DNA of 64,000 bases from a virus (Duplodnaviria > Caudoviricetes): the IMG/VR virus record IMGVR_UViG_2904899368_000001, positions 5,901 to 69,900 of that record. One strand, written 5' to 3'. The notes beneath the pieces were generated by a model. That model had not been told where the DNA came from and searched no databases. It saw only the letters and a list, made by a program, of their open reading frames with translations. Below, in pieces: positions 1 to 64,000 of this stretch. Position numbers and translations under genes: made by a program. Within the stretch, counting starts at the first letter, position 1. Every line of letters begins with the position of its first letter.

Positions 1-3
1 GCG

Positions 4-450
4 ATGCAATGGGGTACTGATCAGGAAGAAAATGCCAGAGAGCTGTATGAACGTCTGACAGGAAGACATATAGTTGAGACAGGATCATGCAAACACCCTG
101 CCATAGAACATTTCGCAAGCAGTCCTGACGGTTATTATTACGATGAAGAAACCGGTGAAAAAGGCTGTCTGGAAATCAAATGCCCGATTCAAAGCACTTT
201 CATGAAGTATAAAAGTGAAATACACAACAATGCGTCGCTGCTTGATGTCAAGTTCGAGTATTTCTACCAGTGCATGGCCCATATGATGTGCACAGGTGCG
301 CAATGGACTGATTTTGTTGTTTACAACCCTTTCCAGAGCAATCCTATCCATATAGTAAGGATATTGCCGGATGAAGCAGTGTTTGCAGAAATGGAGAAGC
401 GCATCCGTGTGGCTGATGATATTGTCAAAGAACTGATTGATGTAGAATGA
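4..450 (+). CDS. YqaJ/lambda-exonuclease-family recombination nuclease (5' partial)
   Basis: WG...E..AR, SSPDG, LEIKCP and YYYQC-like (YFYQC) motifs. Confidence 0.85.
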   Translation: MQWGTDQEENARELYERLTGRHIVETGSCKHPAIEHFASSPDGYYYDEETGEKGCLEIKCPIQSTFMKYKSEIHNNASLLDVKFEYFYQCMAHMMCTGAQWTDFVVYNPFQSNPIHIVRILPDEAVFAEMEKRIRVADDIVKELIDVE

Positions 451-662
451 TGAAACCGGATATTATAATCAAACAACTTGATAACGGATGTTTTGACGTC
501 CAGATTGCCAATAAAAGTACAGACCAATTATCATTTGATGAAATGCTTGGGCTTGTTGCACAATTGACTGTACCTGAAAACAAGAGATGCCTGCAATGGC
601 TTAAAACAAAAGAGCAACATGAAACTTTCAGAAATAGAAACTTAAAAACAATAGAACAATGA
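447..662 (+). CDS. hypothetical phage protein
   Basis: ATGA overlaps on both sides; in operon. Confidence 0.6.
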   Translation: MMKPDIIIKQLDNGCFDVQIANKSTDQLSFDEMLGLVAQLTVPENKRCLQWLKTKEQHETFRNRNLKTIEQ

Positions 663-1735
663 ATACACAGATAGCAATCCAGGAAAGCGATCTTGAACTG
701 ATCGTTAGTGAAAAGACGTTAGGTAGTCTTACTACCAACGCAAAGCAAATCAGAGATATGGTAAAAGCCGCTTTGCCAATGTATGATATCTCCAATTATA
801 ACGATGAGAATATCGATCAGGCAAAGAAAGACAAGGCAGCTTTAAACAAGGCGGCGAAAGCCCTCAATGCCAAACGTCTTGAAATTGAGAAAGAATTCAT
901 GAAACCTTTCGGGGAGTTCAAGGACGTTGTAACCGAAACCGTGAAACTTATCGACGAGTGCTCTGCCAAGATTGACACGGTAGTCAAGCAAAACGAACAG
1001 CAATACAAGGATAGAAAGAAAGCCACTATCAAGACTTACTTTGATGGATTGAATGTCAACCTTGTAGACTTCAATAAGGTTTTCAAGTCTGAGTGGCTCA
1101 ACAAATCCGCAAGCATGAAGTCTGTATGCAACGAAATTGATTCCATATTCTCCAAAGTCGAGAACGAACTTTCCACGCTGAAGGGGTTTGGTGAGGATTT
1201 CGATGTCCTTCGTACTTATTATATGGATACGCTCAATATCGCATCCACCATCCAGTATGCCAACCGTCTGAAGGAGCAGCGTGAGCGTGCCAAAGCAGCA
1301 GAAGAAGCGCGCATCAAGGCAGAGCAGGAAAAAAAGGCTGCTGAAGAAGCGCAGATGAAAGAGGAAGCGGAACGAGCCAAACAGAATTCAGTCAATCCAT
1401 TTGCAAGAGCCAGTCAGCTGGTCACCAATGAACCACCTTCCTTTGTCGAGCAAACCAAAGCTCAGGAACCGGAGCTTCTGACGAGAGCTTTTACTGTTAC
1501 CACAACTCGTGAAAATATAATCGCTCTTGGTGACTTCATGAATGATAATAATATTGATTTCGACAAGATTGAACTTGCAGATACCCTATGCAATACAGAT
1601 TTGAATTCCATTGTCAGAATGCTTGAATATAGTGCAAATCTGATAGACAAAACCTCTACCAAACCTTGCGAAGCAGATAAGGCAAGGCAATTCAGAAACA
1701 TGATAAAGAAAATTCAAAAGAAAATAGAACAATGA
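659..1735 (+). CDS. DUF1351-like coiled-coil phage protein
   Basis: AKKDKAALNK...KRLEIEKEFMKPF pattern; position next to the recombination exonuclease. Confidence 0.7.
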   Translation: MNTQIAIQESDLELIVSEKTLGSLTTNAKQIRDMVKAALPMYDISNYNDENIDQAKKDKAALNKAAKALNAKRLEIEKEFMKPFGEFKDVVTETVKLIDECSAKIDTVVKQNEQQYKDRKKATIKTYFDGLNVNLVDFNKVFKSEWLNKSASMKSVCNEIDSIFSKVENELSTLKGFGEDFDVLRTYYMDTLNIASTIQYANRLKEQRERAKAAEEARIKAEQEKKAAEEAQMKEEAERAKQNSVNPFARASQLVTNEPPSFVEQTKAQEPELLTRAFTVTTTRENIIALGDFMNDNNIDFDKIELADTLCNTDLNSIVRMLEYSANLIDKTSTKPCEADKARQFRNMIKKIQKKIEQ

Positions 1736-2175
1736 AAATTACAATCAGCAAAACAACCGAGTTTGAAGCGGTCTACCTGAAAGTGGATGCAGGTGTACGC
1801 TATTGGGAAGACGCAGAAGTAAACGGAGTTAGTGATTCTGAAAATCCGCCAACTATTCCTTGTGCTGAATTTATCCATGCCGATAATGAATACCGCTGGC
1901 GACCTATTATCGACATCGACAATGGAGTTATCACTAATTGGGAAAAAGGTTTTACCGCACAAGTTCACTATAAGGTATGCGATGATGGCATTTATACAGT
2001 TACTGATAAAGATGGCAACATCATTGTTGAGCATGAGGGTTACGTTCCATCCATCATGTGCCCGGAAGATGAAGGATATGGCGACTACATCATTATGAAT
2101 ATTGACGAAAATGGATTTATTCAAGGATGGGAAAAAGAATTGATTAGTAGAATTATAAAAAAGTATGAGGATTAA
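1732..2175 (+). CDS. conserved hypothetical phage protein
   Basis: 147-aa ORF coupled to neighbours; VRYWED and GYGDYIIM motifs. Confidence 0.65.
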   Translation: MKITISKTTEFEAVYLKVDAGVRYWEDAEVNGVSDSENPPTIPCAEFIHADNEYRWRPIIDIDNGVITNWEKGFTAQVHYKVCDDGIYTVTDKDGNIIVEHEGYVPSIMCPEDEGYGDYIIMNIDENGFIQGWEKELISRIIKKYED

Positions 2176-2592
2176 ATGAAAGCATTATTTAAAATGGACT
2201 TCGATTGCGGAAGAATGGGCAATCTTGAAGGAGTATTTATTGCAGACACAGAAGATGTCGAATACTTAGTGAATAACAAAATCAGTGTTTACTTCGGTGA
2301 AGTACTTGGCAAACACTCTGAAATATCCGGGTGTGTGGCTGAAAGTGAAATCAAACAAATAACCACCGATGAAAATGTAATCAAGATAGTTGAAGAATAT
2401 GGGCTCAACAGTGGGTATAATCCATTTGAATACACTCTTTGTACATCAGAAACGGAAGATATACCAGACAACGGAGTTGATTGGGATGATTGTACTGTAC
2501 AAGAATACATAGACTTTATGAGGAAAGGTATAATACCCCAATATTACGAGAAAGATTATAAAGAATGGCTAAGTAGCCAAAAGGAGGATTAA
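2176..2592 (+). CDS. hypothetical phage protein
   Basis: 138-aa ORF abutting the previous gene. Confidence 0.6.
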   Translation: MKALFKMDFDCGRMGNLEGVFIADTEDVEYLVNNKISVYFGEVLGKHSEISGCVAESEIKQITTDENVIKIVEEYGLNSGYNPFEYTLCTSETEDIPDNGVDWDDCTVQEYIDFMRKGIIPQYYEKDYKEWLSSQKED

Positions 2593-2701
2593 ATCATGCA
2601 AGACTATATTTCAGATTGGTTCATCCCGATGGACTTTGGGTATGACATTCCGGACGAAGAGCCGGACGGTGAGGACAACTTTAATTTTGACTGAGAGTGG
2701 T

Positions 2702-2848
2702 ATGAAAGAGTATATTTATTTAATCCTGTTTCTGATAATAGGAATTGTTGTCGGGAATAGGGTATTCAATCACTTACACGCATGGCTGGGCGTAACAATA
2801 ATATCAGCCACAATAATTTTCTTTATTTACAAACTGATAAAACATTGA
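2702..2848 (+). CDS. small membrane protein
   Basis: two hydrophobic segments; directly precedes the SPFH gene. Confidence 0.55.
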   Translation: MKEYIYLILFLIIGIVVGNRVFNHLHAWLGVTIISATIIFFIYKLIKH

Positions 2849-2851
2849 AAG

Positions 2852-3640
2852 ATGAAAAGACTGATTAAGTTAACGATGGTATGTATGACCTTAGTAATGT
2901 TTGTCTCCTGTGAGAGAGTAGCCCCTAATTATGCAGGTGTCCTTATGGAGAATTACGGCAAGCAGGGAAAGGAGGATTTCAAGATTGTTTCCGGCAAAGT
3001 GTCCACATGGGAATTGGGCACAGAACTTTTTCAGGTTCCGCTATTCGATCAGCGTGGAGAATTCGCTGAAGCTGTCACACTGAAAGCTGCTGACAACACG
3101 GAGTTCAAAGCGTGTCCTACATACAGCTATAAAGTTATCAAGAACCGTGCCATTGATGTTGTCTTTGACAACAAGCATATTGGTCGTGGAAGTGACTTTA
3201 TGTCTTCGTTGGAAGATAACATTTTGGAACCACGTATATATGATTTGATAAAGGAGGAAAGTCGGAAGCATAAGACCGATAGCCTGATGGCTGACGGAGG
3301 GTCGTTGGTGTTTGAGAAACGGTTGGAACAGATAGTTGACATGGAGTTTGAAAAAAGAGGTCTGCAACTGCTCACATTCTCCGCACAACTGGAGTTCTCC
3401 GAAAAGGTCCGTGAGAAGATTGACAGCCGGAATGAAGTGAACACTAATATATCCGTACTGGACCAACAGATTGAGGAACAGAAGAAACGCAACGAGCTGG
3501 AACAGTTGAAAACCGAACAGGCTCTTATCCAGTCAAAAGGTCTTACCAAAGAAATTCTTTACAAACAGTTCATTGACAAATGGGATGGGAAGTCGCCGAT
3601 TTACGGTTCTATCCCTGATTTGATCAGAATACAGAAATAA
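2852..3640 (+). CDS. SPFH/Band-7 domain (lipo)protein
   Basis: lipoprotein-like N-terminus (FVSC), SPFH-like core, coiled coil, FIDKWDG tail. Confidence 0.75.
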   Translation: MKRLIKLTMVCMTLVMFVSCERVAPNYAGVLMENYGKQGKEDFKIVSGKVSTWELGTELFQVPLFDQRGEFAEAVTLKAADNTEFKACPTYSYKVIKNRAIDVVFDNKHIGRGSDFMSSLEDNILEPRIYDLIKEESRKHKTDSLMADGGSLVFEKRLEQIVDMEFEKRGLQLLTFSAQLEFSEKVREKIDSRNEVNTNISVLDQQIEEQKKRNELEQLKTEQALIQSKGLTKEILYKQFIDKWDGKSPIYGSIPDLIRIQK

Positions 3641-3686
3641 CTTTGTTAACCTTGCCTTCCCGGTCTGTGAAGATAGGGCGGCAAAC

Positions 3687-3853
3687 GGGAGGTTGGCGGA
3701 AATAGCAGACGCTAATCAAGATGTAAGGTGCAAAATTCTAGGATAACCGTTAACATCCAAACCGGCAACCTACGAGACATCTTAGGGGAGCTGACTTGAA
3801 ATCAGTGAACTGCAAAAACACCACTCATGCAGGTTCGAATCCTGCACCTCCCA
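3687..3853 (+). ncRNA. oversized tRNA-like RNA (167 nt) with a Ser(UGA)-type anticodon arm and a large insertion after the D arm
   Basis: acceptor GGGAGGT/ACCTCCC+A; D arm GCGG..ACGC; T arm GCAGG-TTCGAAT-CCTGC; GCTGA-CTTGAAA-TCAGT at 3790-3806. Confidence 0.65.
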
Positions 3854-3899
3854 CTATAAATGAATAAACGTTGAATATAAAACTTTAAAAGAATTAATT

Positions 3900-4535
3900 A
3901 TGATGCATACTTGGTTTGAATGCAAAATCCGTTACGAAAAGGTAATGGAAAACGGCATGAACAAGAAAGTAACTGAACCCTATCTGGTTGACGCGTTGAG
4001 CTTTACTGAAGCAGAAGCCCGTATCATTGAAGAAATCACTCCGTATATCAGCGGCGAGTTCACTGTTTCGGACATCAAACGCGCCAACTACAGCGAACTG
4101 TTCCCCTCTGAAGAAGATGCAGCCGACCGTTGGTTTAAGTGTAAGCTGTTCTTCATCACGCTGGACGAAAAAAGCGGAGCGGAGAAAAAGACCTCCACTA
4201 CCGTATTGGTACAGGCTTCCGATCTTCGCGACGCTGTAAAGAAACTGGACGAAGGAATGAAAGGTACAATGGCAGACTATCAGATCGCATCCGTAGCCGA
4301 AACCGCCATCATGGATGTATATCCGTATGAAGCTAAGGAAGTTCCGATATCCAACACTCAGATATCGGAAGGTGCTGATTCTCCTGTAGTACGCAATTTT
4401 ATCCAGTCCCTACCGGATGGTTGCAGGACAACCATAACAGTAGCAGGAAAGCAGGTTGTTGTCGACAAGACCGGCAAGGACACAGTAGTAACCCCACATA
4501 AGGAAAAAGACGATGACATACGAAGAGATGATTAA
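3900..4535 (+). CDS. DUF4494 domain protein
   Basis: HTWFECKIRYEK...YLVDALSFTEAEARI and DRWFKCKL motifs. Confidence 0.8.
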   Translation: MMHTWFECKIRYEKVMENGMNKKVTEPYLVDALSFTEAEARIIEEITPYISGEFTVSDIKRANYSELFPSEEDAADRWFKCKLFFITLDEKSGAEKKTSTTVLVQASDLRDAVKKLDEGMKGTMADYQIASVAETAIMDVYPYEAKEVPISNTQISEGADSPVVRNFIQSLPDGCRTTITVAGKQVVVDKTGKDTVVTPHKEKDDDIRRDD

Positions 4536-4920
4536 AAAAGCGCAGTCGTACAAAATGCGCGGGAAGCCGAAGAATGACGAGCACCGCATACAGTCCGCTT
4601 GTGTCCGCTGGTTCCGTTTAAAATATCCGAAACTTAAAAACGTGCTTTTTGCTGTTCCCAATGGTGGCAGACGTGATGCCATCACCGGAGCGAGACTGAA
4701 GGAGGAAGGTGCAACCAGCGGAGTGTCAGATTTGATACTGCTGAAGAGCAACCGCTTCTATGGAGGACTTTGCATTGAGATGAAAAAGCCGGGAGGCCGC
4801 CAGTCTCCTGCACAAAAGGAATGGCAGAAGGATGCGGAAGCCAACGGAGCGAAATACGTCGTCTGTAAATCATTGGATGAGTTTATGAAAGTGACAACTG
4901 ATTATTTGAATGACGTATGA
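4513..4920 (+). CDS. VRR-NUC domain nuclease
   Basis: EHRIQ, FAVPNGG, GVSDLILL, IEMK..GGRQS..QK motifs. Confidence 0.85.
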   Translation: MTYEEMIKKAQSYKMRGKPKNDEHRIQSACVRWFRLKYPKLKNVLFAVPNGGRRDAITGARLKEEGATSGVSDLILLKSNRFYGGLCIEMKKPGGRQSPAQKEWQKDAEANGAKYVVCKSLDEFMKVTTDYLNDV

Positions 4921-4959
4921 CAAACAGAAAAACTATAAACCATAAATTGAATTGCAAGT

Positions 4960-5403
4960 ATGGAGATAAACTGTAAATATTGTCCTAAAAACGATGGGAC
5001 CGGCAACTGCCTCATTAACGGATGCCCCCTGCCTCCTGTCATAAAGGAGATAGAAGAAATGCAGTCCTTTTTGGAGATAACCGCAAGTGACAATCCAAAG
5101 GAGCTTATAGACCGCCTCACTGATATAAACGTCTATCTCGCACGCTCTGGCAAGCTGCTTGCTGACGCCAAGGCATATCAGGATCAGGTGACAGCGAATG
5201 TATATGCCAGCCACATGGAATTCATCTCACGTGTTCCCGCGACTGTCGCCATGAAATTTGTCGCCGCGCAAAGTGTGACCGCCAATCAGATTGTGACATG
5301 GCTGGACCGTATAAACCGTACCCTCGTCCATGCCGGAGACAATATCAGGACCCAGATATCCTTTGCCAAACAGGATATGGCACTGCAAAGGAAAGGCTAC
5401 TGA
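4960..5403 (+). CDS. hypothetical phage protein
   Basis: 147-aa ORF in operon. Confidence 0.6.
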   Translation: MEINCKYCPKNDGTGNCLINGCPLPPVIKEIEEMQSFLEITASDNPKELIDRLTDINVYLARSGKLLADAKAYQDQVTANVYASHMEFISRVPATVAMKFVAAQSVTANQIVTWLDRINRTLVHAGDNIRTQISFAKQDMALQRKGY

Positions 5404-5509
5404 TAAATAACGTTTAAATTATTGATATTCAGAAATATATTTATTGTAATCCCATAACAAAAAGTTAACTTTACAATATATATAACAAACTGATTATCAA
5501 ACAATAGAC

Positions 5510-6011
5510 ATGATGAAAAAGGATACAAAAAGGAAATCATTTGTCTTCTATATAGAATGGCAGGAAGTGCTGATGGAATATCCTGAGGAGGTCAGACTTG
5601 AAGTGTACGATGCAATTATCAAGTACGCCGCATCGGGGACACTGTCGGAGCAGAAACCGTTGGCTAAAATGGCATTCTCTTTTATAAAGAAACAGATAGA
5701 TGAGAATTTGCTACATGAACCTCCAAGCGGAGAAAACCACTGGAACTGGAAATGTGGAATTACTGATGATAACCACAGATGCAGGAATTCAAGCGGCTAT
5801 AGAAATTGGCGAAATTCAGTCTTGGAAAGAGACAACTTTACATGTTGCCGTTGTAAAAAACGTAACGTGGAGTTAAATACACACCATATCAAACCATTTT
5901 CTTTATATCCCGAATTGAGATTCGATATAGATAATGGCATTACATTGTGTCGAGAAATGTCATATAGGACTACATAAAGAACAAATGAAATGGGAAAAGA
6001 AAGTTTTTTGA
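5510..6011 (+). CDS. DUF6291-like N-terminus fused to an HNH endonuclease (1-nt insertion near 5955)
   Basis: RKSFVFY..YDAIIKYA N-terminus; RDNFTCCRC, HHIKPF, NGITLCRE; removing one A restores LCRECH. Confidence 0.7.
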
Positions 6012-6784
6012 TATATAAATCGTTTTACAAGCCTATATCGAAGTTATCGGACAAGCAACTTGGAAGATTATTCCGAGCTATATTCAAGTATCAACTTGGC
6101 GAGATTATTACGGTAGAGGAGGACATTGAAATAGCATTTGAGTTCTTCAAGAATCAATTTGAAATAGATGAAAACAAATACCATGGCATTGTCGAGAGAA
6201 ACCGTAGTAATGGAAGCAAAGGGGGTGCTCCGAAGAGAGCGAAGAATGATAATTCGGATGATATTGGAACAACCCAAATAAACCCAAATAACCCAGTGGG
6301 TTTTTCAGAACCCAAAAAAGCCGATAATGATAATGTAAATGATAATAATAACTCTCTCTCTAGCGCGCATACGCGTGAAAACCTGGGCGATATTTCATCA
6401 GAAACATTCGATATGGATTTAGATAAATGCTTCGCGGACCTAAAGTCTGAGGAAGGATGGCTGAGGAATGCTTGGGAACGGGCATACAGGAACGGATTCA
6501 GGAACTTCACTTTGGATGAATGCAAAGACAAATACGTTGACCTGTACTATTGGAAGCTAAAGGGGGAAGGCGTTACACACAAGTCTGTTTCAGATGCAAA
6601 ACGCCATTTCTCAAACTGGTTGATAACGGAACTTAAAAAACAGAAAGATGACAGAGCAAGAACAAAAACTTTCAGCAGAGCTACAACAGATCCGACAGGA
6701 AAAGTCATTTGCGGCGAAACTGAAACAGGAACAGATATACAATCTGGTGGAGCGTCACAAAAAGACTATTCTGCAAGATTTTGA
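5990..6784 (+). CDS. putative replication initiator (DUF6291 N-terminus)
   Basis: KESFLIY..LSDKQLGRLFRAIFKY; NDNVND linker; HFSNWL C-terminal motif; followed by an ATPase. Confidence 0.7.
   Translation: MGKESFLIYKSFYKPISKLSDKQLGRLFRAIFKYQLGEIITVEEDIEIAFEFFKNQFEIDENKYHGIVERNRSNGSKGGAPKRAKNDNSDDIGTTQINPNNPVGFSEPKKADNDNVNDNNNSLSSAHTRENLGDISSETFDMDLDKCFADLKSEEGWLRNAWERAYRNGFRNFTLDECKDKYVDLYYWKLKGEGVTHKSVSDAKRHFSNWLITELKKQKDDRARTKTFSRATTDPTGKVICGETETGTDIQSGGASQKDYSARF
6271..6304. repeat. iteron-like direct repeats inside the initiator gene (candidate origin)
   Basis: AACCCAAATA x2 plus ACCCA, followed by the inverted GTGGGTTTT. Confidence 0.35.
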
Positions 6785-7436
6785 ATATGACCTGACGAAT
6801 CCAGCCGAATATTACGCCCATCGTGATCTTGTCAGGCAGCTGGGCAATGATTATACTGGACGTGAATTCAGGGAGTTCGAGGTTGACGAGAACAACTCGA
6901 AGATATTGTCTTTCCTGCTGTATTACTTCAACGGATGCAGACTGGCCGAGAAAGTGTTTCCCGATGAGGATTACAAGATTCACAAGAACCTGCTGATTGT
7001 CGGGACACCCGGCACTGGAAAAACAATGATCATGCAGATTTTCGCCGATTATCTGCGTCTGACACGGAATCCCAGTCAGTTTGAAAACCTCTCCGTCACC
7101 CAGATGATGAACTACTACAAGATGAACGGACACATAGACCTGTATTCCTACAACGAGGGGCAGTCAAAAGGATTCAAGCCCGCCCCGTTCAATATCTGTC
7201 TGAATGACATAGGTCTGGAAACCGAGAATCAGAAGAGCTACGGTACCAGTCTTGACAGCGTGATAGACGAGTTTCTCTATGCGCGTTATGAGATTTACCA
7301 GCAGTTCGGGAAGAAATACCATATCACCAGCAATCTGAACATCGGTGATTTCAGGAAACGGTTTGAAGGACGTCTGATTGACAGGTTCAAGAGTTTTAAT
7401 GTCATTCCCTTGCTCGGAAACAGCCGCAGGAGATGA
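6648..7436 (+). CDS. P-loop ATPase, DnaC/IstB-like helicase loader
   Basis: Walker A GTPGTGKT; LNDIG; ITSNL; RLIDRF. Confidence 0.8.
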   Translation: MTEQEQKLSAELQQIRQEKSFAAKLKQEQIYNLVERHKKTILQDFEYDLTNPAEYYAHRDLVRQLGNDYTGREFREFEVDENNSKILSFLLYYFNGCRLAEKVFPDEDYKIHKNLLIVGTPGTGKTMIMQIFADYLRLTRNPSQFENLSVTQMMNYYKMNGHIDLYSYNEGQSKGFKPAPFNICLNDIGLETENQKSYGTSLDSVIDEFLYARYEIYQQFGKKYHITSNLNIGDFRKRFEGRLIDRFKSFNVIPLLGNSRRR

Positions 7437-7544
7437 CAGTTATATTAAGTTAAGCAGATGCGTTTTTAAGATTATATTATTTGAGAAACAAATAAATAAA
7501 AGTTATCTTTACATACATAAAAGAATTAATAAAAACCAAGAGCA

Positions 7545-8063
7545 ATGAACATTACGAAAGTTTTGGCGGAAGAAGTTGCCAATAAAATGGTAGAGCCGTT
7601 AGAAAAGAAAATCAACCTGTTGCATGATGAACAGGTCAGGATTACGGAAGAGGTGATCCGAAAATCCATTCCACAGGAAATCACCGACTGTTTTCAAAAG
7701 TTCCGGTCTTATTTCTCTGTTGCATATAGCATCACACTGTTTAACGGTTCCTATGAAAAACGTGTTGCCGGACTGAAAGGATTTCCCAGCGCAAACGCTT
7801 ACTATCCTCACATTGAGGCGGACAGGGAAGTTATTGAAAAGATAGACAAACTGGAAATCGAGATCAGTGCGGTAAAGGATGAGAAGACCAAGGTATATGA
7901 ATCAGTCGTTGCGTCACTTCTGACATTACGGACATTCAAAAGAATCAAAGAGAATTTCCCTGAGGCATACAGACATATTGCCTGCTATGAAGATAAGGGA
8001 AAAACATCCGTATCCCTGCCGATAGACAATATCATGGACACTTTGAAAAAATACACCGTATGA
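7545..8063 (+). CDS. hypothetical phage protein
   Basis: 172-aa ORF after an AT-rich promoter-like gap (TATCTTTAC near 7504). Confidence 0.6.
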   Translation: MNITKVLAEEVANKMVEPLEKKINLLHDEQVRITEEVIRKSIPQEITDCFQKFRSYFSVAYSITLFNGSYEKRVAGLKGFPSANAYYPHIEADREVIEKIDKLEIEISAVKDEKTKVYESVVASLLTLRTFKRIKENFPEAYRHIACYEDKGKTSVSLPIDNIMDTLKKYTV

Positions 8064-8156
8064 CATCTTGGGGAAGTTCACATTTTACAACTTCTCCCCT
8101 ATTCTGCGGATAATCTGACTTTATTTTTATTTGAAAGTCAAACAAAATTTATTATT

Positions 8157-8558
8157 ATGCAAGAAACAACTCAATTGAACACACTGACCAACATCGTATT
8201 TGTCCTCACGGACGTTTTAGAAACCAACCTTCTAGAAATGCAGCAGCAATACAAGAAGGAAGGCTTTGAATTGCGGCACGATTCAAAAAGAAACTTCAAC
8301 ACAGCCATAGCCGCGATAAAGAGATTGAAAAGTGATGTGAATCATTGCAGCGAATCCACTCAGGAAAACTTCGGCAATGATTCTGACATGGTGAACGCCA
8401 TGTTGCTCACACTGATTGACAGATGCGGTGATGATGACAACCTCGCTTATAAGATGTACGAATACATTAAATCTTTCCCGTCCAAACTGAATCTGGACTT
8501 GGATTTGGATAATGCGTTCAGCCACCTGTTTAGAAAGGAGAAATCAACAAAAGAATAG
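8157..8558 (+). CDS. hypothetical phage protein
   Basis: 133-aa ORF. Confidence 0.6.
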   Translation: MQETTQLNTLTNIVFVLTDVLETNLLEMQQQYKKEGFELRHDSKRNFNTAIAAIKRLKSDVNHCSESTQENFGNDSDMVNAMLLTLIDRCGDDDNLAYKMYEYIKSFPSKLNLDLDLDNAFSHLFRKEKSTKE

Positions 8559-8562
8559 CATA

Positions 8563-11079
8563 ATGAAAGATTATATAGAATTTTTGAAAGACAAGATGGC
8601 AATCAGCCATCAGACTGGGTTTGAAGTCAGACCGGAAGAAATTTCCCCGTATTTATACCCTCATGTGAAAGATACAGTACGTTGGGCTATTTCCGGCGGT
8701 TGCAGGGCGATATTCTCCAGCTTCGGTATGCAGAAAACCGTAACCCAGTTGGAGATACTGCGGGTGATCCTGAACCGCACAGGAGGCAAAGGGTTGATAG
8801 TTTGCCCCAAGCGTGTAGTAGTGGAGTTCCTGACACAGGCCGAAAAGCATCTGGGTATGAAAGTGACCTATGTACGTACTATGCAGGAGGTGAAGCAATG
8901 TCCGACCAATATCATGGTGACAAACTATGAACGTGTCCGTGACGGCGAGGACGGAATAAGAATAGAACCTTCCTACTTTACCGTTACCTCATTGGATGAA
9001 GCGAGCGTGTTACGTGGATTCGGAACCAAGACCTATCAGGAGTTTCTTCCTATGTTTGCAGAAGTTCCGTACAGGTTTGTTGCCACTGCCACACCGTCAC
9101 CCAACAGATACAAGGAGCTGATACACTATGCCGGCTACCTTGGAGTGATGGATACCGGGCAGGCACTTACAAGGTTCTTCCAGCGTGACAGCACGAAGGC
9201 GAACAATCTTACCCTCTATCCCCACAAGGAGAAGGAATTCTGGTTATGGGTAAGTACATGGGCGTTGTTCCTCACCAAACCGTCTGATTTAGGTTATCCC
9301 GATACAGGATATGAGTTACCAGAGTTACGGGTACATGAAGAAGTCGTGAGTGTGGATAACTCCACTGCCGGAGCCGACCGTGACGGGCAGGTGAAAATGT
9401 TCCGTGAGGCTGCTCTCGGTCTGGCTGATGCTGCAAAGGAACGCCGGGACAACATGCAGGAAAAGATTGCCCGTGTGGTGGAGATAATCAATCGCCCGGA
9501 AAACAAGGATGACCATTTCCTTTTATGGCACGACTTGGAGGCTGAACGTGAGGCACTCTGCAAGGCAATTCCCGGATGTAAGGCTGTGTATGGCTCGCAA
9601 GATGATAAGGAAGCGGATAAGGTAATAGCAGATTTCAAGGACGGCCGTCTGAAGTATCTGGCCGCAAAACCGGAGATGCTGGGTGAGGGTCTGAACTTCC
9701 AGTACCACTGCCACAAGGCAATCATGTTCATCGACTACCGTTTTAATGACAAGTTCCAAGCGATAGCCCGTATCTACCGTTTCATGCAGCAGCATCCCGT
9801 AGAGCTTTACTTGGTGTATGCCGAAAGCGAAGGTGAAATATTCAAATCATTCATGCAGAAGTGGGCGCAACACCGCCAGATGGTAGCCAAGATGACCGAT
9901 ATAGTCCGCAAGAACGGTTTGTTCGGTTTGCAGGCAGAGGAAAAGATGATGCGGTGGATGTTTGCCAGCAGGGAAGAAAAGTCCGGCAAACTGTGGAAAG
10001 CTATCAATAATGACAATGTACTTGAATGTCAAAAGATGGAAGATAATTCGGTAGACCTGATTGTAACCAGTATCCCGTTCTCCAACCACTACGAATATAC
10101 GCCTACCTACAACGACTTCGGGCATAATGAAGACAACGGCAAGTTCTTTGAGCAGATGGACTATCTCACCCCGGAGCTTATGCGTATTTTAAAGCCCGGC
10201 CGGTTAGCCTGCATCCATGTAAAGGACCGTGTACTGTTCGGCAACGCTACGGGTGACGGTATGCCCACCATCGACCCGTTCAGCGAAATGACTGTGTTCC
10301 ATTATCTGAAGCACGGGTTCCGCTACATGGGGCGTATTACAGTGGATACGGATGTGGTGAGGGAGAACAACCAGACTTATCGGCTTGGATATACAGAGAT
10401 GTGCAAGGACGGTTCAAAGATGGGTATCGGTTGCCCGGAATATGTTCTTCTCTTCCGAAAGTTGCCTTCTGATACCTCACGAGCCTATGCTGATTTGCCG
10501 GTGACAAAGAATAAGAGTGAATACTCGCTTGCCCGTTGGCAGATAGATGCCCATGCAAGTTGGAAATCTTCTGGTAACTCTCTATTGAGCTATGAGGACA
10601 TGAAAGGAGCCGGAATAGATAAGATACGCCATCTGTTCAGGAACTACGAACGTGAACATATATATAACTACGAGGAACATGTATCATTCGCTGAAGAATT
10701 GGAAATATACGGAAAGCTGCCTAAAACATTTATGGCCGTTGACCCTGTAAGCAAGAAAGATTGGATATGGGATGATGTCACCCGTATGCGCACGCTCAAT
10801 ACCAAGCAGTCACAGAAGAAACGGCAGAACCACATCTGCCCTTTACAGCTCGATATCGTTGAAAGACTGATTGAACGGTATTCAAACAAGAGTGAGTTGG
10901 TGTTTGACCCCTTCGGAGGTATCGGCACAGTACCTTATTGTGCCATCAGACTGAAACGTAAGGGATTATCTACAGAACTGAATTATGACTATTGGAAAGA
11001 CAGTCTTTCATATCTGTATGAGGCGGAGATGGAAGTTAGCGCACCCACATTGTTTGATTTGATGGACAGTGCCGTATGA
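8563..11079 (+). CDS. SNF2-like helicase fused to an N4/N6 DNA methyltransferase (beta class)
   Basis: GMQKT, LDEAS, TATPSPN and GEGLNFQ helicase motifs; VTSIPF catalytic-motif variant and FDPFGGIGT SAM motif. Confidence 0.85.
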   Translation: MKDYIEFLKDKMAISHQTGFEVRPEEISPYLYPHVKDTVRWAISGGCRAIFSSFGMQKTVTQLEILRVILNRTGGKGLIVCPKRVVVEFLTQAEKHLGMKVTYVRTMQEVKQCPTNIMVTNYERVRDGEDGIRIEPSYFTVTSLDEASVLRGFGTKTYQEFLPMFAEVPYRFVATATPSPNRYKELIHYAGYLGVMDTGQALTRFFQRDSTKANNLTLYPHKEKEFWLWVSTWALFLTKPSDLGYPDTGYELPELRVHEEVVSVDNSTAGADRDGQVKMFREAALGLADAAKERRDNMQEKIARVVEIINRPENKDDHFLLWHDLEAEREALCKAIPGCKAVYGSQDDKEADKVIADFKDGRLKYLAAKPEMLGEGLNFQYHCHKAIMFIDYRFNDKFQAIARIYRFMQQHPVELYLVYAESEGEIFKSFMQKWAQHRQMVAKMTDIVRKNGLFGLQAEEKMMRWMFASREEKSGKLWKAINNDNVLECQKMEDNSVDLIVTSIPFSNHYEYTPTYNDFGHNEDNGKFFEQMDYLTPELMRILKPGRLACIHVKDRVLFGNATGDGMPTIDPFSEMTVFHYLKHGFRYMGRITVDTDVVRENNQTYRLGYTEMCKDGSKMGIGCPEYVLLFRKLPSDTSRAYADLPVTKNKSEYSLARWQIDAHASWKSSGNSLLSYEDMKGAGIDKIRHLFRNYEREHIYNYEEHVSFAEELEIYGKLPKTFMAVDPVSKKDWIWDDVTRMRTLNTKQSQKKRQNHICPLQLDIVERLIERYSNKSELVFDPFGGIGTVPYCAIRLKRKGLSTELNYDYWKDSLSYLYEAEMEVSAPTLFDLMDSAV

Positions 11080-11393
11080 ACATCTATCACACAGAACCCA
11101 GATTCGACTGCGAAAAATTCGCTCCATGCGGGCGCATCTCCCTGCACAAATGCCGGAAATACAAAGGCAGACTGGATGAATGCAGGGGATGTACGCTTGT
11201 ACACCGTAAAGCCAAGACGGTTGCCGGTACGGAAGCCGGAAGAAAGGTTTGTCCGCATTGCGGACGTTCCCTTCCGCTCCACCGGTTTTATAACAGGACT
11301 GTCAGATGTGGGGATAAGGAATACCGATGTCTCACCTCCTGGTGCAAGATGTGTATGAGTGAAGTCGCAGCGGAAAGAAATCGTAATAATTAA
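11076..11393 (+). CDS. Cys-rich (zinc-finger-like) hypothetical protein
   Basis: several CxxC pairs (CRGC, CPHC, CKMC). Confidence 0.55.
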   Translation: MNIYHTEPRFDCEKFAPCGRISLHKCRKYKGRLDECRGCTLVHRKAKTVAGTEAGRKVCPHCGRSLPLHRFYNRTVRCGDKEYRCLTSWCKMCMSEVAAERNRNN

Positions 11394-11405
11394 TTTAAAA
11401 ATCCA

Positions 11406-11597
11406 ATGAAAAACGTAACGAAAATAGCCAAGAAGTCCGCAGGGCTTAGCCAAAAATGCTCGATTTGCCCACTTATGCAAAGATGCACTTTAGAAATCCA
11501 TAGAGCCTGTTTTGACAGCTTTGTAGAGGGTTTCAAGAAAGGGGCCAGAGCTGCTGAAAAAGAAATAAACAAGAAATTCAAATCGGAACAGATATGA
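11406..11597 (+). CDS. hypothetical protein
   Basis: short ORF with CSICP. Confidence 0.5.
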   Translation: MKNVTKIAKKSAGLSQKCSICPLMQRCTLEIHRACFDSFVEGFKKGARAAEKEINKKFKSEQI

Positions 11598-11956
11598 AAC
11601 AGACAGCAGAAGAAGCGGCAAGGGGATATTCCAATGATTGCAGAAACAGGCAGCGTCATTGTGAACCGTACTGCATTGTTGACTTTATTTCTGGTGCCGA
11701 ATGGCAGTCAAAGCAATCACCTTGGATAAGCGTTGAAGATAAACTGCCTTCTTTAAACCAAAAAGTAATAGTTTATAACGGGAAACAAATATATATATCT
11801 CATAGGACAGAAAAAGACTACGCAAAAGATGCTAATTCCTTCTTGTATGGATTGCAGACCTATAATGTTGTAGCATGGATGCCCATCCCGTCTTTCGATG
11901 AGATACTATACGCCAACAGGGATATGCTGGAACGAATTAAAGAGAAAGGAGATTGA
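11594..11956 (+). CDS. DUF551-like protein
   Basis: WISVEDKLP ... VVAWMPIP signature. Confidence 0.75.
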   Translation: MKQTAEEAARGYSNDCRNRQRHCEPYCIVDFISGAEWQSKQSPWISVEDKLPSLNQKVIVYNGKQIYISHRTEKDYAKDANSFLYGLQTYNVVAWMPIPSFDEILYANRDMLERIKEKGD

Positions 11957-12162
11957 ATATGAGGTTTATATTAATTATACTTATGACAGCCACGATGTTA
12001 TCTTGTAAAGATGACATGGAACATAGATTAAAAGGTGGAATGGTTATTACTGTTAAGGGAGATACCATAAAGTTTTATGGAGGAACGTTTACTTATAAAT
12101 TATTTGGTGAAAGAGATATTAGGGGTGTTGTAATTGATGAATCAAAAGAAAAAGAAGATTAG
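11953..12162 (+). CDS. small putative lipoprotein
   Basis: signal peptide ending in LSC. Confidence 0.5.
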   Translation: MNMRFILIILMTATMLSCKDDMEHRLKGGMVITVKGDTIKFYGGTFTYKLFGERDIRGVVIDESKEKED

Positions 12163-12164
12163 CT

Positions 12165-12380
12165 ATGGTAATAAAGAAGATAATTTATAAAATATCTATC
12201 TATAAGGTACTGCCACCTTATAAGAATTGGTACAGTATCATGACTAATGACGGACTAAATCGTAGTAATGTTGTAATTATTGGGAAAAAGCAATTACTGA
12301 AAGTAGCTTTAGCCTTGATTGTTATGGCTATTTTTAATAAAAGGACTACTATAGATAAATTCAAATCGGAACAGAAATGA
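12165..12380 (+). CDS. hypothetical protein
   Basis: coupled ORF. Confidence 0.45.
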   Translation: MVIKKIIYKISIYKVLPPYKNWYSIMTNDGLNRSNVVIIGKKQLLKVALALIVMAIFNKRTTIDKFKSEQK

Positions 12381-12413
12381 GCCTTGGGCGGCTTTGTAAA
12401 ACCCATAGAAACA

Positions 12414-12806
12414 ATGATGAAAAAGTATATTGGAACAAAATTAGTTCAAGCCACACCAGCAATTCGCAAGGGTGGAAAAATTTATCTACCTACTGATGCT
12501 ATTCCAAAAACAATGGAACCAGTAGAAGAAGGTTATAAGGTGGTGTATGAAGACGGTTATGAAAGCTGGTCACCTAAAGATGTCTTTGAAAAGGCTTATC
12601 ACGTGGCTGATACCCCTCTTGACCGTATGTATATCGAATATAATGAGTTGATGGACAAACATAATAAGTTAGTACTGTTCCTTGGTCGAAAAGACGCTAT
12701 TGAAATAGCAGGTGAAAATCAGGTCGCCTTAATGGAGGTTCAAAAAGTACAGATGCACGACTACATTCTTACCTTGAAAGAGCGCATTGATTTAATGAAG
12801 AAATAA
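12414..12806 (+). CDS. conserved phage protein (MKKYIGTK / GYESWSPK family)
   Basis: motifs shared with 37915..38415. Confidence 0.65.
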   Translation: MMKKYIGTKLVQATPAIRKGGKIYLPTDAIPKTMEPVEEGYKVVYEDGYESWSPKDVFEKAYHVADTPLDRMYIEYNELMDKHNKLVLFLGRKDAIEIAGENQVALMEVQKVQMHDYILTLKERIDLMKK

Positions 12807-12811
12807 ATATT

Positions 12812-12843
12812 GCCATACGGTGGTTGAATATCTACCGTATGGC
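12812..12843. terminator. inverted-repeat hairpin (probable terminator)
   Basis: GCCATACGGTGG / CTACCGTATGGC just after a stop codon. Confidence 0.55.
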
Positions 12844-13313
12844 TTAATACAAGAAAAAAAGGAACTAAAAGATGATACTTACTACTGGTAAGATAGTATT
12901 CGTTACCGATCCAGATGAATCAGACTGCTATATTGAGAACTTAAGGATGGAGTACAACACAAATCTTTTACAATAGTATTTACAACCGATTATTGATCAA
13001 TATTTTATAGGTGATAAGTCAAAAATATGGTTGTTGTCTTTAATTGTACATTCTAAAGGGTGAAGATTTAACGTTTTTATTGATTCTTAACTCCTTTGGA
13101 AAACCAACTTAAGCTGTTTCTTCTTTTTCAGCACAATTTGCTTTGTATATTTCACTACTATTTTTGGCTCATTGCAAAAGTATAGAATTTTTTGTTTTGA
13201 TAGAAAAATCGAAATGTTTGCAGTACAGCAGAAAAAACATTATCTTTGCATCAACAATTTCCGCCACGCCTCTTTACAATGCGTACCAGGGCGGAACTTA
13301 TTTTTATATACAT

Positions 13314-13397
13314 ATGATAACATACACTAAGCAGCCCATAAGTATTGCTGACCAAATAGCAATGTTGAAAAACAGGGGACTTCTGTTTGAAAAGTGA
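13314..13397 (+). pseudogene. truncated N-terminal fragment of an Abi (AbiD/Abi_2-like) protein
   Basis: YTKQPISIADQIAMLKNRGLLF matches the Abi-family N-terminus; upstream TATCTTTG promoter and hairpin leader; cut off after 27 aa. Confidence 0.55.
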
Positions 13398-13420
13398 ATT
13401 GCAACTTTATCTAAATAACA

Positions 13421-15532
13421 ATGAAAAGAATCTTTTTGGCATGTATTTGCTATCTGTTGATTTTGCCTACAGGCTTATGGGCAAAACGAATCATTAAGGT
13501 GGCGTGCGTGGGCAACAGTATCACGTACGGTGCAGGTATTTCCAACCGGGAGAAAAACTCTTATCCCGCCCAGTTGCAGTATTACTTGGGCGATGATTAC
13601 GAAGTCCGCAACTTCGGTTCGAACGGAGCAACGGCGCAGTCGGACGGCGATTATCCGTATGTCCGTACTGGGGTGTACGGCGAATCGAAAAACTTTCTTC
13701 CGGACATTGTCCTGATTAAATTGGGAACGAACGACACCAAGCCGCAGAACTGGAAAGACGAAAAGCATTTTATGGAAGAATATCAAACGCTTATCGATAC
13801 CTACCGCTCGCTGGATTCGCATCCGCAGGTGATTCTGCTCACTCCGGTGCGTTGCTTCCTTACCGAGAAGAACACCGTCAGTCCGCGCATTATCGAAGAA
13901 AAGGTACGTTTGGTAGTCGAACAGCTGGCTTACGATAACGGACTGGGTATTATTAATCTGCATAATCTGTTTGGCAACCAGTGGGATCAGGTCATTATGC
14001 CGGACCGTTTGCATCCGTCTTCTATCGGTGCGGGTGCGATGGCGCGTAAAATCGGCGATTACCTGCTGAATGCAGTTCAAAGTAAGCCGGCAGCCATTGT
14101 ACCCGAAAATGCGACCTCCTTTAATTTTCACGGTTATCAGGGATACGATTTCCAGTTGGATGGGGTTCCTTGCAAAGTGGTACGTCCGGCTAAAGAAGCA
14201 CAGGGAAGACCCTGGATATGGCGGGCTCGTTTCTGGGGACATGAGCCACAGACCGACATCGACTTGCTGGAGCAAGGTTTCCATGTGGTATATTGCGATG
14301 TAGCCGACTTGTATGGTGCCGATAAGGCAGTAAAACGTTGGAACAAGTTTTACAAATATCTGGTGAAGAATGGTTTTCATAAAAAGACCGTACTGGAGGG
14401 CATGAGCCGTGGCGGACTGATTGTTTACAACTGGGCTGCACAGAACTCTGATAAAGTGGCTTGCATCTATGCCGATGCACCGGTCATGGACATCAAGAGC
14501 TGGCCGATGGGAAAAGGTGCTTATGCAGGTTCGGCCGAGGATGTGACACGGATGCTGGCAGCCTACGGCTTTAAGAATGAGGAACAGGCTTTGCGCTGGA
14601 AAAAGAATCCGCTGAATCATGCGGCCAAGATTGCACAGGCAGACATTCCGGTACTGCACGTAGTGGGCGATGCAGACGATATTGTTCCGGTGTCAGAGAA
14701 TACAGCCCTTTTCGAAGCAGAAATGAAACGTCTCGGTGCCCCGATTACCGTGATTCACAAACCGGGTATCGGCCATCATCCGCATTCACTGAACAATCCC
14801 GAATCCATTGTACGTTTCATACTGAAAGCTACCGGCCGGTGGTCCAACAATTGTACCCATGCCGTTCCCGGAAACGAGTATCGCTCGGCTGCCGGATGGG
14901 TGGAAGGCTCGGAGTGGCATTCGGTGGCACAGGATATCGAAACCACGCTGAACGAACGTAAACTGAAACTGCTGTTGCTGGGCAATTCCATTACGCAAGG
15001 TTGGGGCGGCATGCGTAAGCTCGTCAGCTACAAACCGGGCAAGCAGGCCATGGACGACGCTTTGGGACAGGGAAACTGGGAAAGTGCCGGTATCTCGGGT
15101 GACCGTACGCAGAACTTGCTTTGGCGTGTCCGTTACGGAAACTATAACCGGTGTACTCCGGAATATGTGGTGATTGCCATCGGAATCAATAATCTGGTAG
15201 TCGGTCAGGACACAGCAGACGATACGGCTGAAGGTATCATCGCCGTTACGGAAGAGGCCTGCAGGCAGTTCCCTGATTCAAAGATTATCCTGTTGGGACT
15301 TTTCCCTTCCGGAAAGGAGCAGGGCAGTGCAGTCCGTGAACAGTGCAACCGCATTCATAAACTGCTGGGCACGCATACCTTCGGAGCTCAGGTCAGTTAC
15401 ACAAATCCTACAGGCTGGTTTCTTGACGAAGATGGAACGATTCGTGACGGACTTTACAGCGGCGATTATATTCACTTCACAGACAAAGGTTATGCTTGTG
15501 TAGCCTCACATCTGATACAGTTGATGAAATAA
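13421..15532 (+). CDS. multidomain esterase: SGNH/GDSL + alpha/beta-hydrolase + SGNH (host-type carbohydrate acetylesterase)
   Basis: signal peptide; two GNSIT blocks; GTND and DRLHP; GMSRGG nucleophile elbow; DYIHF. Confidence 0.85.
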   Translation: MKRIFLACICYLLILPTGLWAKRIIKVACVGNSITYGAGISNREKNSYPAQLQYYLGDDYEVRNFGSNGATAQSDGDYPYVRTGVYGESKNFLPDIVLIKLGTNDTKPQNWKDEKHFMEEYQTLIDTYRSLDSHPQVILLTPVRCFLTEKNTVSPRIIEEKVRLVVEQLAYDNGLGIINLHNLFGNQWDQVIMPDRLHPSSIGAGAMARKIGDYLLNAVQSKPAAIVPENATSFNFHGYQGYDFQLDGVPCKVVRPAKEAQGRPWIWRARFWGHEPQTDIDLLEQGFHVVYCDVADLYGADKAVKRWNKFYKYLVKNGFHKKTVLEGMSRGGLIVYNWAAQNSDKVACIYADAPVMDIKSWPMGKGAYAGSAEDVTRMLAAYGFKNEEQALRWKKNPLNHAAKIAQADIPVLHVVGDADDIVPVSENTALFEAEMKRLGAPITVIHKPGIGHHPHSLNNPESIVRFILKATGRWSNNCTHAVPGNEYRSAAGWVEGSEWHSVAQDIETTLNERKLKLLLLGNSITQGWGGMRKLVSYKPGKQAMDDALGQGNWESAGISGDRTQNLLWRVRYGNYNRCTPEYVVIAIGINNLVVGQDTADDTAEGIIAVTEEACRQFPDSKIILLGLFPSGKEQGSAVREQCNRIHKLLGTHTFGAQVSYTNPTGWFLDEDGTIRDGLYSGDYIHFTDKGYACVASHLIQLMK

Positions 15533-15551
15533 CACTAAAAGAAAAATAAGT

Positions 15552-16941
15552 ATGAAAACCACTTTCAAGTTTGCAGGATTGTCTGCTTTATTATTCGGGC
15601 AGTCGCTTTGTCTGCTTGCACAGACAGCCTGGCATAACCCGGCGGCCGATTCGCTGTTGCCCATTCAGGGAAGAGCCTGGAATGCGGAAACCGGAAAGGC
15701 CTACCAGCGTTTGCCGCAGCGGGCCGAACAACTGGTCCGTAAACCCGTGTGGGACCTGTCGTTGCAGACAGCAGGACTCTATGTGAAGTTTTACACCAAT
15801 GCTCCACAAATTCAAGTAAAGTATCAGGTTACGGGGGGATTCTCGATGCCCCACATGCCGGCAACAGGTGTCAGCGGAGTAGACCTTTACACGATGGACT
15901 GCAACGGGCAGCAATACTGGTGCGCGGCCAACTATCAGTTCGGTGATACAGTGCGCTATACGTATAACGACCTGACATACCGCAACACGCACGATAAGGG
16001 AAACGAATTCACCTTGTATCTGCCTCTGTACAACGGTGTGAAGTCTTTACAGATTGGTGTGCCCAAAGGCAGCCGCTTCGATTTCGTGCGTCCGTCGGTC
16101 GAAAAGCCTGTCGTGATATACGGAACTTCCATTGCGCAAGGGGCATGTGCTTCGCGTCCCGGTATGGCCTGGACCAATATCCTGCAGCGCAAGCTGGATA
16201 TGCCGGTCGTTAATCTGGGCTTTTCGGGCAACGGACAATTGGACGAAGGTTTCTTCAAATTGCTGGCCGAAGTGGATGCGGCAATGTATGTGATAGACTG
16301 TATGCCGAATATGACGAACGACCGTGTAGGACTTATCCGTCCGCGTCTGGAAAAAGGCATCCGTATATTGCGCAGCAAAAGCAAAGCTCCCATTCTACTG
16401 GTAGAGCACGATGGCTATATGGGCTTTTACGCTTCGGATAAGAAAGGAAAGGAGTTCCGTAAGACCAATGAGCAGTTGCGTGCCGTATACGATTCGATGA
16501 AGGATGAAGCCGGAAATCTGCATTACATTACGTTTGACGAGCTGGCACTGTCTATGGACAGTCAGGTGGACGGAGTGCATGCTACCGACCTGGGTATGCA
16601 GCAGTATGCCGATGCCTATTATAAGAAAATAACCGGTATCCTTTTCCCGGAGCAGGCGACTTTATCCTTTACACCAGGCAGATAGCACCGCGATTCTTTC
16701 ACATACCAGTGGACAAAGCGGCATGATGAAATTCAGAATTATAATTCAACCGTGCAGCCACAAATTGTAATGTTAGGGAACTTTATCACTCACTTTTGGG
16801 GCAGATTGCCTTACGAAAAGCGCAGAATGGCCGATGATGTATGGCAAAAGCTGTTCAGGGGTAAGTCGGTTGTGAATCTGGGTTACGGATGGGACCGGAT
16901 AGAGAACGTACAGTGGCGGGTGCTGCATGGCGAACTGCTCT
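15552..16941 (+). pseudogene. SGNH/GDSL hydrolase, interrupted by an in-frame TAG (16683-16685) and truncated near 16940
   Basis: GTSIAQG, NLGFSG, DGVH in the first domain; reading continues in frame into GNFITH (block-I Ser lost) and NLGYGWDRIEN, then joins foreign DNA. Confidence 0.7.
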
Positions 16942-17135
16942 TCCGCTTTTTCAGTCAGGAGCCAGTCGGTGATACTTTCCATATCGACAGCCGTACCGAA
17001 GAACTCGTCAACATGCTTCTTGTTGTAATAGTTCTTTCCAGCGATGCGGCAGATGGGGATACGGTTGCGTTTGGCGGTGGTATAGAGCCATGACTGCCTG
17101 ACCTTATAAAGGGACATCACCTCTTCACCGGAATA
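16933..17135 (-). pseudogene. internal fragment of a Bacteroidales mobile-element excisionase-like HTH protein
   Basis: YSGEEVMSLYKVRQSWLYTTAKRNRIPICRIAGKNYYNKKHVDEFF..TDW pattern; no proper start or stop. Confidence 0.55.
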
Positions 17136-17151
17136 TAATAACAGATAAAAA

Positions 17152-17745
17152 ATGAACAATATTAATTTGAACGAACTACGGAATCGTGCTTATAAGACCG
17201 CCTGTGAGCACGGTTTCCATGATAAAGAATTGAGTAACGAACACTGCCTTTGCCTTATCGTTGGAGAGCTTATGGAAGCTGTGGAAGCGGATAGAAAGGG
17301 AAGATTAGGAAAGAAATGTAAATCACGTTTTGAAATGGACTATAATCGCTATCCTGCATTAGTGGAAGAAGAAAAGCGATTTAAGTGTTCCTTTGAAAAA
17401 AATGTAAAAGATACACTTCCAGACGAACTAAGCGATGCGGTTATACGCCTGCTTGATTTGGCTGGATTAAGAAATATATCCATTGATGATTTTCCTGAAG
17501 AAGCGATATATGGTGCATCCGAAAGTTGCGTAGGTGAAACATTTACTGAAAGCATATACGCCATATCCACATTGCCAATTCGTTATTTTTATGAATATAA
17601 TTATTCTTTTGAAAGTCAGATAGGTCATATGTTATTATCAATCTTCGGGCTTGCCAAGCATATGAACATAGACCTTATATGGCATGTGGAGCAGAAGATG
17701 AGATACAATGAACTAAGACCTAAGTTGAACGGAAAAAGATATTGA
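17152..17745 (+). CDS. MazG-like all-alpha NTP pyrophosphohydrolase
   Basis: ELMEAVEA..K and DELSDAVIRLLD EXXE/EXXD motifs. Confidence 0.7.
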   Translation: MNNINLNELRNRAYKTACEHGFHDKELSNEHCLCLIVGELMEAVEADRKGRLGKKCKSRFEMDYNRYPALVEEEKRFKCSFEKNVKDTLPDELSDAVIRLLDLAGLRNISIDDFPEEAIYGASESCVGETFTESIYAISTLPIRYFYEYNYSFESQIGHMLLSIFGLAKHMNIDLIWHVEQKMRYNELRPKLNGKRY

Positions 17746-17747
17746 TT

Positions 17748-17986
17748 ATGAAAACAATTATATTTACAATCATATGTATTATCGCCCTATTATGGGTTGG
17801 AGATTTCACAATTACATTTAAGCCGTTTTCTATATCACTTCCCGGTTGGTATAAGCCTGTAGGTATCATCCTGTTTGTGTTGGCAATGGCGGTATATAAC
17901 ATTGGAGAATACGCTAAAGGGTATAAGCATGGTTTCGATGATGGGATAAAGAATGTGTTGAAATACTTAAAAAGAAATGCGCTTAA
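17748..17986 (+). CDS. small membrane protein (probable 1-nt deletion near 17950)
   Basis: two TM segments; restoring one A gives ...GIKECVEILKKKCA*. Confidence 0.5.
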
Positions 17987-18111
17987 TGGGAAATATAGCT
18001 CTATGAAAGCTCCCAATCAGACTTTATGCCAAATTTGCGTGGCTCCAGCATTCTTGGCTTATTGAAAATCGTATTTGAAGCCCCCTAAATCTTTACTTTA
18101 GCGGTAGTTCA
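17987..18111 (+). mobile_element. IS200/IS605-family (tnpB-type) right-end remnant with no transposase
   Basis: GAAGCCCCTAAA-TCTTTAC-TTTAGCGGTAGTTCAC resembles the subterminal hairpin + GTAGTTCAC end of tnpB elements. Confidence 0.5.
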
Positions 18112-18249
18112 CAATTTTGTGATGAGAAAAATAGAATAGTTAGTGGTGATTCTTTGGAGTTGTCGCTAATTTTTTTTTAAGAAAATTATTCGCAAAAATG
18201 CGAATGAATAAAATTAAAATGCTATCTTTGCATTAAAGAAACAAATGAG

Positions 18250-18566
18250 ATGGTAGTAACGTTTGATAAAGAGTATCTGAAAGAATTGTATGAGTTTGGA
18301 AAGGCGAATGATAAAAAGCATCGTTTTCAACCTGATATCGTACGTAGATATAACGTTGTATAGATATAATAATCAGTGTCCCTGATGTAACTTCACTTTG
18401 TAAATACAATGGGCTGAGTTTTGAAAAATTATCAGGGGACAAAAAGGACTTTTGCTCTGTTAGAGTAAACAATCAATATCGTATTGAATTTACAACCACA
18501 GAGGTGCAAGGTGAAGTAGTGACTACCATCTGTAATATAATTGAATTGTCTAACCATTATAAATAG
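18250..18566 (+). CDS. higB: HigB/RelE-family toxin (1-nt deletion near 18352; missed by the ORF track)
   Basis: MVVTFDKEYLKELYE...SVRVNNQYRIEF after restoring one A; upstream TATCTTTG promoter; precedes HigA. Confidence 0.75.
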
Positions 18567-18572
18567 AAAGTT

Positions 18573-18917
18573 ATGATTAAAATAGATGGCGTAGACCCTA
18601 AAATGATAGCTAATAACTTAATTCCTTTTGAACCGACACACCCGGGAGAAGTATTAAAAGATGAAATTGAATTTAGGGGTATTTCTCAAAAGAAACTTGC
18701 TAAAGAGATGGGTGTGTCTTATACTGTATTAAATGAAATTCTGAATGCAAAGCGTTCACTAAATACAAAATATGCTATGCTCCTAGAAGCCGCGTTAGAT
18801 TTAGATGCGGAACCTTTGCTCAAAATGCAAACATCTTATAATTTGCAAATGGCAAAAAAAGACAACAGGTTTATGGAGAGAATTAATAAGGTGCGTAAGA
18901 TTGCAGCGTTATTATGA
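18573..18917 (+). CDS. higA: HigA antitoxin (HTH)
   Basis: PTHPGEVLKDEIEFRGISQKKLA ... LLKMQTSYNL. Confidence 0.9.
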   Translation: MIKIDGVDPKMIANNLIPFEPTHPGEVLKDEIEFRGISQKKLAKEMGVSYTVLNEILNAKRSLNTKYAMLLEAALDLDAEPLLKMQTSYNLQMAKKDNRFMERINKVRKIAALL

Positions 18918-18980
18918 TTGATGTTAGAGAATTAAGGATTGGTAATTATGTACACCTTTTTAAGAGTTTTATTATAATTT

Positions 18981-19012
18981 AGGCGTGATTCCATTTGGTT
19001 TCACGCCTTTTT
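18981..19012. terminator. intrinsic terminator between convergent genes
   Basis: AGGCGTGA / TCACGCCT followed by a T tract. Confidence 0.7.
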
Positions 19013-19062
19013 GTACCATTCTCTAAAGTTTTTTCAAATACTTTACAGTAACTTTCTAAAGT

Positions 19063-19847
19063 TTACTTATATTTCTTCATCTCCGGCAAATGTTTCCTTA
19101 TGTCACTAATACGTGTTGCGTCACTCGGATGCGTACTCATGATCTCTGGCACTGAACCCGATCCGCCCGCCGACATCTTCTGCCAGAATGTGACGGCCAC
19201 ATTCGGATTATAACCAGCCATCGTCATAAGAATAAGCCCCATATAGTCAGCCTCGGTTTCATGTTTGCGTGAGAATGGAAGCATCACACCGTATTGTGCC
19301 CCAAGACCATAGACTATATTCCCGGCTTTCTGTATGGCGGCGGATTTTCCACTGAGAGCCTCCCCCAAAATTTTCGCTCCGTATTGTGCAACCAGCTGCT
19401 GACTCATACGCTCATTGCTATGCTTGGCCACAGCGTGCGCCACTTCATGTCCGATAACTACAGCCAGTTCGTCATCAGAGGAAACCAGATTCATCAGTCC
19501 CTCATACACAACGATTTTGCCTCCCGGCATACAGAAAGCGTTCACCTGATTATCCTTAACCAGATTGAATTCCCATGAGAAGTTCCTCACCTCACCGGAC
19601 ATTCCATTATTTTCCAAGTATTGTTCCGTGGCAGCGGCTATTTTCTTTCCGACACGTGTCACCATGCTTTCTTTGTCGCGTTACTTGATATCGGTGCCGA
19701 CTTGATATATTCCGAATACTGGGTCAGACTTGATGAAAGCACTTCGGAGTCGGATACAAGCAGCATCTGTTTCCTGCCTGTCAAAGGAACACTTCCACAA
19801 CCGTATAACAGAAGCACGGTTGCAAATAAAGTCACAATTTTTTTCAT
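19063..19847 (-). CDS. M48-family zinc metalloprotease lipoprotein (host-type; frameshift near 19660)
   Basis: LYGC lipobox, VPLTGRKQ, NAFCMPGGKI, HEVAH, ETEAD, STHP. Confidence 0.85.
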
Positions 19848-20002
19848 GCACCTATAATTTTAAAAGTATGAACAAAGTTAACGATTATTTTCTAATTGTG
19901 ATAAGTCGATATATGAAAAAGCATTGCACATATCATTGGACGGTATTCATACAAAGCGCGACTGAAATGAACATGTCAATATCCAACTTTAAGTTAAATC
20001 AA

Positions 20003-20078
20003 GTTTAACTTGCTGTTAATCAGATGATTATATTTGCACACATCACTAATAATCAGTATCTTAGCTATATAAAAGAAA
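20003..20078 (+). promoter_or_regulatory. phage promoter module, copy 1
   Basis: closely similar to 31257-31332; contains TATATTTG and TATCTTAG (Bacteroidetes TAnnTTTG-like). Confidence 0.5.
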
Positions 20079-20110
20079 CCAATATTACTAACAATTAAAA
20101 CATAGAAGAT

Positions 20111-20493
20111 ATGAAAGTAACAGATATTAAAATGTACATCAGTACATTGTCTATTATCAAAAAAGGTCAAGAAATTGAATGTGGTGACTTTTTAGGTGGT
20201 AGAAAGTAAATGCCAGTCAAGAAGATGCCTTGAATAGCATGAAAAATGCTGTATATATGTATTTGTTTGCATCTATCATGAAGAAGGATAAAGGTTACAA
20301 AACAATGGCATTCACAATAACCGCTTGCAATTCTGCTATTTATGATAACAGCATGAAGACAGAGGTTGTATGTAAGGTTGGTTATAAAGAAATGATACAG
20401 CTTATCAAAGATGGGTATAGAAGTCCACTATTTGATACTCGCAAGCTGAAATCATTGGTAGATATGAGACTTAAAGAGCTAAAGATAGCATAA
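20111..20493 (+). CDS. hypothetical early protein (frameshift near 20205)
   Basis: MKVTDIK start continues into the 20230..20493 frame. Confidence 0.5.
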
Positions 20494-20499
20494 TAACCA

Positions 20500-20521
20500 G
20501 CAGGGCGAAAGCCCTGCGCAA
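20500..20521 (+). repeat. intergenic GAAA-tetraloop hairpin, copy 1
   Basis: GCAGGGC-GAAA-GCCCTGC-GCAA, identical to 20752-20773. Confidence 0.8.
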
Positions 20522-20532
20522 CAAAAAAGAAT

Positions 20533-20742
20533 ATGACCAAGAAAGAATTAATTGCAGCACTTGCAAATGTAAATGATGACGCGGTGGTATTGTTTGGCAC
20601 GAAAGAAATTCAGTTTTTCGGTGCATTTGCTACACAGGTATATATTAACTGGGATAGTAATGAGGTTCTTATAGCCAATAAGCACACAGATGCCACAACA
20701 CCAGTTTACTGCGAGTTATTACATGAGGATAAAACGCATTAA
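20533..20742 (+). CDS. hypothetical early protein
   Basis: lies between the two hairpin repeats. Confidence 0.6.
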   Translation: MTKKELIAALANVNDDAVVLFGTKEIQFFGAFATQVYINWDSNEVLIANKHTDATTPVYCELLHEDKTH

Positions 20743-20751
20743 CATAAATCG

Positions 20752-20773
20752 GCAGGGCGAAAGCCCTGCGCAA
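20752..20773 (+). repeat. intergenic GAAA-tetraloop hairpin, copy 2
   Basis: identical to 20500-20521. Confidence 0.8.
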
Positions 20774-20784
20774 TATAGAAGAAT

Positions 20785-20937
20785 ATGAAACGGTATTATT
20801 TAGAGCTTAACGGTGTATTTGTGAAAGATTCTAATTCTCTTAAAATCATAACAAGACATTATGAAAATTACCGTAAAAAGTATAAAGACGGTTTAATAGG
20901 TGTCTATGACAAACAAACAGGTGAATATATATTTTGA
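20785..20937 (+). CDS. small hypothetical protein (50 aa; not in ORF track)
   Basis: MKRYYLELNG...; follows hairpin copy 2. Confidence 0.5.
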   Translation: MKRYYLELNGVFVKDSNSLKIITRHYENYRKKYKDGLIGVYDKQTGEYIF

Positions 20938-20989
20938 TTATTTTAAGTCCTAATCCGGTAGCCTTCGGGCTACCACAATATACACGATT

Positions 20990-21142
20990 ATGAAAACAAT
21001 GGCTTTTTATGTAAATGGTGACGAAATGGTACAAGTTAATTTTGAATCATCTAAAACAGAATGCTTGTTACTTATTATCAATAGACTGTGTAGATATGTT
21101 GCACGCTTTGGATATAATGTTCAAATAGAAATTAGAAATTGA
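20990..21142 (+). CDS. small hypothetical protein (50 aa; not in ORF track)
   Basis: MKTMAFYVNG...; follows the TTCG hairpin at 20957-20974. Confidence 0.5.
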   Translation: MKTMAFYVNGDEMVQVNFESSKTECLLLIINRLCRYVARFGYNVQIEIRN

Positions 21143-21144
21143 TT

Positions 21145-21342
21145 ATGAAAGCAGATTTAGTTTTAGTTATCAGCCCTGAAGCCCCACTGATGAAGCAACT
21201 GGGCAAAGTGTTAGGTAAGATGGTAACCCCTTATGACTTCTCTACTATAGAGAGGGGTGAAAAGTACATCACCATACAGCATGATGAAACAGGGCTTGTA
21301 GTGGCTTATACAAGTGAAGAAAGATTGAATGTGAAACATTAA
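21145..21342 (+). CDS. conserved hypothetical phage protein
   Basis: coupled ORF. Confidence 0.6.
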   Translation: MKADLVLVISPEAPLMKQLGKVLGKMVTPYDFSTIERGEKYITIQHDETGLVVAYTSEERLNVKH

Positions 21343-21354
21343 ATATAGATTATT

Positions 21355-21705
21355 ATGGGTGAAATAGCAGATAGTTTAATTAACGGTGAATTTGATTTTA
21401 TTACAGGGGAATATATAGGTGAAGCGGTTGGCTATCCAAGAACGCTTGCTTATGGCAGACATGAATACATGCCACCAGTTGAAAAGAAGCCTACCAGCAA
21501 GGCGAATGTCTGTATAACTAACATGTGTAAGGACAGAGGTTTCAGTAACCGTGAAAAGATTGAATTAGTAGCCAAATTCTTGTATAGCAAAGGTTATAAA
21601 CAATTGCCTAACCTATCCCATCAGTATAAAATCATTCACAGCCAGTACAAGAATGATTTTAAAAAGTTTTTGGTTGAACAAGTAAAGCAAAGAAAGGATG
21701 AATAA
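21355..21705 (+). CDS. hypothetical protein
   Basis: MGEIADSLINGEFD start; coupled ORF. Confidence 0.6.
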   Translation: MGEIADSLINGEFDFITGEYIGEAVGYPRTLAYGRHEYMPPVEKKPTSKANVCITNMCKDRGFSNREKIELVAKFLYSKGYKQLPNLSHQYKIIHSQYKNDFKKFLVEQVKQRKDE

Positions 21706-21985
21706 TATCTTCACAATATGCTATTCAGAAGAAGAAGCAAATGAAATAGGCCACTTCATTTTGAGTAGAGGATACGAGGGTGTTCAAAATGATAGCTATA
21801 GATATTGCCGTGAAGCGATTTGGTGGGCTTTCAAACAAGCTAAAAGGCATCATTTAAATTGCATCTACGTTGGCGTTGCAGGTTGCCAAATGACTGTATC
21901 AAAATCAAAGCGAGGTCTTAGACGAAACGGTCTTAAATACATAGAGAAAAGGCGAATGTTTTACAAATTACTAAGTAAGTATTGA
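21698..21985 (+). CDS. hypothetical protein
   Basis: overlapping ORF. Confidence 0.6.
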   Translation: MNNIFTICYSEEEANEIGHFILSRGYEGVQNDSYRYCREAIWWAFKQAKRHHLNCIYVGVAGCQMTVSKSKRGLRRNGLKYIEKRRMFYKLLSKY

Positions 21986-21988
21986 TAA

Positions 21989-22228
21989 ATGATTATGAAC
22001 TCAATTAACGACGAAAGAGGTTGCAGCGTATGCCAACCCGGTAAAGAGAATTACACTACCTACACAACGAAGTTAGGCAGAAAGAGAGTGAGAATGTACC
22101 AGTACGATTACCGTACTGAAAGTGGTGAACTCTTTGCTTGTTGTGCGCCTACCTTAGAGGCGTGTAGAGAAAGACGGGACAAATGGCTTACTGGAAGCAC
22201 AAGTGAAGACAAGAGATGCTCTTATTAA
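21989..22228 (+). CDS. DUF3873-like protein
   Basis: GCSVCQPGKENY..YQYDYRTESGELFACCAPTLEACR. Confidence 0.7.
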   Translation: MIMNSINDERGCSVCQPGKENYTTYTTKLGRKRVRMYQYDYRTESGELFACCAPTLEACRERRDKWLTGSTSEDKRCSY

Positions 22229-22252
22229 TGAATTGAAGGAAGGAGGTAAGCA

Positions 22253-22507
22253 ATGACGCAGAAACAAGCATTGAAGTCGTTAGAGGATTACTGCAAGGTA
22301 AACAATATGCACCTAACAAGTTCCTCATTTACCAGAAACGCTTATGCAATTGTGGCGCATGACACAAACCAAACCTGGAACCGAATATTTGAAAATGGAA
22401 TACCATGCCACCGTTTAAGCGGCTATCATACGCCAAAAGAGCTTTTGATATGGCTTGACGCTATCACGCCGGGATACAGAAAGGAGGTAAGAAATAGGGA
22501 TGATTAA
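22253..22507 (+). CDS. hypothetical protein
   Basis: ORF in early cluster. Confidence 0.5.
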   Translation: MTQKQALKSLEDYCKVNNMHLTSSSFTRNAYAIVAHDTNQTWNRIFENGIPCHRLSGYHTPKELLIWLDAITPGYRKEVRNRDD

Positions 22508-22970
22508 ATTTAGAGGTGTAAATATCTTTGGCAATGAATGGTTGTATGGGAATCTTGTTAAGATAGAAGAAAACAGATATTCCATATTGCCCGAAATAAA
22601 TGATATGCCGACATGCAAGTGTATAGCTGATTATGATGTAGATCATAATACCATTGGTCGATTCACTGGTTTGTTCGATAAAAACGGGAAAGAAATCTAT
22701 GAGCGTGATTACATTTCCATAATCTACAAGTATGAAGGCATCGCAAATGGATGCGCTATCCCCGATCATGATTGTATTTGTTATGGAGAAGTGGTTTACA
22801 TGGATGGCTTCGCTTGCTTTGGCTTGCGTCTGCATAAAGCGGAATACCCAATAAGCCAAGAATTAAAAGAGTGCCAGTACCTTACTGTCCCTCTGCTTCA
22901 GTTTGATCTGGAATGTGATAGTATTGAGGTATTTGGAAATGTGTTTGATAATCCTGAATTGCTAAAATGA
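22500..22970 (+). CDS. YopX-family protein
   Basis: IKFRG, EWLYGNL, FTGLFDKNGKEIYE.D, IEVFGNVFDNPELL. Confidence 0.85.
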   Translation: MIKFRGVNIFGNEWLYGNLVKIEENRYSILPEINDMPTCKCIADYDVDHNTIGRFTGLFDKNGKEIYERDYISIIYKYEGIANGCAIPDHDCICYGEVVYMDGFACFGLRLHKAEYPISQELKECQYLTVPLLQFDLECDSIEVFGNVFDNPELLK

Positions 22971-22977
22971 ATAGAAT

Positions 22978-23388
22978 ATGGGAAATAAAGTAGTAGCATT
23001 TATAAGATCAAACGAATGGTTTAAGTCCACTATGGTAGAGCATGGCACACATAATGGATATGTAGCTGTCCCTTCTATGAACAAATATCATGGAATGTCT
23101 TATTTGGATATTAATGATATAGACGTTCATGGCGGTATAACATTTTCAGAACCGGCAATAAGCGGTGAAGAATCTATCGGAAGCAAAAGGAAAATTAATC
23201 CAAGGTATGTCGGAAAAAGAAATCCCATATTGGATAATGCTGAGTTTATCACCGACAACACAGAAATAGGTAATGATTGGTGGATATTCGGATTTGATAC
23301 ATTCCATTATGGAGATGATAAATATAATTGGGATAAACAAGCTGTCATACAAGAGACAATGAACTTGATGGAACAAATAGAAAAATAA
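22978..23388 (+). CDS. conserved hypothetical phage protein
   Basis: HNGYVAV, VHGGITF, WWIFGFDTFH motifs. Confidence 0.65.
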   Translation: MGNKVVAFIRSNEWFKSTMVEHGTHNGYVAVPSMNKYHGMSYLDINDIDVHGGITFSEPAISGEESIGSKRKINPRYVGKRNPILDNAEFITDNTEIGNDWWIFGFDTFHYGDDKYNWDKQAVIQETMNLMEQIEK

Positions 23389-23393
23389 GCAAT

Positions 23394-23570
23394 ATGAAGT
23401 ACAGAATCAAAATAATAGAAACCCTTTCTAAAGTGGTAGAGGTGGAAGCGGATGATTATGATTCCGCTTTCGAGAAAGTTGAGGAAATGGTTAACTGTGA
23501 AGAAGTAGTTCTTACAGCAGATGATTTTGAAGGTCGTGAATTTTATCCGGTAGAAGATTATGAAAAGTAA
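23394..23570 (+). CDS. DpnD/PcfM-like small protein (not in ORF track)
   Basis: MKYRIKIIETLSKVVEVEA...EEVVLTADDF. Confidence 0.6.
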   Translation: MKYRIKIIETLSKVVEVEADDYDSAFEKVEEMVNCEEVVLTADDFEGREFYPVEDYEK

Positions 23571-23760
23571 CAAAGAATACAAAGTAAAAGTCCAGTTTGT
23601 CTTAGAAGGAGAAGTAACTGTCAATGCTTGCAGCAAAGATGAAGCGAAAGAATTGGTTGAAGAAAGTTTTGGTCTTGTCGTTGGTGGTAATTTGCACTCT
23701 ATGGATTCAAGAATAATCGATTGGGATTTCCCCGTTCATCCTGAAATGATTGTGAAGTAA
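23560..23760 (+). CDS. hypothetical protein
   Basis: coupled ORF. Confidence 0.55.
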   Translation: MKSNKEYKVKVQFVLEGEVTVNACSKDEAKELVEESFGLVVGGNLHSMDSRIIDWDFPVHPEMIVK

Positions 23761-23766
23761 ATCAGT

Positions 23767-24042
23767 ATGGCAAAAGTATATGAAAACAAGAAAGGATTCA
23801 AGGTCATACAAGCCACTCGTGGCGAAATGATATGCGCGCTCAGTGAATATGGATGTGTCGGAATTTGCGACAGCTGTGGTTCCAGTAATTGCCAAGATGG
23901 ATTCTACATCGCAGTCCTTAATTGCTGGTATTGTTCTGATTGCTTCCATAAGTGGTATGCCAGAGCTAAACGCTATGCTTCCGATGAATATGTTGAAAAC
24001 AAGAATTTTGAATTGTATAAGGCTGTTTTAGGGATCTATTAG
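23767..24042 (+). CDS. Cys-rich hypothetical protein
   Basis: CDSC and CSDC pairs. Confidence 0.55.
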   Translation: MAKVYENKKGFKVIQATRGEMICALSEYGCVGICDSCGSSNCQDGFYIAVLNCWYCSDCFHKWYARAKRYASDEYVENKNFELYKAVLGIY

Positions 24043-24117
24043 TTGTTTATGATGGTAATTTAATTTATAACATTTTGATATCAAATATATTATACATTCA
24101 CATCTAAATATCAGGAT

Positions 24118-24363
24118 ATGAGAACAAAAACAGAAAAAGCAATCAATTTATTCGAGTCTGGGTGCCTGAAAGAAGCGTTATCCATCCTCCGCACCTTCCG
24201 CATCGGATTCACCAAAGAAGAACGCAGAACACTGCAAATTGCAAGTGAAAGTCTTGCCGGAAATGAGAACTTCTACCAACAGATAGGAATCGACACAGAT
24301 TCCATGATAAGCAAATCGGTTGAAATAATCACAGAAAAGTATTTGAGCAATGAAAAAGTTTAG
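24118..24363 (+). CDS. hypothetical protein
   Basis: 81-aa ORF. Confidence 0.55.
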   Translation: MRTKTEKAINLFESGCLKEALSILRTFRIGFTKEERRTLQIASESLAGNENFYQQIGIDTDSMISKSVEIITEKYLSNEKV

Positions 24364-24418
24364 TGTAAAATAGGGCGTAAAGCTTGTTACATTATAACTA
24401 ATTAGTTATATTTGCATC

Positions 24419-24784
24419 ATGGAATCAATAGAAACTAAAACCACTGATATAAGAACCATATACAAGACAGAGGAATTTGAAGAGTTCTACAATGATCTAA
24501 ATGCAAGGGTAAAGGATAAGTTCGAGTATACATTTGAACTTGTACAAACGGTGTATGCCTTGCCTGTAAAGTATATAAAGCATTTGGATGGAACAGACTT
24601 ATATGAAATGCGTGTGTCAGTCGGCTCTAATGAGTACAGAACTGTGTTATTTGCAATTGACAACAGCAATGTCATTTTAGCAACAAAAATAATCCTGCTT
24701 AACGGATTTTTAAAGAAATCTACAAAGGATTACAATAAGCAAATAGCCAAAGCAATACGAATTTTAAAAGATTTAGCATTATGA
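24419..24784 (+). CDS. RelE/ParE-family (Gp49-like) toxin
   Basis: LYEMRV..GSNEYR, LLNGFLKKS; own TATATTTG promoter; ATGA overlap with an HTH gene. Confidence 0.8.
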   Translation: MESIETKTTDIRTIYKTEEFEEFYNDLNARVKDKFEYTFELVQTVYALPVKYIKHLDGTDLYEMRVSVGSNEYRTVLFAIDNSNVILATKIILLNGFLKKSTKDYNKQIAKAIRILKDLAL

Positions 24785-25092
24785 TACAGTTAGATGAAAA
24801 GAAGTTGGCAAGACTCAGAACAACCAACCAGCAACTTAATGAGAAATATGGGGAACATGGTACAGATACTCGTGAGAAGTTCAATGAGAAGTCGATGGCA
24901 TGGTATTATGGTGATATACTTCGTGAACGCCGCAAGGAGCTAAAATTGACCCAGAAGCAGTTGGCGCAGAAAATTGGTAAGGAGCAAAGTTATATCGCCC
25001 GTGTGGAAAAAGGGGAAGTAGATATCCAGTTATCAAGTTTTTTCCGCATTGCGCGTGCGTTGGGTATCGAGTTTACGCCTACATTTGTTTGA
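24781..25092 (+). CDS. XRE-family HTH antitoxin
   Basis: LRERRKELKLTQKQLAQKIG..QSYIARVEKG. Confidence 0.85.
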   Translation: MIQLDEKKLARLRTTNQQLNEKYGEHGTDTREKFNEKSMAWYYGDILRERRKELKLTQKQLAQKIGKEQSYIARVEKGEVDIQLSSFFRIARALGIEFTPTFV

Positions 25093-25128
25093 AGTTAATT
25101 TTATATTCATAGAACATTTGCTTGCATT

Positions 25129-25161
25129 AAGGCAGAATGGAGAAGTCCGTTCTGCCTTTTT
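25129..25161 (+). terminator. intrinsic terminator
   Basis: AAGGCAGAATGG / CCGTTCTGCCTT followed by a T tract. Confidence 0.75.
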
Positions 25162-25306
25162 CGTTTCTGCAAGTAAAAGTTAAATCTTTGTCTTTCAGTA
25201 TTTTACGATGAAAATAAAAGATATAAACCATTGTAAATCAATTATTTATTTGTATCTTTACAATATCAAAATAACACCTATTAATAACAAGTAAAAGTAA
25301 AGAGCA

Positions 25307-25480
25307 ATGAAAACAGAAGAACTTATCAGATACTACAAAGCAAACATTGAAGCTATTGAAAAAGGATTGAACAACGACTCTCTTTCAGCAGATAAAAAAT
25401 TCAGATTGGGATATACACAACAAGCGTTGGACGGATATAAGTCTGCTTTACAAGAACTTCTTGGAAATAATAACGACTAA
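25307..25480 (+). CDS. small hypothetical protein (not in ORF track)
   Basis: 57-aa ORF after a promoter-like AT-rich gap. Confidence 0.5.
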   Translation: MKTEELIRYYKANIEAIEKGLNNDSLSADKKFRLGYTQQALDGYKSALQELLGNNND

Positions 25481-25496
25481 TAATAGAAGAGAGCAA

Positions 25497-25781
25497 ATGA
25501 GCAAAGTAACAGAACTAACAAAAGAGTTTCAAAGAGTGATGTATTCCACTACATATTCATTTGAGATTGATACCGAAGATTATGTTTTCGGATTCAAAAA
25601 CACAATAAAGAAGCGTACAAAAAGTTTAGCCAAGGCAAGCAAGCTAAAAGTGAAGTTAACCAATGATTGTGGTCGGTTCTTGTCAGAAACGGTGAGAGTT
25701 GTTGCTGTACGCTTCTACAAGAATGGAGAGCTTACCAAAAAATTGAAAGCAGAAGAGATATCTGCAAAGTATAACGGATAA
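25497..25781 (+). CDS. hypothetical protein
   Basis: ORF in cluster. Confidence 0.55.
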   Translation: MSKVTELTKEFQRVMYSTTYSFEIDTEDYVFGFKNTIKKRTKSLAKASKLKVKLTNDCGRFLSETVRVVAVRFYKNGELTKKLKAEEISAKYNG

Positions 25782-25792
25782 ATCATAGAACT

Positions 25793-26443
25793 ATGAATAC
25801 TTATTATAAATTCTGTCCAAATGTATTTTTGGCAAAGTGCGATGAAAAGCACGAAAAAGGAGAAGTTATTGAGGTTACAACCAAGTATGGCAAAGAGAAT
25901 GAAAGCATAGTTTTTAATCTGATTTTCGAGAAAGATGGTTTCTATTATTACTCTATCGTTCGGGCTGACGGATTTAATGTACAGGAATGGGCGAAGCAAA
26001 GAGCGGAACGCAGGCATGATTGGGCATCATTGGCTGCACAAAAGAGTAATGAGTATTTCAATCGCTCGAACAAAGATAGAGATTTCCTTTCCTTAGGCGA
26101 ACCAATCAAAGTCGGACATCATAGTGAAAAGCGGCACAGGAAGATGATAGAAGATTCCTGGAACAATATGGGCAAAAGTGCTGAGCTCAGCGACAAGGCT
26201 GCCGAACATGAAAGAGTAGCCAAGTATTGGGAAAAACGTGCTGAAACGATCAATCTTTCAATGCCTGAAAGTATCGATTTCTACGAACATAAGCTGGAAC
26301 AAGCTAAAGAATTCCATGAAGGTGTGAAGTCCGGCAAATACCCACGAGAACACGCCTACACTCTTACTTATGCCAAGAAAGCCGTAAATGAGGCACAGAA
26401 GAATTATGAACTTGCACTAAAGTTGTGGGGAGATGAAGAATAA
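25793..26443 (+). CDS. DUF3560 domain protein
   Basis: GEPIKVGHHSEKRHRK signature. Confidence 0.85.
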   Translation: MNTYYKFCPNVFLAKCDEKHEKGEVIEVTTKYGKENESIVFNLIFEKDGFYYYSIVRADGFNVQEWAKQRAERRHDWASLAAQKSNEYFNRSNKDRDFLSLGEPIKVGHHSEKRHRKMIEDSWNNMGKSAELSDKAAEHERVAKYWEKRAETINLSMPESIDFYEHKLEQAKEFHEGVKSGKYPREHAYTLTYAKKAVNEAQKNYELALKLWGDEE

Positions 26444-26618
26444 AGTATACGTTTTGTTTCAAACTGATATTTGGAAAACAAAATCAAGTAGAGTGTGTTT
26501 CGGTGTATTTCTTTATGAAAATGCTGCTATTGATGCTGCCAAAGAAAATGGTTTATATACCAATGAAAGTGAAGTTGATATTATAGAATGTGAACTTGGA
26601 AAATTTGAGGAATTATGA
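26433..26618 (+). CDS. hypothetical protein
   Basis: coupled ORF. Confidence 0.5.
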   Translation: MKNKVYVLFQTDIWKTKSSRVCFGVFLYENAAIDAAKENGLYTNESEVDIIECELGKFEEL

Positions 26619-26800
26619 AAACGATAGTAAAAGTCTATCTGAAAGACGAGCATGGCAATGAAGACTGGTTCGTTACCCCCATTAACCTCCCAGAACAAGA
26701 AGCGCACGAAAACTATATAGGTAAACGCTTCAATATAGGAATAGATACAGACCATATGATGAAATGTTGGAAGGTTGAGACCTTGAGAGTAGAAAAATAG
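26615..26800 (+). CDS. hypothetical protein
   Basis: coupled ORF. Confidence 0.5.
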   Translation: MKTIVKVYLKDEHGNEDWFVTPINLPEQEAHENYIGKRFNIGIDTDHMMKCWKVETLRVEK

Positions 26801-26878
26801 TATTTTTGCCCAGTTTTATTTGAAAGACAAATAAAATATTGTATTTTTGAGGCAGAAATAAGAGAAAACAGCTAAATT

Positions 26879-26999
26879 GAAGGAATGACAGAAATGGGAT
26901 TGTTAAGTAGCCGCCTGTCAGCGGTGAAAAAGGATGGACGTAAACAGTCTGACAGCGTGGAATATCATCCGATTGCAAGTTCAAGTCTTGCTTCCTTCA
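26879..26999 (+). ncRNA. oversized tRNA-like RNA (121 nt)
   Basis: acceptor GAAGGAA/TTCCTTC+A; D arm ACAG/TTGT with GG loop; T arm GCAAG-TTCAAGT-CTTGC; non-canonical centre. Confidence 0.55.
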
Positions 27000-27011
27000 A
27001 TTAGCTAACAA

Positions 27012-27084
27012 GGGAATTTAGCAAAGTTGGTCTATGCGTCGGACTGAAAATCCGAAGAACAAGGTTCGAATCCTTGAGTTCCCG
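27012..27084 (+). tRNA. tRNA-Phe(GAA)
   Basis: GGGAATT/AGTTCCC acceptor; TCGGA-CTGAAAA-TCCGA anticodon arm; CAAGG-TTCGAAT-CCTTG T arm; CCA not encoded. Confidence 0.85.
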
Positions 27085-27277
27085 CAACCCTTAGTAGTAG
27101 TCAAGCGAAAACAAGGACAAAAAGGCTTATGTAATTTACGGGGTGATGGAAATTGCCATCTGACACGACTGAAAGAAGCCGAAAAATTGCATGAGTGCTC
27201 TTGCGAGTAGCTTGAAAAATGATTGAGTTTGTGTTTAAGCCTGTCGGGAATATGCCCGGCAGGCATTTACGCAGAAA

Positions 27278-27808
27278 ATGTATGAAGTTGTACATAACCT
27301 GGAAAATATGGAAGTAACAATAAGGCCTCAAAGAATATCCGACGCAGAACATAGCTGGAGGATGCGTAAGGATAAGGATATATGGAAGTACGCTATTTGC
27401 GAAAGCCCCTACTCTCCCCTATCCCTTGAATCAGAAAACAACTTTTATAGAGAACAGTCAGAAAGTGATGAGTGTATACGCTTTGCTGTTCTGGCAGACG
27501 GCATATATGTCGGCAATGTTTTCATAGATAGAATAGATGAATCAGCATACGGATTTGGAGAACTTCACACTCATATCCTTAACAAAGCCTTTTGGGGTAA
27601 AGGCATAGGCTATGAATGTAACCGGCTTATCCTTGAATATGCTTTCCGCATCGCTAAAATGAATGGGGTTTACCAATATATCAATCCCTGTAATACCGCT
27701 GCATGGAAGAATGCCCTGAAACTCGGATTTAATGATATCGGTACTTCCTCTGTCAGGTCTAACGTACATATATTCATTATAAAAAAAGAGCAATGGATAA
27801 AAGAATAG
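27278..27808 (+). CDS. GNAT N-acetyltransferase (RimJ/RimL/SpeG-like)
   Basis: YVGNV, FWGKGIG acetyl-CoA motif, N.AA..ALKLGF. Confidence 0.8.
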   Translation: MYEVVHNLENMEVTIRPQRISDAEHSWRMRKDKDIWKYAICESPYSPLSLESENNFYREQSESDECIRFAVLADGIYVGNVFIDRIDESAYGFGELHTHILNKAFWGKGIGYECNRLILEYAFRIAKMNGVYQYINPCNTAAWKNALKLGFNDIGTSSVRSNVHIFIIKKEQWIKE

Positions 27809-28401
27809 AAATTATAGAACTGCCTGTGTCCGAACTTAAGACAGAGTTTGGGAATCCCCGTAAACCATTAAAGAAGAAGGCCAAGGAGAAGCTGAAGGAG
27901 TCACTTGACAACCTTGGCGATTTCGGCGTTATCGTCATTGACGAACACAACAATATCATATCCGGACACCAACGTGTTTCCATTCTTATGGAGAATCCTG
28001 ACACTCAAGTTTTGTGCAAACGCCTTATTGGTTACAGTGAATCAGAATTAAAGGCTATTAATATCAAAGCGAACACCCATGCCGGCGAATGGGATATGGA
28101 CAAGCTGGCTGAATGGACCGCAGACTTGAAAATCGATTTGAGCCTTGACCTTGAAAATCTGAATGTCAAAGAAACAAAGATCAAGGATATGGAACTGATA
28201 CGCTATGAAAAATACGATTATGTGATGATTGTATGTCGTAACGAGATAGACCATCTGAATCTGACCCGTGCTCTTGGAATTGACGACAAGAAAGTTCTTG
28301 TATCCAGAAACGCCACCAGAGAGCGTAAGATTAAAGCACGTGCCGTATGGTACGATGATATAAAAGCCCAGATTATGCCTAAAAAAGAAAAAGAACAATG
28401 A
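27793..28401 (+). CDS. ParB/Srx-domain protein
   Basis: NPRK..LKESL..G; IVIDEHNNIISGHQR; KANTHAGEWD. Confidence 0.85.
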   Translation: MDKRIEIIELPVSELKTEFGNPRKPLKKKAKEKLKESLDNLGDFGVIVIDEHNNIISGHQRVSILMENPDTQVLCKRLIGYSESELKAINIKANTHAGEWDMDKLAEWTADLKIDLSLDLENLNVKETKIKDMELIRYEKYDYVMIVCRNEIDHLNLTRALGIDDKKVLVSRNATRERKIKARAVWYDDIKAQIMPKKEKEQ

Positions 28402-29429
28402 AAAATTTCAATGTACTGCTTACGTGCTGCTCCATCCACGTAAAAGAAATGATAGATTGTTTGAAAAACAATGAAGACGGAGTTGATATAAAAGTATATG
28501 TCGCAAATTCCGTTGCGGCCAACCTCCCGCCTGCTGAACTGTCAGACGGTAATTTTGTGGTTCCGCCCATTTCTGCTCCAAATTATGTTGAAACACTCAT
28601 ATCCTTATGCAAGGAATATGATGTTTCAATCATCATGCCTACAGCGACATTGGAGTTGGAAATAATGGCTCGCGCTAAAGATAAGTTTGAGCAAAACGGT
28701 ATTCTTGTATCTGTTTCTTCTATTGACAGTCTTCTGGTTGCCAACAATAAGATTGCTCTTTATAGTTGTTATGCCGGCTTAATGCCCAAACAGATCATTC
28801 CTGAGAGTGTTTCCGATGTGGATGCTTTCGCCTCTATGTTCAAGTACAAAAACAGCTCTATCTGTTGTAAAGTGGACAATCTGTGCGGCGGTAAAGGCTT
28901 CGCCGTTGTGGATGACAAGAAGTGCAATGATACCTCTCTATTCAACAAGTTCGGAGAAAACAGATACATATCCTTGCTTGATTTGAAATCCATCGTTGAC
29001 AATGGTAAAAATAAGGTTATCCTTCAGCAGAGAATCGAAGGACTGGATTACACCGTTAGTGCGCTTGCAGACAAAGGAGTAGTTACTCATATCTGCGGTT
29101 ATGTCGGCTACATGATGGCTTTCGGCTCCATTATGTATGGAGAAATCCAGTCCAACGACATGGCGTATGATATTGTCAGCAAGATTGTGAGAGAACTTGA
29201 ACTTGATGGTAATGTGGCTTTTGACTTCATTCTGAAGAAGAGCGGCAAGGTGGTACTGCTTGAAATAAACCCGCGTATCAATGCCTCTCTCCCGTTTGTA
29301 CGTCATGCAGGTTGCAATATGGTTTATTTGCGATGCAAACAATTACTTGGTTATGAAATTCCATCCACATATGAACTAAATTATGGATTAAAGATGAAAA
29401 AGTTCTATGACACCCGGTATTACGTTTAA
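28398..29429 (+). CDS. ATP-grasp ligase
   Basis: GGKGFAVV loop, QQRIEGLDYTV, FDFIL..LLEINPR. Confidence 0.85.
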   Translation: MKNFNVLLTCCSIHVKEMIDCLKNNEDGVDIKVYVANSVAANLPPAELSDGNFVVPPISAPNYVETLISLCKEYDVSIIMPTATLELEIMARAKDKFEQNGILVSVSSIDSLLVANNKIALYSCYAGLMPKQIIPESVSDVDAFASMFKYKNSSICCKVDNLCGGKGFAVVDDKKCNDTSLFNKFGENRYISLLDLKSIVDNGKNKVILQQRIEGLDYTVSALADKGVVTHICGYVGYMMAFGSIMYGEIQSNDMAYDIVSKIVRELELDGNVAFDFILKKSGKVVLLEINPRINASLPFVRHAGCNMVYLRCKQLLGYEIPSTYELNYGLKMKKFYDTRYYV

Positions 29430-30156
29430 CATATACGTCATGTCATATCAGCGACCTCATAAAATAATGACTAAGAATTGCCTTGAATACTGTACTTATG
29501 TCGTTAGGGAAGAAGAAGCTGATGCTTATAGAAATGCCGGCATAGATGATATGCTTGTCATTCCTAAGGATGCCACGCTTGAATGTGGCGGCAAGGTACA
29601 TAGTTTCATGTCAACGCTATATTGGATAATTGAAAACACACCGGAGGATGTGATATTTGTTGCCGATGATGATATAAAGCGTTTCTGTTATCGACTTGAC
29701 AATTATACTGCCATCACAGCAGAAAACTACCCTGACTGGAAAGAACGCACATGTGATGAAATACTCCGTATCGGCCAGCTACTTTACGATTTAAATCTTG
29801 GGCTTGCTTTTGATAATCCACAAATGGCTTTGTATGTGTATGACAAGGAATTTTGTTTTAAGGGAATGCCCGGTCATGTAAGATGGATAAACAAGAAAGC
29901 ACTCAAGGCCAGATATGATCTGAAAGACCCGGCGATATCCGATGTTGATATGATGTTACAGGAACTGCTTATGAACAGAGTTGTACTCCTGCCTAAATAT
30001 TTTCACAGCTACGGTATCCAAGCTTCCAATGAAGGAGGAACCACCATTGATTCCAGAAAGAACTACGAATATAGATGTGCAATGAAAAATAAATGGGGAA
30101 AGTATTATGAATTTGACTTTAGAAAAAATACAGCAAAGATTAATGTCAAGCGATGA
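29407..30156 (+). CDS. GREB1/TET-associated glycosyltransferase-like (TAGT, GT-A fold)
   Basis: YVMSYQR N-terminus, VVREEEADAY, DDDI DxD motif, DVDM..Q, N.GG..KWG. Confidence 0.65.
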   Translation: MTPGITFNIYVMSYQRPHKIMTKNCLEYCTYVVREEEADAYRNAGIDDMLVIPKDATLECGGKVHSFMSTLYWIIENTPEDVIFVADDDIKRFCYRLDNYTAITAENYPDWKERTCDEILRIGQLLYDLNLGLAFDNPQMALYVYDKEFCFKGMPGHVRWINKKALKARYDLKDPAISDVDMMLQELLMNRVVLLPKYFHSYGIQASNEGGTTIDSRKNYEYRCAMKNKWGKYYEFDFRKNTAKINVKR

Positions 30157-31243
30157 TTTGAAAACACCTCTATACATTGCAGACAAAAATGACTTCAAAC
30201 GGAATATCACCGATTTTGTAGCCGCTTTCAGAAAATACTACCCAAACTATAATATCGGGTACAGTTTCAAGACGAATTACTGCAAAGAATTCATCAATGT
30301 GGTAAAAGAAATCGGTGGATATGCAGAAGTTGTTTCTCCCAAAGAGTATCAGCTTGCACGGAACTATGGATTTGATGACAGCCGGATTATATACAATGGA
30401 GTTATCCCTGATTTGGGCAATAAGATACGATGTGCTAATCATGGTGGAATAGTGAACGTTGATAATGTAGGTGAGCTTGGTTCACTTATCGGAATATACA
30501 CCTCACCGCTTGCAATTGGAGTGCGTCTAAATTTTGATATTGGGAATGGCATAGTTTCAAGATTTGGAATTGATGTTGATAGCAAAAGTTATCAAGAAAT
30601 CATAGAACTACAACGAAGAGGATTGATAAAAGTCAAATGTGTTCATTGTCATATTTCTTATGCTCGTGGACTGTCGTATTTCAAGAAGCGTGCCGAAATG
30701 ATGGCTCGATATGCAAAAGAACTTAGAGCCAATATAGTTGATATTGGCGGCAACATGTTCGGTCGCATGGATGACAGTTTAAAAGCTCAATATGGAGAAT
30801 ATATACCATTGTATGAGGAGTATGCCAAAACTATTGGTGAAGTCTTTGCAAGAGAGTTCCCTGATGGAGAAGTGCAGCTTGTCACCGAGAATGGCACACC
30901 GATAGTTTCCACTTCCATGTCTCTACTTGCAACCATTATCGGCAAGAAAGTTATCAGAGGAAAAACAATGCTCGTTGTGGATTGCAAGCGTGATGATGTC
31001 GGTTTTGTCTGCCATACGAAAAATCCACCTTGCAATGTGCTTTCAAACGATAGCGATTACGTCGAACACGCTACCATTTACGGATGTACCTGTATTGAGA
31101 ATGATATTATCCATCGTGATTATTCCGGTCCAACTAATATTGGTGATAAGATTCTTATTTCTAATGTTGGAGCTTATGGTTGTAATGTTGCCAATGACTT
31201 TATAACACATAAACCAAAATGTATTTGCATTGATGATATATAA
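30143..31243 (+). CDS. PLP-dependent fold-III decarboxylase (LysA/ODC/BtrK-like)
   Basis: TPLY, YSFKTN (PLP lysine), EVVS..EY, IIYNG, SRFG, HCH, DIGG, GCTCIEND, NVGAY. Confidence 0.85.
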   Translation: MSSDDLKTPLYIADKNDFKRNITDFVAAFRKYYPNYNIGYSFKTNYCKEFINVVKEIGGYAEVVSPKEYQLARNYGFDDSRIIYNGVIPDLGNKIRCANHGGIVNVDNVGELGSLIGIYTSPLAIGVRLNFDIGNGIVSRFGIDVDSKSYQEIIELQRRGLIKVKCVHCHISYARGLSYFKKRAEMMARYAKELRANIVDIGGNMFGRMDDSLKAQYGEYIPLYEEYAKTIGEVFAREFPDGEVQLVTENGTPIVSTSMSLLATIIGKKVIRGKTMLVVDCKRDDVGFVCHTKNPPCNVLSNDSDYVEHATIYGCTCIENDIIHRDYSGPTNIGDKILISNVGAYGCNVANDFITHKPKCICIDDI

Positions 31244-31256
31244 GCCGTTAATCATT

Positions 31257-31332
31257 GTTTAACTCATTGTTAATCAGATATTTAAATTTTAATATCTCAC
31301 TATAAATCAGTATCTTAGCATTATAAAAGAAA
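31257..31332 (+). promoter_or_regulatory. phage promoter module, copy 2
   Basis: shares GTTTAACT, TGTTAATCAGAT, AATCAGTATCTTAGC and TATAAAAGAAA with 20003-20078. Confidence 0.5.
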
Positions 31333-31365
31333 AGCAAAGTAATAATTTAAAATAAGAGATAGACA

Positions 31366-31554
31366 ATGAAAGCAACAAAGTACATTAATTCAAAAGGTTT
31401 GCCAAAAGGTGCATTTATTTACAAAATAAAGAAAGATGGAACGAAATCTGCTCGCCCTACATTTCATCAGTTTTGTGGAACTGAAAAAACGGCAGAGGAA
31501 ATGATAGCAAGATTGATTAAATTGAATCCAAATTCAAAATTTGAAATCGCATAA
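31366..31554 (+). CDS. small basic hypothetical protein
   Basis: ORF after promoter copy 2. Confidence 0.55.
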   Translation: MKATKYINSKGLPKGAFIYKIKKDGTKSARPTFHQFCGTEKTAEEMIARLIKLNPNSKFEIA

Positions 31555-31565
31555 TAGATTGAGAT

Positions 31566-32579
31566 ATGGCAAATGCACTATACACAAAAAACGGTCACAA
31601 TATGTTTGAGGTTTCATCCCTCATTCAGAAGGCAATACGCAGGAGCAACAAAGACTATGCCTGCTATGCTGCTAACGAGTTGGCACCACGATTTAGAAAA
31701 TATCTGTGGAAGCGATTACTCTGTGTTTCAGCAGAGGATTGTTATGACCTTGTTACGAATAAGATTGTAGCACTCAAACAGGCTGATGACGCACAAAGCT
31801 GGCAGGACAAATCACCTCTATTCATTGAAAAGGCTCTCGGCATTCTTCTTGCCACAAGAAAGAATCGTGATGCTGATTATTTCGCCTGTAACCTGCTTAA
31901 TTCAAGAAACAGGATAGAATTGCCAAAGGATGAATATGTCGGAAGTAATGCCGGATGTTACACCAAAAATGGGCATGACATGTTTTTAGTTGCCGGATTA
32001 TTGGAACGTGCCATAATCGGCAAAGACGATATCAGAGCCGGTTATCTGGCCAATGAGTTAATGGTAAGGTATCGGGAGTTCCTTTGGAAACGGCTTATTA
32101 TGATAGCAGGTAATCTCAACTATCAGGCTATTACCACTGAAATTGTCGCATTGAAGAAAGCAGACGATATGCAACCCGGTAGTTCACCTAAATCATCCAT
32201 TTTCGTAGCAAAGGCTGTTACCGTACTTCTGAAAGTTGTAAAATACGGATATTGCGGTTTCTATGCAAATGATTTCCCTTATCCTGTCACATGTTTGAAA
32301 GACTATGACAACAGATACATGTCAATACCTAATTATGTATTTGACTGCCATACCCATAAAGGGAAGCAAAGAGGAAAGACCAAAAAAGAATTTATCATTG
32401 CCGAACAATCCGCATTAACCCCTTACAAAGAAGGTGAATACGACCAATGTGGTTGGGACAGATTTTTCTATCTGGAGAAGAACGGATTCTATGACAAGGA
32501 TCATATAACTCCGAGGCCGGATGAGAAAAAAATGAAAGAGATTGAGGACGGATGCGTACAGCAGTCCTTGTTTGATTGA
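31566..32579 (+). CDS. protein with a tandemly duplicated RarA/MgsA C-terminal-like helical domain
   Basis: two YTKNGH.MF...ANEL...LWKRL...IVALK.ADD units; SLIQKAIRRS; IPNYVFDCHT. Confidence 0.55.
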   Translation: MANALYTKNGHNMFEVSSLIQKAIRRSNKDYACYAANELAPRFRKYLWKRLLCVSAEDCYDLVTNKIVALKQADDAQSWQDKSPLFIEKALGILLATRKNRDADYFACNLLNSRNRIELPKDEYVGSNAGCYTKNGHDMFLVAGLLERAIIGKDDIRAGYLANELMVRYREFLWKRLIMIAGNLNYQAITTEIVALKKADDMQPGSSPKSSIFVAKAVTVLLKVVKYGYCGFYANDFPYPVTCLKDYDNRYMSIPNYVFDCHTHKGKQRGKTKKEFIIAEQSALTPYKEGEYDQCGWDRFFYLEKNGFYDKDHITPRPDEKKMKEIEDGCVQQSLFD

Positions 32580-32662
32580 ATGTTTTAATTGATAACTAGT
32601 GTATATCCGATGCGTCTTTGGTGAAAAGCCGAAGACGTATCGGCATGTAAAGTTATAAAATT

Positions 32663-33010
32663 ATGGGAAAGAAGGAAAGACAAGAATTGTTTTTGAAACA
32701 TTTCCGTGAAAGTCATGGAATTGTTTCGTATGCCTGCCAGAAAGTAGGTATAACGAGAGCCTGTTATTACAAATGGCGGGACAGTGACCTTAAGTTCAAG
32801 GAACGTGCTGAGGAAGTAGAAGAAGAAACCATTGATGTAGTCGAATCTAAATTGCTTTCCGCAATCAATAATGATGATTTAACTGCGATAATCTTTTATC
32901 TGAAAACAAAGGGTAAGAAACGTGGTTATGTTGAGCGTGTCGAGCAGGATGTCAATGTCAATCCATTCGAAAGTTTGATAAAAGAATTGCCGGACAAAAT
33001 AGAAGAATAA
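32663..33010 (+). CDS. terS: terminase small subunit (putative)
   Basis: HTH with ACQKVGITRACYYKW; AIIFYLKTKGKKRGYVER; directly precedes terL. Confidence 0.7.
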   Translation: MGKKERQELFLKHFRESHGIVSYACQKVGITRACYYKWRDSDLKFKERAEEVEEETIDVVESKLLSAINNDDLTAIIFYLKTKGKKRGYVERVEQDVNVNPFESLIKELPDKIEE

Positions 33011-34520
33011 TGATCTGAGCGATAAGGCAGCCTTGTATATGCAGGCGTGGAGAGACGATTGGTGCAAGTTCTGTTCCGATGTGCTGAAAGCGCGTTTGGA
33101 TAAAGAACAGCAGGATATTATTCACTCGGTTCAATACAACCGAATGACCGCTGTAGCCTCCGGAACTGCCCGTGGCAAGGATTTCTGTGCCGCTTGTGCC
33201 GCTATGTGCTTTATGTATCTTACTCCACGCTGGGTTAACGGAAGATTGGTAAAGAATACCAAAATTGCAATGACAGCTCCGTCCGGTCGCCAAGTAAAAG
33301 ATATTATGATACCGGAAGTTTCCAGGCTATTCCGGAATGCTGGTTTCCTGCCTGGACGTTTATTGTCTTCAGGAATCAGAACCAACTACGAAGAATGGTT
33401 TCTAACGGGGTTCAAGAGTTCTGATGACAATATGGAAGCATGGTCTGGATTCCATGCCGTAAACACATTGTTTGTTGTTACGGAAGCCTCCGGTATATCA
33501 GAAGTTATCTACAATGCCATCGAAGGTAATTTGCAGGGAAATTCCCGTTTGCTAATAGTGTTCAACCCTAACGTGACCACAGGATATGCTGCACGTGCCA
33601 TGAAGTCTGACCGTTTTGCCAAATTCAGGTTAAGTTCCCTTAATGCTGAGAATGTTGTAAGCAAGAAAATAGTTATTCCTGGTCAAGTTGATTATGAATG
33701 GGTGAAAGACAAAGTGGAAAACTGGTGCTCACCTATCCAGCAAGCTGACTTCAACGAAGGTGAAGGGGACTTCAAATGGGAAGACGGTCTATATCGGCCG
33801 AATGACTTGTTCCGTGTGAAAGTGCTCGGTATGTTCCCTAAAGTGGCGGAAGATGTGCTTATCCCCTACGAATGGATTGAAATCGCCAACGAGAATTGGA
33901 GGAAACTGCAAGAAGATGATTTTGTTCCAAAGAAAAGCTGCAAGATTGGTGTCGATGTTGCCGGCATGGGACGTGATGACAGTGTGCTGTGTCTAAGATA
34001 TGGCAACTATGTCAGTGAGTTTGAAGCGCACCAGTCTGCTGGAACGGCAGACCACATGCACGTAGCCGGAATGATAACCAGATATCTTGACAAGAAGGGT
34101 GCGAAAGCATTTATTGATACTATCGGCGAAGGAGCAGGAGTGTTATCTCGGTTGCAGGAACTTGGGTACCCAAATGTGTATTCTTGTAAGTTCTCCGAGA
34201 GTGCACGTGGGCTGCATGATATAACAGGCGAATACACCTTCGCCAACATGAGGGCTTATCTGTTTTGGGCGGTACGTGACTGGCTTAATCCCAAAAATGG
34301 GTTTGGTGCCGCTCTCCCACCCTGTGATAAACTTATGGAAGAAGCAACGGAAACACATTGGGGATTTATGAGTAATGGCAGTATCATCATAGAAAAGAAA
34401 GAGGAGATTAAAAAACGTATCAAACGTTCTCCTGACTGGTTCGATTCCCTCGCCAATACATTCTTTCCGTGGGATTACTTGGCTGTCAGTGATGAGGATA
34501 TTCTACGAAATATGTTGTGA
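33010..34520 (+). CDS. terL: terminase large subunit (probable 1-nt deletion in the start region)
   Basis: SGTARGKD Walker A, VVTEASG Walker B, IVFNP, IGVDVA..GRD, IDTIGEG, SPDWFD. Confidence 0.9.
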
Positions 34521-34546
34521 GTTGCATAAATTGAAATACAGGAATT

Positions 34547-34861
34547 ATGAAACAGCAAGATTTAAACCGTATGGCAATATTCTTAGGGCATAAATTGCCC
34601 ATTCCGCAGGAAGAACATATTGCCGATACTATCAATAAGATAGAAGCGATATTGCAGAAAAAGAAAATAAACAAGTTTGTTAATGCTTCTGCCAAAGAAG
34701 GATATACTAAAGCATTGGAAATTCTTAAAAATAATGATGTCACTTTTAACAGATATGATGAGCTGAAAACTATACAGTCAAAATCCATAGCTGCCATCAC
34801 CGTAGATTATTTGAGAGGAAAATGTGCACAAGAAATCCTTTGCAATATTCCTCTGAAATAG
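34547..34861 (+). CDS. hypothetical protein
   Basis: 104-aa ORF. Confidence 0.55.
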   Translation: MKQQDLNRMAIFLGHKLPIPQEEHIADTINKIEAILQKKKINKFVNASAKEGYTKALEILKNNDVTFNRYDELKTIQSKSIAAITVDYLRGKCAQEILCNIPLK

Positions 34862-34893
34862 TTTTATTTTATTTGTTTTTCAAATAAAATGAT

Positions 34894-35028
34894 TATATTT
34901 GCGACATAGCATTTGGTGCTAACGTGCTCCTTCACGTTACCGGGTAGTGCGTATTGTATTATCCGGTTTCTTTTTGGAGCAGTATTATGTGTAACTAACC
35001 ACCGTATGAAGGAGTACGGAACTACATT
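34894..35028 (+). promoter_or_regulatory. promoter and structured leader of the antirepressor
   Basis: TATATTTG; terminator-like ACCGGG/TCCGGT + T tract; alternative pairings. Confidence 0.45.
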
Positions 35029-35790
35029 ATGAACACAATTAAAATTTTTGAGAATGAGCAATTCGGAAAGGTAAGAATTGCGATGAGTGAGAATAACGAA
35101 CCTTTCTTTTGCTTAGCAGATGTATGCCAGATTTTGGATTTGATTCCCAGTAAGGTAGCGCAAAGATTAGATAAGGATGTACTTTCAAAGTATCCCCTTG
35201 AAACAGCCGGTGGAATCCAACAGGCAAATTTTGTTGATGAGGATGGTTTGTATGATACAATATTGGATAGTCGTAAGCCTGAAGCTAAAAAGTTCCGCAA
35301 ATGGGTAACAAGCGAAGTGTTGCCACGTATCCGTAAGACAGGTGGCTACATCGCTACCAAAATGGACGACACTCCAGAAGAAATCATGGCACGTGCGCTT
35401 ATTGTGGCACAAGAAACACTGAAACGAAAAGAACAGCGTCTTATAGAGGCTGAGCGGAAGATCCAAAAAGATGCTCCTAAAGTCCTTTTTGCTGATGCTG
35501 TCTCAACTTCACATCGCTCTTGTTTAATTGCTGAACTGGCTAAAATATTACAACAAAATGGGGTGAATATCGGTCAGAACCGTTTGTTTAGCTGGATGCG
35601 CGAGAATGGTTATCTTTGTCAAAAAGGTGACTACTACAATCAGCCGACGCAGAAATCTATGAAATTGGGACTTTTTGAGCTGAAGCAAACCACCATCAAC
35701 AAGCCGGATGGTACCATGCTTGTCACGACCACGACCAAAGTAACCGGCAAAGGACAAGTATATTTCGTGAATAAATTCCTATCCAAATAA
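35029..35790 (+). CDS. BRO-N / KilAC (ANT) antirepressor
   Basis: FENEQFGKVR, FCLADVC, FRKWVTSEVLPRIRKTGGY; PKVLFADAV, GQNRLFSWMRE, KVTGKGQVYF. Confidence 0.9.
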   Translation: MNTIKIFENEQFGKVRIAMSENNEPFFCLADVCQILDLIPSKVAQRLDKDVLSKYPLETAGGIQQANFVDEDGLYDTILDSRKPEAKKFRKWVTSEVLPRIRKTGGYIATKMDDTPEEIMARALIVAQETLKRKEQRLIEAERKIQKDAPKVLFADAVSTSHRSCLIAELAKILQQNGVNIGQNRLFSWMRENGYLCQKGDYYNQPTQKSMKLGLFELKQTTINKPDGTMLVTTTTKVTGKGQVYFVNKFLSK

Positions 35791-35831
35791 AAAACAAGCG
35801 GTGCGAAGCTGCACCACACAACAGTATAACA

Positions 35832-37237
35832 ATGGACGAAATTACCACAATCCTTGACAGTACAAGACCTGTTTCTGACATTATCAGTGATTTGAAAGAA
35901 AAATCAGTGGATGTGCCGGAATGGAGCAAGTCGCTGAAAGATTACGATCCCTCCAGACATAAAATCGTGACTGACAAACTGACCCGTAAGGACAAAATAA
36001 GATCTGATGGAAGAGTCGAGCCGGCTTCGCGTATTCATCTTGGTCTGGAGAAACTGCTTGTGAAACGTATTACGGAATTCGCTTTCGCTATTCCCGTCAG
36101 ACGTGTCTACCATAATACGGAAGAAAATAAAAAACGCCAGCAGATAACCAAAGCTATTGAAGCAATCTATAAATATGCCCGTATAGATTCCGAAAACATC
36201 AAACGTGGCAATGCCTATTTCGCATCCTGTGAAATTTTCACCATCTGGTATGTGGTAGAGAGACCAAACACACTATACGGATTCAACAGCAAGTATAAGC
36301 TGAAATGCAAGACATACTCGCCGATGGACGGGGTTAGATTATATCCCTTGTTTGACGAGTGGGGAGACATGATCGCCATGTCCTCGAATATAAGAAGAAG
36401 ATAAAGGATAAGGAGTTCACTTTCTTTGAGACATATACCGCTGACCGTCATTACAAGTGGAAACAACAGGGGGAAGCCAGCTGGATTGCTGTTACAGATC
36501 CCGAAAGGATTATCCTCAAAAAGATTCCCGGAGTTTATGCATACCGCCCCGCTCCTATTTTTCATGGACTAGAGCATATCCGTGAGGAAATTGAATACAC
36601 GCTCTCCCGTAACTCAGACGTGATAGCCTACAATTCCGCCCCCTTACTGAAAGTGACAGGCGAACTTGTCGGTGACGAGGACAAGGGAGAGGCCCGCAGA
36701 TTGTTCCGTCTAAAGAATGGCGGTGACATAGCTTATGTTTCATGGACCCAGGCCATAGAAGCTCTGAAATATCATGTGGATACATTGCTCAAGCTTTTCT
36801 TCATGCAGGCCCAGATGCCAGACCTATCTTTCGAAAACATGAAAAGTCTTGGTAACATAGGTTTTGATGCCAGACAAATGATATTGTCTGACGCCCATCT
36901 GAAAATCGGGGATGAGTCAGGTGCCTGGATAGAGTTCTTTGAACGGGAGTGTAATGTCATCAAAGAATTTCTGAAAATGATGAATACTTCATGGGCTGAT
37001 GAGATTGACAATATAGAAGTTGAGCATGTCATTACTCCGTTTATTCAGAATGATGAGGACGCGCTGATTAACAGATGTATGAAAGGGAATGGAGGCAAAG
37101 CGATATTCAGCCAGCTTGAATCCATCGAAATGGCAGGTTACTCCAATGATCCCAAAGGAACATTAAACCAGATTCAAAAAGAAGACAAAGCGGACCGACA
37201 GGCAAGGATGAACAACTTGTTTGAAGGTGCCGAATAG
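35832..37237 (+). CDS. portal protein, SPP1-like (frameshift near 36385)
   Basis: two ORFs join on restoring one T (MSFEYKKK); position after terL. Confidence 0.75.
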
Positions 37238-37258
37238 TAAATAACAAATATAGGAAAT

Positions 37259-37896
37259 ATGAAAAATATTGTATTTAAAGAACAAGAAGGCGTATTTGTC
37301 GCAGATTTCGCCTCTGAAGGCAATTGTGTAATTCAAATAGACAACGGAAATGTTGAACCGCTAAAAATCTACCGGCACATGCCTGAAATGGAACCAAGTG
37401 CCTATGATGCGATTCCACTTCACGGTCCTTATCAGCGGGTAATCGACCTTTGTGTACCTGTCGGGATGATGATTCGCATTGTCAGTGCTACCGCTGTTAC
37501 TGCCGCTAAGATGATTGTATTACCTCAAGCGAGTGGTAATGGCTCATCCGTAACCGAGGCAACCGCCAGCGTTGATGCGAATGTAGGTACACCTTCTGTG
37601 GATGTAACAATGAAAGAAGGCAAGCTGAATTTCGCTTTTAAGAACCTCAAAGGGCAGAAAGGAGATACAGGTGTAGTTGGCACCAAAGAGGTGATAAAGG
37701 TGAACAGGGACAAACTGGGCCCAAAGGAGATAAAGGAGAACAAGGTGCTGCTGGAGCGAAAGGAGACAAAGGCGATGCCGGTGCAAAAATCAAATCAATA
37801 GCTTTGACTATCAAAGGTACAGTCATTACCGGCACAGCGACTCTGACCGATGACAGCACTGCCTCTATTACCGGTACATATACTCCTGGAGAATAA
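37259..37896 (+). CDS. collagen-like (GXY repeat) protein (frameshift near 37685)
   Basis: KGQKGDTG / KGDKGEQG repeats. Confidence 0.6.
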
Positions 37897-37914
37897 TTAA
37901 ATTACTACAGATAT

Positions 37915-38415
37915 ATGAAAAAGTATATTGGAACAAAACAGATTGAGGCAGAACCTATGACATTGGGTGAAGCTTGCAGTAAAGGCTTAGTAAAAAGTGA
38001 AATAGAAAAGAATGAGTCTTATAAACTGGGATATCACACTCGTACTGAATATGGCTATGAAAGTTGGTCACCCAAAAAACTGTTTGAAGAATCATATCGA
38101 GAAGTCAAGGAAGAAACTCCTATCTGTTTCGGTGATGCTATAGACGTTTTGAAACAAGGTGGCGCTATCCGTAGAAAGGGCTGGAACGACAAATGGGTAT
38201 TTGTCATCAAGCAAATCCCAGCTCATATAGAAAGCGACATTATCCCCAAGATGCAATCTCTTCCGCAATCAGCAAAAGACCTTATTCTGAAAGGTAAGGG
38301 TTTCATTGACTATACTAGTCAATGCCTTATTTACAATGAGAACACCGGGCGTGCTGATTCATGGGTTCCGTCTATTAGCGATGTGTTTGCCGATGATTGG
38401 GAGATTGTTCAATAG
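37915..38415 (+). CDS. DUF2829 (MW1434-like) domain protein
   Basis: FGDAIDVLKQG..RRKGWN; WVPSISDVFADDW. Confidence 0.8.
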   Translation: MKKYIGTKQIEAEPMTLGEACSKGLVKSEIEKNESYKLGYHTRTEYGYESWSPKKLFEESYREVKEETPICFGDAIDVLKQGGAIRRKGWNDKWVFVIKQIPAHIESDIIPKMQSLPQSAKDLILKGKGFIDYTSQCLIYNENTGRADSWVPSISDVFADDWEIVQ

Positions 38416-38496
38416 CCTATCTGCCACATGTAAAAAGTGTAACGGGTGCGTTGGATGTCTGTAACGCTGGCGCACCTTGCTAAATAAGTAAATAGC

Positions 38497-38856
38497 ATGA
38501 AAGTACCAATAGATAATATGACTTTCGCTGAAAGTGAATACCACAGAGGCAATAAGATATGGAATGCTCAAACACTTTATAATTTTGCGAAAGCAAAGGA
38601 GTACCCTGTACGTGATATGCCATTGTGGAATATAGACCTGACTGTTGAACCATTTGAGTGTAATCAGCTTCATAGCTTCATCTTTCAATGCAAACGTGTT
38701 CGTGATTGTTCTTTAGACTACCCTATTATATTGGATGAAGTAGGACAAATAGCAGACGGATACCATAGATTATGCAAAGCTATCTTGGAAGGTAGGAAAA
38801 CGATTAAGGCTATCAGGCTGCTGGAAATGCCGGCACCTGATAGAATTGAAGAATAA
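38497..38856 (+). CDS. small ParB/Srx-like protein
   Basis: YPIILDEVGQIADGYHRLCKA motif. Confidence 0.6.
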   Translation: MKVPIDNMTFAESEYHRGNKIWNAQTLYNFAKAKEYPVRDMPLWNIDLTVEPFECNQLHSFIFQCKRVRDCSLDYPIILDEVGQIADGYHRLCKAILEGRKTIKAIRLLEMPAPDRIEE

Positions 38857-38860
38857 CGCC

Positions 38861-39043
38861 ATGTCAAAAAAGATGATACCCTCTAACATATCCTCATACC
38901 ATTGCAAGGATTGTGTGCATTCGTATGACCGACATGAGAAGAACTTGAGAGGTGAGTTCTTCATGTGCCGTTGTCCATTTTTCACTTCCAGCCGCTTTCT
39001 TAACCGTGACGTATGTGACAAGTTCAAGAAAAAAGTGAGCTAA
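38861..39043 (+). CDS. small Cys-rich protein
   Basis: CKDC, CRCP, C residues. Confidence 0.5.
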   Translation: MSKKMIPSNISSYHCKDCVHSYDRHEKNLRGEFFMCRCPFFTSSRFLNRDVCDKFKKKVS

Positions 39044-39126
39044 TCTTAAAAACAGAACAATCTTTTTTGTCTTACCCCACATGTTTTTTCTACCCACTCC
39101 AAAAAATAGCTTAAAAACAGAATAGT

Positions 39127-41792
39127 ATGGCAAAACCAAACATTCCAAATCAGAAGAAGAAATATCAGGAACTCAACAGCCGGCTAAACAGATATGTTGC
39201 CCTTGTTGAGCAGATATACGATACTCTTAATCTGGAAGCCGCAAAGATTGCATTGAATACTGAATATGATGCCGACAGTGGTACTGTCTTCAAGTTTTCT
39301 GACTATCCGCAAACCAAGAAGTCTATTGCGGACATTCAAGCTCAGTTCGTAGATGATATTCGGTCTGTTATCTATCGTGGTACTTCTGATGAGTGGAAGA
39401 ATAGCAATGAGGTACAAGATTTGATGGCTGACAAGGTTCTGAAAGCCTATACCGCCACTATTGATAAAGAAAAGTACAAAGTTCTCTATCAAACCAATTC
39501 TGATGCTTTGAAAGCATTTCAGAACCGCAGGGACAGAGGGTTTGATGTATCGGCTAAACTCTGGCAACAGTCCACCGTTTACAAGGAGGAACTGGAAGCG
39601 CCATCTCCTGTGCTATTCAGAAAGGAACAAGTGCCGTTGCCCTAAGCAAGCAAATATCCAAACACCTCCTTGATTTTCCATCGCTCCAAAAAGACTACAA
39701 AGAGAAGTACGGAAGTGCAGAACATCTAAAAGATTGTGAATACCGTTCTATCCGGTTGGCTCGGTCTGAAATCAATATGGCTTACCGGACCGCCGAAAAT
39801 GAGCGTTGGAAGCAAATGGACTTTGTGGTAGGTTATGAAATCAAACGCTCCGGAAGAGAGTTTCCTTGCACTGTATGCGAATCCCTTGCCGGGAAATATC
39901 CCAAGGATTTTACTTGGGTTGGTTGGCACCCGAATTGTTATTCCGATGACAGCGAAGTGCTTACAAACAGAGGGTGGAAACTGTTTAAAGATGTATTTGA
40001 TGATGATTTGATATTGTCATTGAATCCTACTAACAGAACACCTGAGTGGGTAGAGTCTACGAATAGGCAGTGTTACCGATATAATGGTGACATGATACAC
40101 TTTTTCAATAAATCATTGGACTGTTTGGTTACACCGGAACATAATATGGTTTATTTAAACAAGAATGATGGCAGGATAAAGAACTGCCAAGCTAAAGAGT
40201 ACACAAAGGGGAAAGGGGCTTTTTATAGAGGATGCGAATATGAGTCAGAAGATGTTGCATTTTATGAGATAGACAACATCAAAATACCATTTGACCTGTT
40301 TTGTGAGTTTATGGGGTATTGGCTTTCAGACGGAAGTACAATGGGAAACGCCGGGGTTGTTATCTCCCAACAAGAAGGTGAGCCTGCACGGGACAGAATT
40401 GTAAACTGCGTGAAGCGTATCGGATTTGAGCCACATTTAGACAAGCAAAAAGTTGCATTTTATAGTACTCCAATAAGGAATTATCTGAAAATATTCGGCA
40501 AGTGTTCCCATAAATTTATACCATCTGCGATAAAGAATGCATCTGTCAGACAGATCAGAATATTTCTTAATGCCTTTATGCTTTGTGATGGATACAGGCG
40601 ACCATGCAAATCTTTTGTAGGTAATCATGGAACAGAGTTTAAGTCAGACAAGGATGAAATCCTCTATTTTACCGTATCTGAACGTATGGCAGGGGATTTG
40701 TCTGAGCTTATTCTGAAATCCGGGAATCGTCCGTCCTTTTCAGTGAACAAGGCTGGAGTGTCGCACAAAAGCAACGGAAGTATCATAACTTCAAACTACG
40801 ATTGTTATTCAATCCGTGAATGCTATTCCGTCACGGCGACAGTGTTCCATAAAGAGATTCAGCATTACGATGGGTTTGTATATGACCTTACTCTGGAGAA
40901 AAACCATATCATGTATATCCGTCGCAATGGGAAATGCTTTTGGGGGTCTAATTGCAGATGCTATAAAATTCCTATCCTCAAAACAAAAGAAGAATTTTGG
41001 GAATGGGACGGACGTAGTGAAGCAAGTACTGAAAGTGTGAACGAAGTGAAAGATGTGCCGAATAGTTTCAAGGTCTGGATAAACGATAATATTCATCGAG
41101 CTAAAAGCTGGGATAACTCCCCTTATTTCATTCGGGATAATGGGAAGTATATCCGTGAAGATTTCAAGGTAAATGTCTATAACAAGACAGAGAAAGCATT
41201 TGTGCGGAAACGTAGGACTAATCTTGCCATGAGCCGTGTGGAATATTACAACCGGACTTATCCAAATATCCCGGAAGTACAGCAGGCTGCTGTAAATGCC
41301 TACACACAGGCTGTAGGAGAAACCAACAAAGGAGCCACCAGCCGTGAAATTAATCGCAGGCTTCGCAATGGTACTGACGATGAGTATGTGGATGTGGCAA
41401 GTACATTGATAAGTCAGGCTCTTGCCAAACTCCCCAAACATGAAGGTGTTGTATATCGTGGTGAAACCATGAGCATGAAGAAGCTACAGGAACGTTTTCT
41501 GGACCGTATCGGTGACGTGGTTTCGGATAAAGGTTTTGTGTCTTCCAGCCTGTATGAAGATACTCCAAGAAAGTTTGTTTCCCATGCCGGAGTACCTAAA
41601 AGCCATAAAAGGGTTATCTTTGAAATTCAGAGTAAAAATGGGCGAAATATTAGTAAAATATCGGAATTTAATGGTATCTTTACATTAGAAAACCAACATG
41701 AAATTATGTTCGATAGGCGGACGAAATTCTTGGTTAAAAAACGCAGAATAGAGGAAGATGGTATTTACAGAATTATTTTGATAGAGCAATGA
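39127..41792 (+). CDS. MuF-type minor head protein with an intein and a C-terminal ADP-ribosyltransferase (frameshift near 39600)
   Basis: RLARSEINMAYR, CTVC..L.G.YPKDF.W.GWHPN/CRC; ART motifs VYRG, FVSSS, QHE. Confidence 0.85.
39936..40952 (+). mobile_element. intein with a LAGLIDADG-type homing endonuclease (339 aa)
   Basis: starts CYSDDSEVLT; VTPEH block B; WLSDGS and FMLCDG; VYDLTL..NH block F; ends GSN before Cys. Confidence 0.9.
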
Positions 41793-42130
41793 AAAAGCAG
41801 AAGAAATACGAAATAATAAGTGAAACTGATAAAGTCGTTACTTTTAAGTATGATGGTGCAGAATGCAGCTATGCAAAAGCTTGCTACTCTTCCATAGATG
41901 AAGTTATCAAAGAAATAGATGAAGAAAGGGTAAGAGAAAAGGAAGTAGACAAGCGTATCGCTTCCCAACGTGACACTATGACACCCGAAGAACGTGAGCG
42001 TCAGGATGAAGCCGACCGCGTGGTCTTTGAGCGTTGGCAGGATGAAGCTAACACCAATCTCTATTTGACCGGAGTGGTTGATGAAGATGAAGACCCGGAT
42101 TTCAACCCGTTCAGAAAAAACAATGATTAG
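41789..42130 (+). CDS. small acidic protein, candidate ART immunity partner
   Basis: ATGA overlap with the MuF-ART stop; acidic. Confidence 0.4.
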   Translation: MKKQKKYEIISETDKVVTFKYDGAECSYAKACYSSIDEVIKEIDEERVREKEVDKRIASQRDTMTPEERERQDEADRVVFERWQDEANTNLYLTGVVDEDEDPDFNPFRKNND

Positions 42131-42209
42131 CCTTTGATTTTATCGTAAAAAAATTACGGAACTATCAAAATAATACGTATCTTTGCTATTGAATCAAGTT
42201 AAAATCAAT

Positions 42210-43313
42210 ATGCTAACAAAATTTGCAGTAACAAATTATAGAGGATTTGCCAATCGTATTGAGTGGGATTTATCCAATCCTGCCAATTATGAATTTAACA
42301 GATCTGTGATTAAAGATGGTGTCATAAAGAATGGTATCATATATGGTCCAAATGGATCAGGCAAGACGAATTTTAGTTTGGCTATATTCGATATAGAGAA
42401 TCATTTATCTCCGAAATGGAAGAAAATAGATTACTATGTGAATTTCATTTATGCAGGTAACAATGATGGAGTCGTCAAATTTGAATACACATTCAAATTT
42501 GACAATGACACAATAGATTACATATATGCCAAGAATGCTGCCGGAGTACTGGTAGAGGAAAGCTTTTTTGTAAATAGGATGAACATTTTTGAACGGAAGA
42601 ATAATTTATTTCGTATTGACAAGCAACAGTTCCCTATGGACGAAAGTATAGAAAAGAACTTTCAGAGCAATGCCAACAATGTGTCTGTAATCAACTTCCT
42701 GCTTACATCTTATCCACTCAATTCAGAACATTATCTGATCAAACTCAACAGGTTTGTCAACTCCATGCTTTGGTTCAGGAATCTTGATGTCCGTGAATTT
42801 ATTGGACTTGAAACAAATATAATAATGTTGGATGAGTTTATCATCACAAACAATCTACTTGATGATTTCTCCGATTTTTTACATAAAGTAAGCGGTCAGA
42901 CTTTCCAGTTTATTGCACATAATATTACGGATAAGCAGATTCTTTGCCAAATAGATAAAAATGAAGTTCCATTTAGACTAGTAGCATCAACAGGTACACA
43001 GTCGTTACAATTATTGTATTTTTGGCTGAAACGTATGGATGAAGCCTCGTTTGTCTTTATAGATGAGTTTGATGCTTTCTATCATTTTCGCTTAGCTTTT
43101 GAGGTGTGCAAGCGGTTGTTTGCATTGGATTGTCAGATTTTCACATCGTCACATAACACATATTTGATGACGAATGACTTATTACGTCCAGACTGCAATT
43201 TTATACTAAACAATAACAAAATTAAGTGTTTGGCTGATTGTACGGACAAAGAATTGCGTTTTGGTCATAACATCGAAAAAATTTATCGCGCAGGAGCTTT
43301 TTATGATGAATAA
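42210..43313 (+). CDS. ABC-type (AAA_21/AbiEii/RloA-like) ATPase
   Basis: GPNGSGKT, STGT signature, FIDEFDAFYH, SSHN; own TATCTTTG promoter near 42178. Confidence 0.85.
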   Translation: MLTKFAVTNYRGFANRIEWDLSNPANYEFNRSVIKDGVIKNGIIYGPNGSGKTNFSLAIFDIENHLSPKWKKIDYYVNFIYAGNNDGVVKFEYTFKFDNDTIDYIYAKNAAGVLVEESFFVNRMNIFERKNNLFRIDKQQFPMDESIEKNFQSNANNVSVINFLLTSYPLNSEHYLIKLNRFVNSMLWFRNLDVREFIGLETNIIMLDEFIITNNLLDDFSDFLHKVSGQTFQFIAHNITDKQILCQIDKNEVPFRLVASTGTQSLQLLYFWLKRMDEASFVFIDEFDAFYHFRLAFEVCKRLFALDCQIFTSSHNTYLMTNDLLRPDCNFILNNNKIKCLADCTDKELRFGHNIEKIYRAGAFYDE

Positions 43314-44097
43314 GGAAAAAACGCTTTTTATCTTTGAGGGAGTTAAAACAGAAAGTAAACTCATAGAGAAATTAGAGCATAATTTCTTGGGCAAAACGAA
43401 TTCCATAAAATGTGTATTTGATGCCGAGATATACCAATTATATCGTGCCATAAAAGAAGAAAAAGAGTTTTCAATAGATATAGTTTCCTTATTAAAAGAA
43501 CGTACAGCAGAGAACGCTAAAATTCTAGAAAATTACACTCGAGACAGTTTTGCCTATATATATTTGTTTTTTGACTATGATGCTCATTCTACGTTGGCAG
43601 ATGACAATAAAATAAAAGAAATGCTTTCTCTCTTCAATGACGAAACTGAAGAAGGAATGCTTTACATCAGTTATCCAATGGTGGAAGCCATACGACATTT
43701 CAAGGATTTAGAAAGCTTTAAGTCTTTGACAGTAAAATGCAAACGTAAGAATTGTCCATATAAAGAAGAATGTCATAACAAGGAAGAATGCTTGAAAGAA
43801 CCTCATTACAAAAGTGTCGCTGCATCAGATAGCAGACCACAATTATCAAATGTAAATTCATATACAAAAACAGTTTGGCAAGAACTGATTACTGCCCATT
43901 TATGCAAAGCTAATGCTCTTGTCAATGATGCTTTTACTATGCCTACTTCTTTGATATCGCAGGAAGCTATCTTTTCAAAACAATTAGAAAAACACATTTG
44001 TCATAAATGCCCCGAAGTTGCAGTATTAAGCGCATTTCCTCTTTATGTACTGGATTATTTTGGATGCGAAAGAACCATCACGAAGTTAAACTCTTAA
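43303..44097 (+). CDS. TOPRIM-like (RloB/OLD-type) putative nuclease
   Basis: IFEG..TE and LFFDYD acidic motifs; ISYPMVEA; coupled to the ATPase. Confidence 0.55.
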   Translation: MMNKEKTLFIFEGVKTESKLIEKLEHNFLGKTNSIKCVFDAEIYQLYRAIKEEKEFSIDIVSLLKERTAENAKILENYTRDSFAYIYLFFDYDAHSTLADDNKIKEMLSLFNDETEEGMLYISYPMVEAIRHFKDLESFKSLTVKCKRKNCPYKEECHNKEECLKEPHYKSVAASDSRPQLSNVNSYTKTVWQELITAHLCKANALVNDAFTMPTSLISQEAIFSKQLEKHICHKCPEVAVLSAFPLYVLDYFGCERTITKLNS

Positions 44098-44309
44098 TCA
44101 AAAATTTTGTTCTAATCTTTCAATCATTTTACTTATGATGAAGCAAAACGCTTATTCAGGATTTTGGGTTAGGGTCATTTATTGAATATCCCTAAAGAAC
44201 TTGGACACGATGTAGCTTTTAAGGCTTAACATTTAAATCAACGCTTCTAATTAATATTAATATTGGAGGCGTTTTTTTTACTTCGCTTCGTATTACGTTT
44301 TTTCACTTG

Positions 44310-44560
44310 TTATAACGATATCTCATAGAAATTCAGTATATTTGTTACTATATCATCATGCACCGAATAGATGATACGATGTTCAGAATTAATCCGCCGC
44401 GACCAATATCCGGCTAATTCATATTTTAATGGCTCCGGCTTGCCGATTCCTGTATATGGGTACTCCGCGATATCTTTCAGCAAATCGGTTATCTTTTTCA
44501 TGATAGCCTTATTACCTGATTTCTTCCAATATTCACGGTCTTTTTCCGCCTGTTCAAGGA
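44310..44560 (-). pseudogene. yoeB: Txe/YoeB toxin remnant
   Basis: FLEQAEKDREYWKK..GIGKPEPLKYELAGYWSRRINSEHRIIY; native start missing, 3' end altered, no antitoxin seen. Confidence 0.7.
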
Positions 44561-44841
44561 AGATTTAAAACCAATCATGTTCACTTCAAAAATAATATTC
44601 GATGCAGCAGTTTCCGAATTAGAAAACTTTGGCACAACATCTTGACGGACTATTTTCCCAATCTCATCAGCCAAATCACCTGCTATTTGTTTGCAAATCT
44701 CGAAGTTTTTTACGAATATTGTATATTAATTATGTATCATCATTTTATATTAATAGCTTAATAAGCTTTAATTAATTAAATGTCAACAGTATACATAATC
44801 TGTCAAACATATTTTCAACTCTTTTAATTCATTAACAGGTT

Positions 44842-45876
44842 ATGACCAAAGAAGAAACGTTACAGCTAAAAGGAATCGCCATTCTGATGATGTTATTTCT
44901 CCATCTTTTCAATACGACAGCCAATGTAGAACAATGCCAGACTTATATTTATTTTTGGAATGGGAAGCCGCTTGTATTAGCATTGAGCCGGGTGGCAGCC
45001 TTCTGTGTTCCAATATACATATTTCTCAGCGGATACGGACTTGCCATCACTTATAAACAAAATCAAAGAATCATGAGGTCATGGAACCGCATCTTCAATC
45101 TTTATATAAACTACTGGATCGTATTTTTACTATTCATTCCATTGGCCTGCTTCATAAGACCCCAAAATTATCCAGGAAACTTGACGGAATTTATTTGTAA
45201 TTTTATTGCATTGGATTGCAGCTACAATAGAGAATGGTGGTTTTTTCTTCCTTATGTCTTGCTTGTTATTAGTTCCAAACATATATTCAACATTTTGGAT
45301 AAGCTGGATCTCAAAACAACTCTTACAACCGTCACGGTGCTGTGCATATTATACATTATTACAAATACTATCGGAAAATCTATATTCCGTACCAGTCAAC
45401 CACTACAGGTTGTTGCATGGTATATTACTCTTTTATTCACATTCATTTGCGGAGCCTTATTCGCCCGTTACAACATATTTGAATATTTCCAATCTTATTT
45501 TTCCCGATATTCTTCTCCAAAGAGGAATTTTCTATTGATCTGTGGTCTGTCAACTCTTTGCATACTTAGAATGATGTTAGGTCCCAGTATGCTAAATCCA
45601 TTTTTTGTGATACCTTTCTTAATATGTTATGTTTGTATGAAACATAACAAACATATATCTTGGATGTTGCGGTTTTGGGGAAGACATTCCACCAACTTGT
45701 GGCTGGTTCACACTTTTTTTGCATACTATTTATTTCACGACTTCATATATAGTTTCCATTATCCCATTTTAATATATCTGGTATTACTCATTATATCATT
45801 AGGAAGTTCGTATGTCGTTAGGTTTATACATCACCCCATAAAATCCATAACAAACAATTTAATTAACTGCCGCTAA
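44842..45876 (+). CDS. acyltransferase-3 (OafA-like) membrane O-acyltransferase
   Basis: LKGIAILMMLFLHLF, VPIYIFLSGYGL, WWFF, G.HSTNLWLVH; many TM segments. Confidence 0.85.
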   Translation: MTKEETLQLKGIAILMMLFLHLFNTTANVEQCQTYIYFWNGKPLVLALSRVAAFCVPIYIFLSGYGLAITYKQNQRIMRSWNRIFNLYINYWIVFLLFIPLACFIRPQNYPGNLTEFICNFIALDCSYNREWWFFLPYVLLVISSKHIFNILDKLDLKTTLTTVTVLCILYIITNTIGKSIFRTSQPLQVVAWYITLLFTFICGALFARYNIFEYFQSYFSRYSSPKRNFLLICGLSTLCILRMMLGPSMLNPFFVIPFLICYVCMKHNKHISWMLRFWGRHSTNLWLVHTFFAYYLFHDFIYSFHYPILIYLVLLIISLGSSYVVRFIHHPIKSITNNLINCR

Positions 45877-46012
45877 GTTAAAGACTCAGTGGTGTCCAAA
45901 AAACCTTGGTGATAGCTTGGCATTTCCTGCCATATAACCAGCGAACATACTAAAAAGATACACTAATTATCATAAAAAAGCGATTAATTTATTTGAATAT
46001 CAAATAAATTAG

Positions 46013-46164
46013 TATATTTGCATATGAATAGCGTATGGAGATGTACGCCACGTTGTGACCCGTTTCATTATAGCACAACAGGACATGAAAGCTCATTGCT
46101 CTAAGAGTGTTTTTAAGTTCTACGGAAATAGTCTGCTGGCATACATTTACCGTGCAGACTATTT
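46013..46164 (+). promoter_or_regulatory. late-operon promoter and structured leader
   Basis: TTTG..TATATTTG; three hairpins, including AAATAGTCTGC/GCAGACTATTT. Confidence 0.45.
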
Positions 46165-46192
46165 TATCTAATAACTTAAAATTCATTCTACA

Positions 46193-46891
46193 ATGGACAG
46201 AAGACAACAAGTTTTTGTAAAGTTGAAACTTAAAGCGAAGGCGTTAGGGTTCAACTCAAAGGAATTAAAGGGTATCGCCGCCAAGATTGCCGATAACCTT
46301 GAATCCCAAGAAGATGCCTCCGAAGAGGATGTAAACGCAGAGATTGACGAAAAGATCGAAGCGGTTCTCCCCTACCTCACTTTCGGCCAGTCGCAAGCCA
46401 ACCGTCTGCTTGACGAATGGAAGAAAAACCACCCCGAAGCGGAACCGGACGATGAACCGAATGACAACTTTCCGAATGATACTCCGAAACCAGCTTCAAA
46501 GAAGAAACCCCAAGACAAAGAGGAAAACAAGGACGAAGAGCCTGCATGGTTCAAAGCTTACAGAGAACAACAGGATGCCCGATTTGCTGCATTGGAGGGA
46601 GAGAAAACCAGCTCCTTGCGCAAAAGCAAACTTGAAAGTCTCTTGAAAGATACAGGCACATTCGGCAACCGCACATTAAAAAGCTTCTCTAAAATGAACT
46701 TTGAGAATGACGAGGAGTTCGAACAGTTTCTATCTGAAGTCGAAGAGGATTTAAAGGCTTACAACCAGGAACGTGCCGATGCCGGCCTCTCCACATTGGG
46801 AACGCCGCCTGCGGCAGGAACAGGAAAGCCTGATAAAGAAATTGAATTATTAACGGATGCAGAAATTGACAGTATTGTCAATAACTTCTAA
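46193..46891 (+). CDS. capsid scaffolding protein (putative)
   Basis: acidic, low-complexity protein at the start of the head operon. Confidence 0.6.
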   Translation: MDRRQQVFVKLKLKAKALGFNSKELKGIAAKIADNLESQEDASEEDVNAEIDEKIEAVLPYLTFGQSQANRLLDEWKKNHPEAEPDDEPNDNFPNDTPKPASKKKPQDKEENKDEEPAWFKAYREQQDARFAALEGEKTSSLRKSKLESLLKDTGTFGNRTLKSFSKMNFENDEEFEQFLSEVEEDLKAYNQERADAGLSTLGTPPAAGTGKPDKEIELLTDAEIDSIVNNF

Positions 46892-46915
46892 CCGCATCAA
46901 AAAAAGTAAAGGACA

Positions 46916-47314
46916 ATGCCAGGAACAGTAAATTTGTCAAACGAGCTTGAATCGTTTGAGACCGGAATGGATTCAGTGGTTATCCGTCGCAAAGGCGGAA
47001 GAATTATCGGTGGCCGCTCTCTGAACATGGAAGGCTTCAATGAAAAATATGTAAAAGCCGGACATATTATCATCCGCAGTACAAATGATGAATATGACTA
47101 CAAGCCCATGCCCGTGTCAGATAATGCGTATTCCTCACTTCCTGAGAATTACGAATATGCTGGAATATGGGTGCGCACGACACCTGCAAGTGATGCAAGA
47201 GGAGCCATCCAATATGACGGAGAGATCAACGACAAGGCCCTGCCCTACCCTATTGACAGTATCAAAGCTGCCTTGAAGACCGCACTGCCTTCATTATATT
47301 TCATGCACGATTAA
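46916..47314 (+). CDS. head decoration / capsid-stabilising protein (putative)
   Basis: small beta-rich protein between scaffold and major capsid protein. Confidence 0.55.
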   Translation: MPGTVNLSNELESFETGMDSVVIRRKGGRIIGGRSLNMEGFNEKYVKAGHIIIRSTNDEYDYKPMPVSDNAYSSLPENYEYAGIWVRTTPASDARGAIQYDGEINDKALPYPIDSIKAALKTALPSLYFMHD

Positions 47315-47335
47315 AAATAAAGGAGGAAAAATAAA

Positions 47336-48639
47336 ATGATTGCATCACAATTTGCAGATTTATCCAAGCGTATTTTCCCGAAGTTACAGAATATCGTGGA
47401 AAAAGAGAGAGGCGAGCGCAATGGTGCAAAAAAACGCACTTACTTGCATAAGACCATGTTACGTAAAGTATATTCCGCTGACCAGAAATGGACCAGCGCA
47501 TCTGTCGATACCACATACGTAAGAGCGGACACCGTTTCCATGAACTCTCCGCTTCCCATCAAGAAGCGTGATTCACTGGCCCATGCCAGCGGCACACTGC
47601 CCAAACAGGGTATCTCCCGTGTAATGGAAGAATCCGACATCAATACCATCAACATCATGAAGGCCCAGGGTGCAAAATGGACACAAATAGCATCCAAACT
47701 GACGGAAGACCCTTTGTTCTGCTCCATCGGGCTGGACGAATCCAATGAGGCGAATTTTCTGACAGCCTTATGCGAGGGGGTTGTAGCGGTTGAGGATCTG
47801 ACCAATGTCGGAACAGCACTGCGTGTCAATTTCGGTTACCTGCCGAAAAACGGATTTGGTGTGACCACTCCCGGCGAGATAACCTTGGATGACATAGAAC
47901 GTGTGCTCGCCGCAGCTGACGGAGACGGCAATTCCATATCAGTCATCTGTATCGCCCTGTCAACCTACAAAAAACTGCGCCAGACACAAGGAGCCAAAGA
48001 ACTCGCCGCCACATACAGAGGCAGATTTTCGACAGTGATACCTCGCTGCCCACTCCTACCTCATCATTGTTTGACGAGGCTTTCGCCGACCAATATAACG
48101 GTGTCAGATTCCTGAAGATTGACCGTTCGATCATTTATGAGAAAAACGGTGTACGCAAGGCTTACAAACCGTGGAACGCAAACCGCTTGGTTTATCTGAC
48201 TACCGAAAATGTCGGCAGTTTGGTCTGGGGGACATTAGCAGAAAAGACAAGCCCGGTGGAAGGAGTGGTTTATACCACAGTTGATGAGATGAAACTTATC
48301 AGCCGTTTCAGAACCGCTAACCCTTTGGTGGAAACTACCGCTGGACAGATGCTTGCGCTTACCGTGATTGAAGGAGTAGACCAGATTTATTATCAGGATA
48401 TCACCGATGCACAAACTGTTGACGCAGAAAAGGAGGCCCAAGATTCAACAGATGTGAAAGTCACCATCTGGGGAGATACCTACAAAAAAACGGAGTTCGT
48501 TCAGGAGCTTAACAAGATAACTGGTGGCAAGCTGACTGCGAAATCTGCCGATGAAAAGATCATCGCCCGTGTCAACGAACTGAACGATGAAGATGAAGCC
48601 ACTTTAAAAGCCACAGTAGAATCACACAAATCTGAATAA
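47336..48639 (+). CDS. major capsid protein (frameshift near 48020)
   Basis: two ORFs join on restoring one G (TYRGQIFD); position in head operon. Confidence 0.7.
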
Positions 48640-48642
48640 TGT

Positions 48643-48960
48643 ATGAAAACGGTCCTGCAAGCATTGAAAGATGAAGTCCACTACAAATTAAGTAGTGGCT
48701 TCTTTGAAAACCGTTTGCTTGAAAGAAGTCTGGACGGAAATGAAATATGCACCATCGACATTCTTAAAAGCAAACCGTTCAAAGGTGCTGTGGCCGACTG
48801 TCTCATGAGCCTGATTCAGATGCCCAACTTTACAGAAGGAGATGTTTCCTTAAGTCTATCTGACAAGGATAATATACTGACGTTAGCCAACGGCATCTAT
48901 AATTCAATAGGCGAAACAGAAAAAAACATTGGTGAACCGATAGTCTATATAGGAAAATAA
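48643..48960 (+). CDS. head-tail connector (DUF6706-like)
   Basis: PNFTEGDVSLSL motif; position. Confidence 0.55.
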   Translation: MKTVLQALKDEVHYKLSSGFFENRLLERSLDGNEICTIDILKSKPFKGAVADCLMSLIQMPNFTEGDVSLSLSDKDNILTLANGIYNSIGETEKNIGEPIVYIGK

Positions 48961-48962
48961 TC

Positions 48963-49286
48963 ATGATACTTGATGATAGACCACATAAGCTGCAATATCT
49001 TATTACCGCTCCCGGTTACGAAGACAAGAACGGCGATTACCACCAGGGTGAAAGCCGATGGGAAGGTGATATCCCATGCCGGAATGTTCCGGCCGGAAAA
49101 GCTGAACAAAAGCAATTTGAGGACGGAGCAGTCCGTACCTATTCAGCCACGATACGTCTTGATGCTGAATGCCGGGAATTTACTGTTGGAGATCGTGTGA
49201 AGTTATTCCTGTCAGGAGATATCGTTAGAGAATGTGAGGTCAAAGGGTTTCATCGTTATCAACTATATGCGAAACTATGGGTATAA
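48963..49286 (+). CDS. head closure/adaptor protein (putative)
   Basis: position; GYEDKNGDY motif. Confidence 0.5.
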   Translation: MILDDRPHKLQYLITAPGYEDKNGDYHQGESRWEGDIPCRNVPAGKAEQKQFEDGAVRTYSATIRLDAECREFTVGDRVKLFLSGDIVRECEVKGFHRYQLYAKLWV

Positions 49287-49738
49287 AAATGACGACACCT
49301 GCAAGTCGGATAGACACCCTTATCAATAAGGAAAAAGAACGTGTTGAAGTGTTAACTGTCCGCGCCCTCTCCTACCTTGGAGAATTGTGTGTGATCGAAG
49401 CAAGGAACAGACCGCAGGAGATAAGCTGGTATGACCGGTCAGGAAACTTGCGCAGTTCGATTGGCTATGCCATCATCCACAACGGAAAAATACTTGAATA
49501 CTCAGATTTCACACAAGTACGACAAGGTAATGAGGGAGTCAGGAAAGGCAAAGCACTTATTGAGGAATTGTCTAAAAAATTCGCGAATGGCTACGCACTT
49601 GTTGTAGTAGCCGGAATGAACTATGCTGAATTTGTGGAAGCAATGGAAAATAAGAATGTACTTGCATCCGCCGAACTGTTTGCAAGAAAGGAACTACCGG
49701 GAATGATGAGTAAACTGAAAAAGCAACTTGCATCATGA
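49277..49738 (+). CDS. HK97-gp10-like neck/tail completion protein
   Basis: DRSGNLRSSIGY; VAGMNYAEFVE. Confidence 0.65.
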   Translation: MGIKMTTPASRIDTLINKEKERVEVLTVRALSYLGELCVIEARNRPQEISWYDRSGNLRSSIGYAIIHNGKILEYSDFTQVRQGNEGVRKGKALIEELSKKFANGYALVVVAGMNYAEFVEAMENKNVLASAELFARKELPGMMSKLKKQLAS

Positions 49739-50135
49739 TGAAGTCTGATATTGAAATCAAAGATGATATTTACAAACACATCAAAGGTTCCCTTTTGGAA
49801 AAAGTCGTGAACGGAAAACTTTGCAAGGCATCAAAAAGACCATCCAACTCTGACAGGGAGGATATAGTCATATCAACCTTGAAAATGGAAGCGGACAGAT
49901 ACAGGAAGCTTTCGTAAATGTGAACATTTATGTAAAGGACAATATCCGTAATGGCGAGGCGGAAATGAATGATGCACGCTGTAGAGAACTTTGCAAAGTC
50001 GCTATCCAAGTATTGGAAACAGGGCATGGAGAAAGCTACCGCTTCACGCTGAATAAACAAAGGGTGCTTGAAGTGAACGGAAAGAACGAGCACTTCATTA
50101 ACAATAAACTATTATATTCATTCAATAACGAATAA
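49735..50135 (+). CDS. tail terminator-like protein (frameshift near 49876)
   Basis: two ORFs join; position before the tail tube. Confidence 0.5.
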
Positions 50136-50139
50136 GATC

Positions 50140-50820
50140 ATGGAATTATCTTGGGGAAAATGTACTATCAAAATTGGAAAGCTGCAAAGCAGCGGAGAAG
50201 CTCCTTCATCTTGGATTGATATACCGACACCTGTCGAGAACTCTACAAAATTGACACCTACAAAAGGTGCGAAGAAAGAGGCCAAGATTGAAGGTGGAGA
50301 AAACGAGGCTGTCAAGTATGCGGCAAACACCTATACGTTTGAGTTTGAAATCCGGGCTGGCAAAGGCCGTAGAAAACCGGTGGAAGATACAGATGGTGTG
50401 ATTACAGGTGAATACGCTGTCAAGCTCCAGCCTGAAGACAAAACTGTTGAAGGTATCATAATCGACAGAAGCGTGTTGTCCTTGGAGGATACATACGACA
50501 CAGATAATGGCACCAAGTGGAAATATACCGCTGACGTATTGAAACCTAAGACCGGCAATCAGGTAAAATTCGAAGTCGTAAATTTTAATGGTGCCGGCAG
50601 CCTTCGAGTGATCATCACAGATGATGGCGGAGCCGGCATGTGGAAATTATCTACAGAAACGGACTGGCATCATAGCGGTACTTCAATTACCACAAAAGCC
50701 GGTCTTGTGACAATCATATATAAAGATATCGAAGGAAAAACACTGCCTACACAGACATCCGCTACTGTTAAAGATGGGGAAACAGTTGAAGTAAACGCGG
50801 TGTACACTTCTGCCGGATGA
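50140..50820 (+). CDS. major tail (tube) protein with a C-terminal Ig-like extension
   Basis: LSWGKC, STKLTPTKG..EA.IEGGE; beta-rich C-terminus. Confidence 0.65.
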   Translation: MELSWGKCTIKIGKLQSSGEAPSSWIDIPTPVENSTKLTPTKGAKKEAKIEGGENEAVKYAANTYTFEFEIRAGKGRRKPVEDTDGVITGEYAVKLQPEDKTVEGIIIDRSVLSLEDTYDTDNGTKWKYTADVLKPKTGNQVKFEVVNFNGAGSLRVIITDDGGAGMWKLSTETDWHHSGTSITTKAGLVTIIYKDIEGKTLPTQTSATVKDGETVEVNAVYTSAG

Positions 50821-50901
50821 TAATTTTCCATTCAGAGAACAGGCAAACGGAAAGACGTCCTTTACAGGTTGGAGGATAAACCTGCATCAAATTTATGATT
50901 T

Positions 50902-51614
50902 ATGAATGACAAAGAGCGAAATATTGAGATGGATGTGGCCGACGCATCATGGAAAGACCTGCCGGCTTTACCGTTGGCAAGCGGTCTTTCTTTATCCATC
51001 CCGTCACACTCGGCAAAATGTATCTTTTGGCCAGATTATTTGATTCCCTCGAAATAAGCAAACAGGTTGTTTCCACCAATCCTTATATGGAAGCCATAAG
51101 GATCTGCAAAACGAAACGTGATATTGTCTGCCGCATACTCTCCTACTCCACGTTCAACCGGAAGAACGATTTGTTCGACAATAGCAAGGTGGATAAGCGT
51201 ACAAAATTGTTTTCCCGAACACTCTCTGAGGAGGAACTTGCTACCATACTGGTTCTCATTCTTACAAGTGATAATATGGATACCTTCCTGCGGCATTTCG
51301 GAATAGACAAAGAAAATACGGAAAGAAAACGGATAGCCAAAGTAAAAAAGGACAATAGCAGTATCTCATTCGGAGGCAACAGCACCTACGGAACAATGAT
51401 AGACTTTGCCTGCCAAAGATACGGATGGACTTTTGATTATGTGGTATGGGGCATCAGCTATATCAATCTAAGGATGTTAATGGCTGATGCCATCACGACT
51501 GTATATCTGTCCTCTGACGAAATGAAACAACTCGGAATATCTGGTTCAGAAGAAATAATCGATGCCGGGAATCCAAAGAACAGGGAACGTATCAAAGCCC
51601 TGCTTGAGGAATGA
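50902..51614 (+). CDS. tail assembly chaperone (frameshift near 50945)
   Basis: position before tape measure; FGGNS.YG..IDFA..RYGWT.DY..WGISY.NL. Confidence 0.6.
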
Positions 51615-51739
51615 ATCGGAAAAACAGAACAATATTTTCATAATCGGTCAAAAAAATTACGGGGTCTATAATTTTATAACAAGAAAAATAGAACAAATGT
51701 CATGTCAATGCACATGATACCCATCAAATCGAAAAGACT

Positions 51740-54700
51740 ATGGCTGGATTGCATTTTGATATAACTGGGGATAACTCCAACTTTTTACGCAAGCTAGAGG
51801 AAGCACGCAACGGAGTACGCAACACATCAAGACAAATTGAAGAAAGCGGGCTGAGTATTGAGAAGATATTCGGAAGACTGACCACGGCCGCAGCCACTTT
51901 CGGAATCAGTCTTGGAGCGCAGCAGCTCATCAGTGACATAGCTCGTGTACGTGGCGAGTTCCAGCAGCTTGAAGTGGCATTCCAGACAATGCTTGGAAAC
52001 AAGGGACAGGCGGACACACTAATGTCCCAACTGGTACGTACCGCCGCCATCACTCCATTTAACCTTCAGGATGTAGCCAATGGTGCGAAACAACTGTTAG
52101 CCTATGGTACGGAGGCTAAAGATGTGAATGATACGCTTGTCCGGCTTGGGGATATCGCGGCAGGACTATCCATCCCTTTGAACGATCTGGTCTGGCTGTA
52201 TGGTACCACCATGACACAAGGAAGGCTCTTCACACAGGACCTACGTCAGTTTATGGGACGTGGAATTCCATTGGCCGATGAACTTGCCAAACAATTCGGA
52301 GTAACCAAAGACAAGGTAAGCGAACTTGTGACAGCAGGAAAAGTAGGATTCCCCGAAGTGCAGAAGGCCATTGAATCCATGACCAATGAAGGCTGCAAAT
52401 TCGGCGGTCTGATGGAAGCACAATCCAAAACCATTACCGGACAAATAAGCAATATCGAAGATGCAATTGACACCATGTTCAATAAAATCGGAAAACAAAA
52501 CGAGGGTGTCATCAACAAGACCTTGTCCGGCATGTCTTATCTGGTGGAGAACTATGAGAAGGTAGGTCGGTTATTGACCGGACTTGTTGCTACATACGGT
52601 TCATACAGGGTTGCAGTCATGGTCGTAACAGCCATTCAGTCGCTTCAAACCTCCGGCATAGCGGCCCTGACTGTAGCGGAACGTGCCCACTACGGATGGC
52701 TGGTCTTGCAGACAACAGCACAAAAAGCGTTGAACGCTGTCATGCTTACTAATCCGTATGTGTTATTGGCAACGGCAGTTGTAGGGCTTGGAGCTGCCAT
52801 GTGGGCATTATCCGACAGCACAACATCTGCTGAACGTGCTTTGGACTCGTACAACAAGAAAATAGAAAAACTCGACACGGACGAAGAAGATCGGAAACGT
52901 ACTTTGGAAGGTCTTGTTAGCACCATTAATAGCGAGGTGGAAGCCGAGACCACTAAACTTAAAGCCTTAAAAGACATTGAGAAACTATATCCTGTACTCT
53001 TTAAGAAGTATGTCGATGAGAAAGGTCATATACATGACTTGACTGGGTTTTGGAAGGCATATAATGAAGAGGTTTCAAAATCCAGAACACAGTCAAAACA
53101 GGCTATAGTCGAATCTTTGGAACAACAAATAAAAAGTGCAGAATGGGCTTATAATCTGGCAAGGAAAGAGAACAACCGTTCCGAAATGAAGGTTCAGGCA
53201 CAGCGTATCGAAGACCTGAAGAATGAATTGGCAAACGCAAGAAAAGATGTCTTGTCAGAAATCAATACCCAATTGGAAGTTGAGAACAGACAGGAAACAC
53301 AAGAAACTACATATCAAGAGGATTTGGCAAATGCTAAAGTCGAATGGGAGAAAGCGAAAAAAGGGTACGAGGCCTTAATCAAAGATCAGACGGCTACATC
53401 GAAACAGGTGAAAGAAGCCAAAGATAAGATGGAGGCATCCGAAAAGACATACAAGGAGCTGGGCGGAGTAACCGGAAGCGCACTGACCAGACAGGAAAAT
53501 CCAGCAAAAAAGCAAAAAGAAAATCAGGAAAAGCTGGACGGGCAACTTCTTTCACTTCACCGTCAGAACCAACAGGATGAAATCAACCTGATGAGAGAAG
53601 GCACGGAAAAGAAGTTGAAACAGATTGACCTTGATTATCAGAAACAGATTGATGCGATAAGAAAACAGGAGGAAGAATGGAGCAAAGCCGGTAACGGTAA
53701 GCTGACCGACAAGCAGGCACAGAAAATTTCAGAAGCTTATACCAATGCCGAAAGTATGAGAGATAAAGATATTTCCGATGTAACTGAAGGACAGCTGAAA
53801 GCCGAACAACAGGCTTTGAACGACTACTTGAAAGAATATGGCACGTTCCAGCAGCAGAAATTGGCTATCGCCCAAGAGTATGCGGAAAAAATAAGGAAAG
53901 CACAGGAAGAAAACGGTGTTAATAGTGCACAAGTAAAGTTACTGGAGAAACAACGTGATGTTGCCATACAGAACAAGGAAACAGAAGCCATAAAAGCCAA
54001 TATAGATTGGGTTACTGTGTTCGGTGAGTTTGGTTCCATGTTTTCCGACATGATAAAGCCCGCCTTGGACGAAGCGAAAAAATATGTACGGACTGACAAG
54101 TTCAAGAACTCCGATCAGGCAAGCCAGAAATCATTGATTGACGCCATCAGCCAGATGGAAAAGTCTTTGGGTGGTACAAGTGGAGTCAACTTCAAGAAAC
54201 TTGGAGAGGATGTAAAAGCCTATCAAATAGCAGAACAGAATCGTATCAGTGCCATAGGGATTGAAACAGCTGCTTTGGAAAGACTAAAGAAATCACAGGA
54301 TGATTACACCAAAGCGCAGAAGGGCGGAACGGAAAGTGAGAAACAAGCCGCAGCAAACGCTCTTGAAACAGCACGGCAGAATGCTGACATTGCATCCGCC
54401 AATGTGAAGACACAGACTGATATCGCCAATCAGGCCCAGCGTAATGTGACTGATACTGCCACCATACTGAAAGCAAGCATGGAAAATTTATTGGGAGGCT
54501 TGCAGCAGATTTCATCCGGTGGATTGTATAACGCATATAGCGGAATTATCAAAACCGTGAACGGATTCAAGGATGTCATAGGAAAAACGTCAGAATCTCT
54601 TAAGGAGGTCCCCATTGTCGGATGGATTCTGTCCATCATTGACGTACTCAAAGACGGATTAAGTGATCTTGTCGGTGGTCTGCTTGATGCTGTTCTGAAC

Positions 54701-55945
54701 GCTGTCAGTGGAATTATCGGTGATGTCTTGTCAGGGGATTTGTTTGTCACAATCGGCAAGTCATTGAGGAACGGCATAGGAAACATCCTGAACGCAATCT
54801 CATTCGGAGGCTTCAACTCCTTGTTTGGAATAGGTGGAAACGCCAAGGAAGTACAGGAAACGATAGACAGGCTGACGGACAGGAATGGAACTTTGCAAAC
54901 GGCCATCGAGGATCTGACTGACGAGATGAAGGCAAGCAAGGGAATGAAATCGGTTGAATCTTACAGGGAAGCTGTAAAGTATCAGGAGGAAGTCAATAAA
55001 AACTATCTGCAAATAGCAAAGGAGCAAGCCGGATATCATAAGAGCCACGGCAGCTGGCAGCATTATCTGAAATGGACGGATGAAATGCTGGAACACGCAA
55101 GAAAAGCTACCGGCATGCAGGATTTCTCCGGCACCGATTCCTTGTGGAATCTGACCCCCGAACAGATGAAGGCTCTACGGTCGGACGTATGGTTATGGGA
55201 TATCATGGAATCTTCCGGTAAGGGAGGTTACGGTGAGCGTGTTACCGACAAGCTGGATGATTATATAGAGCAGGCAGGAAAACTGGAAGAACTGACCGAC
55301 AGTCTTTATGAGGGCCTGATCGGAATGTCATTCGATTCCATGTATGACAGTTTTATAAGCAGTCTGATGGATATGGAGAAGAGTGCGGAGGATTTTGCTG
55401 ATGACATATCCAAATATTTCATGCAGGCGATGCTGTCAAATGCCATCGGTGAACAGTTTAGTGACAAACTGAGGACATGGTATGATAAATTCGGTGAAGC
55501 CATGAAGGATGATGGTACGCTTGACAATAATGAGCGTAAGGAGCTGATGGATGAATACATGGGTTATGTGGACGAAGCCATGAAGCTCCGTGACGAGCTT
55601 GCCGCAGCAACCGGATATGACAAGATTTCGCAAGAATCAACATCCCAGTCAGCTTCATCCAAAGGTTTTCAGGCAATGAGTCAAGATACTGGCGAAGAGT
55701 TGAACGGTAGGTTTACAGCATTGCAGATTGCAGGAGAAGAAATAAAAAATGCCATGCTGAATACGCTGGCGGTGGCACAAGCCATATCCTCATTTGCCAA
55801 AGACAACAATACAATGTTGACTGAGATAAGAAATCTGATGATTTCATCCAACGGTCACCTTGAAAGTATTAACAAATACACCAAACTAATTTATAAGTTT
55901 GGAGACAAGCTTGACGAAATAGCGAAAAATACAAAAAGTATATAA
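51740..55945 (+). CDS. tape measure protein
   Basis: 1401 aa; TPF..QDVANGAKQLLAYG tape-measure N-domain; long coiled coils. Confidence 0.9.
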   Translation: MAGLHFDITGDNSNFLRKLEEARNGVRNTSRQIEESGLSIEKIFGRLTTAAATFGISLGAQQLISDIARVRGEFQQLEVAFQTMLGNKGQADTLMSQLVRTAAITPFNLQDVANGAKQLLAYGTEAKDVNDTLVRLGDIAAGLSIPLNDLVWLYGTTMTQGRLFTQDLRQFMGRGIPLADELAKQFGVTKDKVSELVTAGKVGFPEVQKAIESMTNEGCKFGGLMEAQSKTITGQISNIEDAIDTMFNKIGKQNEGVINKTLSGMSYLVENYEKVGRLLTGLVATYGSYRVAVMVVTAIQSLQTSGIAALTVAERAHYGWLVLQTTAQKALNAVMLTNPYVLLATAVVGLGAAMWALSDSTTSAERALDSYNKKIEKLDTDEEDRKRTLEGLVSTINSEVEAETTKLKALKDIEKLYPVLFKKYVDEKGHIHDLTGFWKAYNEEVSKSRTQSKQAIVESLEQQIKSAEWAYNLARKENNRSEMKVQAQRIEDLKNELANARKDVLSEINTQLEVENRQETQETTYQEDLANAKVEWEKAKKGYEALIKDQTATSKQVKEAKDKMEASEKTYKELGGVTGSALTRQENPAKKQKENQEKLDGQLLSLHRQNQQDEINLMREGTEKKLKQIDLDYQKQIDAIRKQEEEWSKAGNGKLTDKQAQKISEAYTNAESMRDKDISDVTEGQLKAEQQALNDYLKEYGTFQQQKLAIAQEYAEKIRKAQEENGVNSAQVKLLEKQRDVAIQNKETEAIKANIDWVTVFGEFGSMFSDMIKPALDEAKKYVRTDKFKNSDQASQKSLIDAISQMEKSLGGTSGVNFKKLGEDVKAYQIAEQNRISAIGIETAALERLKKSQDDYTKAQKGGTESEKQAAANALETARQNADIASANVKTQTDIANQAQRNVTDTATILKASMENLLGGLQQISSGGLYNAYSGIIKTVNGFKDVIGKTSESLKEVPIVGWILSIIDVLKDGLSDLVGGLLDAVLNAVSGIIGDVLSGDLFVTIGKSLRNGIGNILNAISFGGFNSLFGIGGNAKEVQETIDRLTDRNGTLQTAIEDLTDEMKASKGMKSVESYREAVKYQEEVNKNYLQIAKEQAGYHKSHGSWQHYLKWTDEMLEHARKATGMQDFSGTDSLWNLTPEQMKALRSDVWLWDIMESSGKGGYGERVTDKLDDYIEQAGKLEELTDSLYEGLIGMSFDSMYDSFISSLMDMEKSAEDFADDISKYFMQAMLSNAIGEQFSDKLRTWYDKFGEAMKDDGTLDNNERKELMDEYMGYVDEAMKLRDELAAATGYDKISQESTSQSASSKGFQAMSQDTGEELNGRFTALQIAGEEIKNAMLNTLAVAQAISSFAKDNNTMLTEIRNLMISSNGHLESINKYTKLIYKFGDKLDEIAKNTKSI

Positions 55946-55947
55946 AT

Positions 55948-56370
55948 ATGCCACAAGAAGAACTGTTTATTAATGGAAAGGACGCTTATACCACATGGGG
56001 AATAAGCATGGATGACACTGCACTGTCCGCCCTCATGACCCCAGCACCCAATAAGGAGTTCATTGAGAACAAGAGCCGAATGGAGCATGGAAAGCGTGTG
56101 ATAACAGCTGATCCCAAAAAGGACGAGCGCGATCTTACATTACAGATAAACCTGACAGCCCCTGATAAAGATACATTCTTTGCAAGGTATGACAGCTTTT
56201 GTAATGAGTTGGATAAAGGAATACTTGAAATAAAGACAAAGTATCAGCCCAATATAGTTTACAGGACTATTTATATTTCCTGTAACCAGTTCAGCCAATT
56301 CATGCAAGGCATAGGAAAATTCGTGCTGAAGCTGAATGAGCCTAATCCCAATAACAGAAATTCCCCTTGA
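55948..56370 (+). CDS. distal tail (Dit-like) protein
   Basis: LFINGKDAYTTWG; position after the tape measure. Confidence 0.6.
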   Translation: MPQEELFINGKDAYTTWGISMDDTALSALMTPAPNKEFIENKSRMEHGKRVITADPKKDERDLTLQINLTAPDKDTFFARYDSFCNELDKGILEIKTKYQPNIVYRTIYISCNQFSQFMQGIGKFVLKLNEPNPNNRNSP

Positions 56371-56441
56371 TATTATATTTGATTTTCAAATAAAATATAT
56401 ACTTTTGTTCAGCATTGTGTAAAGGCACACAAAACTTAATT

Positions 56442-59312
56442 ATGGAACAAATCGACATCAAAGACATATCCGGTGCTATCCTGCTTACAACTTTGATCAA
56501 TGAAGGCTGCAAGCGTAAGTTCACTCTGATGAAGGAGGACTACATCATGTTAAAGTTCTCCTTAGAGAATCCCATATATTTCAAACTTGGCTCATACGTG
56601 GAATGTAACTTCGGATTGTTCGAGGTGTGCGACTTGCAGAAGCCCGCATTCAACACCAATACCGCCGGCTACGATTACGAATTAAGACTTGACGCCTACT
56701 ACTGGAAATGGAAAAACAAAATCTTCAAATATACCCCGGAGAAGACCGGACAGGAGGCGTCCTGGAACCTGACCGCTCCGCTTGACGTACAAGCCGGTAT
56801 AGTCCTTAGAAATCTGAAAGCTCTTGGTTACACATACAAAGGACAGGATTTTGTTTTCTCCATTGACAGTACGGTAGAGAACAAGTCCCAGTTGATGAGT
56901 TACGACAACATCAACATCCTTGACGCTTGTTTTGAGATGGCGAAGAAATGGGATTGCGAATGTTGGGTGACTGAAAACATCATCCATTTCGGACGTTGTG
57001 AGTCCGGCGATGCGGTGGATTTCGAAATCGGGAAAAACGTGCAGGAAATGTCACAGTCAGAATCCCAGTCCACCTATGCCACCCGTATCTACGCTTTTGG
57101 TTCCACCCGTAACATACCGGCAGACTACCGCCCCATTGACGAGACCGTGGTTGTGAACGGCGTGGTGCAAAAACGCTTAATGTTGCCCGAAGGCACTCCT
57201 TACATTGACGCTTATCCTGATATGACTACCGAGGAAGCCGTCGAGCAGGTGGTTATCTTCGATGAAGTCTATCCCCGAAGAACGGGCATCATGTCGGATG
57301 TCACCACCATCGAGGAAAAATGGAATGCCTACCGCTTTAGGGACACGGGTGTTAACTTTTCCGAGAAATATATCCTCCCCGGTCAGGAGCTGAGGATACG
57401 TTTCGCGTCCGGGCTTCTCAACGGTTTGGAGTTCGCCGTGAAGTTCAATCCTGAGGGAAAGCCGGAGAAATTGGAGGATGGCGGATGGAACCCTGAGGCA
57501 CAGCTTTGGGAGATAGTCAGGAATGAGGACTATGGCAGACCGCTTCCCGGTGATGTGCTCTTTCCCCAGGATGGAGATGAATATGTGCTTTCCGGCTGGG
57601 ACAGCACGAAAATAACCGAACTTGGGCTTGTGGGTGCCGCCGAGCAGGAGCTGAAGGAAAAGACTGAAAAGTACGCTGCCAAATCCAAGATAGACCCGAG
57701 TACCTATGGCTGCACGATGATGTCAAATGACGCATACCGTGAGGATGGCATTCACAACCTCTACAGCATCGGTCAAAAGGTCAACCTTATCAACAAGGCT
57801 TATTTCGAGAACGGAAGGCAGTCAAGGGTTATCGGATTTGAATTCAATCTTGATTTAGCTTATGATTCCCCTATATATACTGTCGGGGAAACCGCCGCCT
57901 ATTCTCGTATCGGGGAGCTGGAGGAAAAGGTTGAGAGCCTTACCCTAAAGGGACAGACCTATACGGGCGATGGTGGCAGCGGTGTGTATGTGATAAGAAG
58001 GAATGACTCTACACCGGCCACGGATAGTAACGTGTATTCCGCATTGCGCTCCTTAGTAATGTTCCTTCGTAAGGATCAAGCGGACGGAACAAATTTCTTA
58101 TTGAAGTTCGGCAAGTTCATCGACTCCATGATTGCCGGTAAAGGTGCCGGTATCTATCCTGACGGGCGCGGTCAGTTCGAGCGTCTTGAGGTACGCGGCT
58201 CCGCAGTGTTCAAGGAAATCATCTATAACCGTCTGAACGCACAGGAAGGCGACACCTCATATTCCGAGAACGGAGTCATTGAGTCCGTGGCTTTAGAGAG
58301 CGACGGAACTTATACCCTGAAATTGCGCAAGCGCTGGGAGAATGACTTCACCGCATTCCAGGAGGGTGATATAGTGTACGGGATTGTAAACAACCTCTTT
58401 TCAACGGGGGAGTATTACGCCTCGTGGATGCGCGTGCTGTCCAAGAATGTCCCGGCCAACTCCATCTCGGTGTTGTCATACCCGGACAGTGAGGTGCCGG
58501 GCGGTAAAAACTATCCTCCCACAGAGTTGACGATCATTACCAGAAGAGGAAACGCCTTCAATGAGGACAGGCAAAGCTACTGGTATTTGTCCGCCACCAC
58601 GGATAAATGTCTTGTCTGGCTGGAAGGAGTAACGAAGCCTGTCTTGGAACAGAACAACTATTACATGATATTGGGGCGTTTGCCCAATTTGGATTTGTTT
58701 GACAATCTCCCCGTCAACTATAAGCACTCGTACATATTCGCCCGTGCCGGCATCTTCGGTGAACTTTACCGTGTGGACTGGCAGGGACTGCCCGTACAGG
58801 AACTGGTGGACCGTGGCTTTTGGTCGGCCGAAGTCGCGTCCTCTGACAATCCTTACACCAATACGCAGGAGCGGGCGGACACGGTTTGGCACTACGGCTG
58901 CAAATGGAAGTGCCTGATGACGGGAACAGCCGACGAACCGCAATATGCGGCGGCCGGATGGGCGATGCTGGAAGGGAACCCGGAATTTACGATAGAGATC
59001 GGCAGCACAAAGGGGTGGTATTTTGATATCGAGACTTTTTCCACAACGCTATATATTACCGGCAAGCTGTACAACCGTGACGTGACAGATCATATACTTG
59101 ACGCTGATGTGAGCTGGACGCGTGATACCGGGAATGTATCAGAAGATAACGCATGGGCGGTGAAGCGTGCCGGCGCTGGGAAAAATCTTCCTCTGACGAT
59201 AGATGATCTCGGACCGAATTATACCAACATGCGGGTGTGTACGTTTAAAGCACAGGCGTTATTGCGTGACGGGCAGCAGTTTGAAGTGGCGGAGAATTTT
59301 GTAACATTTTAA
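56442..59312 (+). CDS. baseplate hub / tail-associated (Tal-like) protein
   Basis: LMKEDYI.LKFSL, TRIYAFGSTRN, VIFDEVYP; large ORF after Dit. Confidence 0.65.
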   Translation: MEQIDIKDISGAILLTTLINEGCKRKFTLMKEDYIMLKFSLENPIYFKLGSYVECNFGLFEVCDLQKPAFNTNTAGYDYELRLDAYYWKWKNKIFKYTPEKTGQEASWNLTAPLDVQAGIVLRNLKALGYTYKGQDFVFSIDSTVENKSQLMSYDNINILDACFEMAKKWDCECWVTENIIHFGRCESGDAVDFEIGKNVQEMSQSESQSTYATRIYAFGSTRNIPADYRPIDETVVVNGVVQKRLMLPEGTPYIDAYPDMTTEEAVEQVVIFDEVYPRRTGIMSDVTTIEEKWNAYRFRDTGVNFSEKYILPGQELRIRFASGLLNGLEFAVKFNPEGKPEKLEDGGWNPEAQLWEIVRNEDYGRPLPGDVLFPQDGDEYVLSGWDSTKITELGLVGAAEQELKEKTEKYAAKSKIDPSTYGCTMMSNDAYREDGIHNLYSIGQKVNLINKAYFENGRQSRVIGFEFNLDLAYDSPIYTVGETAAYSRIGELEEKVESLTLKGQTYTGDGGSGVYVIRRNDSTPATDSNVYSALRSLVMFLRKDQADGTNFLLKFGKFIDSMIAGKGAGIYPDGRGQFERLEVRGSAVFKEIIYNRLNAQEGDTSYSENGVIESVALESDGTYTLKLRKRWENDFTAFQEGDIVYGIVNNLFSTGEYYASWMRVLSKNVPANSISVLSYPDSEVPGGKNYPPTELTIITRRGNAFNEDRQSYWYLSATTDKCLVWLEGVTKPVLEQNNYYMILGRLPNLDLFDNLPVNYKHSYIFARAGIFGELYRVDWQGLPVQELVDRGFWSAEVASSDNPYTNTQERADTVWHYGCKWKCLMTGTADEPQYAAAGWAMLEGNPEFTIEIGSTKGWYFDIETFSTTLYITGKLYNRDVTDHILDADVSWTRDTGNVSEDNAWAVKRAGAGKNLPLTIDDLGPNYTNMRVCTFKAQALLRDGQQFEVAENFVTF

Positions 59313-59326
59313 AATGGTTTTATACA

Positions 59327-60472
59327 ATGGCAACAAAGCAACGAAAAATAGAAATCAACTACCGGCTGTTACAAACCAGTTGTAACATCGAGGTGGTGGG
59401 CAGCGTGCCGGACATGCAGGTCTACCAGGCTGACAAAGCTGAATACACTCCGGACTATACGCTGACACCGCTGGTCCTGTTTCCGCGGTGCAACGCCACC
59501 GATCCGGAAGCGGTGACTAAAATCGGGGCGGTCAACTCCAGGCTGACCAACATGAAGTGGTACGAGCGCATCGGAACCACACGCACACTTATCACATCGA
59601 CAAACACAGGCTACAGCATTACGGAGTCCGGTGACAGCAAGGGACAGATCACAATGAAAAAAAATGTCACCGTCCTAAAACCCGTCACGCTGGAGTTTTA
59701 CGCGGAATATGCCGACACACGTACCGGACAGCTGTTTACTTTTCAGATGAGCCGTCTTGTCCGCGCGGTTGACGGTACGGATGCGATCCCCGTATTGACG
59801 ATAGACAGCCCGTCCACGCTGGACTGGAACCCGGTGCGTGACATCACCGCACAGACCATCACGGCTAAACTGATGGTAGGCGACACGGACGTGACGGCTA
59901 CGGGCAAATGCAAGTTCTTCTGGTACCGTCTGTTGTCTACGGGAGCGCTGGAGGCGATAACCACAGGAGCGGGTGACAACGACTGGGAGTTTGTATCACT
60001 GAACAAGAATGTATATAAGATTGACCGCAATTATATAGGTGATGACATCACGATTGTCTGCAAAGCCACCTATGCGGCTTCCGGGACTCCGGCATCAACC
60101 CCGGGCACATCGGACCCGGCAGTCTCTACGGTGATACGCCGCAGGATTCCGAAGATTGAAGCCGACTGGGAGGGCGTACCTACGGGTGTTCCGGATGGGA
60201 CTTACGCCATCTTTCCCAGACCCGTCATTCGGGATACCATGGGGGTTATCCCGAATCCATCCGCCATGTTTAACTGCCACTGGTACGTCAAGAAGAGCGG
60301 AGATGCCGGATATGCCAAGGTTGCCGACGGATACTCTCCCAGGATACCTTTCAGCAACGACATGATGTTAAAGCTGGAGGTGGAGGACAGAGGCCCTTAC
60401 GTGGCGCTGACACAAGGCGGCAAGGTGCTCACACAGGGGGGCAAGGCGGTAGTAGTAAGAAAATTTGGATAA
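59327..60472 (+). CDS. tail structural protein
   Basis: YTPDYTLTPL; beta-rich. Confidence 0.55.
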   Translation: MATKQRKIEINYRLLQTSCNIEVVGSVPDMQVYQADKAEYTPDYTLTPLVLFPRCNATDPEAVTKIGAVNSRLTNMKWYERIGTTRTLITSTNTGYSITESGDSKGQITMKKNVTVLKPVTLEFYAEYADTRTGQLFTFQMSRLVRAVDGTDAIPVLTIDSPSTLDWNPVRDITAQTITAKLMVGDTDVTATGKCKFFWYRLLSTGALEAITTGAGDNDWEFVSLNKNVYKIDRNYIGDDITIVCKATYAASGTPASTPGTSDPAVSTVIRRRIPKIEADWEGVPTGVPDGTYAIFPRPVIRDTMGVIPNPSAMFNCHWYVKKSGDAGYAKVADGYSPRIPFSNDMMLKLEVEDRGPYVALTQGGKVLTQGGKAVVVRKFG

Positions 60473-60491
60473 CATTAAAAACAATAGAATT

Positions 60492-60803
60492 ATGGCATTT
60501 TACATTAAAGTAACGAAGGAGGTTGCCGACCGGTTGCATCTGACCGATATCCGCAACAGGACAGCGGATGGCAATGTATTATTGTGGCAGGCGGACGTGG
60601 CACGTTTCCCCGGCGACACGGTATTTGACAGGGCCAAGGAAGCGGGCGGCATCTGCCTGACCCCGCAGGCGGCGAAAGAAGAGATAGACGGTACGGACCA
60701 TCCCGTCGAAGTATTCACACCTGCCTCTTGGGGGGAGGACAACACCGAAAGCTCCGAAGGCACGGATAGTACGGAAACGACCGGGGAAGGAGGAGCGTCA
60801 TGA
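60492..60803 (+). CDS. hypothetical tail-region protein
   Basis: coupled ORF. Confidence 0.55.
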   Translation: MAFYIKVTKEVADRLHLTDIRNRTADGNVLLWQADVARFPGDTVFDRAKEAGGICLTPQAAKEEIDGTDHPVEVFTPASWGEDNTESSEGTDSTETTGEGGAS

Positions 60804-61846
60804 GTTTGGCCAGCGCGACCGGACAGGTCATATTTTCGCAAAAGGCGGCGTATACATGCCTGCCATCCAGTGTAACCAGGGAGATCTGTATCAGGAGTAT
60901 ATGGGCGAAGCGTCCGCGCCGACGAACATCGCACCGGATTTCGCTTCGCTCAAGCCCGTCTTGTCCTTCATTCTCACCTCTTCGCGGGTGGCGGAAGGGC
61001 TGGTGGTTCCTTCCTCCATGAATGGTATTTCAATGATGTCGAGATCAAGTTCTCGGGCAATGTCTCCACCAACACGTTTGGCGGTGAGACGGGACATTTC
61101 AAGTTTATCCCTTACCAGCCCGGTACGACGGATTACTACGGATTGCAGATCGTCAAGAATCTGGTCAAGGCGAGCGGAGCGGCCTCTTGTACCATCAAGG
61201 GTGAAGCCACCGTGACCGTTGGGAATACCAGCGACACCGTCCAGTTCGTCTATAGCATCCCCATCACCAAGGGGGTCGGAAACCAAAAGCATGTGACGAT
61301 CATTGCCGGTGACAACAAGTATTTTACCTTCGGGACAAAGGGCAGAGCTGCATTCTGAAAGCCGTAGCGCGCATGGGCAGTGACGAGATCACTACCGGAC
61401 TGGCGTACAAGTGGTACAACCAGGTCAACGGTGCGTGGAACGTGCTGAACGGAAAGACCACACAGACATTGACCGTCACCAACGATATGGTTGACACGAC
61501 AGGTGTGTTCAGAGTGGAGGTGTACCAGGGCGGCAAGCTCATCGGTCAGGACACGCAGTCCGTAATGGATGCGTCCGATCCGTTTGATTTGATCCTGAAT
61601 CCCACGCCCGAGGACGAGACCATCCGGGAAAGTGGTGACACGGTGGTCTATAAGCCCATTCTGGTCAAGCGTGGAAGTACCACCAAGTACAAGGACATGA
61701 CTTTCTATTTCGTGTTCATGGACAGTGCAGGAGTAGTCCTTAACCCGTCTACTTCCGGTACAGCAGCCACTTCCGGCACGTGTACTTGGGACATGTGCCA
61801 GCAGGCAGGAGGCAACGTGGCATGGACCATCACAACCAAGGAATAA
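60800..61846 (+). CDS. Ig-like tail protein (frameshifts near 60843, 61020, 61330)
   Basis: three ORF fragments join on single-base restorations; YKWYNQVNGAW, TLTVTNDMVD. Confidence 0.55.
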
Positions 61847-61855
61847 GGAGGTGAT

Positions 61856-62853
61856 ATGCCGTTGGTGACTAGAACCGGACAGGTCAGTTTTGCTCCAAAA
61901 GGTGACAAGGGAGATAAGGGAGCGCGCATGCGTATGCGTGTATGGGGGGCGTCTGTGTCTTACCTGGAGGGCAAGCAAGGACAGCAGTTTTACGACATTG
62001 TACTTTATGACAACCTGCTGTACCTGTGCATCCGTTCGCATACGTCGGTTTCGACGGAACCCCCCAAACAGAATGTGGCTTCGGGAAAAATAAAATACTG
62101 GGAAGTAGCACAGAGCTGGACTTTTATCGCCACCAAGCTGTTGTTGACCGAGAAGATCAAGGCGTCCATGATTGATGCGGACGGTATCAGGGCGGTCAAT
62201 GTGGACATCAGCGGAAAAATCACGGCGGATGAAGGAAACATAGGAGGTTTCGCCATAGATTCCGCAAGTCTGGAGGCTACCTCTGGCTTCGACTCCATGC
62301 TCCTTACAGCTGGGCTGATAAGGTTCATGGGGGAATATTCAAAGGTATTCATCGGAGCCGAAACGATGCCATCGTCTAACGGAGGGTCGTTCTCCACCCC
62401 TGTGCGCATTGAGGTGAACAGGAACATCAACTCGACGCTTTACGGCAACGCTGGATTGTTTGTATCCGTAGAGGCTCGCACGCTTATGATGACGACCGCC
62501 TCCAGTTTACAGGAAACCACGCTCTTTATATTCCTAAAGGGGATGTATGCGGCTTTAGGCTGAGATTACGCAGAATAAATGCCAATGCGACACTGACGGA
62601 GATGGACAGTGTCGTGCTGGCCATTAAAGCCGGTATTACACTCAGGCTGCCGACCACTGCGGAGGACGGGCAGTTCTATTGGATCAGGAACACGTCAAAC
62701 GGCAATGTGTACGTAGTCGGAACAAATCTGGTAGGCTGGGAATCAGGAGAGCTGAGCACTTCGATGTACTTGATGCCATCAAGTGCTACAGCAATATATT
62801 ATGACAAGTATAATAACAGATGGTTCATGAACTGGATTGGTTTTTGGACTTAA
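61856..62853 (+). CDS. tail fibre/spike-like protein (frameshift near 62477)
   Basis: KGDKGDKG, GKITADEGNIGGFAI, ITLRLPTTAEDGQFYWIRN. Confidence 0.55.
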
Positions 62854-62866
62854 AATTATAATGATT

Positions 62867-63148
62867 ATGAAAGTTGATTTTACAAAATTTCCCCTGTTCA
62901 CGGGGATAGACAGACAGGATATGGTGATAGCGGATATCCGTAAGGATATTGCTGACGGCATTTACAGGAACGTGCCCGGTCTTCCGGCGCACGTGCTTGC
63001 GGAGAAGATCTATCGGAACGAGCTTGTGGAGCTTGCCGATGACGAGATTCATATACTTGACCTCTACACTTCCGCTTCGGTGGGGCAGCTTGCCGACTCA
63101 TGGCAGGATTATAAGAAAAACAATTTGGAAACTGAAACTGGTAAATAA
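62867..63148 (+). CDS. hypothetical tail-region protein
   Basis: 93-aa ORF. Confidence 0.55.
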   Translation: MKVDFTKFPLFTGIDRQDMVIADIRKDIADGIYRNVPGLPAHVLAEKIYRNELVELADDEIHILDLYTSASVGQLADSWQDYKKNNLETETGK

Positions 63149-63156
63149 AAAATATT

Positions 63157-63483
63157 ATGGAAAAGATGGAATTAAGTGAGGCGTTGAAAGCCAATGCCTC
63201 AGTACTGGAAGGACTATTAGGGATAAATGATACATGGTACAAAAGGAGATTTGGTGAAATTACTGATTTTAATGAAGCTAATAATACTGGATATATGTTT
63301 GTCGATAAAACCCAATCATTGGATAATAAACCCAATACATCAAGTAATTATGGATTCTTGGAAACGATTGCTATTAATGAGGTCACCATCAAGCAAACTT
63401 TTGTAGATTTTCAGAGCAGATTTTTTATTCGAATATGTAATAATGGAACTTGGACTGATTGGAAACAAATACAAACAACATAG
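63157..63483 (+). CDS. tail-tip/receptor-binding-like protein (pyocin-knob-like C-terminus), expressed shufflon cassette
   Basis: DFNEANNTGY..NKP..YGFL..KQTF..FIRICNNGTWTDWKQI. Confidence 0.55.
   Translation: MEKMELSEALKANASVLEGLLGINDTWYKRRFGEITDFNEANNTGYMFVDKTQSLDNKPNTSSNYGFLETIAINEVTIKQTFVDFQSRFFIRICNNGTWTDWKQIQTT
63202..63216 (+). repeat. candidate shufflon crossover site 1
   Basis: GTACTGGAAGGACTA; inverted 13/15 match to 63977-63991. Confidence 0.55.
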
Positions 63484-63517
63484 TATTAAAAATAAGTCAT
63501 ATTTTAATGAGATAAAA

Positions 63518-63545
63518 CGGATGGGTGCCGGTCCACACCCGTCCG
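63518..63545. terminator. hairpin between convergent cassettes
   Basis: CGGATGGGTG / CACCCGTCCG. Confidence 0.6.
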
Positions 63546-63565
63546 CTCCTCATGTTACCAAAGAA

Positions 63566-63991
63566 TTATAGTATTTCTATATCTTCAGCATCATCCAGAT
63601 TCTCATCAACTATATTCATGGATAAAGACAGGTCAACCCCAGTAGTATCCAAAAACAAAGCACTTACACGAAATGAAGCTGTGTTTGTCTTACTCCGAAC
63701 GAAGAGATGATCATTTTTTCGTTTGAACTCTATTTCAGAAATCATACTACCGTTGACTTTCCTTATGATATAGGAGTTACCAGTCTTACTATTAATAAAG
63801 AACAGACCTGTAGAACCACCCCAATATACATACAATATCATACCGATATAGGCGTTAGATGAACTCGCTAGGCGAACAACACATACTTCTTGAACGGAGT
63901 CTTTATTGCAAACCAATATAGGAGAAAGAACGCCTTTTCTCAAGAGCCCTTTACTTCCTAAATTGGCAATCGGCATTAGTTCTTCCAGAAC
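63566..63991 (-). CDS. inverted alternative C-terminal cassette
   Basis: begins VLEEL in the same frame relation to the repeat as VLEGL in 63157..63483. Confidence 0.55.
   Translation of the reverse strand, partial: VLEELMPIANLGSKGLLRKGVLSPILVCNKDSVQEVCVVRLASSSNAYIGMILYVYWGGSTGLFFINSKTGNSYIIRKVNGSMISEIEFKRKNDHLFVRSKTNTASFRVSALFLDTTGVDLSLSMNIVDENLDDAEDIEIL
63977..63991 (-). repeat. candidate shufflon crossover site 2
   Basis: minus-strand GTTCTGGAAGAACTA. Confidence 0.55.
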
Positions 63992-64000
63992 CAACCCCAT

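Follow-up and report, generated by a model that had tools for sequence, protein, structure and literature searches.

Gene content of the locus

The window, i. e. the whole stretch of 64,000 nucleotides that was analysed, is part of a prophage from a gut bacterium. On its plus strand, five overlapping genes occupy positions 27278-31243, just ahead of the DNA-packaging genes (Table 1). The initial annotation had described them as an operon beside the terminase genes. All five open reading frames were found on this strand with the overlaps it had given, PHROGs identified terS and terL about 1.4 kb downstream of the block, and the domains it had assigned (GNAT, ParB-like, ATP-grasp, glycosyltransferase and fold-III decarboxylase) were upheld by Pfam, PHROGs and a structure model. 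As a conserved terminase-side phage module the operon stood; as a functional unit of five genes it did not. Universal are the ParB-like gene, the glycosyltransferase gene and a sixth gene, p337, which had been omitted, and the unit runs on to 32579.

Table 1. Positions of the cassette genes and the adjoining packaging genes in the window
Feature	Position	Strand	Profile or other support
GNAT acetyltransferase, accessory	27278..27808 (shared start 27308 probable)	+	PF13302, PF00583
ParB-like protein, core	27793..28401	+	phrog_620
ATP-grasp ligase, accessory, partner of the decarboxylase	28398..29429	+	PF21360, PF15632, PF02655
GT-A glycosyltransferase, TAGT/GREB1 family, core	29407..30156	+	model fold, DDD87-89
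Fold-III PLP-dependent decarboxylase, accessory	30107 or 30143..31243	+	PF02784, PF00278
Small basic ORF (62 aa) between decarboxylase and p337	31366..31554	+	
p337, core, two tandem RarA/MgsA C-terminal-like helical domains	31566..32579	+	profile and model
terS (32663-33010) and terL (33033-34520)	32663..34520	+	PHROGs

The six cassette proteins (the five-gene block and p337) are all soluble, with zero transmembrane segments, and the ParB-like and p337 genes are interleaved with those of the cassette enzymes by overlapping stops and starts. The 62-residue ORF, whose tblastn matches were confined to loci of at least 87% identity, probably lies outside the core. Both possible ATG starts of the decarboxylase are in frame; the one at 30143 is the more likely, since with it the overlap is 14 nt long, as in relatives. 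The first ten codons of the GNAT reading frame are a deletion scar, and codons 1-7 (MYEVVHN) are a remnant of the start of glf, the UDP-galactopyranose mutase gene, which was deleted in the lineage of this prophage. The start that the GNAT has in common with its relatives is probably the ATG at 27308.

Conservation and spread of the cassette

The comparison covered 48 loci in other phages and in bacterial genomes. The ParB-like protein and p337 are each encoded in 46 of them, and the complete set of ParB, glycosyltransferase and p337 is likewise present in 46; the two exceptions are cut contigs. These three genes are an invariant core. The five genes of the initial annotation co-occur elsewhere only in part: ParB and glycosyltransferase recur throughout, whereas the ATP-grasp/decarboxylase pair was found in about 21-23 of the 48 loci and the GNAT in about five. 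The minimal cassettes (L060-L067 and L101) consist of ParB, glycosyltransferase and p337 alone, and in three loci (L051, L074, L079) p337 lies inside the operon. Around the core, accessories are swapped, i. e. ATP-grasp and decarboxylase, GNAT, UDP-galactopyranose mutase (Glf), PIG-L deacetylase and amino-sugar enzymes. Further sugar accessories in relatives are a UDP-glucose-dehydrogenase-like protein, a 4,6-dehydratase with DegT aminotransferase and WbqC, and extra ATP-grasps, of which relatives carry between one and three.

In an all-against-all comparison of six otherwise unrelated phage genomes the cassette core was essentially the sole shared content, and BLASTP (E < 1e-4) found no other protein family common to all six. 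In these genomes and in nine divergent loci read for gene order, the core stands directly upstream of terminases of differing families; an exception is Microbacterium phage Gina, where it is located near the right genome end and not before the terminase. The cassette is self-contained and mobile. The hosts of its carriers belong to the Bacteroidota, Bacillota, Treponema and Actinomycetota, and the carriers include 56 cultured Microbacterium phages of cluster EC, which are strictly lytic. The cassette is widespread, with hundreds of protein clusters and with prophages of gut Bacteroidota and Bacillota among its carriers; many carriers are prophages. No published characterisation of it was found in the literature.

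The core proteins

The ParB-like protein matches phrog_620 with an E value of 2e-24, and its PHROG ParB matches span residues 1-133. Its N-terminus is a ParB/Srx nucleotide-binding domain with NPR, DFG and SGHQR motifs; the alignment shows a conserved C-terminal domain at residues 133-190 (YEKYDYVMIVCRNE...RKIKARAIWYDD), and Pfam and PHROGs scans found no HTH. It is homologous over its full length to gp88 of phage Gina (hhalign probability 98.7%, E 4e-16). Compared by architecture alone, it has the layout of the 5mYOX-associated ParBs, i. e. an N-domain and a C-domain with no HTH. The same layout of nucleotide-binding and C-terminal domain has been described for ParBs by which phage T-dioxygenases are activated on dsDNA (PMC13229309), and ParB has been reported to be associated specifically with post-replicative hypermodification clusters (PMC13229309; bioRxiv 2023.12.21.572611).

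The glycosyltransferase scored 22.7 bits against the Pfam TAGT profile PF20691, below the gathering cut-off of 27.5, over profile positions 2-97 of 205. The glycosyltransferase of another phage's cassette (L101) passes the same profile with 47.5 bits. The AlphaFold model (pLDDT 86.7) has its best BFVD matches in phage TAGT-domain proteins and the T-even beta-glucosyl-HMC-alpha-glucosyltransferase (TM 0.62-0.72, E 1e-11 to 1e-8), and 30 of 30 ESM-Atlas neighbours are TAGT/GREB1 clusters. Solved structures gave only generic GT-A matches. The DDD87-89 motif is invariant in the alignment. Hence the TAGT identity proposed initially is borne out by the fold, though the Pfam score is below threshold, and the modelled protein did not turn out to have a non-TAGT fold. 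By its predicted fold, the enzyme is a member of the family that contains phage enzymes glycosylating hydroxymethyl-pyrimidine DNA.

p337 consists of two MgsA_C-like repeats and a conserved tail (PxYVYDCHTxxGKxxGKTK). Profile searches matched 3ctd (E 0.007), 3bge and 2r9g. The all-helical model (pLDDT 91) was aligned by Foldseek to RarA/MgsA C-terminal structures with probability 1.0 and an rmsd of 2.1-2.9 over about 100 residues, and five such structures gave VIA Z scores of 10.2-11.6, the next row being 7.8. The homologue in L101 passes PF12002; taken together, these matches place p337 with the MgsA_C helical domains. RarA/MgsA, whose C-terminal part p337 resembles, is a DNA-replication and repair factor, known as an AAA+ replication-associated recombination protein. 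Neither a P-loop nor an AAA match was detected in p337 by Pfam scan and model. Because the AAA+ P-loop ATPase module is absent, p337 is not RarA, and such proteins are mislabelled as "AAA-ATPase" in the records of Microbacterium phages.

The accessory enzymes

The ATP-grasp protein matched PF21360 (PylC-like_N, 50.4 bits), PF15632 (ATPgrasp_Ter, 45.9 bits) and PF02655 (ATP-grasp_3, 42.0 bits). With both the PylC-like N domain and the ATP-grasp core above threshold it belongs to the PylC-like ATP-grasps; in NCBIfam it falls into the PRK12767 family of the "carbamoyl-phosphate-synthase-like" type. In the decarboxylase, too, both Pfam domains are above threshold (PF02784 62.8 bits, PF00278 24.0 bits), and together with its active-site motifs they make it one of the Orn/DAP/Arg (fold-III) PLP decarboxylases. 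Its best solved relative is the N-citrylornithine decarboxylase FslC (7kh2, E 1e-26); DAP decarboxylases come next. In the alignment, the PLP lysine (K in YSFKTN), the HCHI motif, the glycine loop and VGAYG are matched in FslC as well as in DAP decarboxylase, and a cysteine in the active-site region (CxxxD) aligns with that of FslC. The GNAT matched PF13302 (E 3e-15) and also PF00583, and weakly resembles the spermidine acetyltransferase SpeG.

Amino acid chemistry by ATP-grasp, fold-III decarboxylase and GNAT, as proposed in the initial annotation, is plausible. Decarboxylation had been placed before ligation, yet the reverse order is likely by analogy, because FslC, the nearest solved relative, decarboxylates an ornithine that is already conjugated. 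With BtrJ/BtrK, the analogy drawn in the initial annotation, ligation likewise precedes decarboxylation.

Search for priming enzymes

The absence of a TET/JBP dioxygenase and a hydroxymethylase noted for the window holds for the whole 69.9-kb provirus (93% complete), where neither Tet_JBP nor a hydroxymethylase/thymidylate-synthase homologue (PF00303) nor a C5-methyltransferase (PF00145) was found. A six-frame search with Tet_JBP (PF12851) was negative in all 13 cassette-bearing records, i. e. this provirus and 12 other phages, nine of which are rated 90-100% complete and one of which is a complete cultured-phage genome. In these searches the glycosyltransferase showed no genomic association with TET/JBP or another source of hydroxymethyl-pyrimidine, an association that counts among the marks of the TAGT family.

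To our knowledge, all phage-DNA sugar modifications described so far begin with a hydroxylated pyrimidine, the product of either a TET/JBP dioxygenase or a homologue of thymidylate synthase, and we know of no GT-A enzyme that glycosylates a canonical base. The authors of a glycosyltransferase survey consider a role on DNA less obvious for contigs that have such an enzyme but neither 5mYOX nor ThyS (bioRxiv 2023.12.21.572611). Literature and records yielded no modified-base data for any carrier phage.

Possible function of the cassette

The best interpretation, to which we give about an even chance, is that the cassette performs a post-replicative glyco-aminoacyl modification of the phage's own DNA. 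The genes present, their folds, the division into core and accessories, the mobility, the lack of known base-priming enzymes and the solubility of the proteins come directly from the analysis; DNA as the target we infer from the context, and likewise the reaction order, the identity of sugar and amino acid and the acceptor atom. The core would attach a sugar to the DNA after replication and before packaging, and the ParB-like protein and p337 could keep the glycosyltransferase on dsDNA or activate it in place, much as phage thymine dioxygenases are activated by ParB. Extension of the sugar would follow in this phage: the ATP-grasp enzyme may ligate to it an ornithine-, lysine- or DAP-like or an acidic amino acid, the decarboxylase would strip the free alpha-carboxylate from this amino acid once it is conjugated and leave an amine, and the GNAT may acetylate an amine. 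Accessory swapping in relatives would diversify the decoration, as is to be expected if phages compete with host defences that target DNA. In Pootjesviridae, DNA glycosylation has been suggested to draw on Glf-type mutases encoded by the phages (PMC13326640).

Several observations speak for DNA: the fold family of the glycosyltransferase, the ParB layout without HTH and the likeness of p337 to a replication and repair factor; the presence of the core in nearly all loci, in six unrelated phages and next to differing terminases; and the very different envelopes of the hosts, the soluble proteins, the sugar-making and tailoring accessories and the kinship of the decarboxylase with an enzyme for conjugated ornithine. 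Tentatively, the triad of ParB, TAGT-type glycosyltransferase and MgsA_C-like protein might even carry out a dioxygenase-independent DNA glycosylation, with the sugar placed directly on an unmodified constituent (a DNA end, or in a canonical base an exocyclic amine or some other atom) and here bearing a decarboxylated and acetylated amino acid. We know of no description of such chemistry for any DNA-modifying glycosyltransferase.

A target other than DNA, a protein above all, is the main rival. We consider it unlikely that the cassette glycosylates a protein, whether p337 itself or one from the virion or the packaging machinery (capsid, portal, terminase), an amino-acid-bearing sugar then altering the virion surface or regulating packaging. 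Mycobacteriophages do encode glycosyltransferases that glycosylate capsid and tail proteins, and the cassette adjoins structural and packaging genes. What counts against DNA favours this reading, i. e. the absence of an enzyme making a known DNA sugar acceptor and the O-GlcNAcylation of a protein by GREB1, an animal member of the TAGT family (PMC7968844). However, a protein target leaves the obligatory ParB-like partner unexplained, the only tested role of ParB in phage modification clusters being the activation of a DNA-modifying enzyme on dsDNA (PMC13229309). Moreover, since the structural and terminase proteins of the carriers are unrelated, there is no conserved protein acceptor beyond the cassette's own proteins.

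Improbable is a lysogenic-conversion or metabolic "moron" whose product is a soluble glycoconjugate or which acts on a host glycan or nucleotide pool, with ParB and p337 in a separate packaging or regulatory role. Glf, PIG-L, DegT, 4,6-dehydratase, WbqC and ATP-grasp typically belong to pathways for surface polysaccharides and thiol cofactors, the sequence of glycosyltransferase, deacetylase, ligase and GNAT mirrors mycothiol synthesis, and prophages abound among the carriers. Yet the cassette has no membrane protein, flippase or lipid-carrier enzyme, its products are soluble throughout, lytic Microbacterium phages have the core as well, and the interleaving of ParB and p337 with the enzymes does not fit a separate role. 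A host-surface acceptor is further disfavoured because the envelopes of the carriers' hosts are very different and incompatible. Also improbable in our view is a DNA target reached through a conventional hydroxymethyl- or hydroxy-pyrimidine from an undetected enzyme, either a very divergent dioxygenase or one of the host. Phage-5mYOX profiles do retrieve thousands of contigs without Pfam TET/JBP annotation (O'Toole et al., PMC13229309), and the dioxygenase test here was the six-frame PF12851 search only. Nevertheless, the minimal cassettes hold nothing besides the core, the six genomes have no further protein family in common at the BLASTP cut-off used, p337 is all-helical and not a jelly-roll, and host supply would be needed across four phyla.

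A DNA-type glycosyltransferase with a ParB partner is typical of sugar-hypermodification pathways; here the pair comes with no priming enzyme and is nevertheless widespread. If DNA is the target, this means a new acceptor chemistry or a new base-priming route, and the amino-acid-bearing glycans would be a new family on DNA. They would matter for restriction and CRISPR evasion, for artefacts in the sequencing of gut viromes and for labelling DNA enzymatically. With a protein as target, it would be a new widespread phage glycosylation system in which the ParB requirement is unexpected. The cultured carriers make the question of the target directly testable.

Comparison with known systems

In phages ViI, PhiW-14 and SP10, Lee et al. 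(2018/2022) are said to have found an amino acid that is appended to DNA, decarboxylated on the polymer and in some cases acetylated. These pathways reportedly begin at 5hmdU, use a P-loop DNA kinase and an amino-acid:DNA transferase and are sugar-free; the cassette has neither the 5hmdU route nor these two enzymes. With FslC (rhizoferrin) and BtrJ-BtrK (butirosin) it shares the logic of carboxylate-amine ligation followed by fold-III PLP decarboxylation of the conjugate. Those are, however, small-molecule pathways with free or carrier-bound substrates, whereas here the context is a phage, a ParB and a glycosyltransferase.

The ParB-dependent 5mYOX clusters (O'Toole et al., PNAS 2026, PMC13229309) resemble the cassette in the two-domain layout of ParB (HTH undetected here), in the frequent glycosyltransferases, terminases, GNATs and amino-acid-adding enzymes alongside and in the post-replicative logic. 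They differ in that 5mYOX/TET-JBP was found in none of the 13 carrier records here, where the glycosyltransferase itself is the conserved partner enzyme, and in the MgsA_C-like protein, which is absent from the text of that paper. The C5-MT/TET/TAGT clusters (Burke et al. 2021, PMC8256090; Pyle et al., bioRxiv 2023.12.21.572611) likewise have a TAGT-kind GT-A near packaging genes, varied sugars and tailoring accessories. Their glycosyltransferases use 5hmC from an adjacent methyltransferase and dioxygenase, both missing here, and the cassette adds an amino-acid ligase and a decarboxylase.

A further comparison is with the Microbacterium cluster EC phages (Quhwahvirus), which are lytic and have actinobacterial hosts. 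There the core genes are annotated without an assigned function, and a UDP-glucose-dehydrogenase-like accessory takes the place of ATP-grasp, decarboxylase and GNAT. The core itself is the same and in the same order, as in Gina gp88-gp91: first the ParB-like protein, then the glycosyltransferase and the MgsA_C-like "AAA-ATPase".

Gene content of the operon

The five overlapping open reading frames named in the initial annotation are all present, with overlaps exactly as it gave them, and its GNAT, ParB-like, ATP-grasp and fold-III PLP decarboxylase calls were confirmed outright by Pfam and PHROGs. GNAT matched PF13302 (E 3e-15), the ParB-like protein phrog_620 (E 2e-24), the ATP-grasp protein PylC-like_N, ATPgrasp_Ter and ATP-grasp_3, and the decarboxylase PF02784 and PF00278. 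In the decarboxylase the PLP lysine is kept and the remaining active-site motifs align too; its best solved relative is FslC (N-citrylornithine decarboxylase, E 1e-26), after which DAP decarboxylases rank. GNAT weakly resembles spermidine acetyltransferase, and the ParB profile found only weak matches among solved structures. None of the six cassette products, p337 included, has a hydrophobic stretch sufficient for a membrane helix.

The beginning of the GNAT reading frame is a deletion scar of glf, the UDP-galactopyranose mutase gene (see table). The GNAT start of the relatives lies ten codons downstream of the point where the glf remnant begins, and in the related locus L019 glf starts at the ATG equivalent to the one opening the GNAT frame of the window. 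The lineage of the window once carried glf and has since lost it; it would depend on a host UDP-sugar.

The glycosyltransferase (GT) had been called a member of the TAGT family, which was reportedly defined by Iyer et al. (2013). The call missed the Pfam threshold (22.7 bits, threshold 27.5), but it was borne out by the AlphaFold model (12 homologues, pLDDT 86.7), whose best matches were phage TAGT-domain proteins and the T-even beta-glucosyl-HMC-alpha-glucosyltransferase (TM 0.62-0.72, E 1e-11 to 1e-8). All 30 of its 30 ESM-Atlas neighbours were TAGT/GREB1 clusters, and the DDD motif is invariant. The GT of a distant related locus, L101, passes the TAGT threshold with 47.5 bits. Against the PDB, Foldseek and VIA returned generic GT-A/nucleotidyltransferase folds for the model and no specific solved relative; the GT profile matched solved structures at chance level only.

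Coordinates and gene content of the features discussed (window positions unless another record is named)
Feature	Position	Content
Nmad5 protein	7545-8063	nucleotide-modification-associated domain 5
SNF2-methylase fusion	8512-11079	855 aa; SNF2 helicase, N6/N4 DNA methylase
SGNH/GDSL esterase genes	13421-16685	two, GC-rich (about 51%), inserted in the early region; one fused to an S9 peptidase-like hydrolase
Small upstream ORFs	24118-26800	matches: Gp49/HTH pair, DUF3560, YopX
Gp49-like (HigB-type) and HTH_3 pair	24419-25092	overlapping genes
tRNA-Phe(GAA)	27012-27085	directly upstream of the operon
Cassette	27278-32579	+ strand
glf scar	27278-27310	first seven glf codons (MYEVVHN) fused in frame
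GNAT start	ATG 27308	common to relatives
GT	29407-30156
p337	31566-32579
terS/terL	32663-34520
Extra base	33011-33012	terS-terL spacer
Bro-N/KilAC anti-repressor (Ant)	35029-35790	between terL and portal region
L019 glf	L019, 6787-7914
L051/L054		GT, p330, decarboxylase; p337 counterpart within operon
L074		GT, ATP-grasp, p336, ATPgrasp_ST; p337 counterpart within operon
L079		GT, p328, decarboxylase; p337 counterpart within operon
UDP-galactopyranose mutase		immediately upstream in relatives
ATP-grasp ligases		one to three copies, plus an ATPgrasp_ST, in relatives
PIG-L family deacetylase		15/48 loci
L138 (Lawsonibacter prophage) insert	L138, 1712-7825	DegT aminotransferase, UDP-sugar 4,6-dehydratase (Polysacc_synt_2), PIG-L deacetylase, WbqC; between ParB and GT
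UDP-glucose-dehydrogenase-like protein		Microbacterium phages
Gina gp88		ParB-like
Gina gp89		glycosyltransferase
Gina gp90		UDP-glucose-dehydrogenase-like
Gina gp91	MN585980.1, 51216-51836	labelled 'AAA-ATPase'; MgsA_C-like

p337 resembles the C-terminal part of RarA/MgsA

p337, encoded at the end of the cassette, has no Pfam match. A near-length search found 389 homologues and a profile search 1,882 clusters (50% identity), and the family profile matched crystal structures of C-terminal fragments from AAA+ proteins of the RarA/MgsA type (3ctd, E 0.007). The all-helical model (pLDDT 91) matched such fragments with a Foldseek probability of 1.0 and an rmsd of 2.1-2.9 over about 100 residues; in VIA, five RarA/MgsA C-terminal structures reached Z 10.2-11.6, and the next row, an unrelated one, 7.8. 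The long form of the window contains the MgsA_C-like domain in tandem duplicate and a conserved tail; short forms of about 180-240 aa contain a single copy. The P-loop ATPase module is absent, and p337 is therefore not a RarA.

Five distant short MgsA_C-like proteins (P0199, P0255, P0214, P0150, P0133) are encoded on short or non-phage contigs that lack a recognisable GT or ParB; members of the wider MgsA_C-like family thus also occur apart from the cassette. The diversity of these distant proteins made their alignment unsuitable for scanning loci.

The conserved core and its accessory genes

The initial annotation regarded the five genes as the functional unit. Our comparisons define a different one, in which p337 and ParB accompany the GT wherever the contig allows and ATP-grasp, decarboxylase and GNAT are accessories. 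This was seen when neighbours were mapped onto the 71 loci (39-100% identity) found by a GT scan of IMG/VR. ATP-grasp and decarboxylase were paired in most of these loci. The most distant group (L060-L067) lacks both, its cassettes consisting of ParB, GT and p337 only, and GNAT is present in just a few lineages. The p337 counterpart of several loci lies inside the operon, with genes overlapping or closely spaced on both sides. Another 46 loci came from a scan in which each bacterial species was represented by one genome. With core HMMs run on these and on L101 and L102 (Microbacterium phage Gina), GT was found in 48/48, ParB in 46/48 and p337 in 46/48 loci, and every missing ParB or p337 falls at a contig end.

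The accessory genes would diversify the sugar; the insert in the Lawsonibacter prophage is a full rare-amino-sugar pathway.

Distribution and mobility

All ORFs of five further whole carrier genomes were compared with those of the provirus. Four had almost nothing in common with it beyond ParB, ATP-grasp, GT, decarboxylase and p337, whereas the fifth (G007) also shared terL and most structural genes. The terminases of the carriers are unrelated or only 26% identical, and the packaging genes directly follow the cassette in each of the six genomes. The cassette is mobile and self-contained.

The still more distant L101, a complete phage of 42.7 kb, carries a ParB-like gene, a GT, two small genes and a protein passing PF12002 (MgsA_C). 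Fifty-six cultured phages of Microbacterium (cluster EC, genus Quhwahvirus) have this core too, with its gene order unchanged. Homology between Gina gp88 and the ParB of the window extends across both domains (hhalign probability 98.7%, E 4e-16), and the two GTs align weakly, DDD motif included. In most of the 56 records the 'AAA-ATPase' label of the gp91 equivalents is misleading, the ATPase domain being absent from these MgsA_C-like proteins. In the INPHARED phage collection neither the operon nor the GT had a match, at DNA or protein level; the cultured phages were reached only through p337 and ParB searches.

Hosts in the genome scan were Parabacteroides, Bacteroides, Alloprevotella, Muribaculaceae, Oscillospiraceae, Faecalibacterium, Ruminococcus, Lachnospiraceae, Roseburia and Treponema. 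Parabacteroides, with a GT 92% identical to that of the window, is the probable host genus. Near-identical sequence occurs in mouse, dog and pig gut metagenomes, in one aquatic metagenome and in isolate assemblies of roughly 5 Mb; a cultured host thus carries the prophage. The whole operon is covered by contigs of three RNA-library runs (two studies, P8 and P10), one contig of 8.6 kb corresponding to 26324-34890; DNA carry-over is possible, so they do not prove transcription.

Surroundings of the operon

The window covers positions 5901-69900 of the 69.9-kb IMG/VR provirus record, which has a completeness rating of 93%, and nearly all window genes lie on the + strand. An early recombination/replication region (YqaJ, DUF1351, VRR-NUC, SNF2-N6/N4 methylase fusion, Nmad5) is followed by small regulators, the operon, terS/terL and the structural genes. 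Nmad5 and the methylase fusion look like a second, separate DNA-modification module of the same phage; in the all-against-all ORF comparison the fusion had a match in one of the five carriers (G006, 33% identity) and Nmad5 in none. The esterase genes are host-type cargo. The small ORFs upstream of the operon include no hidden modification enzyme, and their Gp49-like/HTH_3 pair, found also in G006, is probably a toxin-antitoxin or regulator pair. A tRNA-Phe(GAA) gene immediately precedes the operon, and an anti-repressor gene follows terL (see table). All four compared runs (three RNA-library, one isolate assembly) have one base more than the window between terS and terL, a 1-nt indel polymorphism or assembly error outside the ORFs as called. 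A promoter and terminator scan of 26400-33100 stayed near shuffled expectation (28 against 21.3; 7 against 4.7), with a sigma-70 consensus, which is unsuited to Bacteroidota.

Possible targets and reaction order

Three lines argue for DNA as the target. The GT belongs to a family that glycosylates hydroxymethyl-pyrimidines in phage DNA. The ParB shares its architecture with ParBs that are reported to activate phage thymine dioxygenases, and to do so specifically on dsDNA; a specific association of ParB genes with 5mYOX (TET/JBP-type dioxygenase) or ThyS (thymidylate-synthase homologue) pathways is also reported, GTs (31%) and terminases (19%) being often found nearby (PMC13229309; bioRxiv 2023.12.21.572611; PMC8256090). 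Finally, the cassette moves among phages of four host phyla and, in those gut and metagenomic phages that were inspected, keeps its place just before unrelated terminases, which fits a DNA substrate. A substrate universal to phages would be their own DNA about to be packaged. A host-surface glycan fits this movement poorly, and a soluble or host glycoconjugate as the product is improbable.

That no TET/JBP enzyme or hydroxymethylase is visible, as first noted for the window, extends to the whole provirus, in which a six-frame search found no Tet_JBP, thymidylate-synthase homologue or C5-methyltransferase. Tet_JBP was likewise found in none of 12 further carrier records; nine of these have completeness ratings of 90-100%, and one is the complete genome of a cultured phage. 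Minimal cassettes contain no gene beyond the core, and no other protein family was common to all divergent carriers compared. A DNA target whose conventional acceptor is made by an enzyme that escaped these searches is improbable.

The chance that the cassette acts on DNA is about even, for the following reasons. No carrier has any known means of making a base hydroxyl. We know of no GT-A enzyme that glycosylates a canonical base. GREB1, an animal TAGT-family member, glycosylates a protein (PMC7968844), and GT contigs without 5mYOX or ThyS are less clearly DNA-directed according to Pyle et al. (bioRxiv 2023.12.21.572611). The GREB1 precedent speaks for a protein target, which we nevertheless regard as unlikely.

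The initial annotation placed decarboxylation before ATP-grasp ligation. The reverse is likelier, because the ornithine on which FslC acts has its side-chain amine conjugated beforehand, and in BtrJ/BtrK ligation precedes decarboxylation. By analogy with these enzymes, the likely order is that the GT would attach the sugar first, the ATP-grasp protein would then ligate an amino acid, the decarboxylase would act on the ligated product and GNAT would acetylate last. The product would be a polyamine-like tail on the sugar, possibly acetylated.

Relation to known systems

We found no paper describing the ParB/GT/p337 triad or giving it a function, and none that deals with modified DNA or resistance to restriction in the Microbacterium phages of cluster EC; the Microbacterium phage papers merely list the cassette genes. 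Some genes labelled 'AAA ATPase' in a neighbourhood figure of PMC13229309 might encode the same protein as p337. Dioxygenase-independent DNA glycosylation is a tentative reading of the cassette, with a realistic though less than even chance; if true, it would be categorically new. We would place the cassette, as a variant, among the post-replicative glyco-hypermodification clusters of phages.
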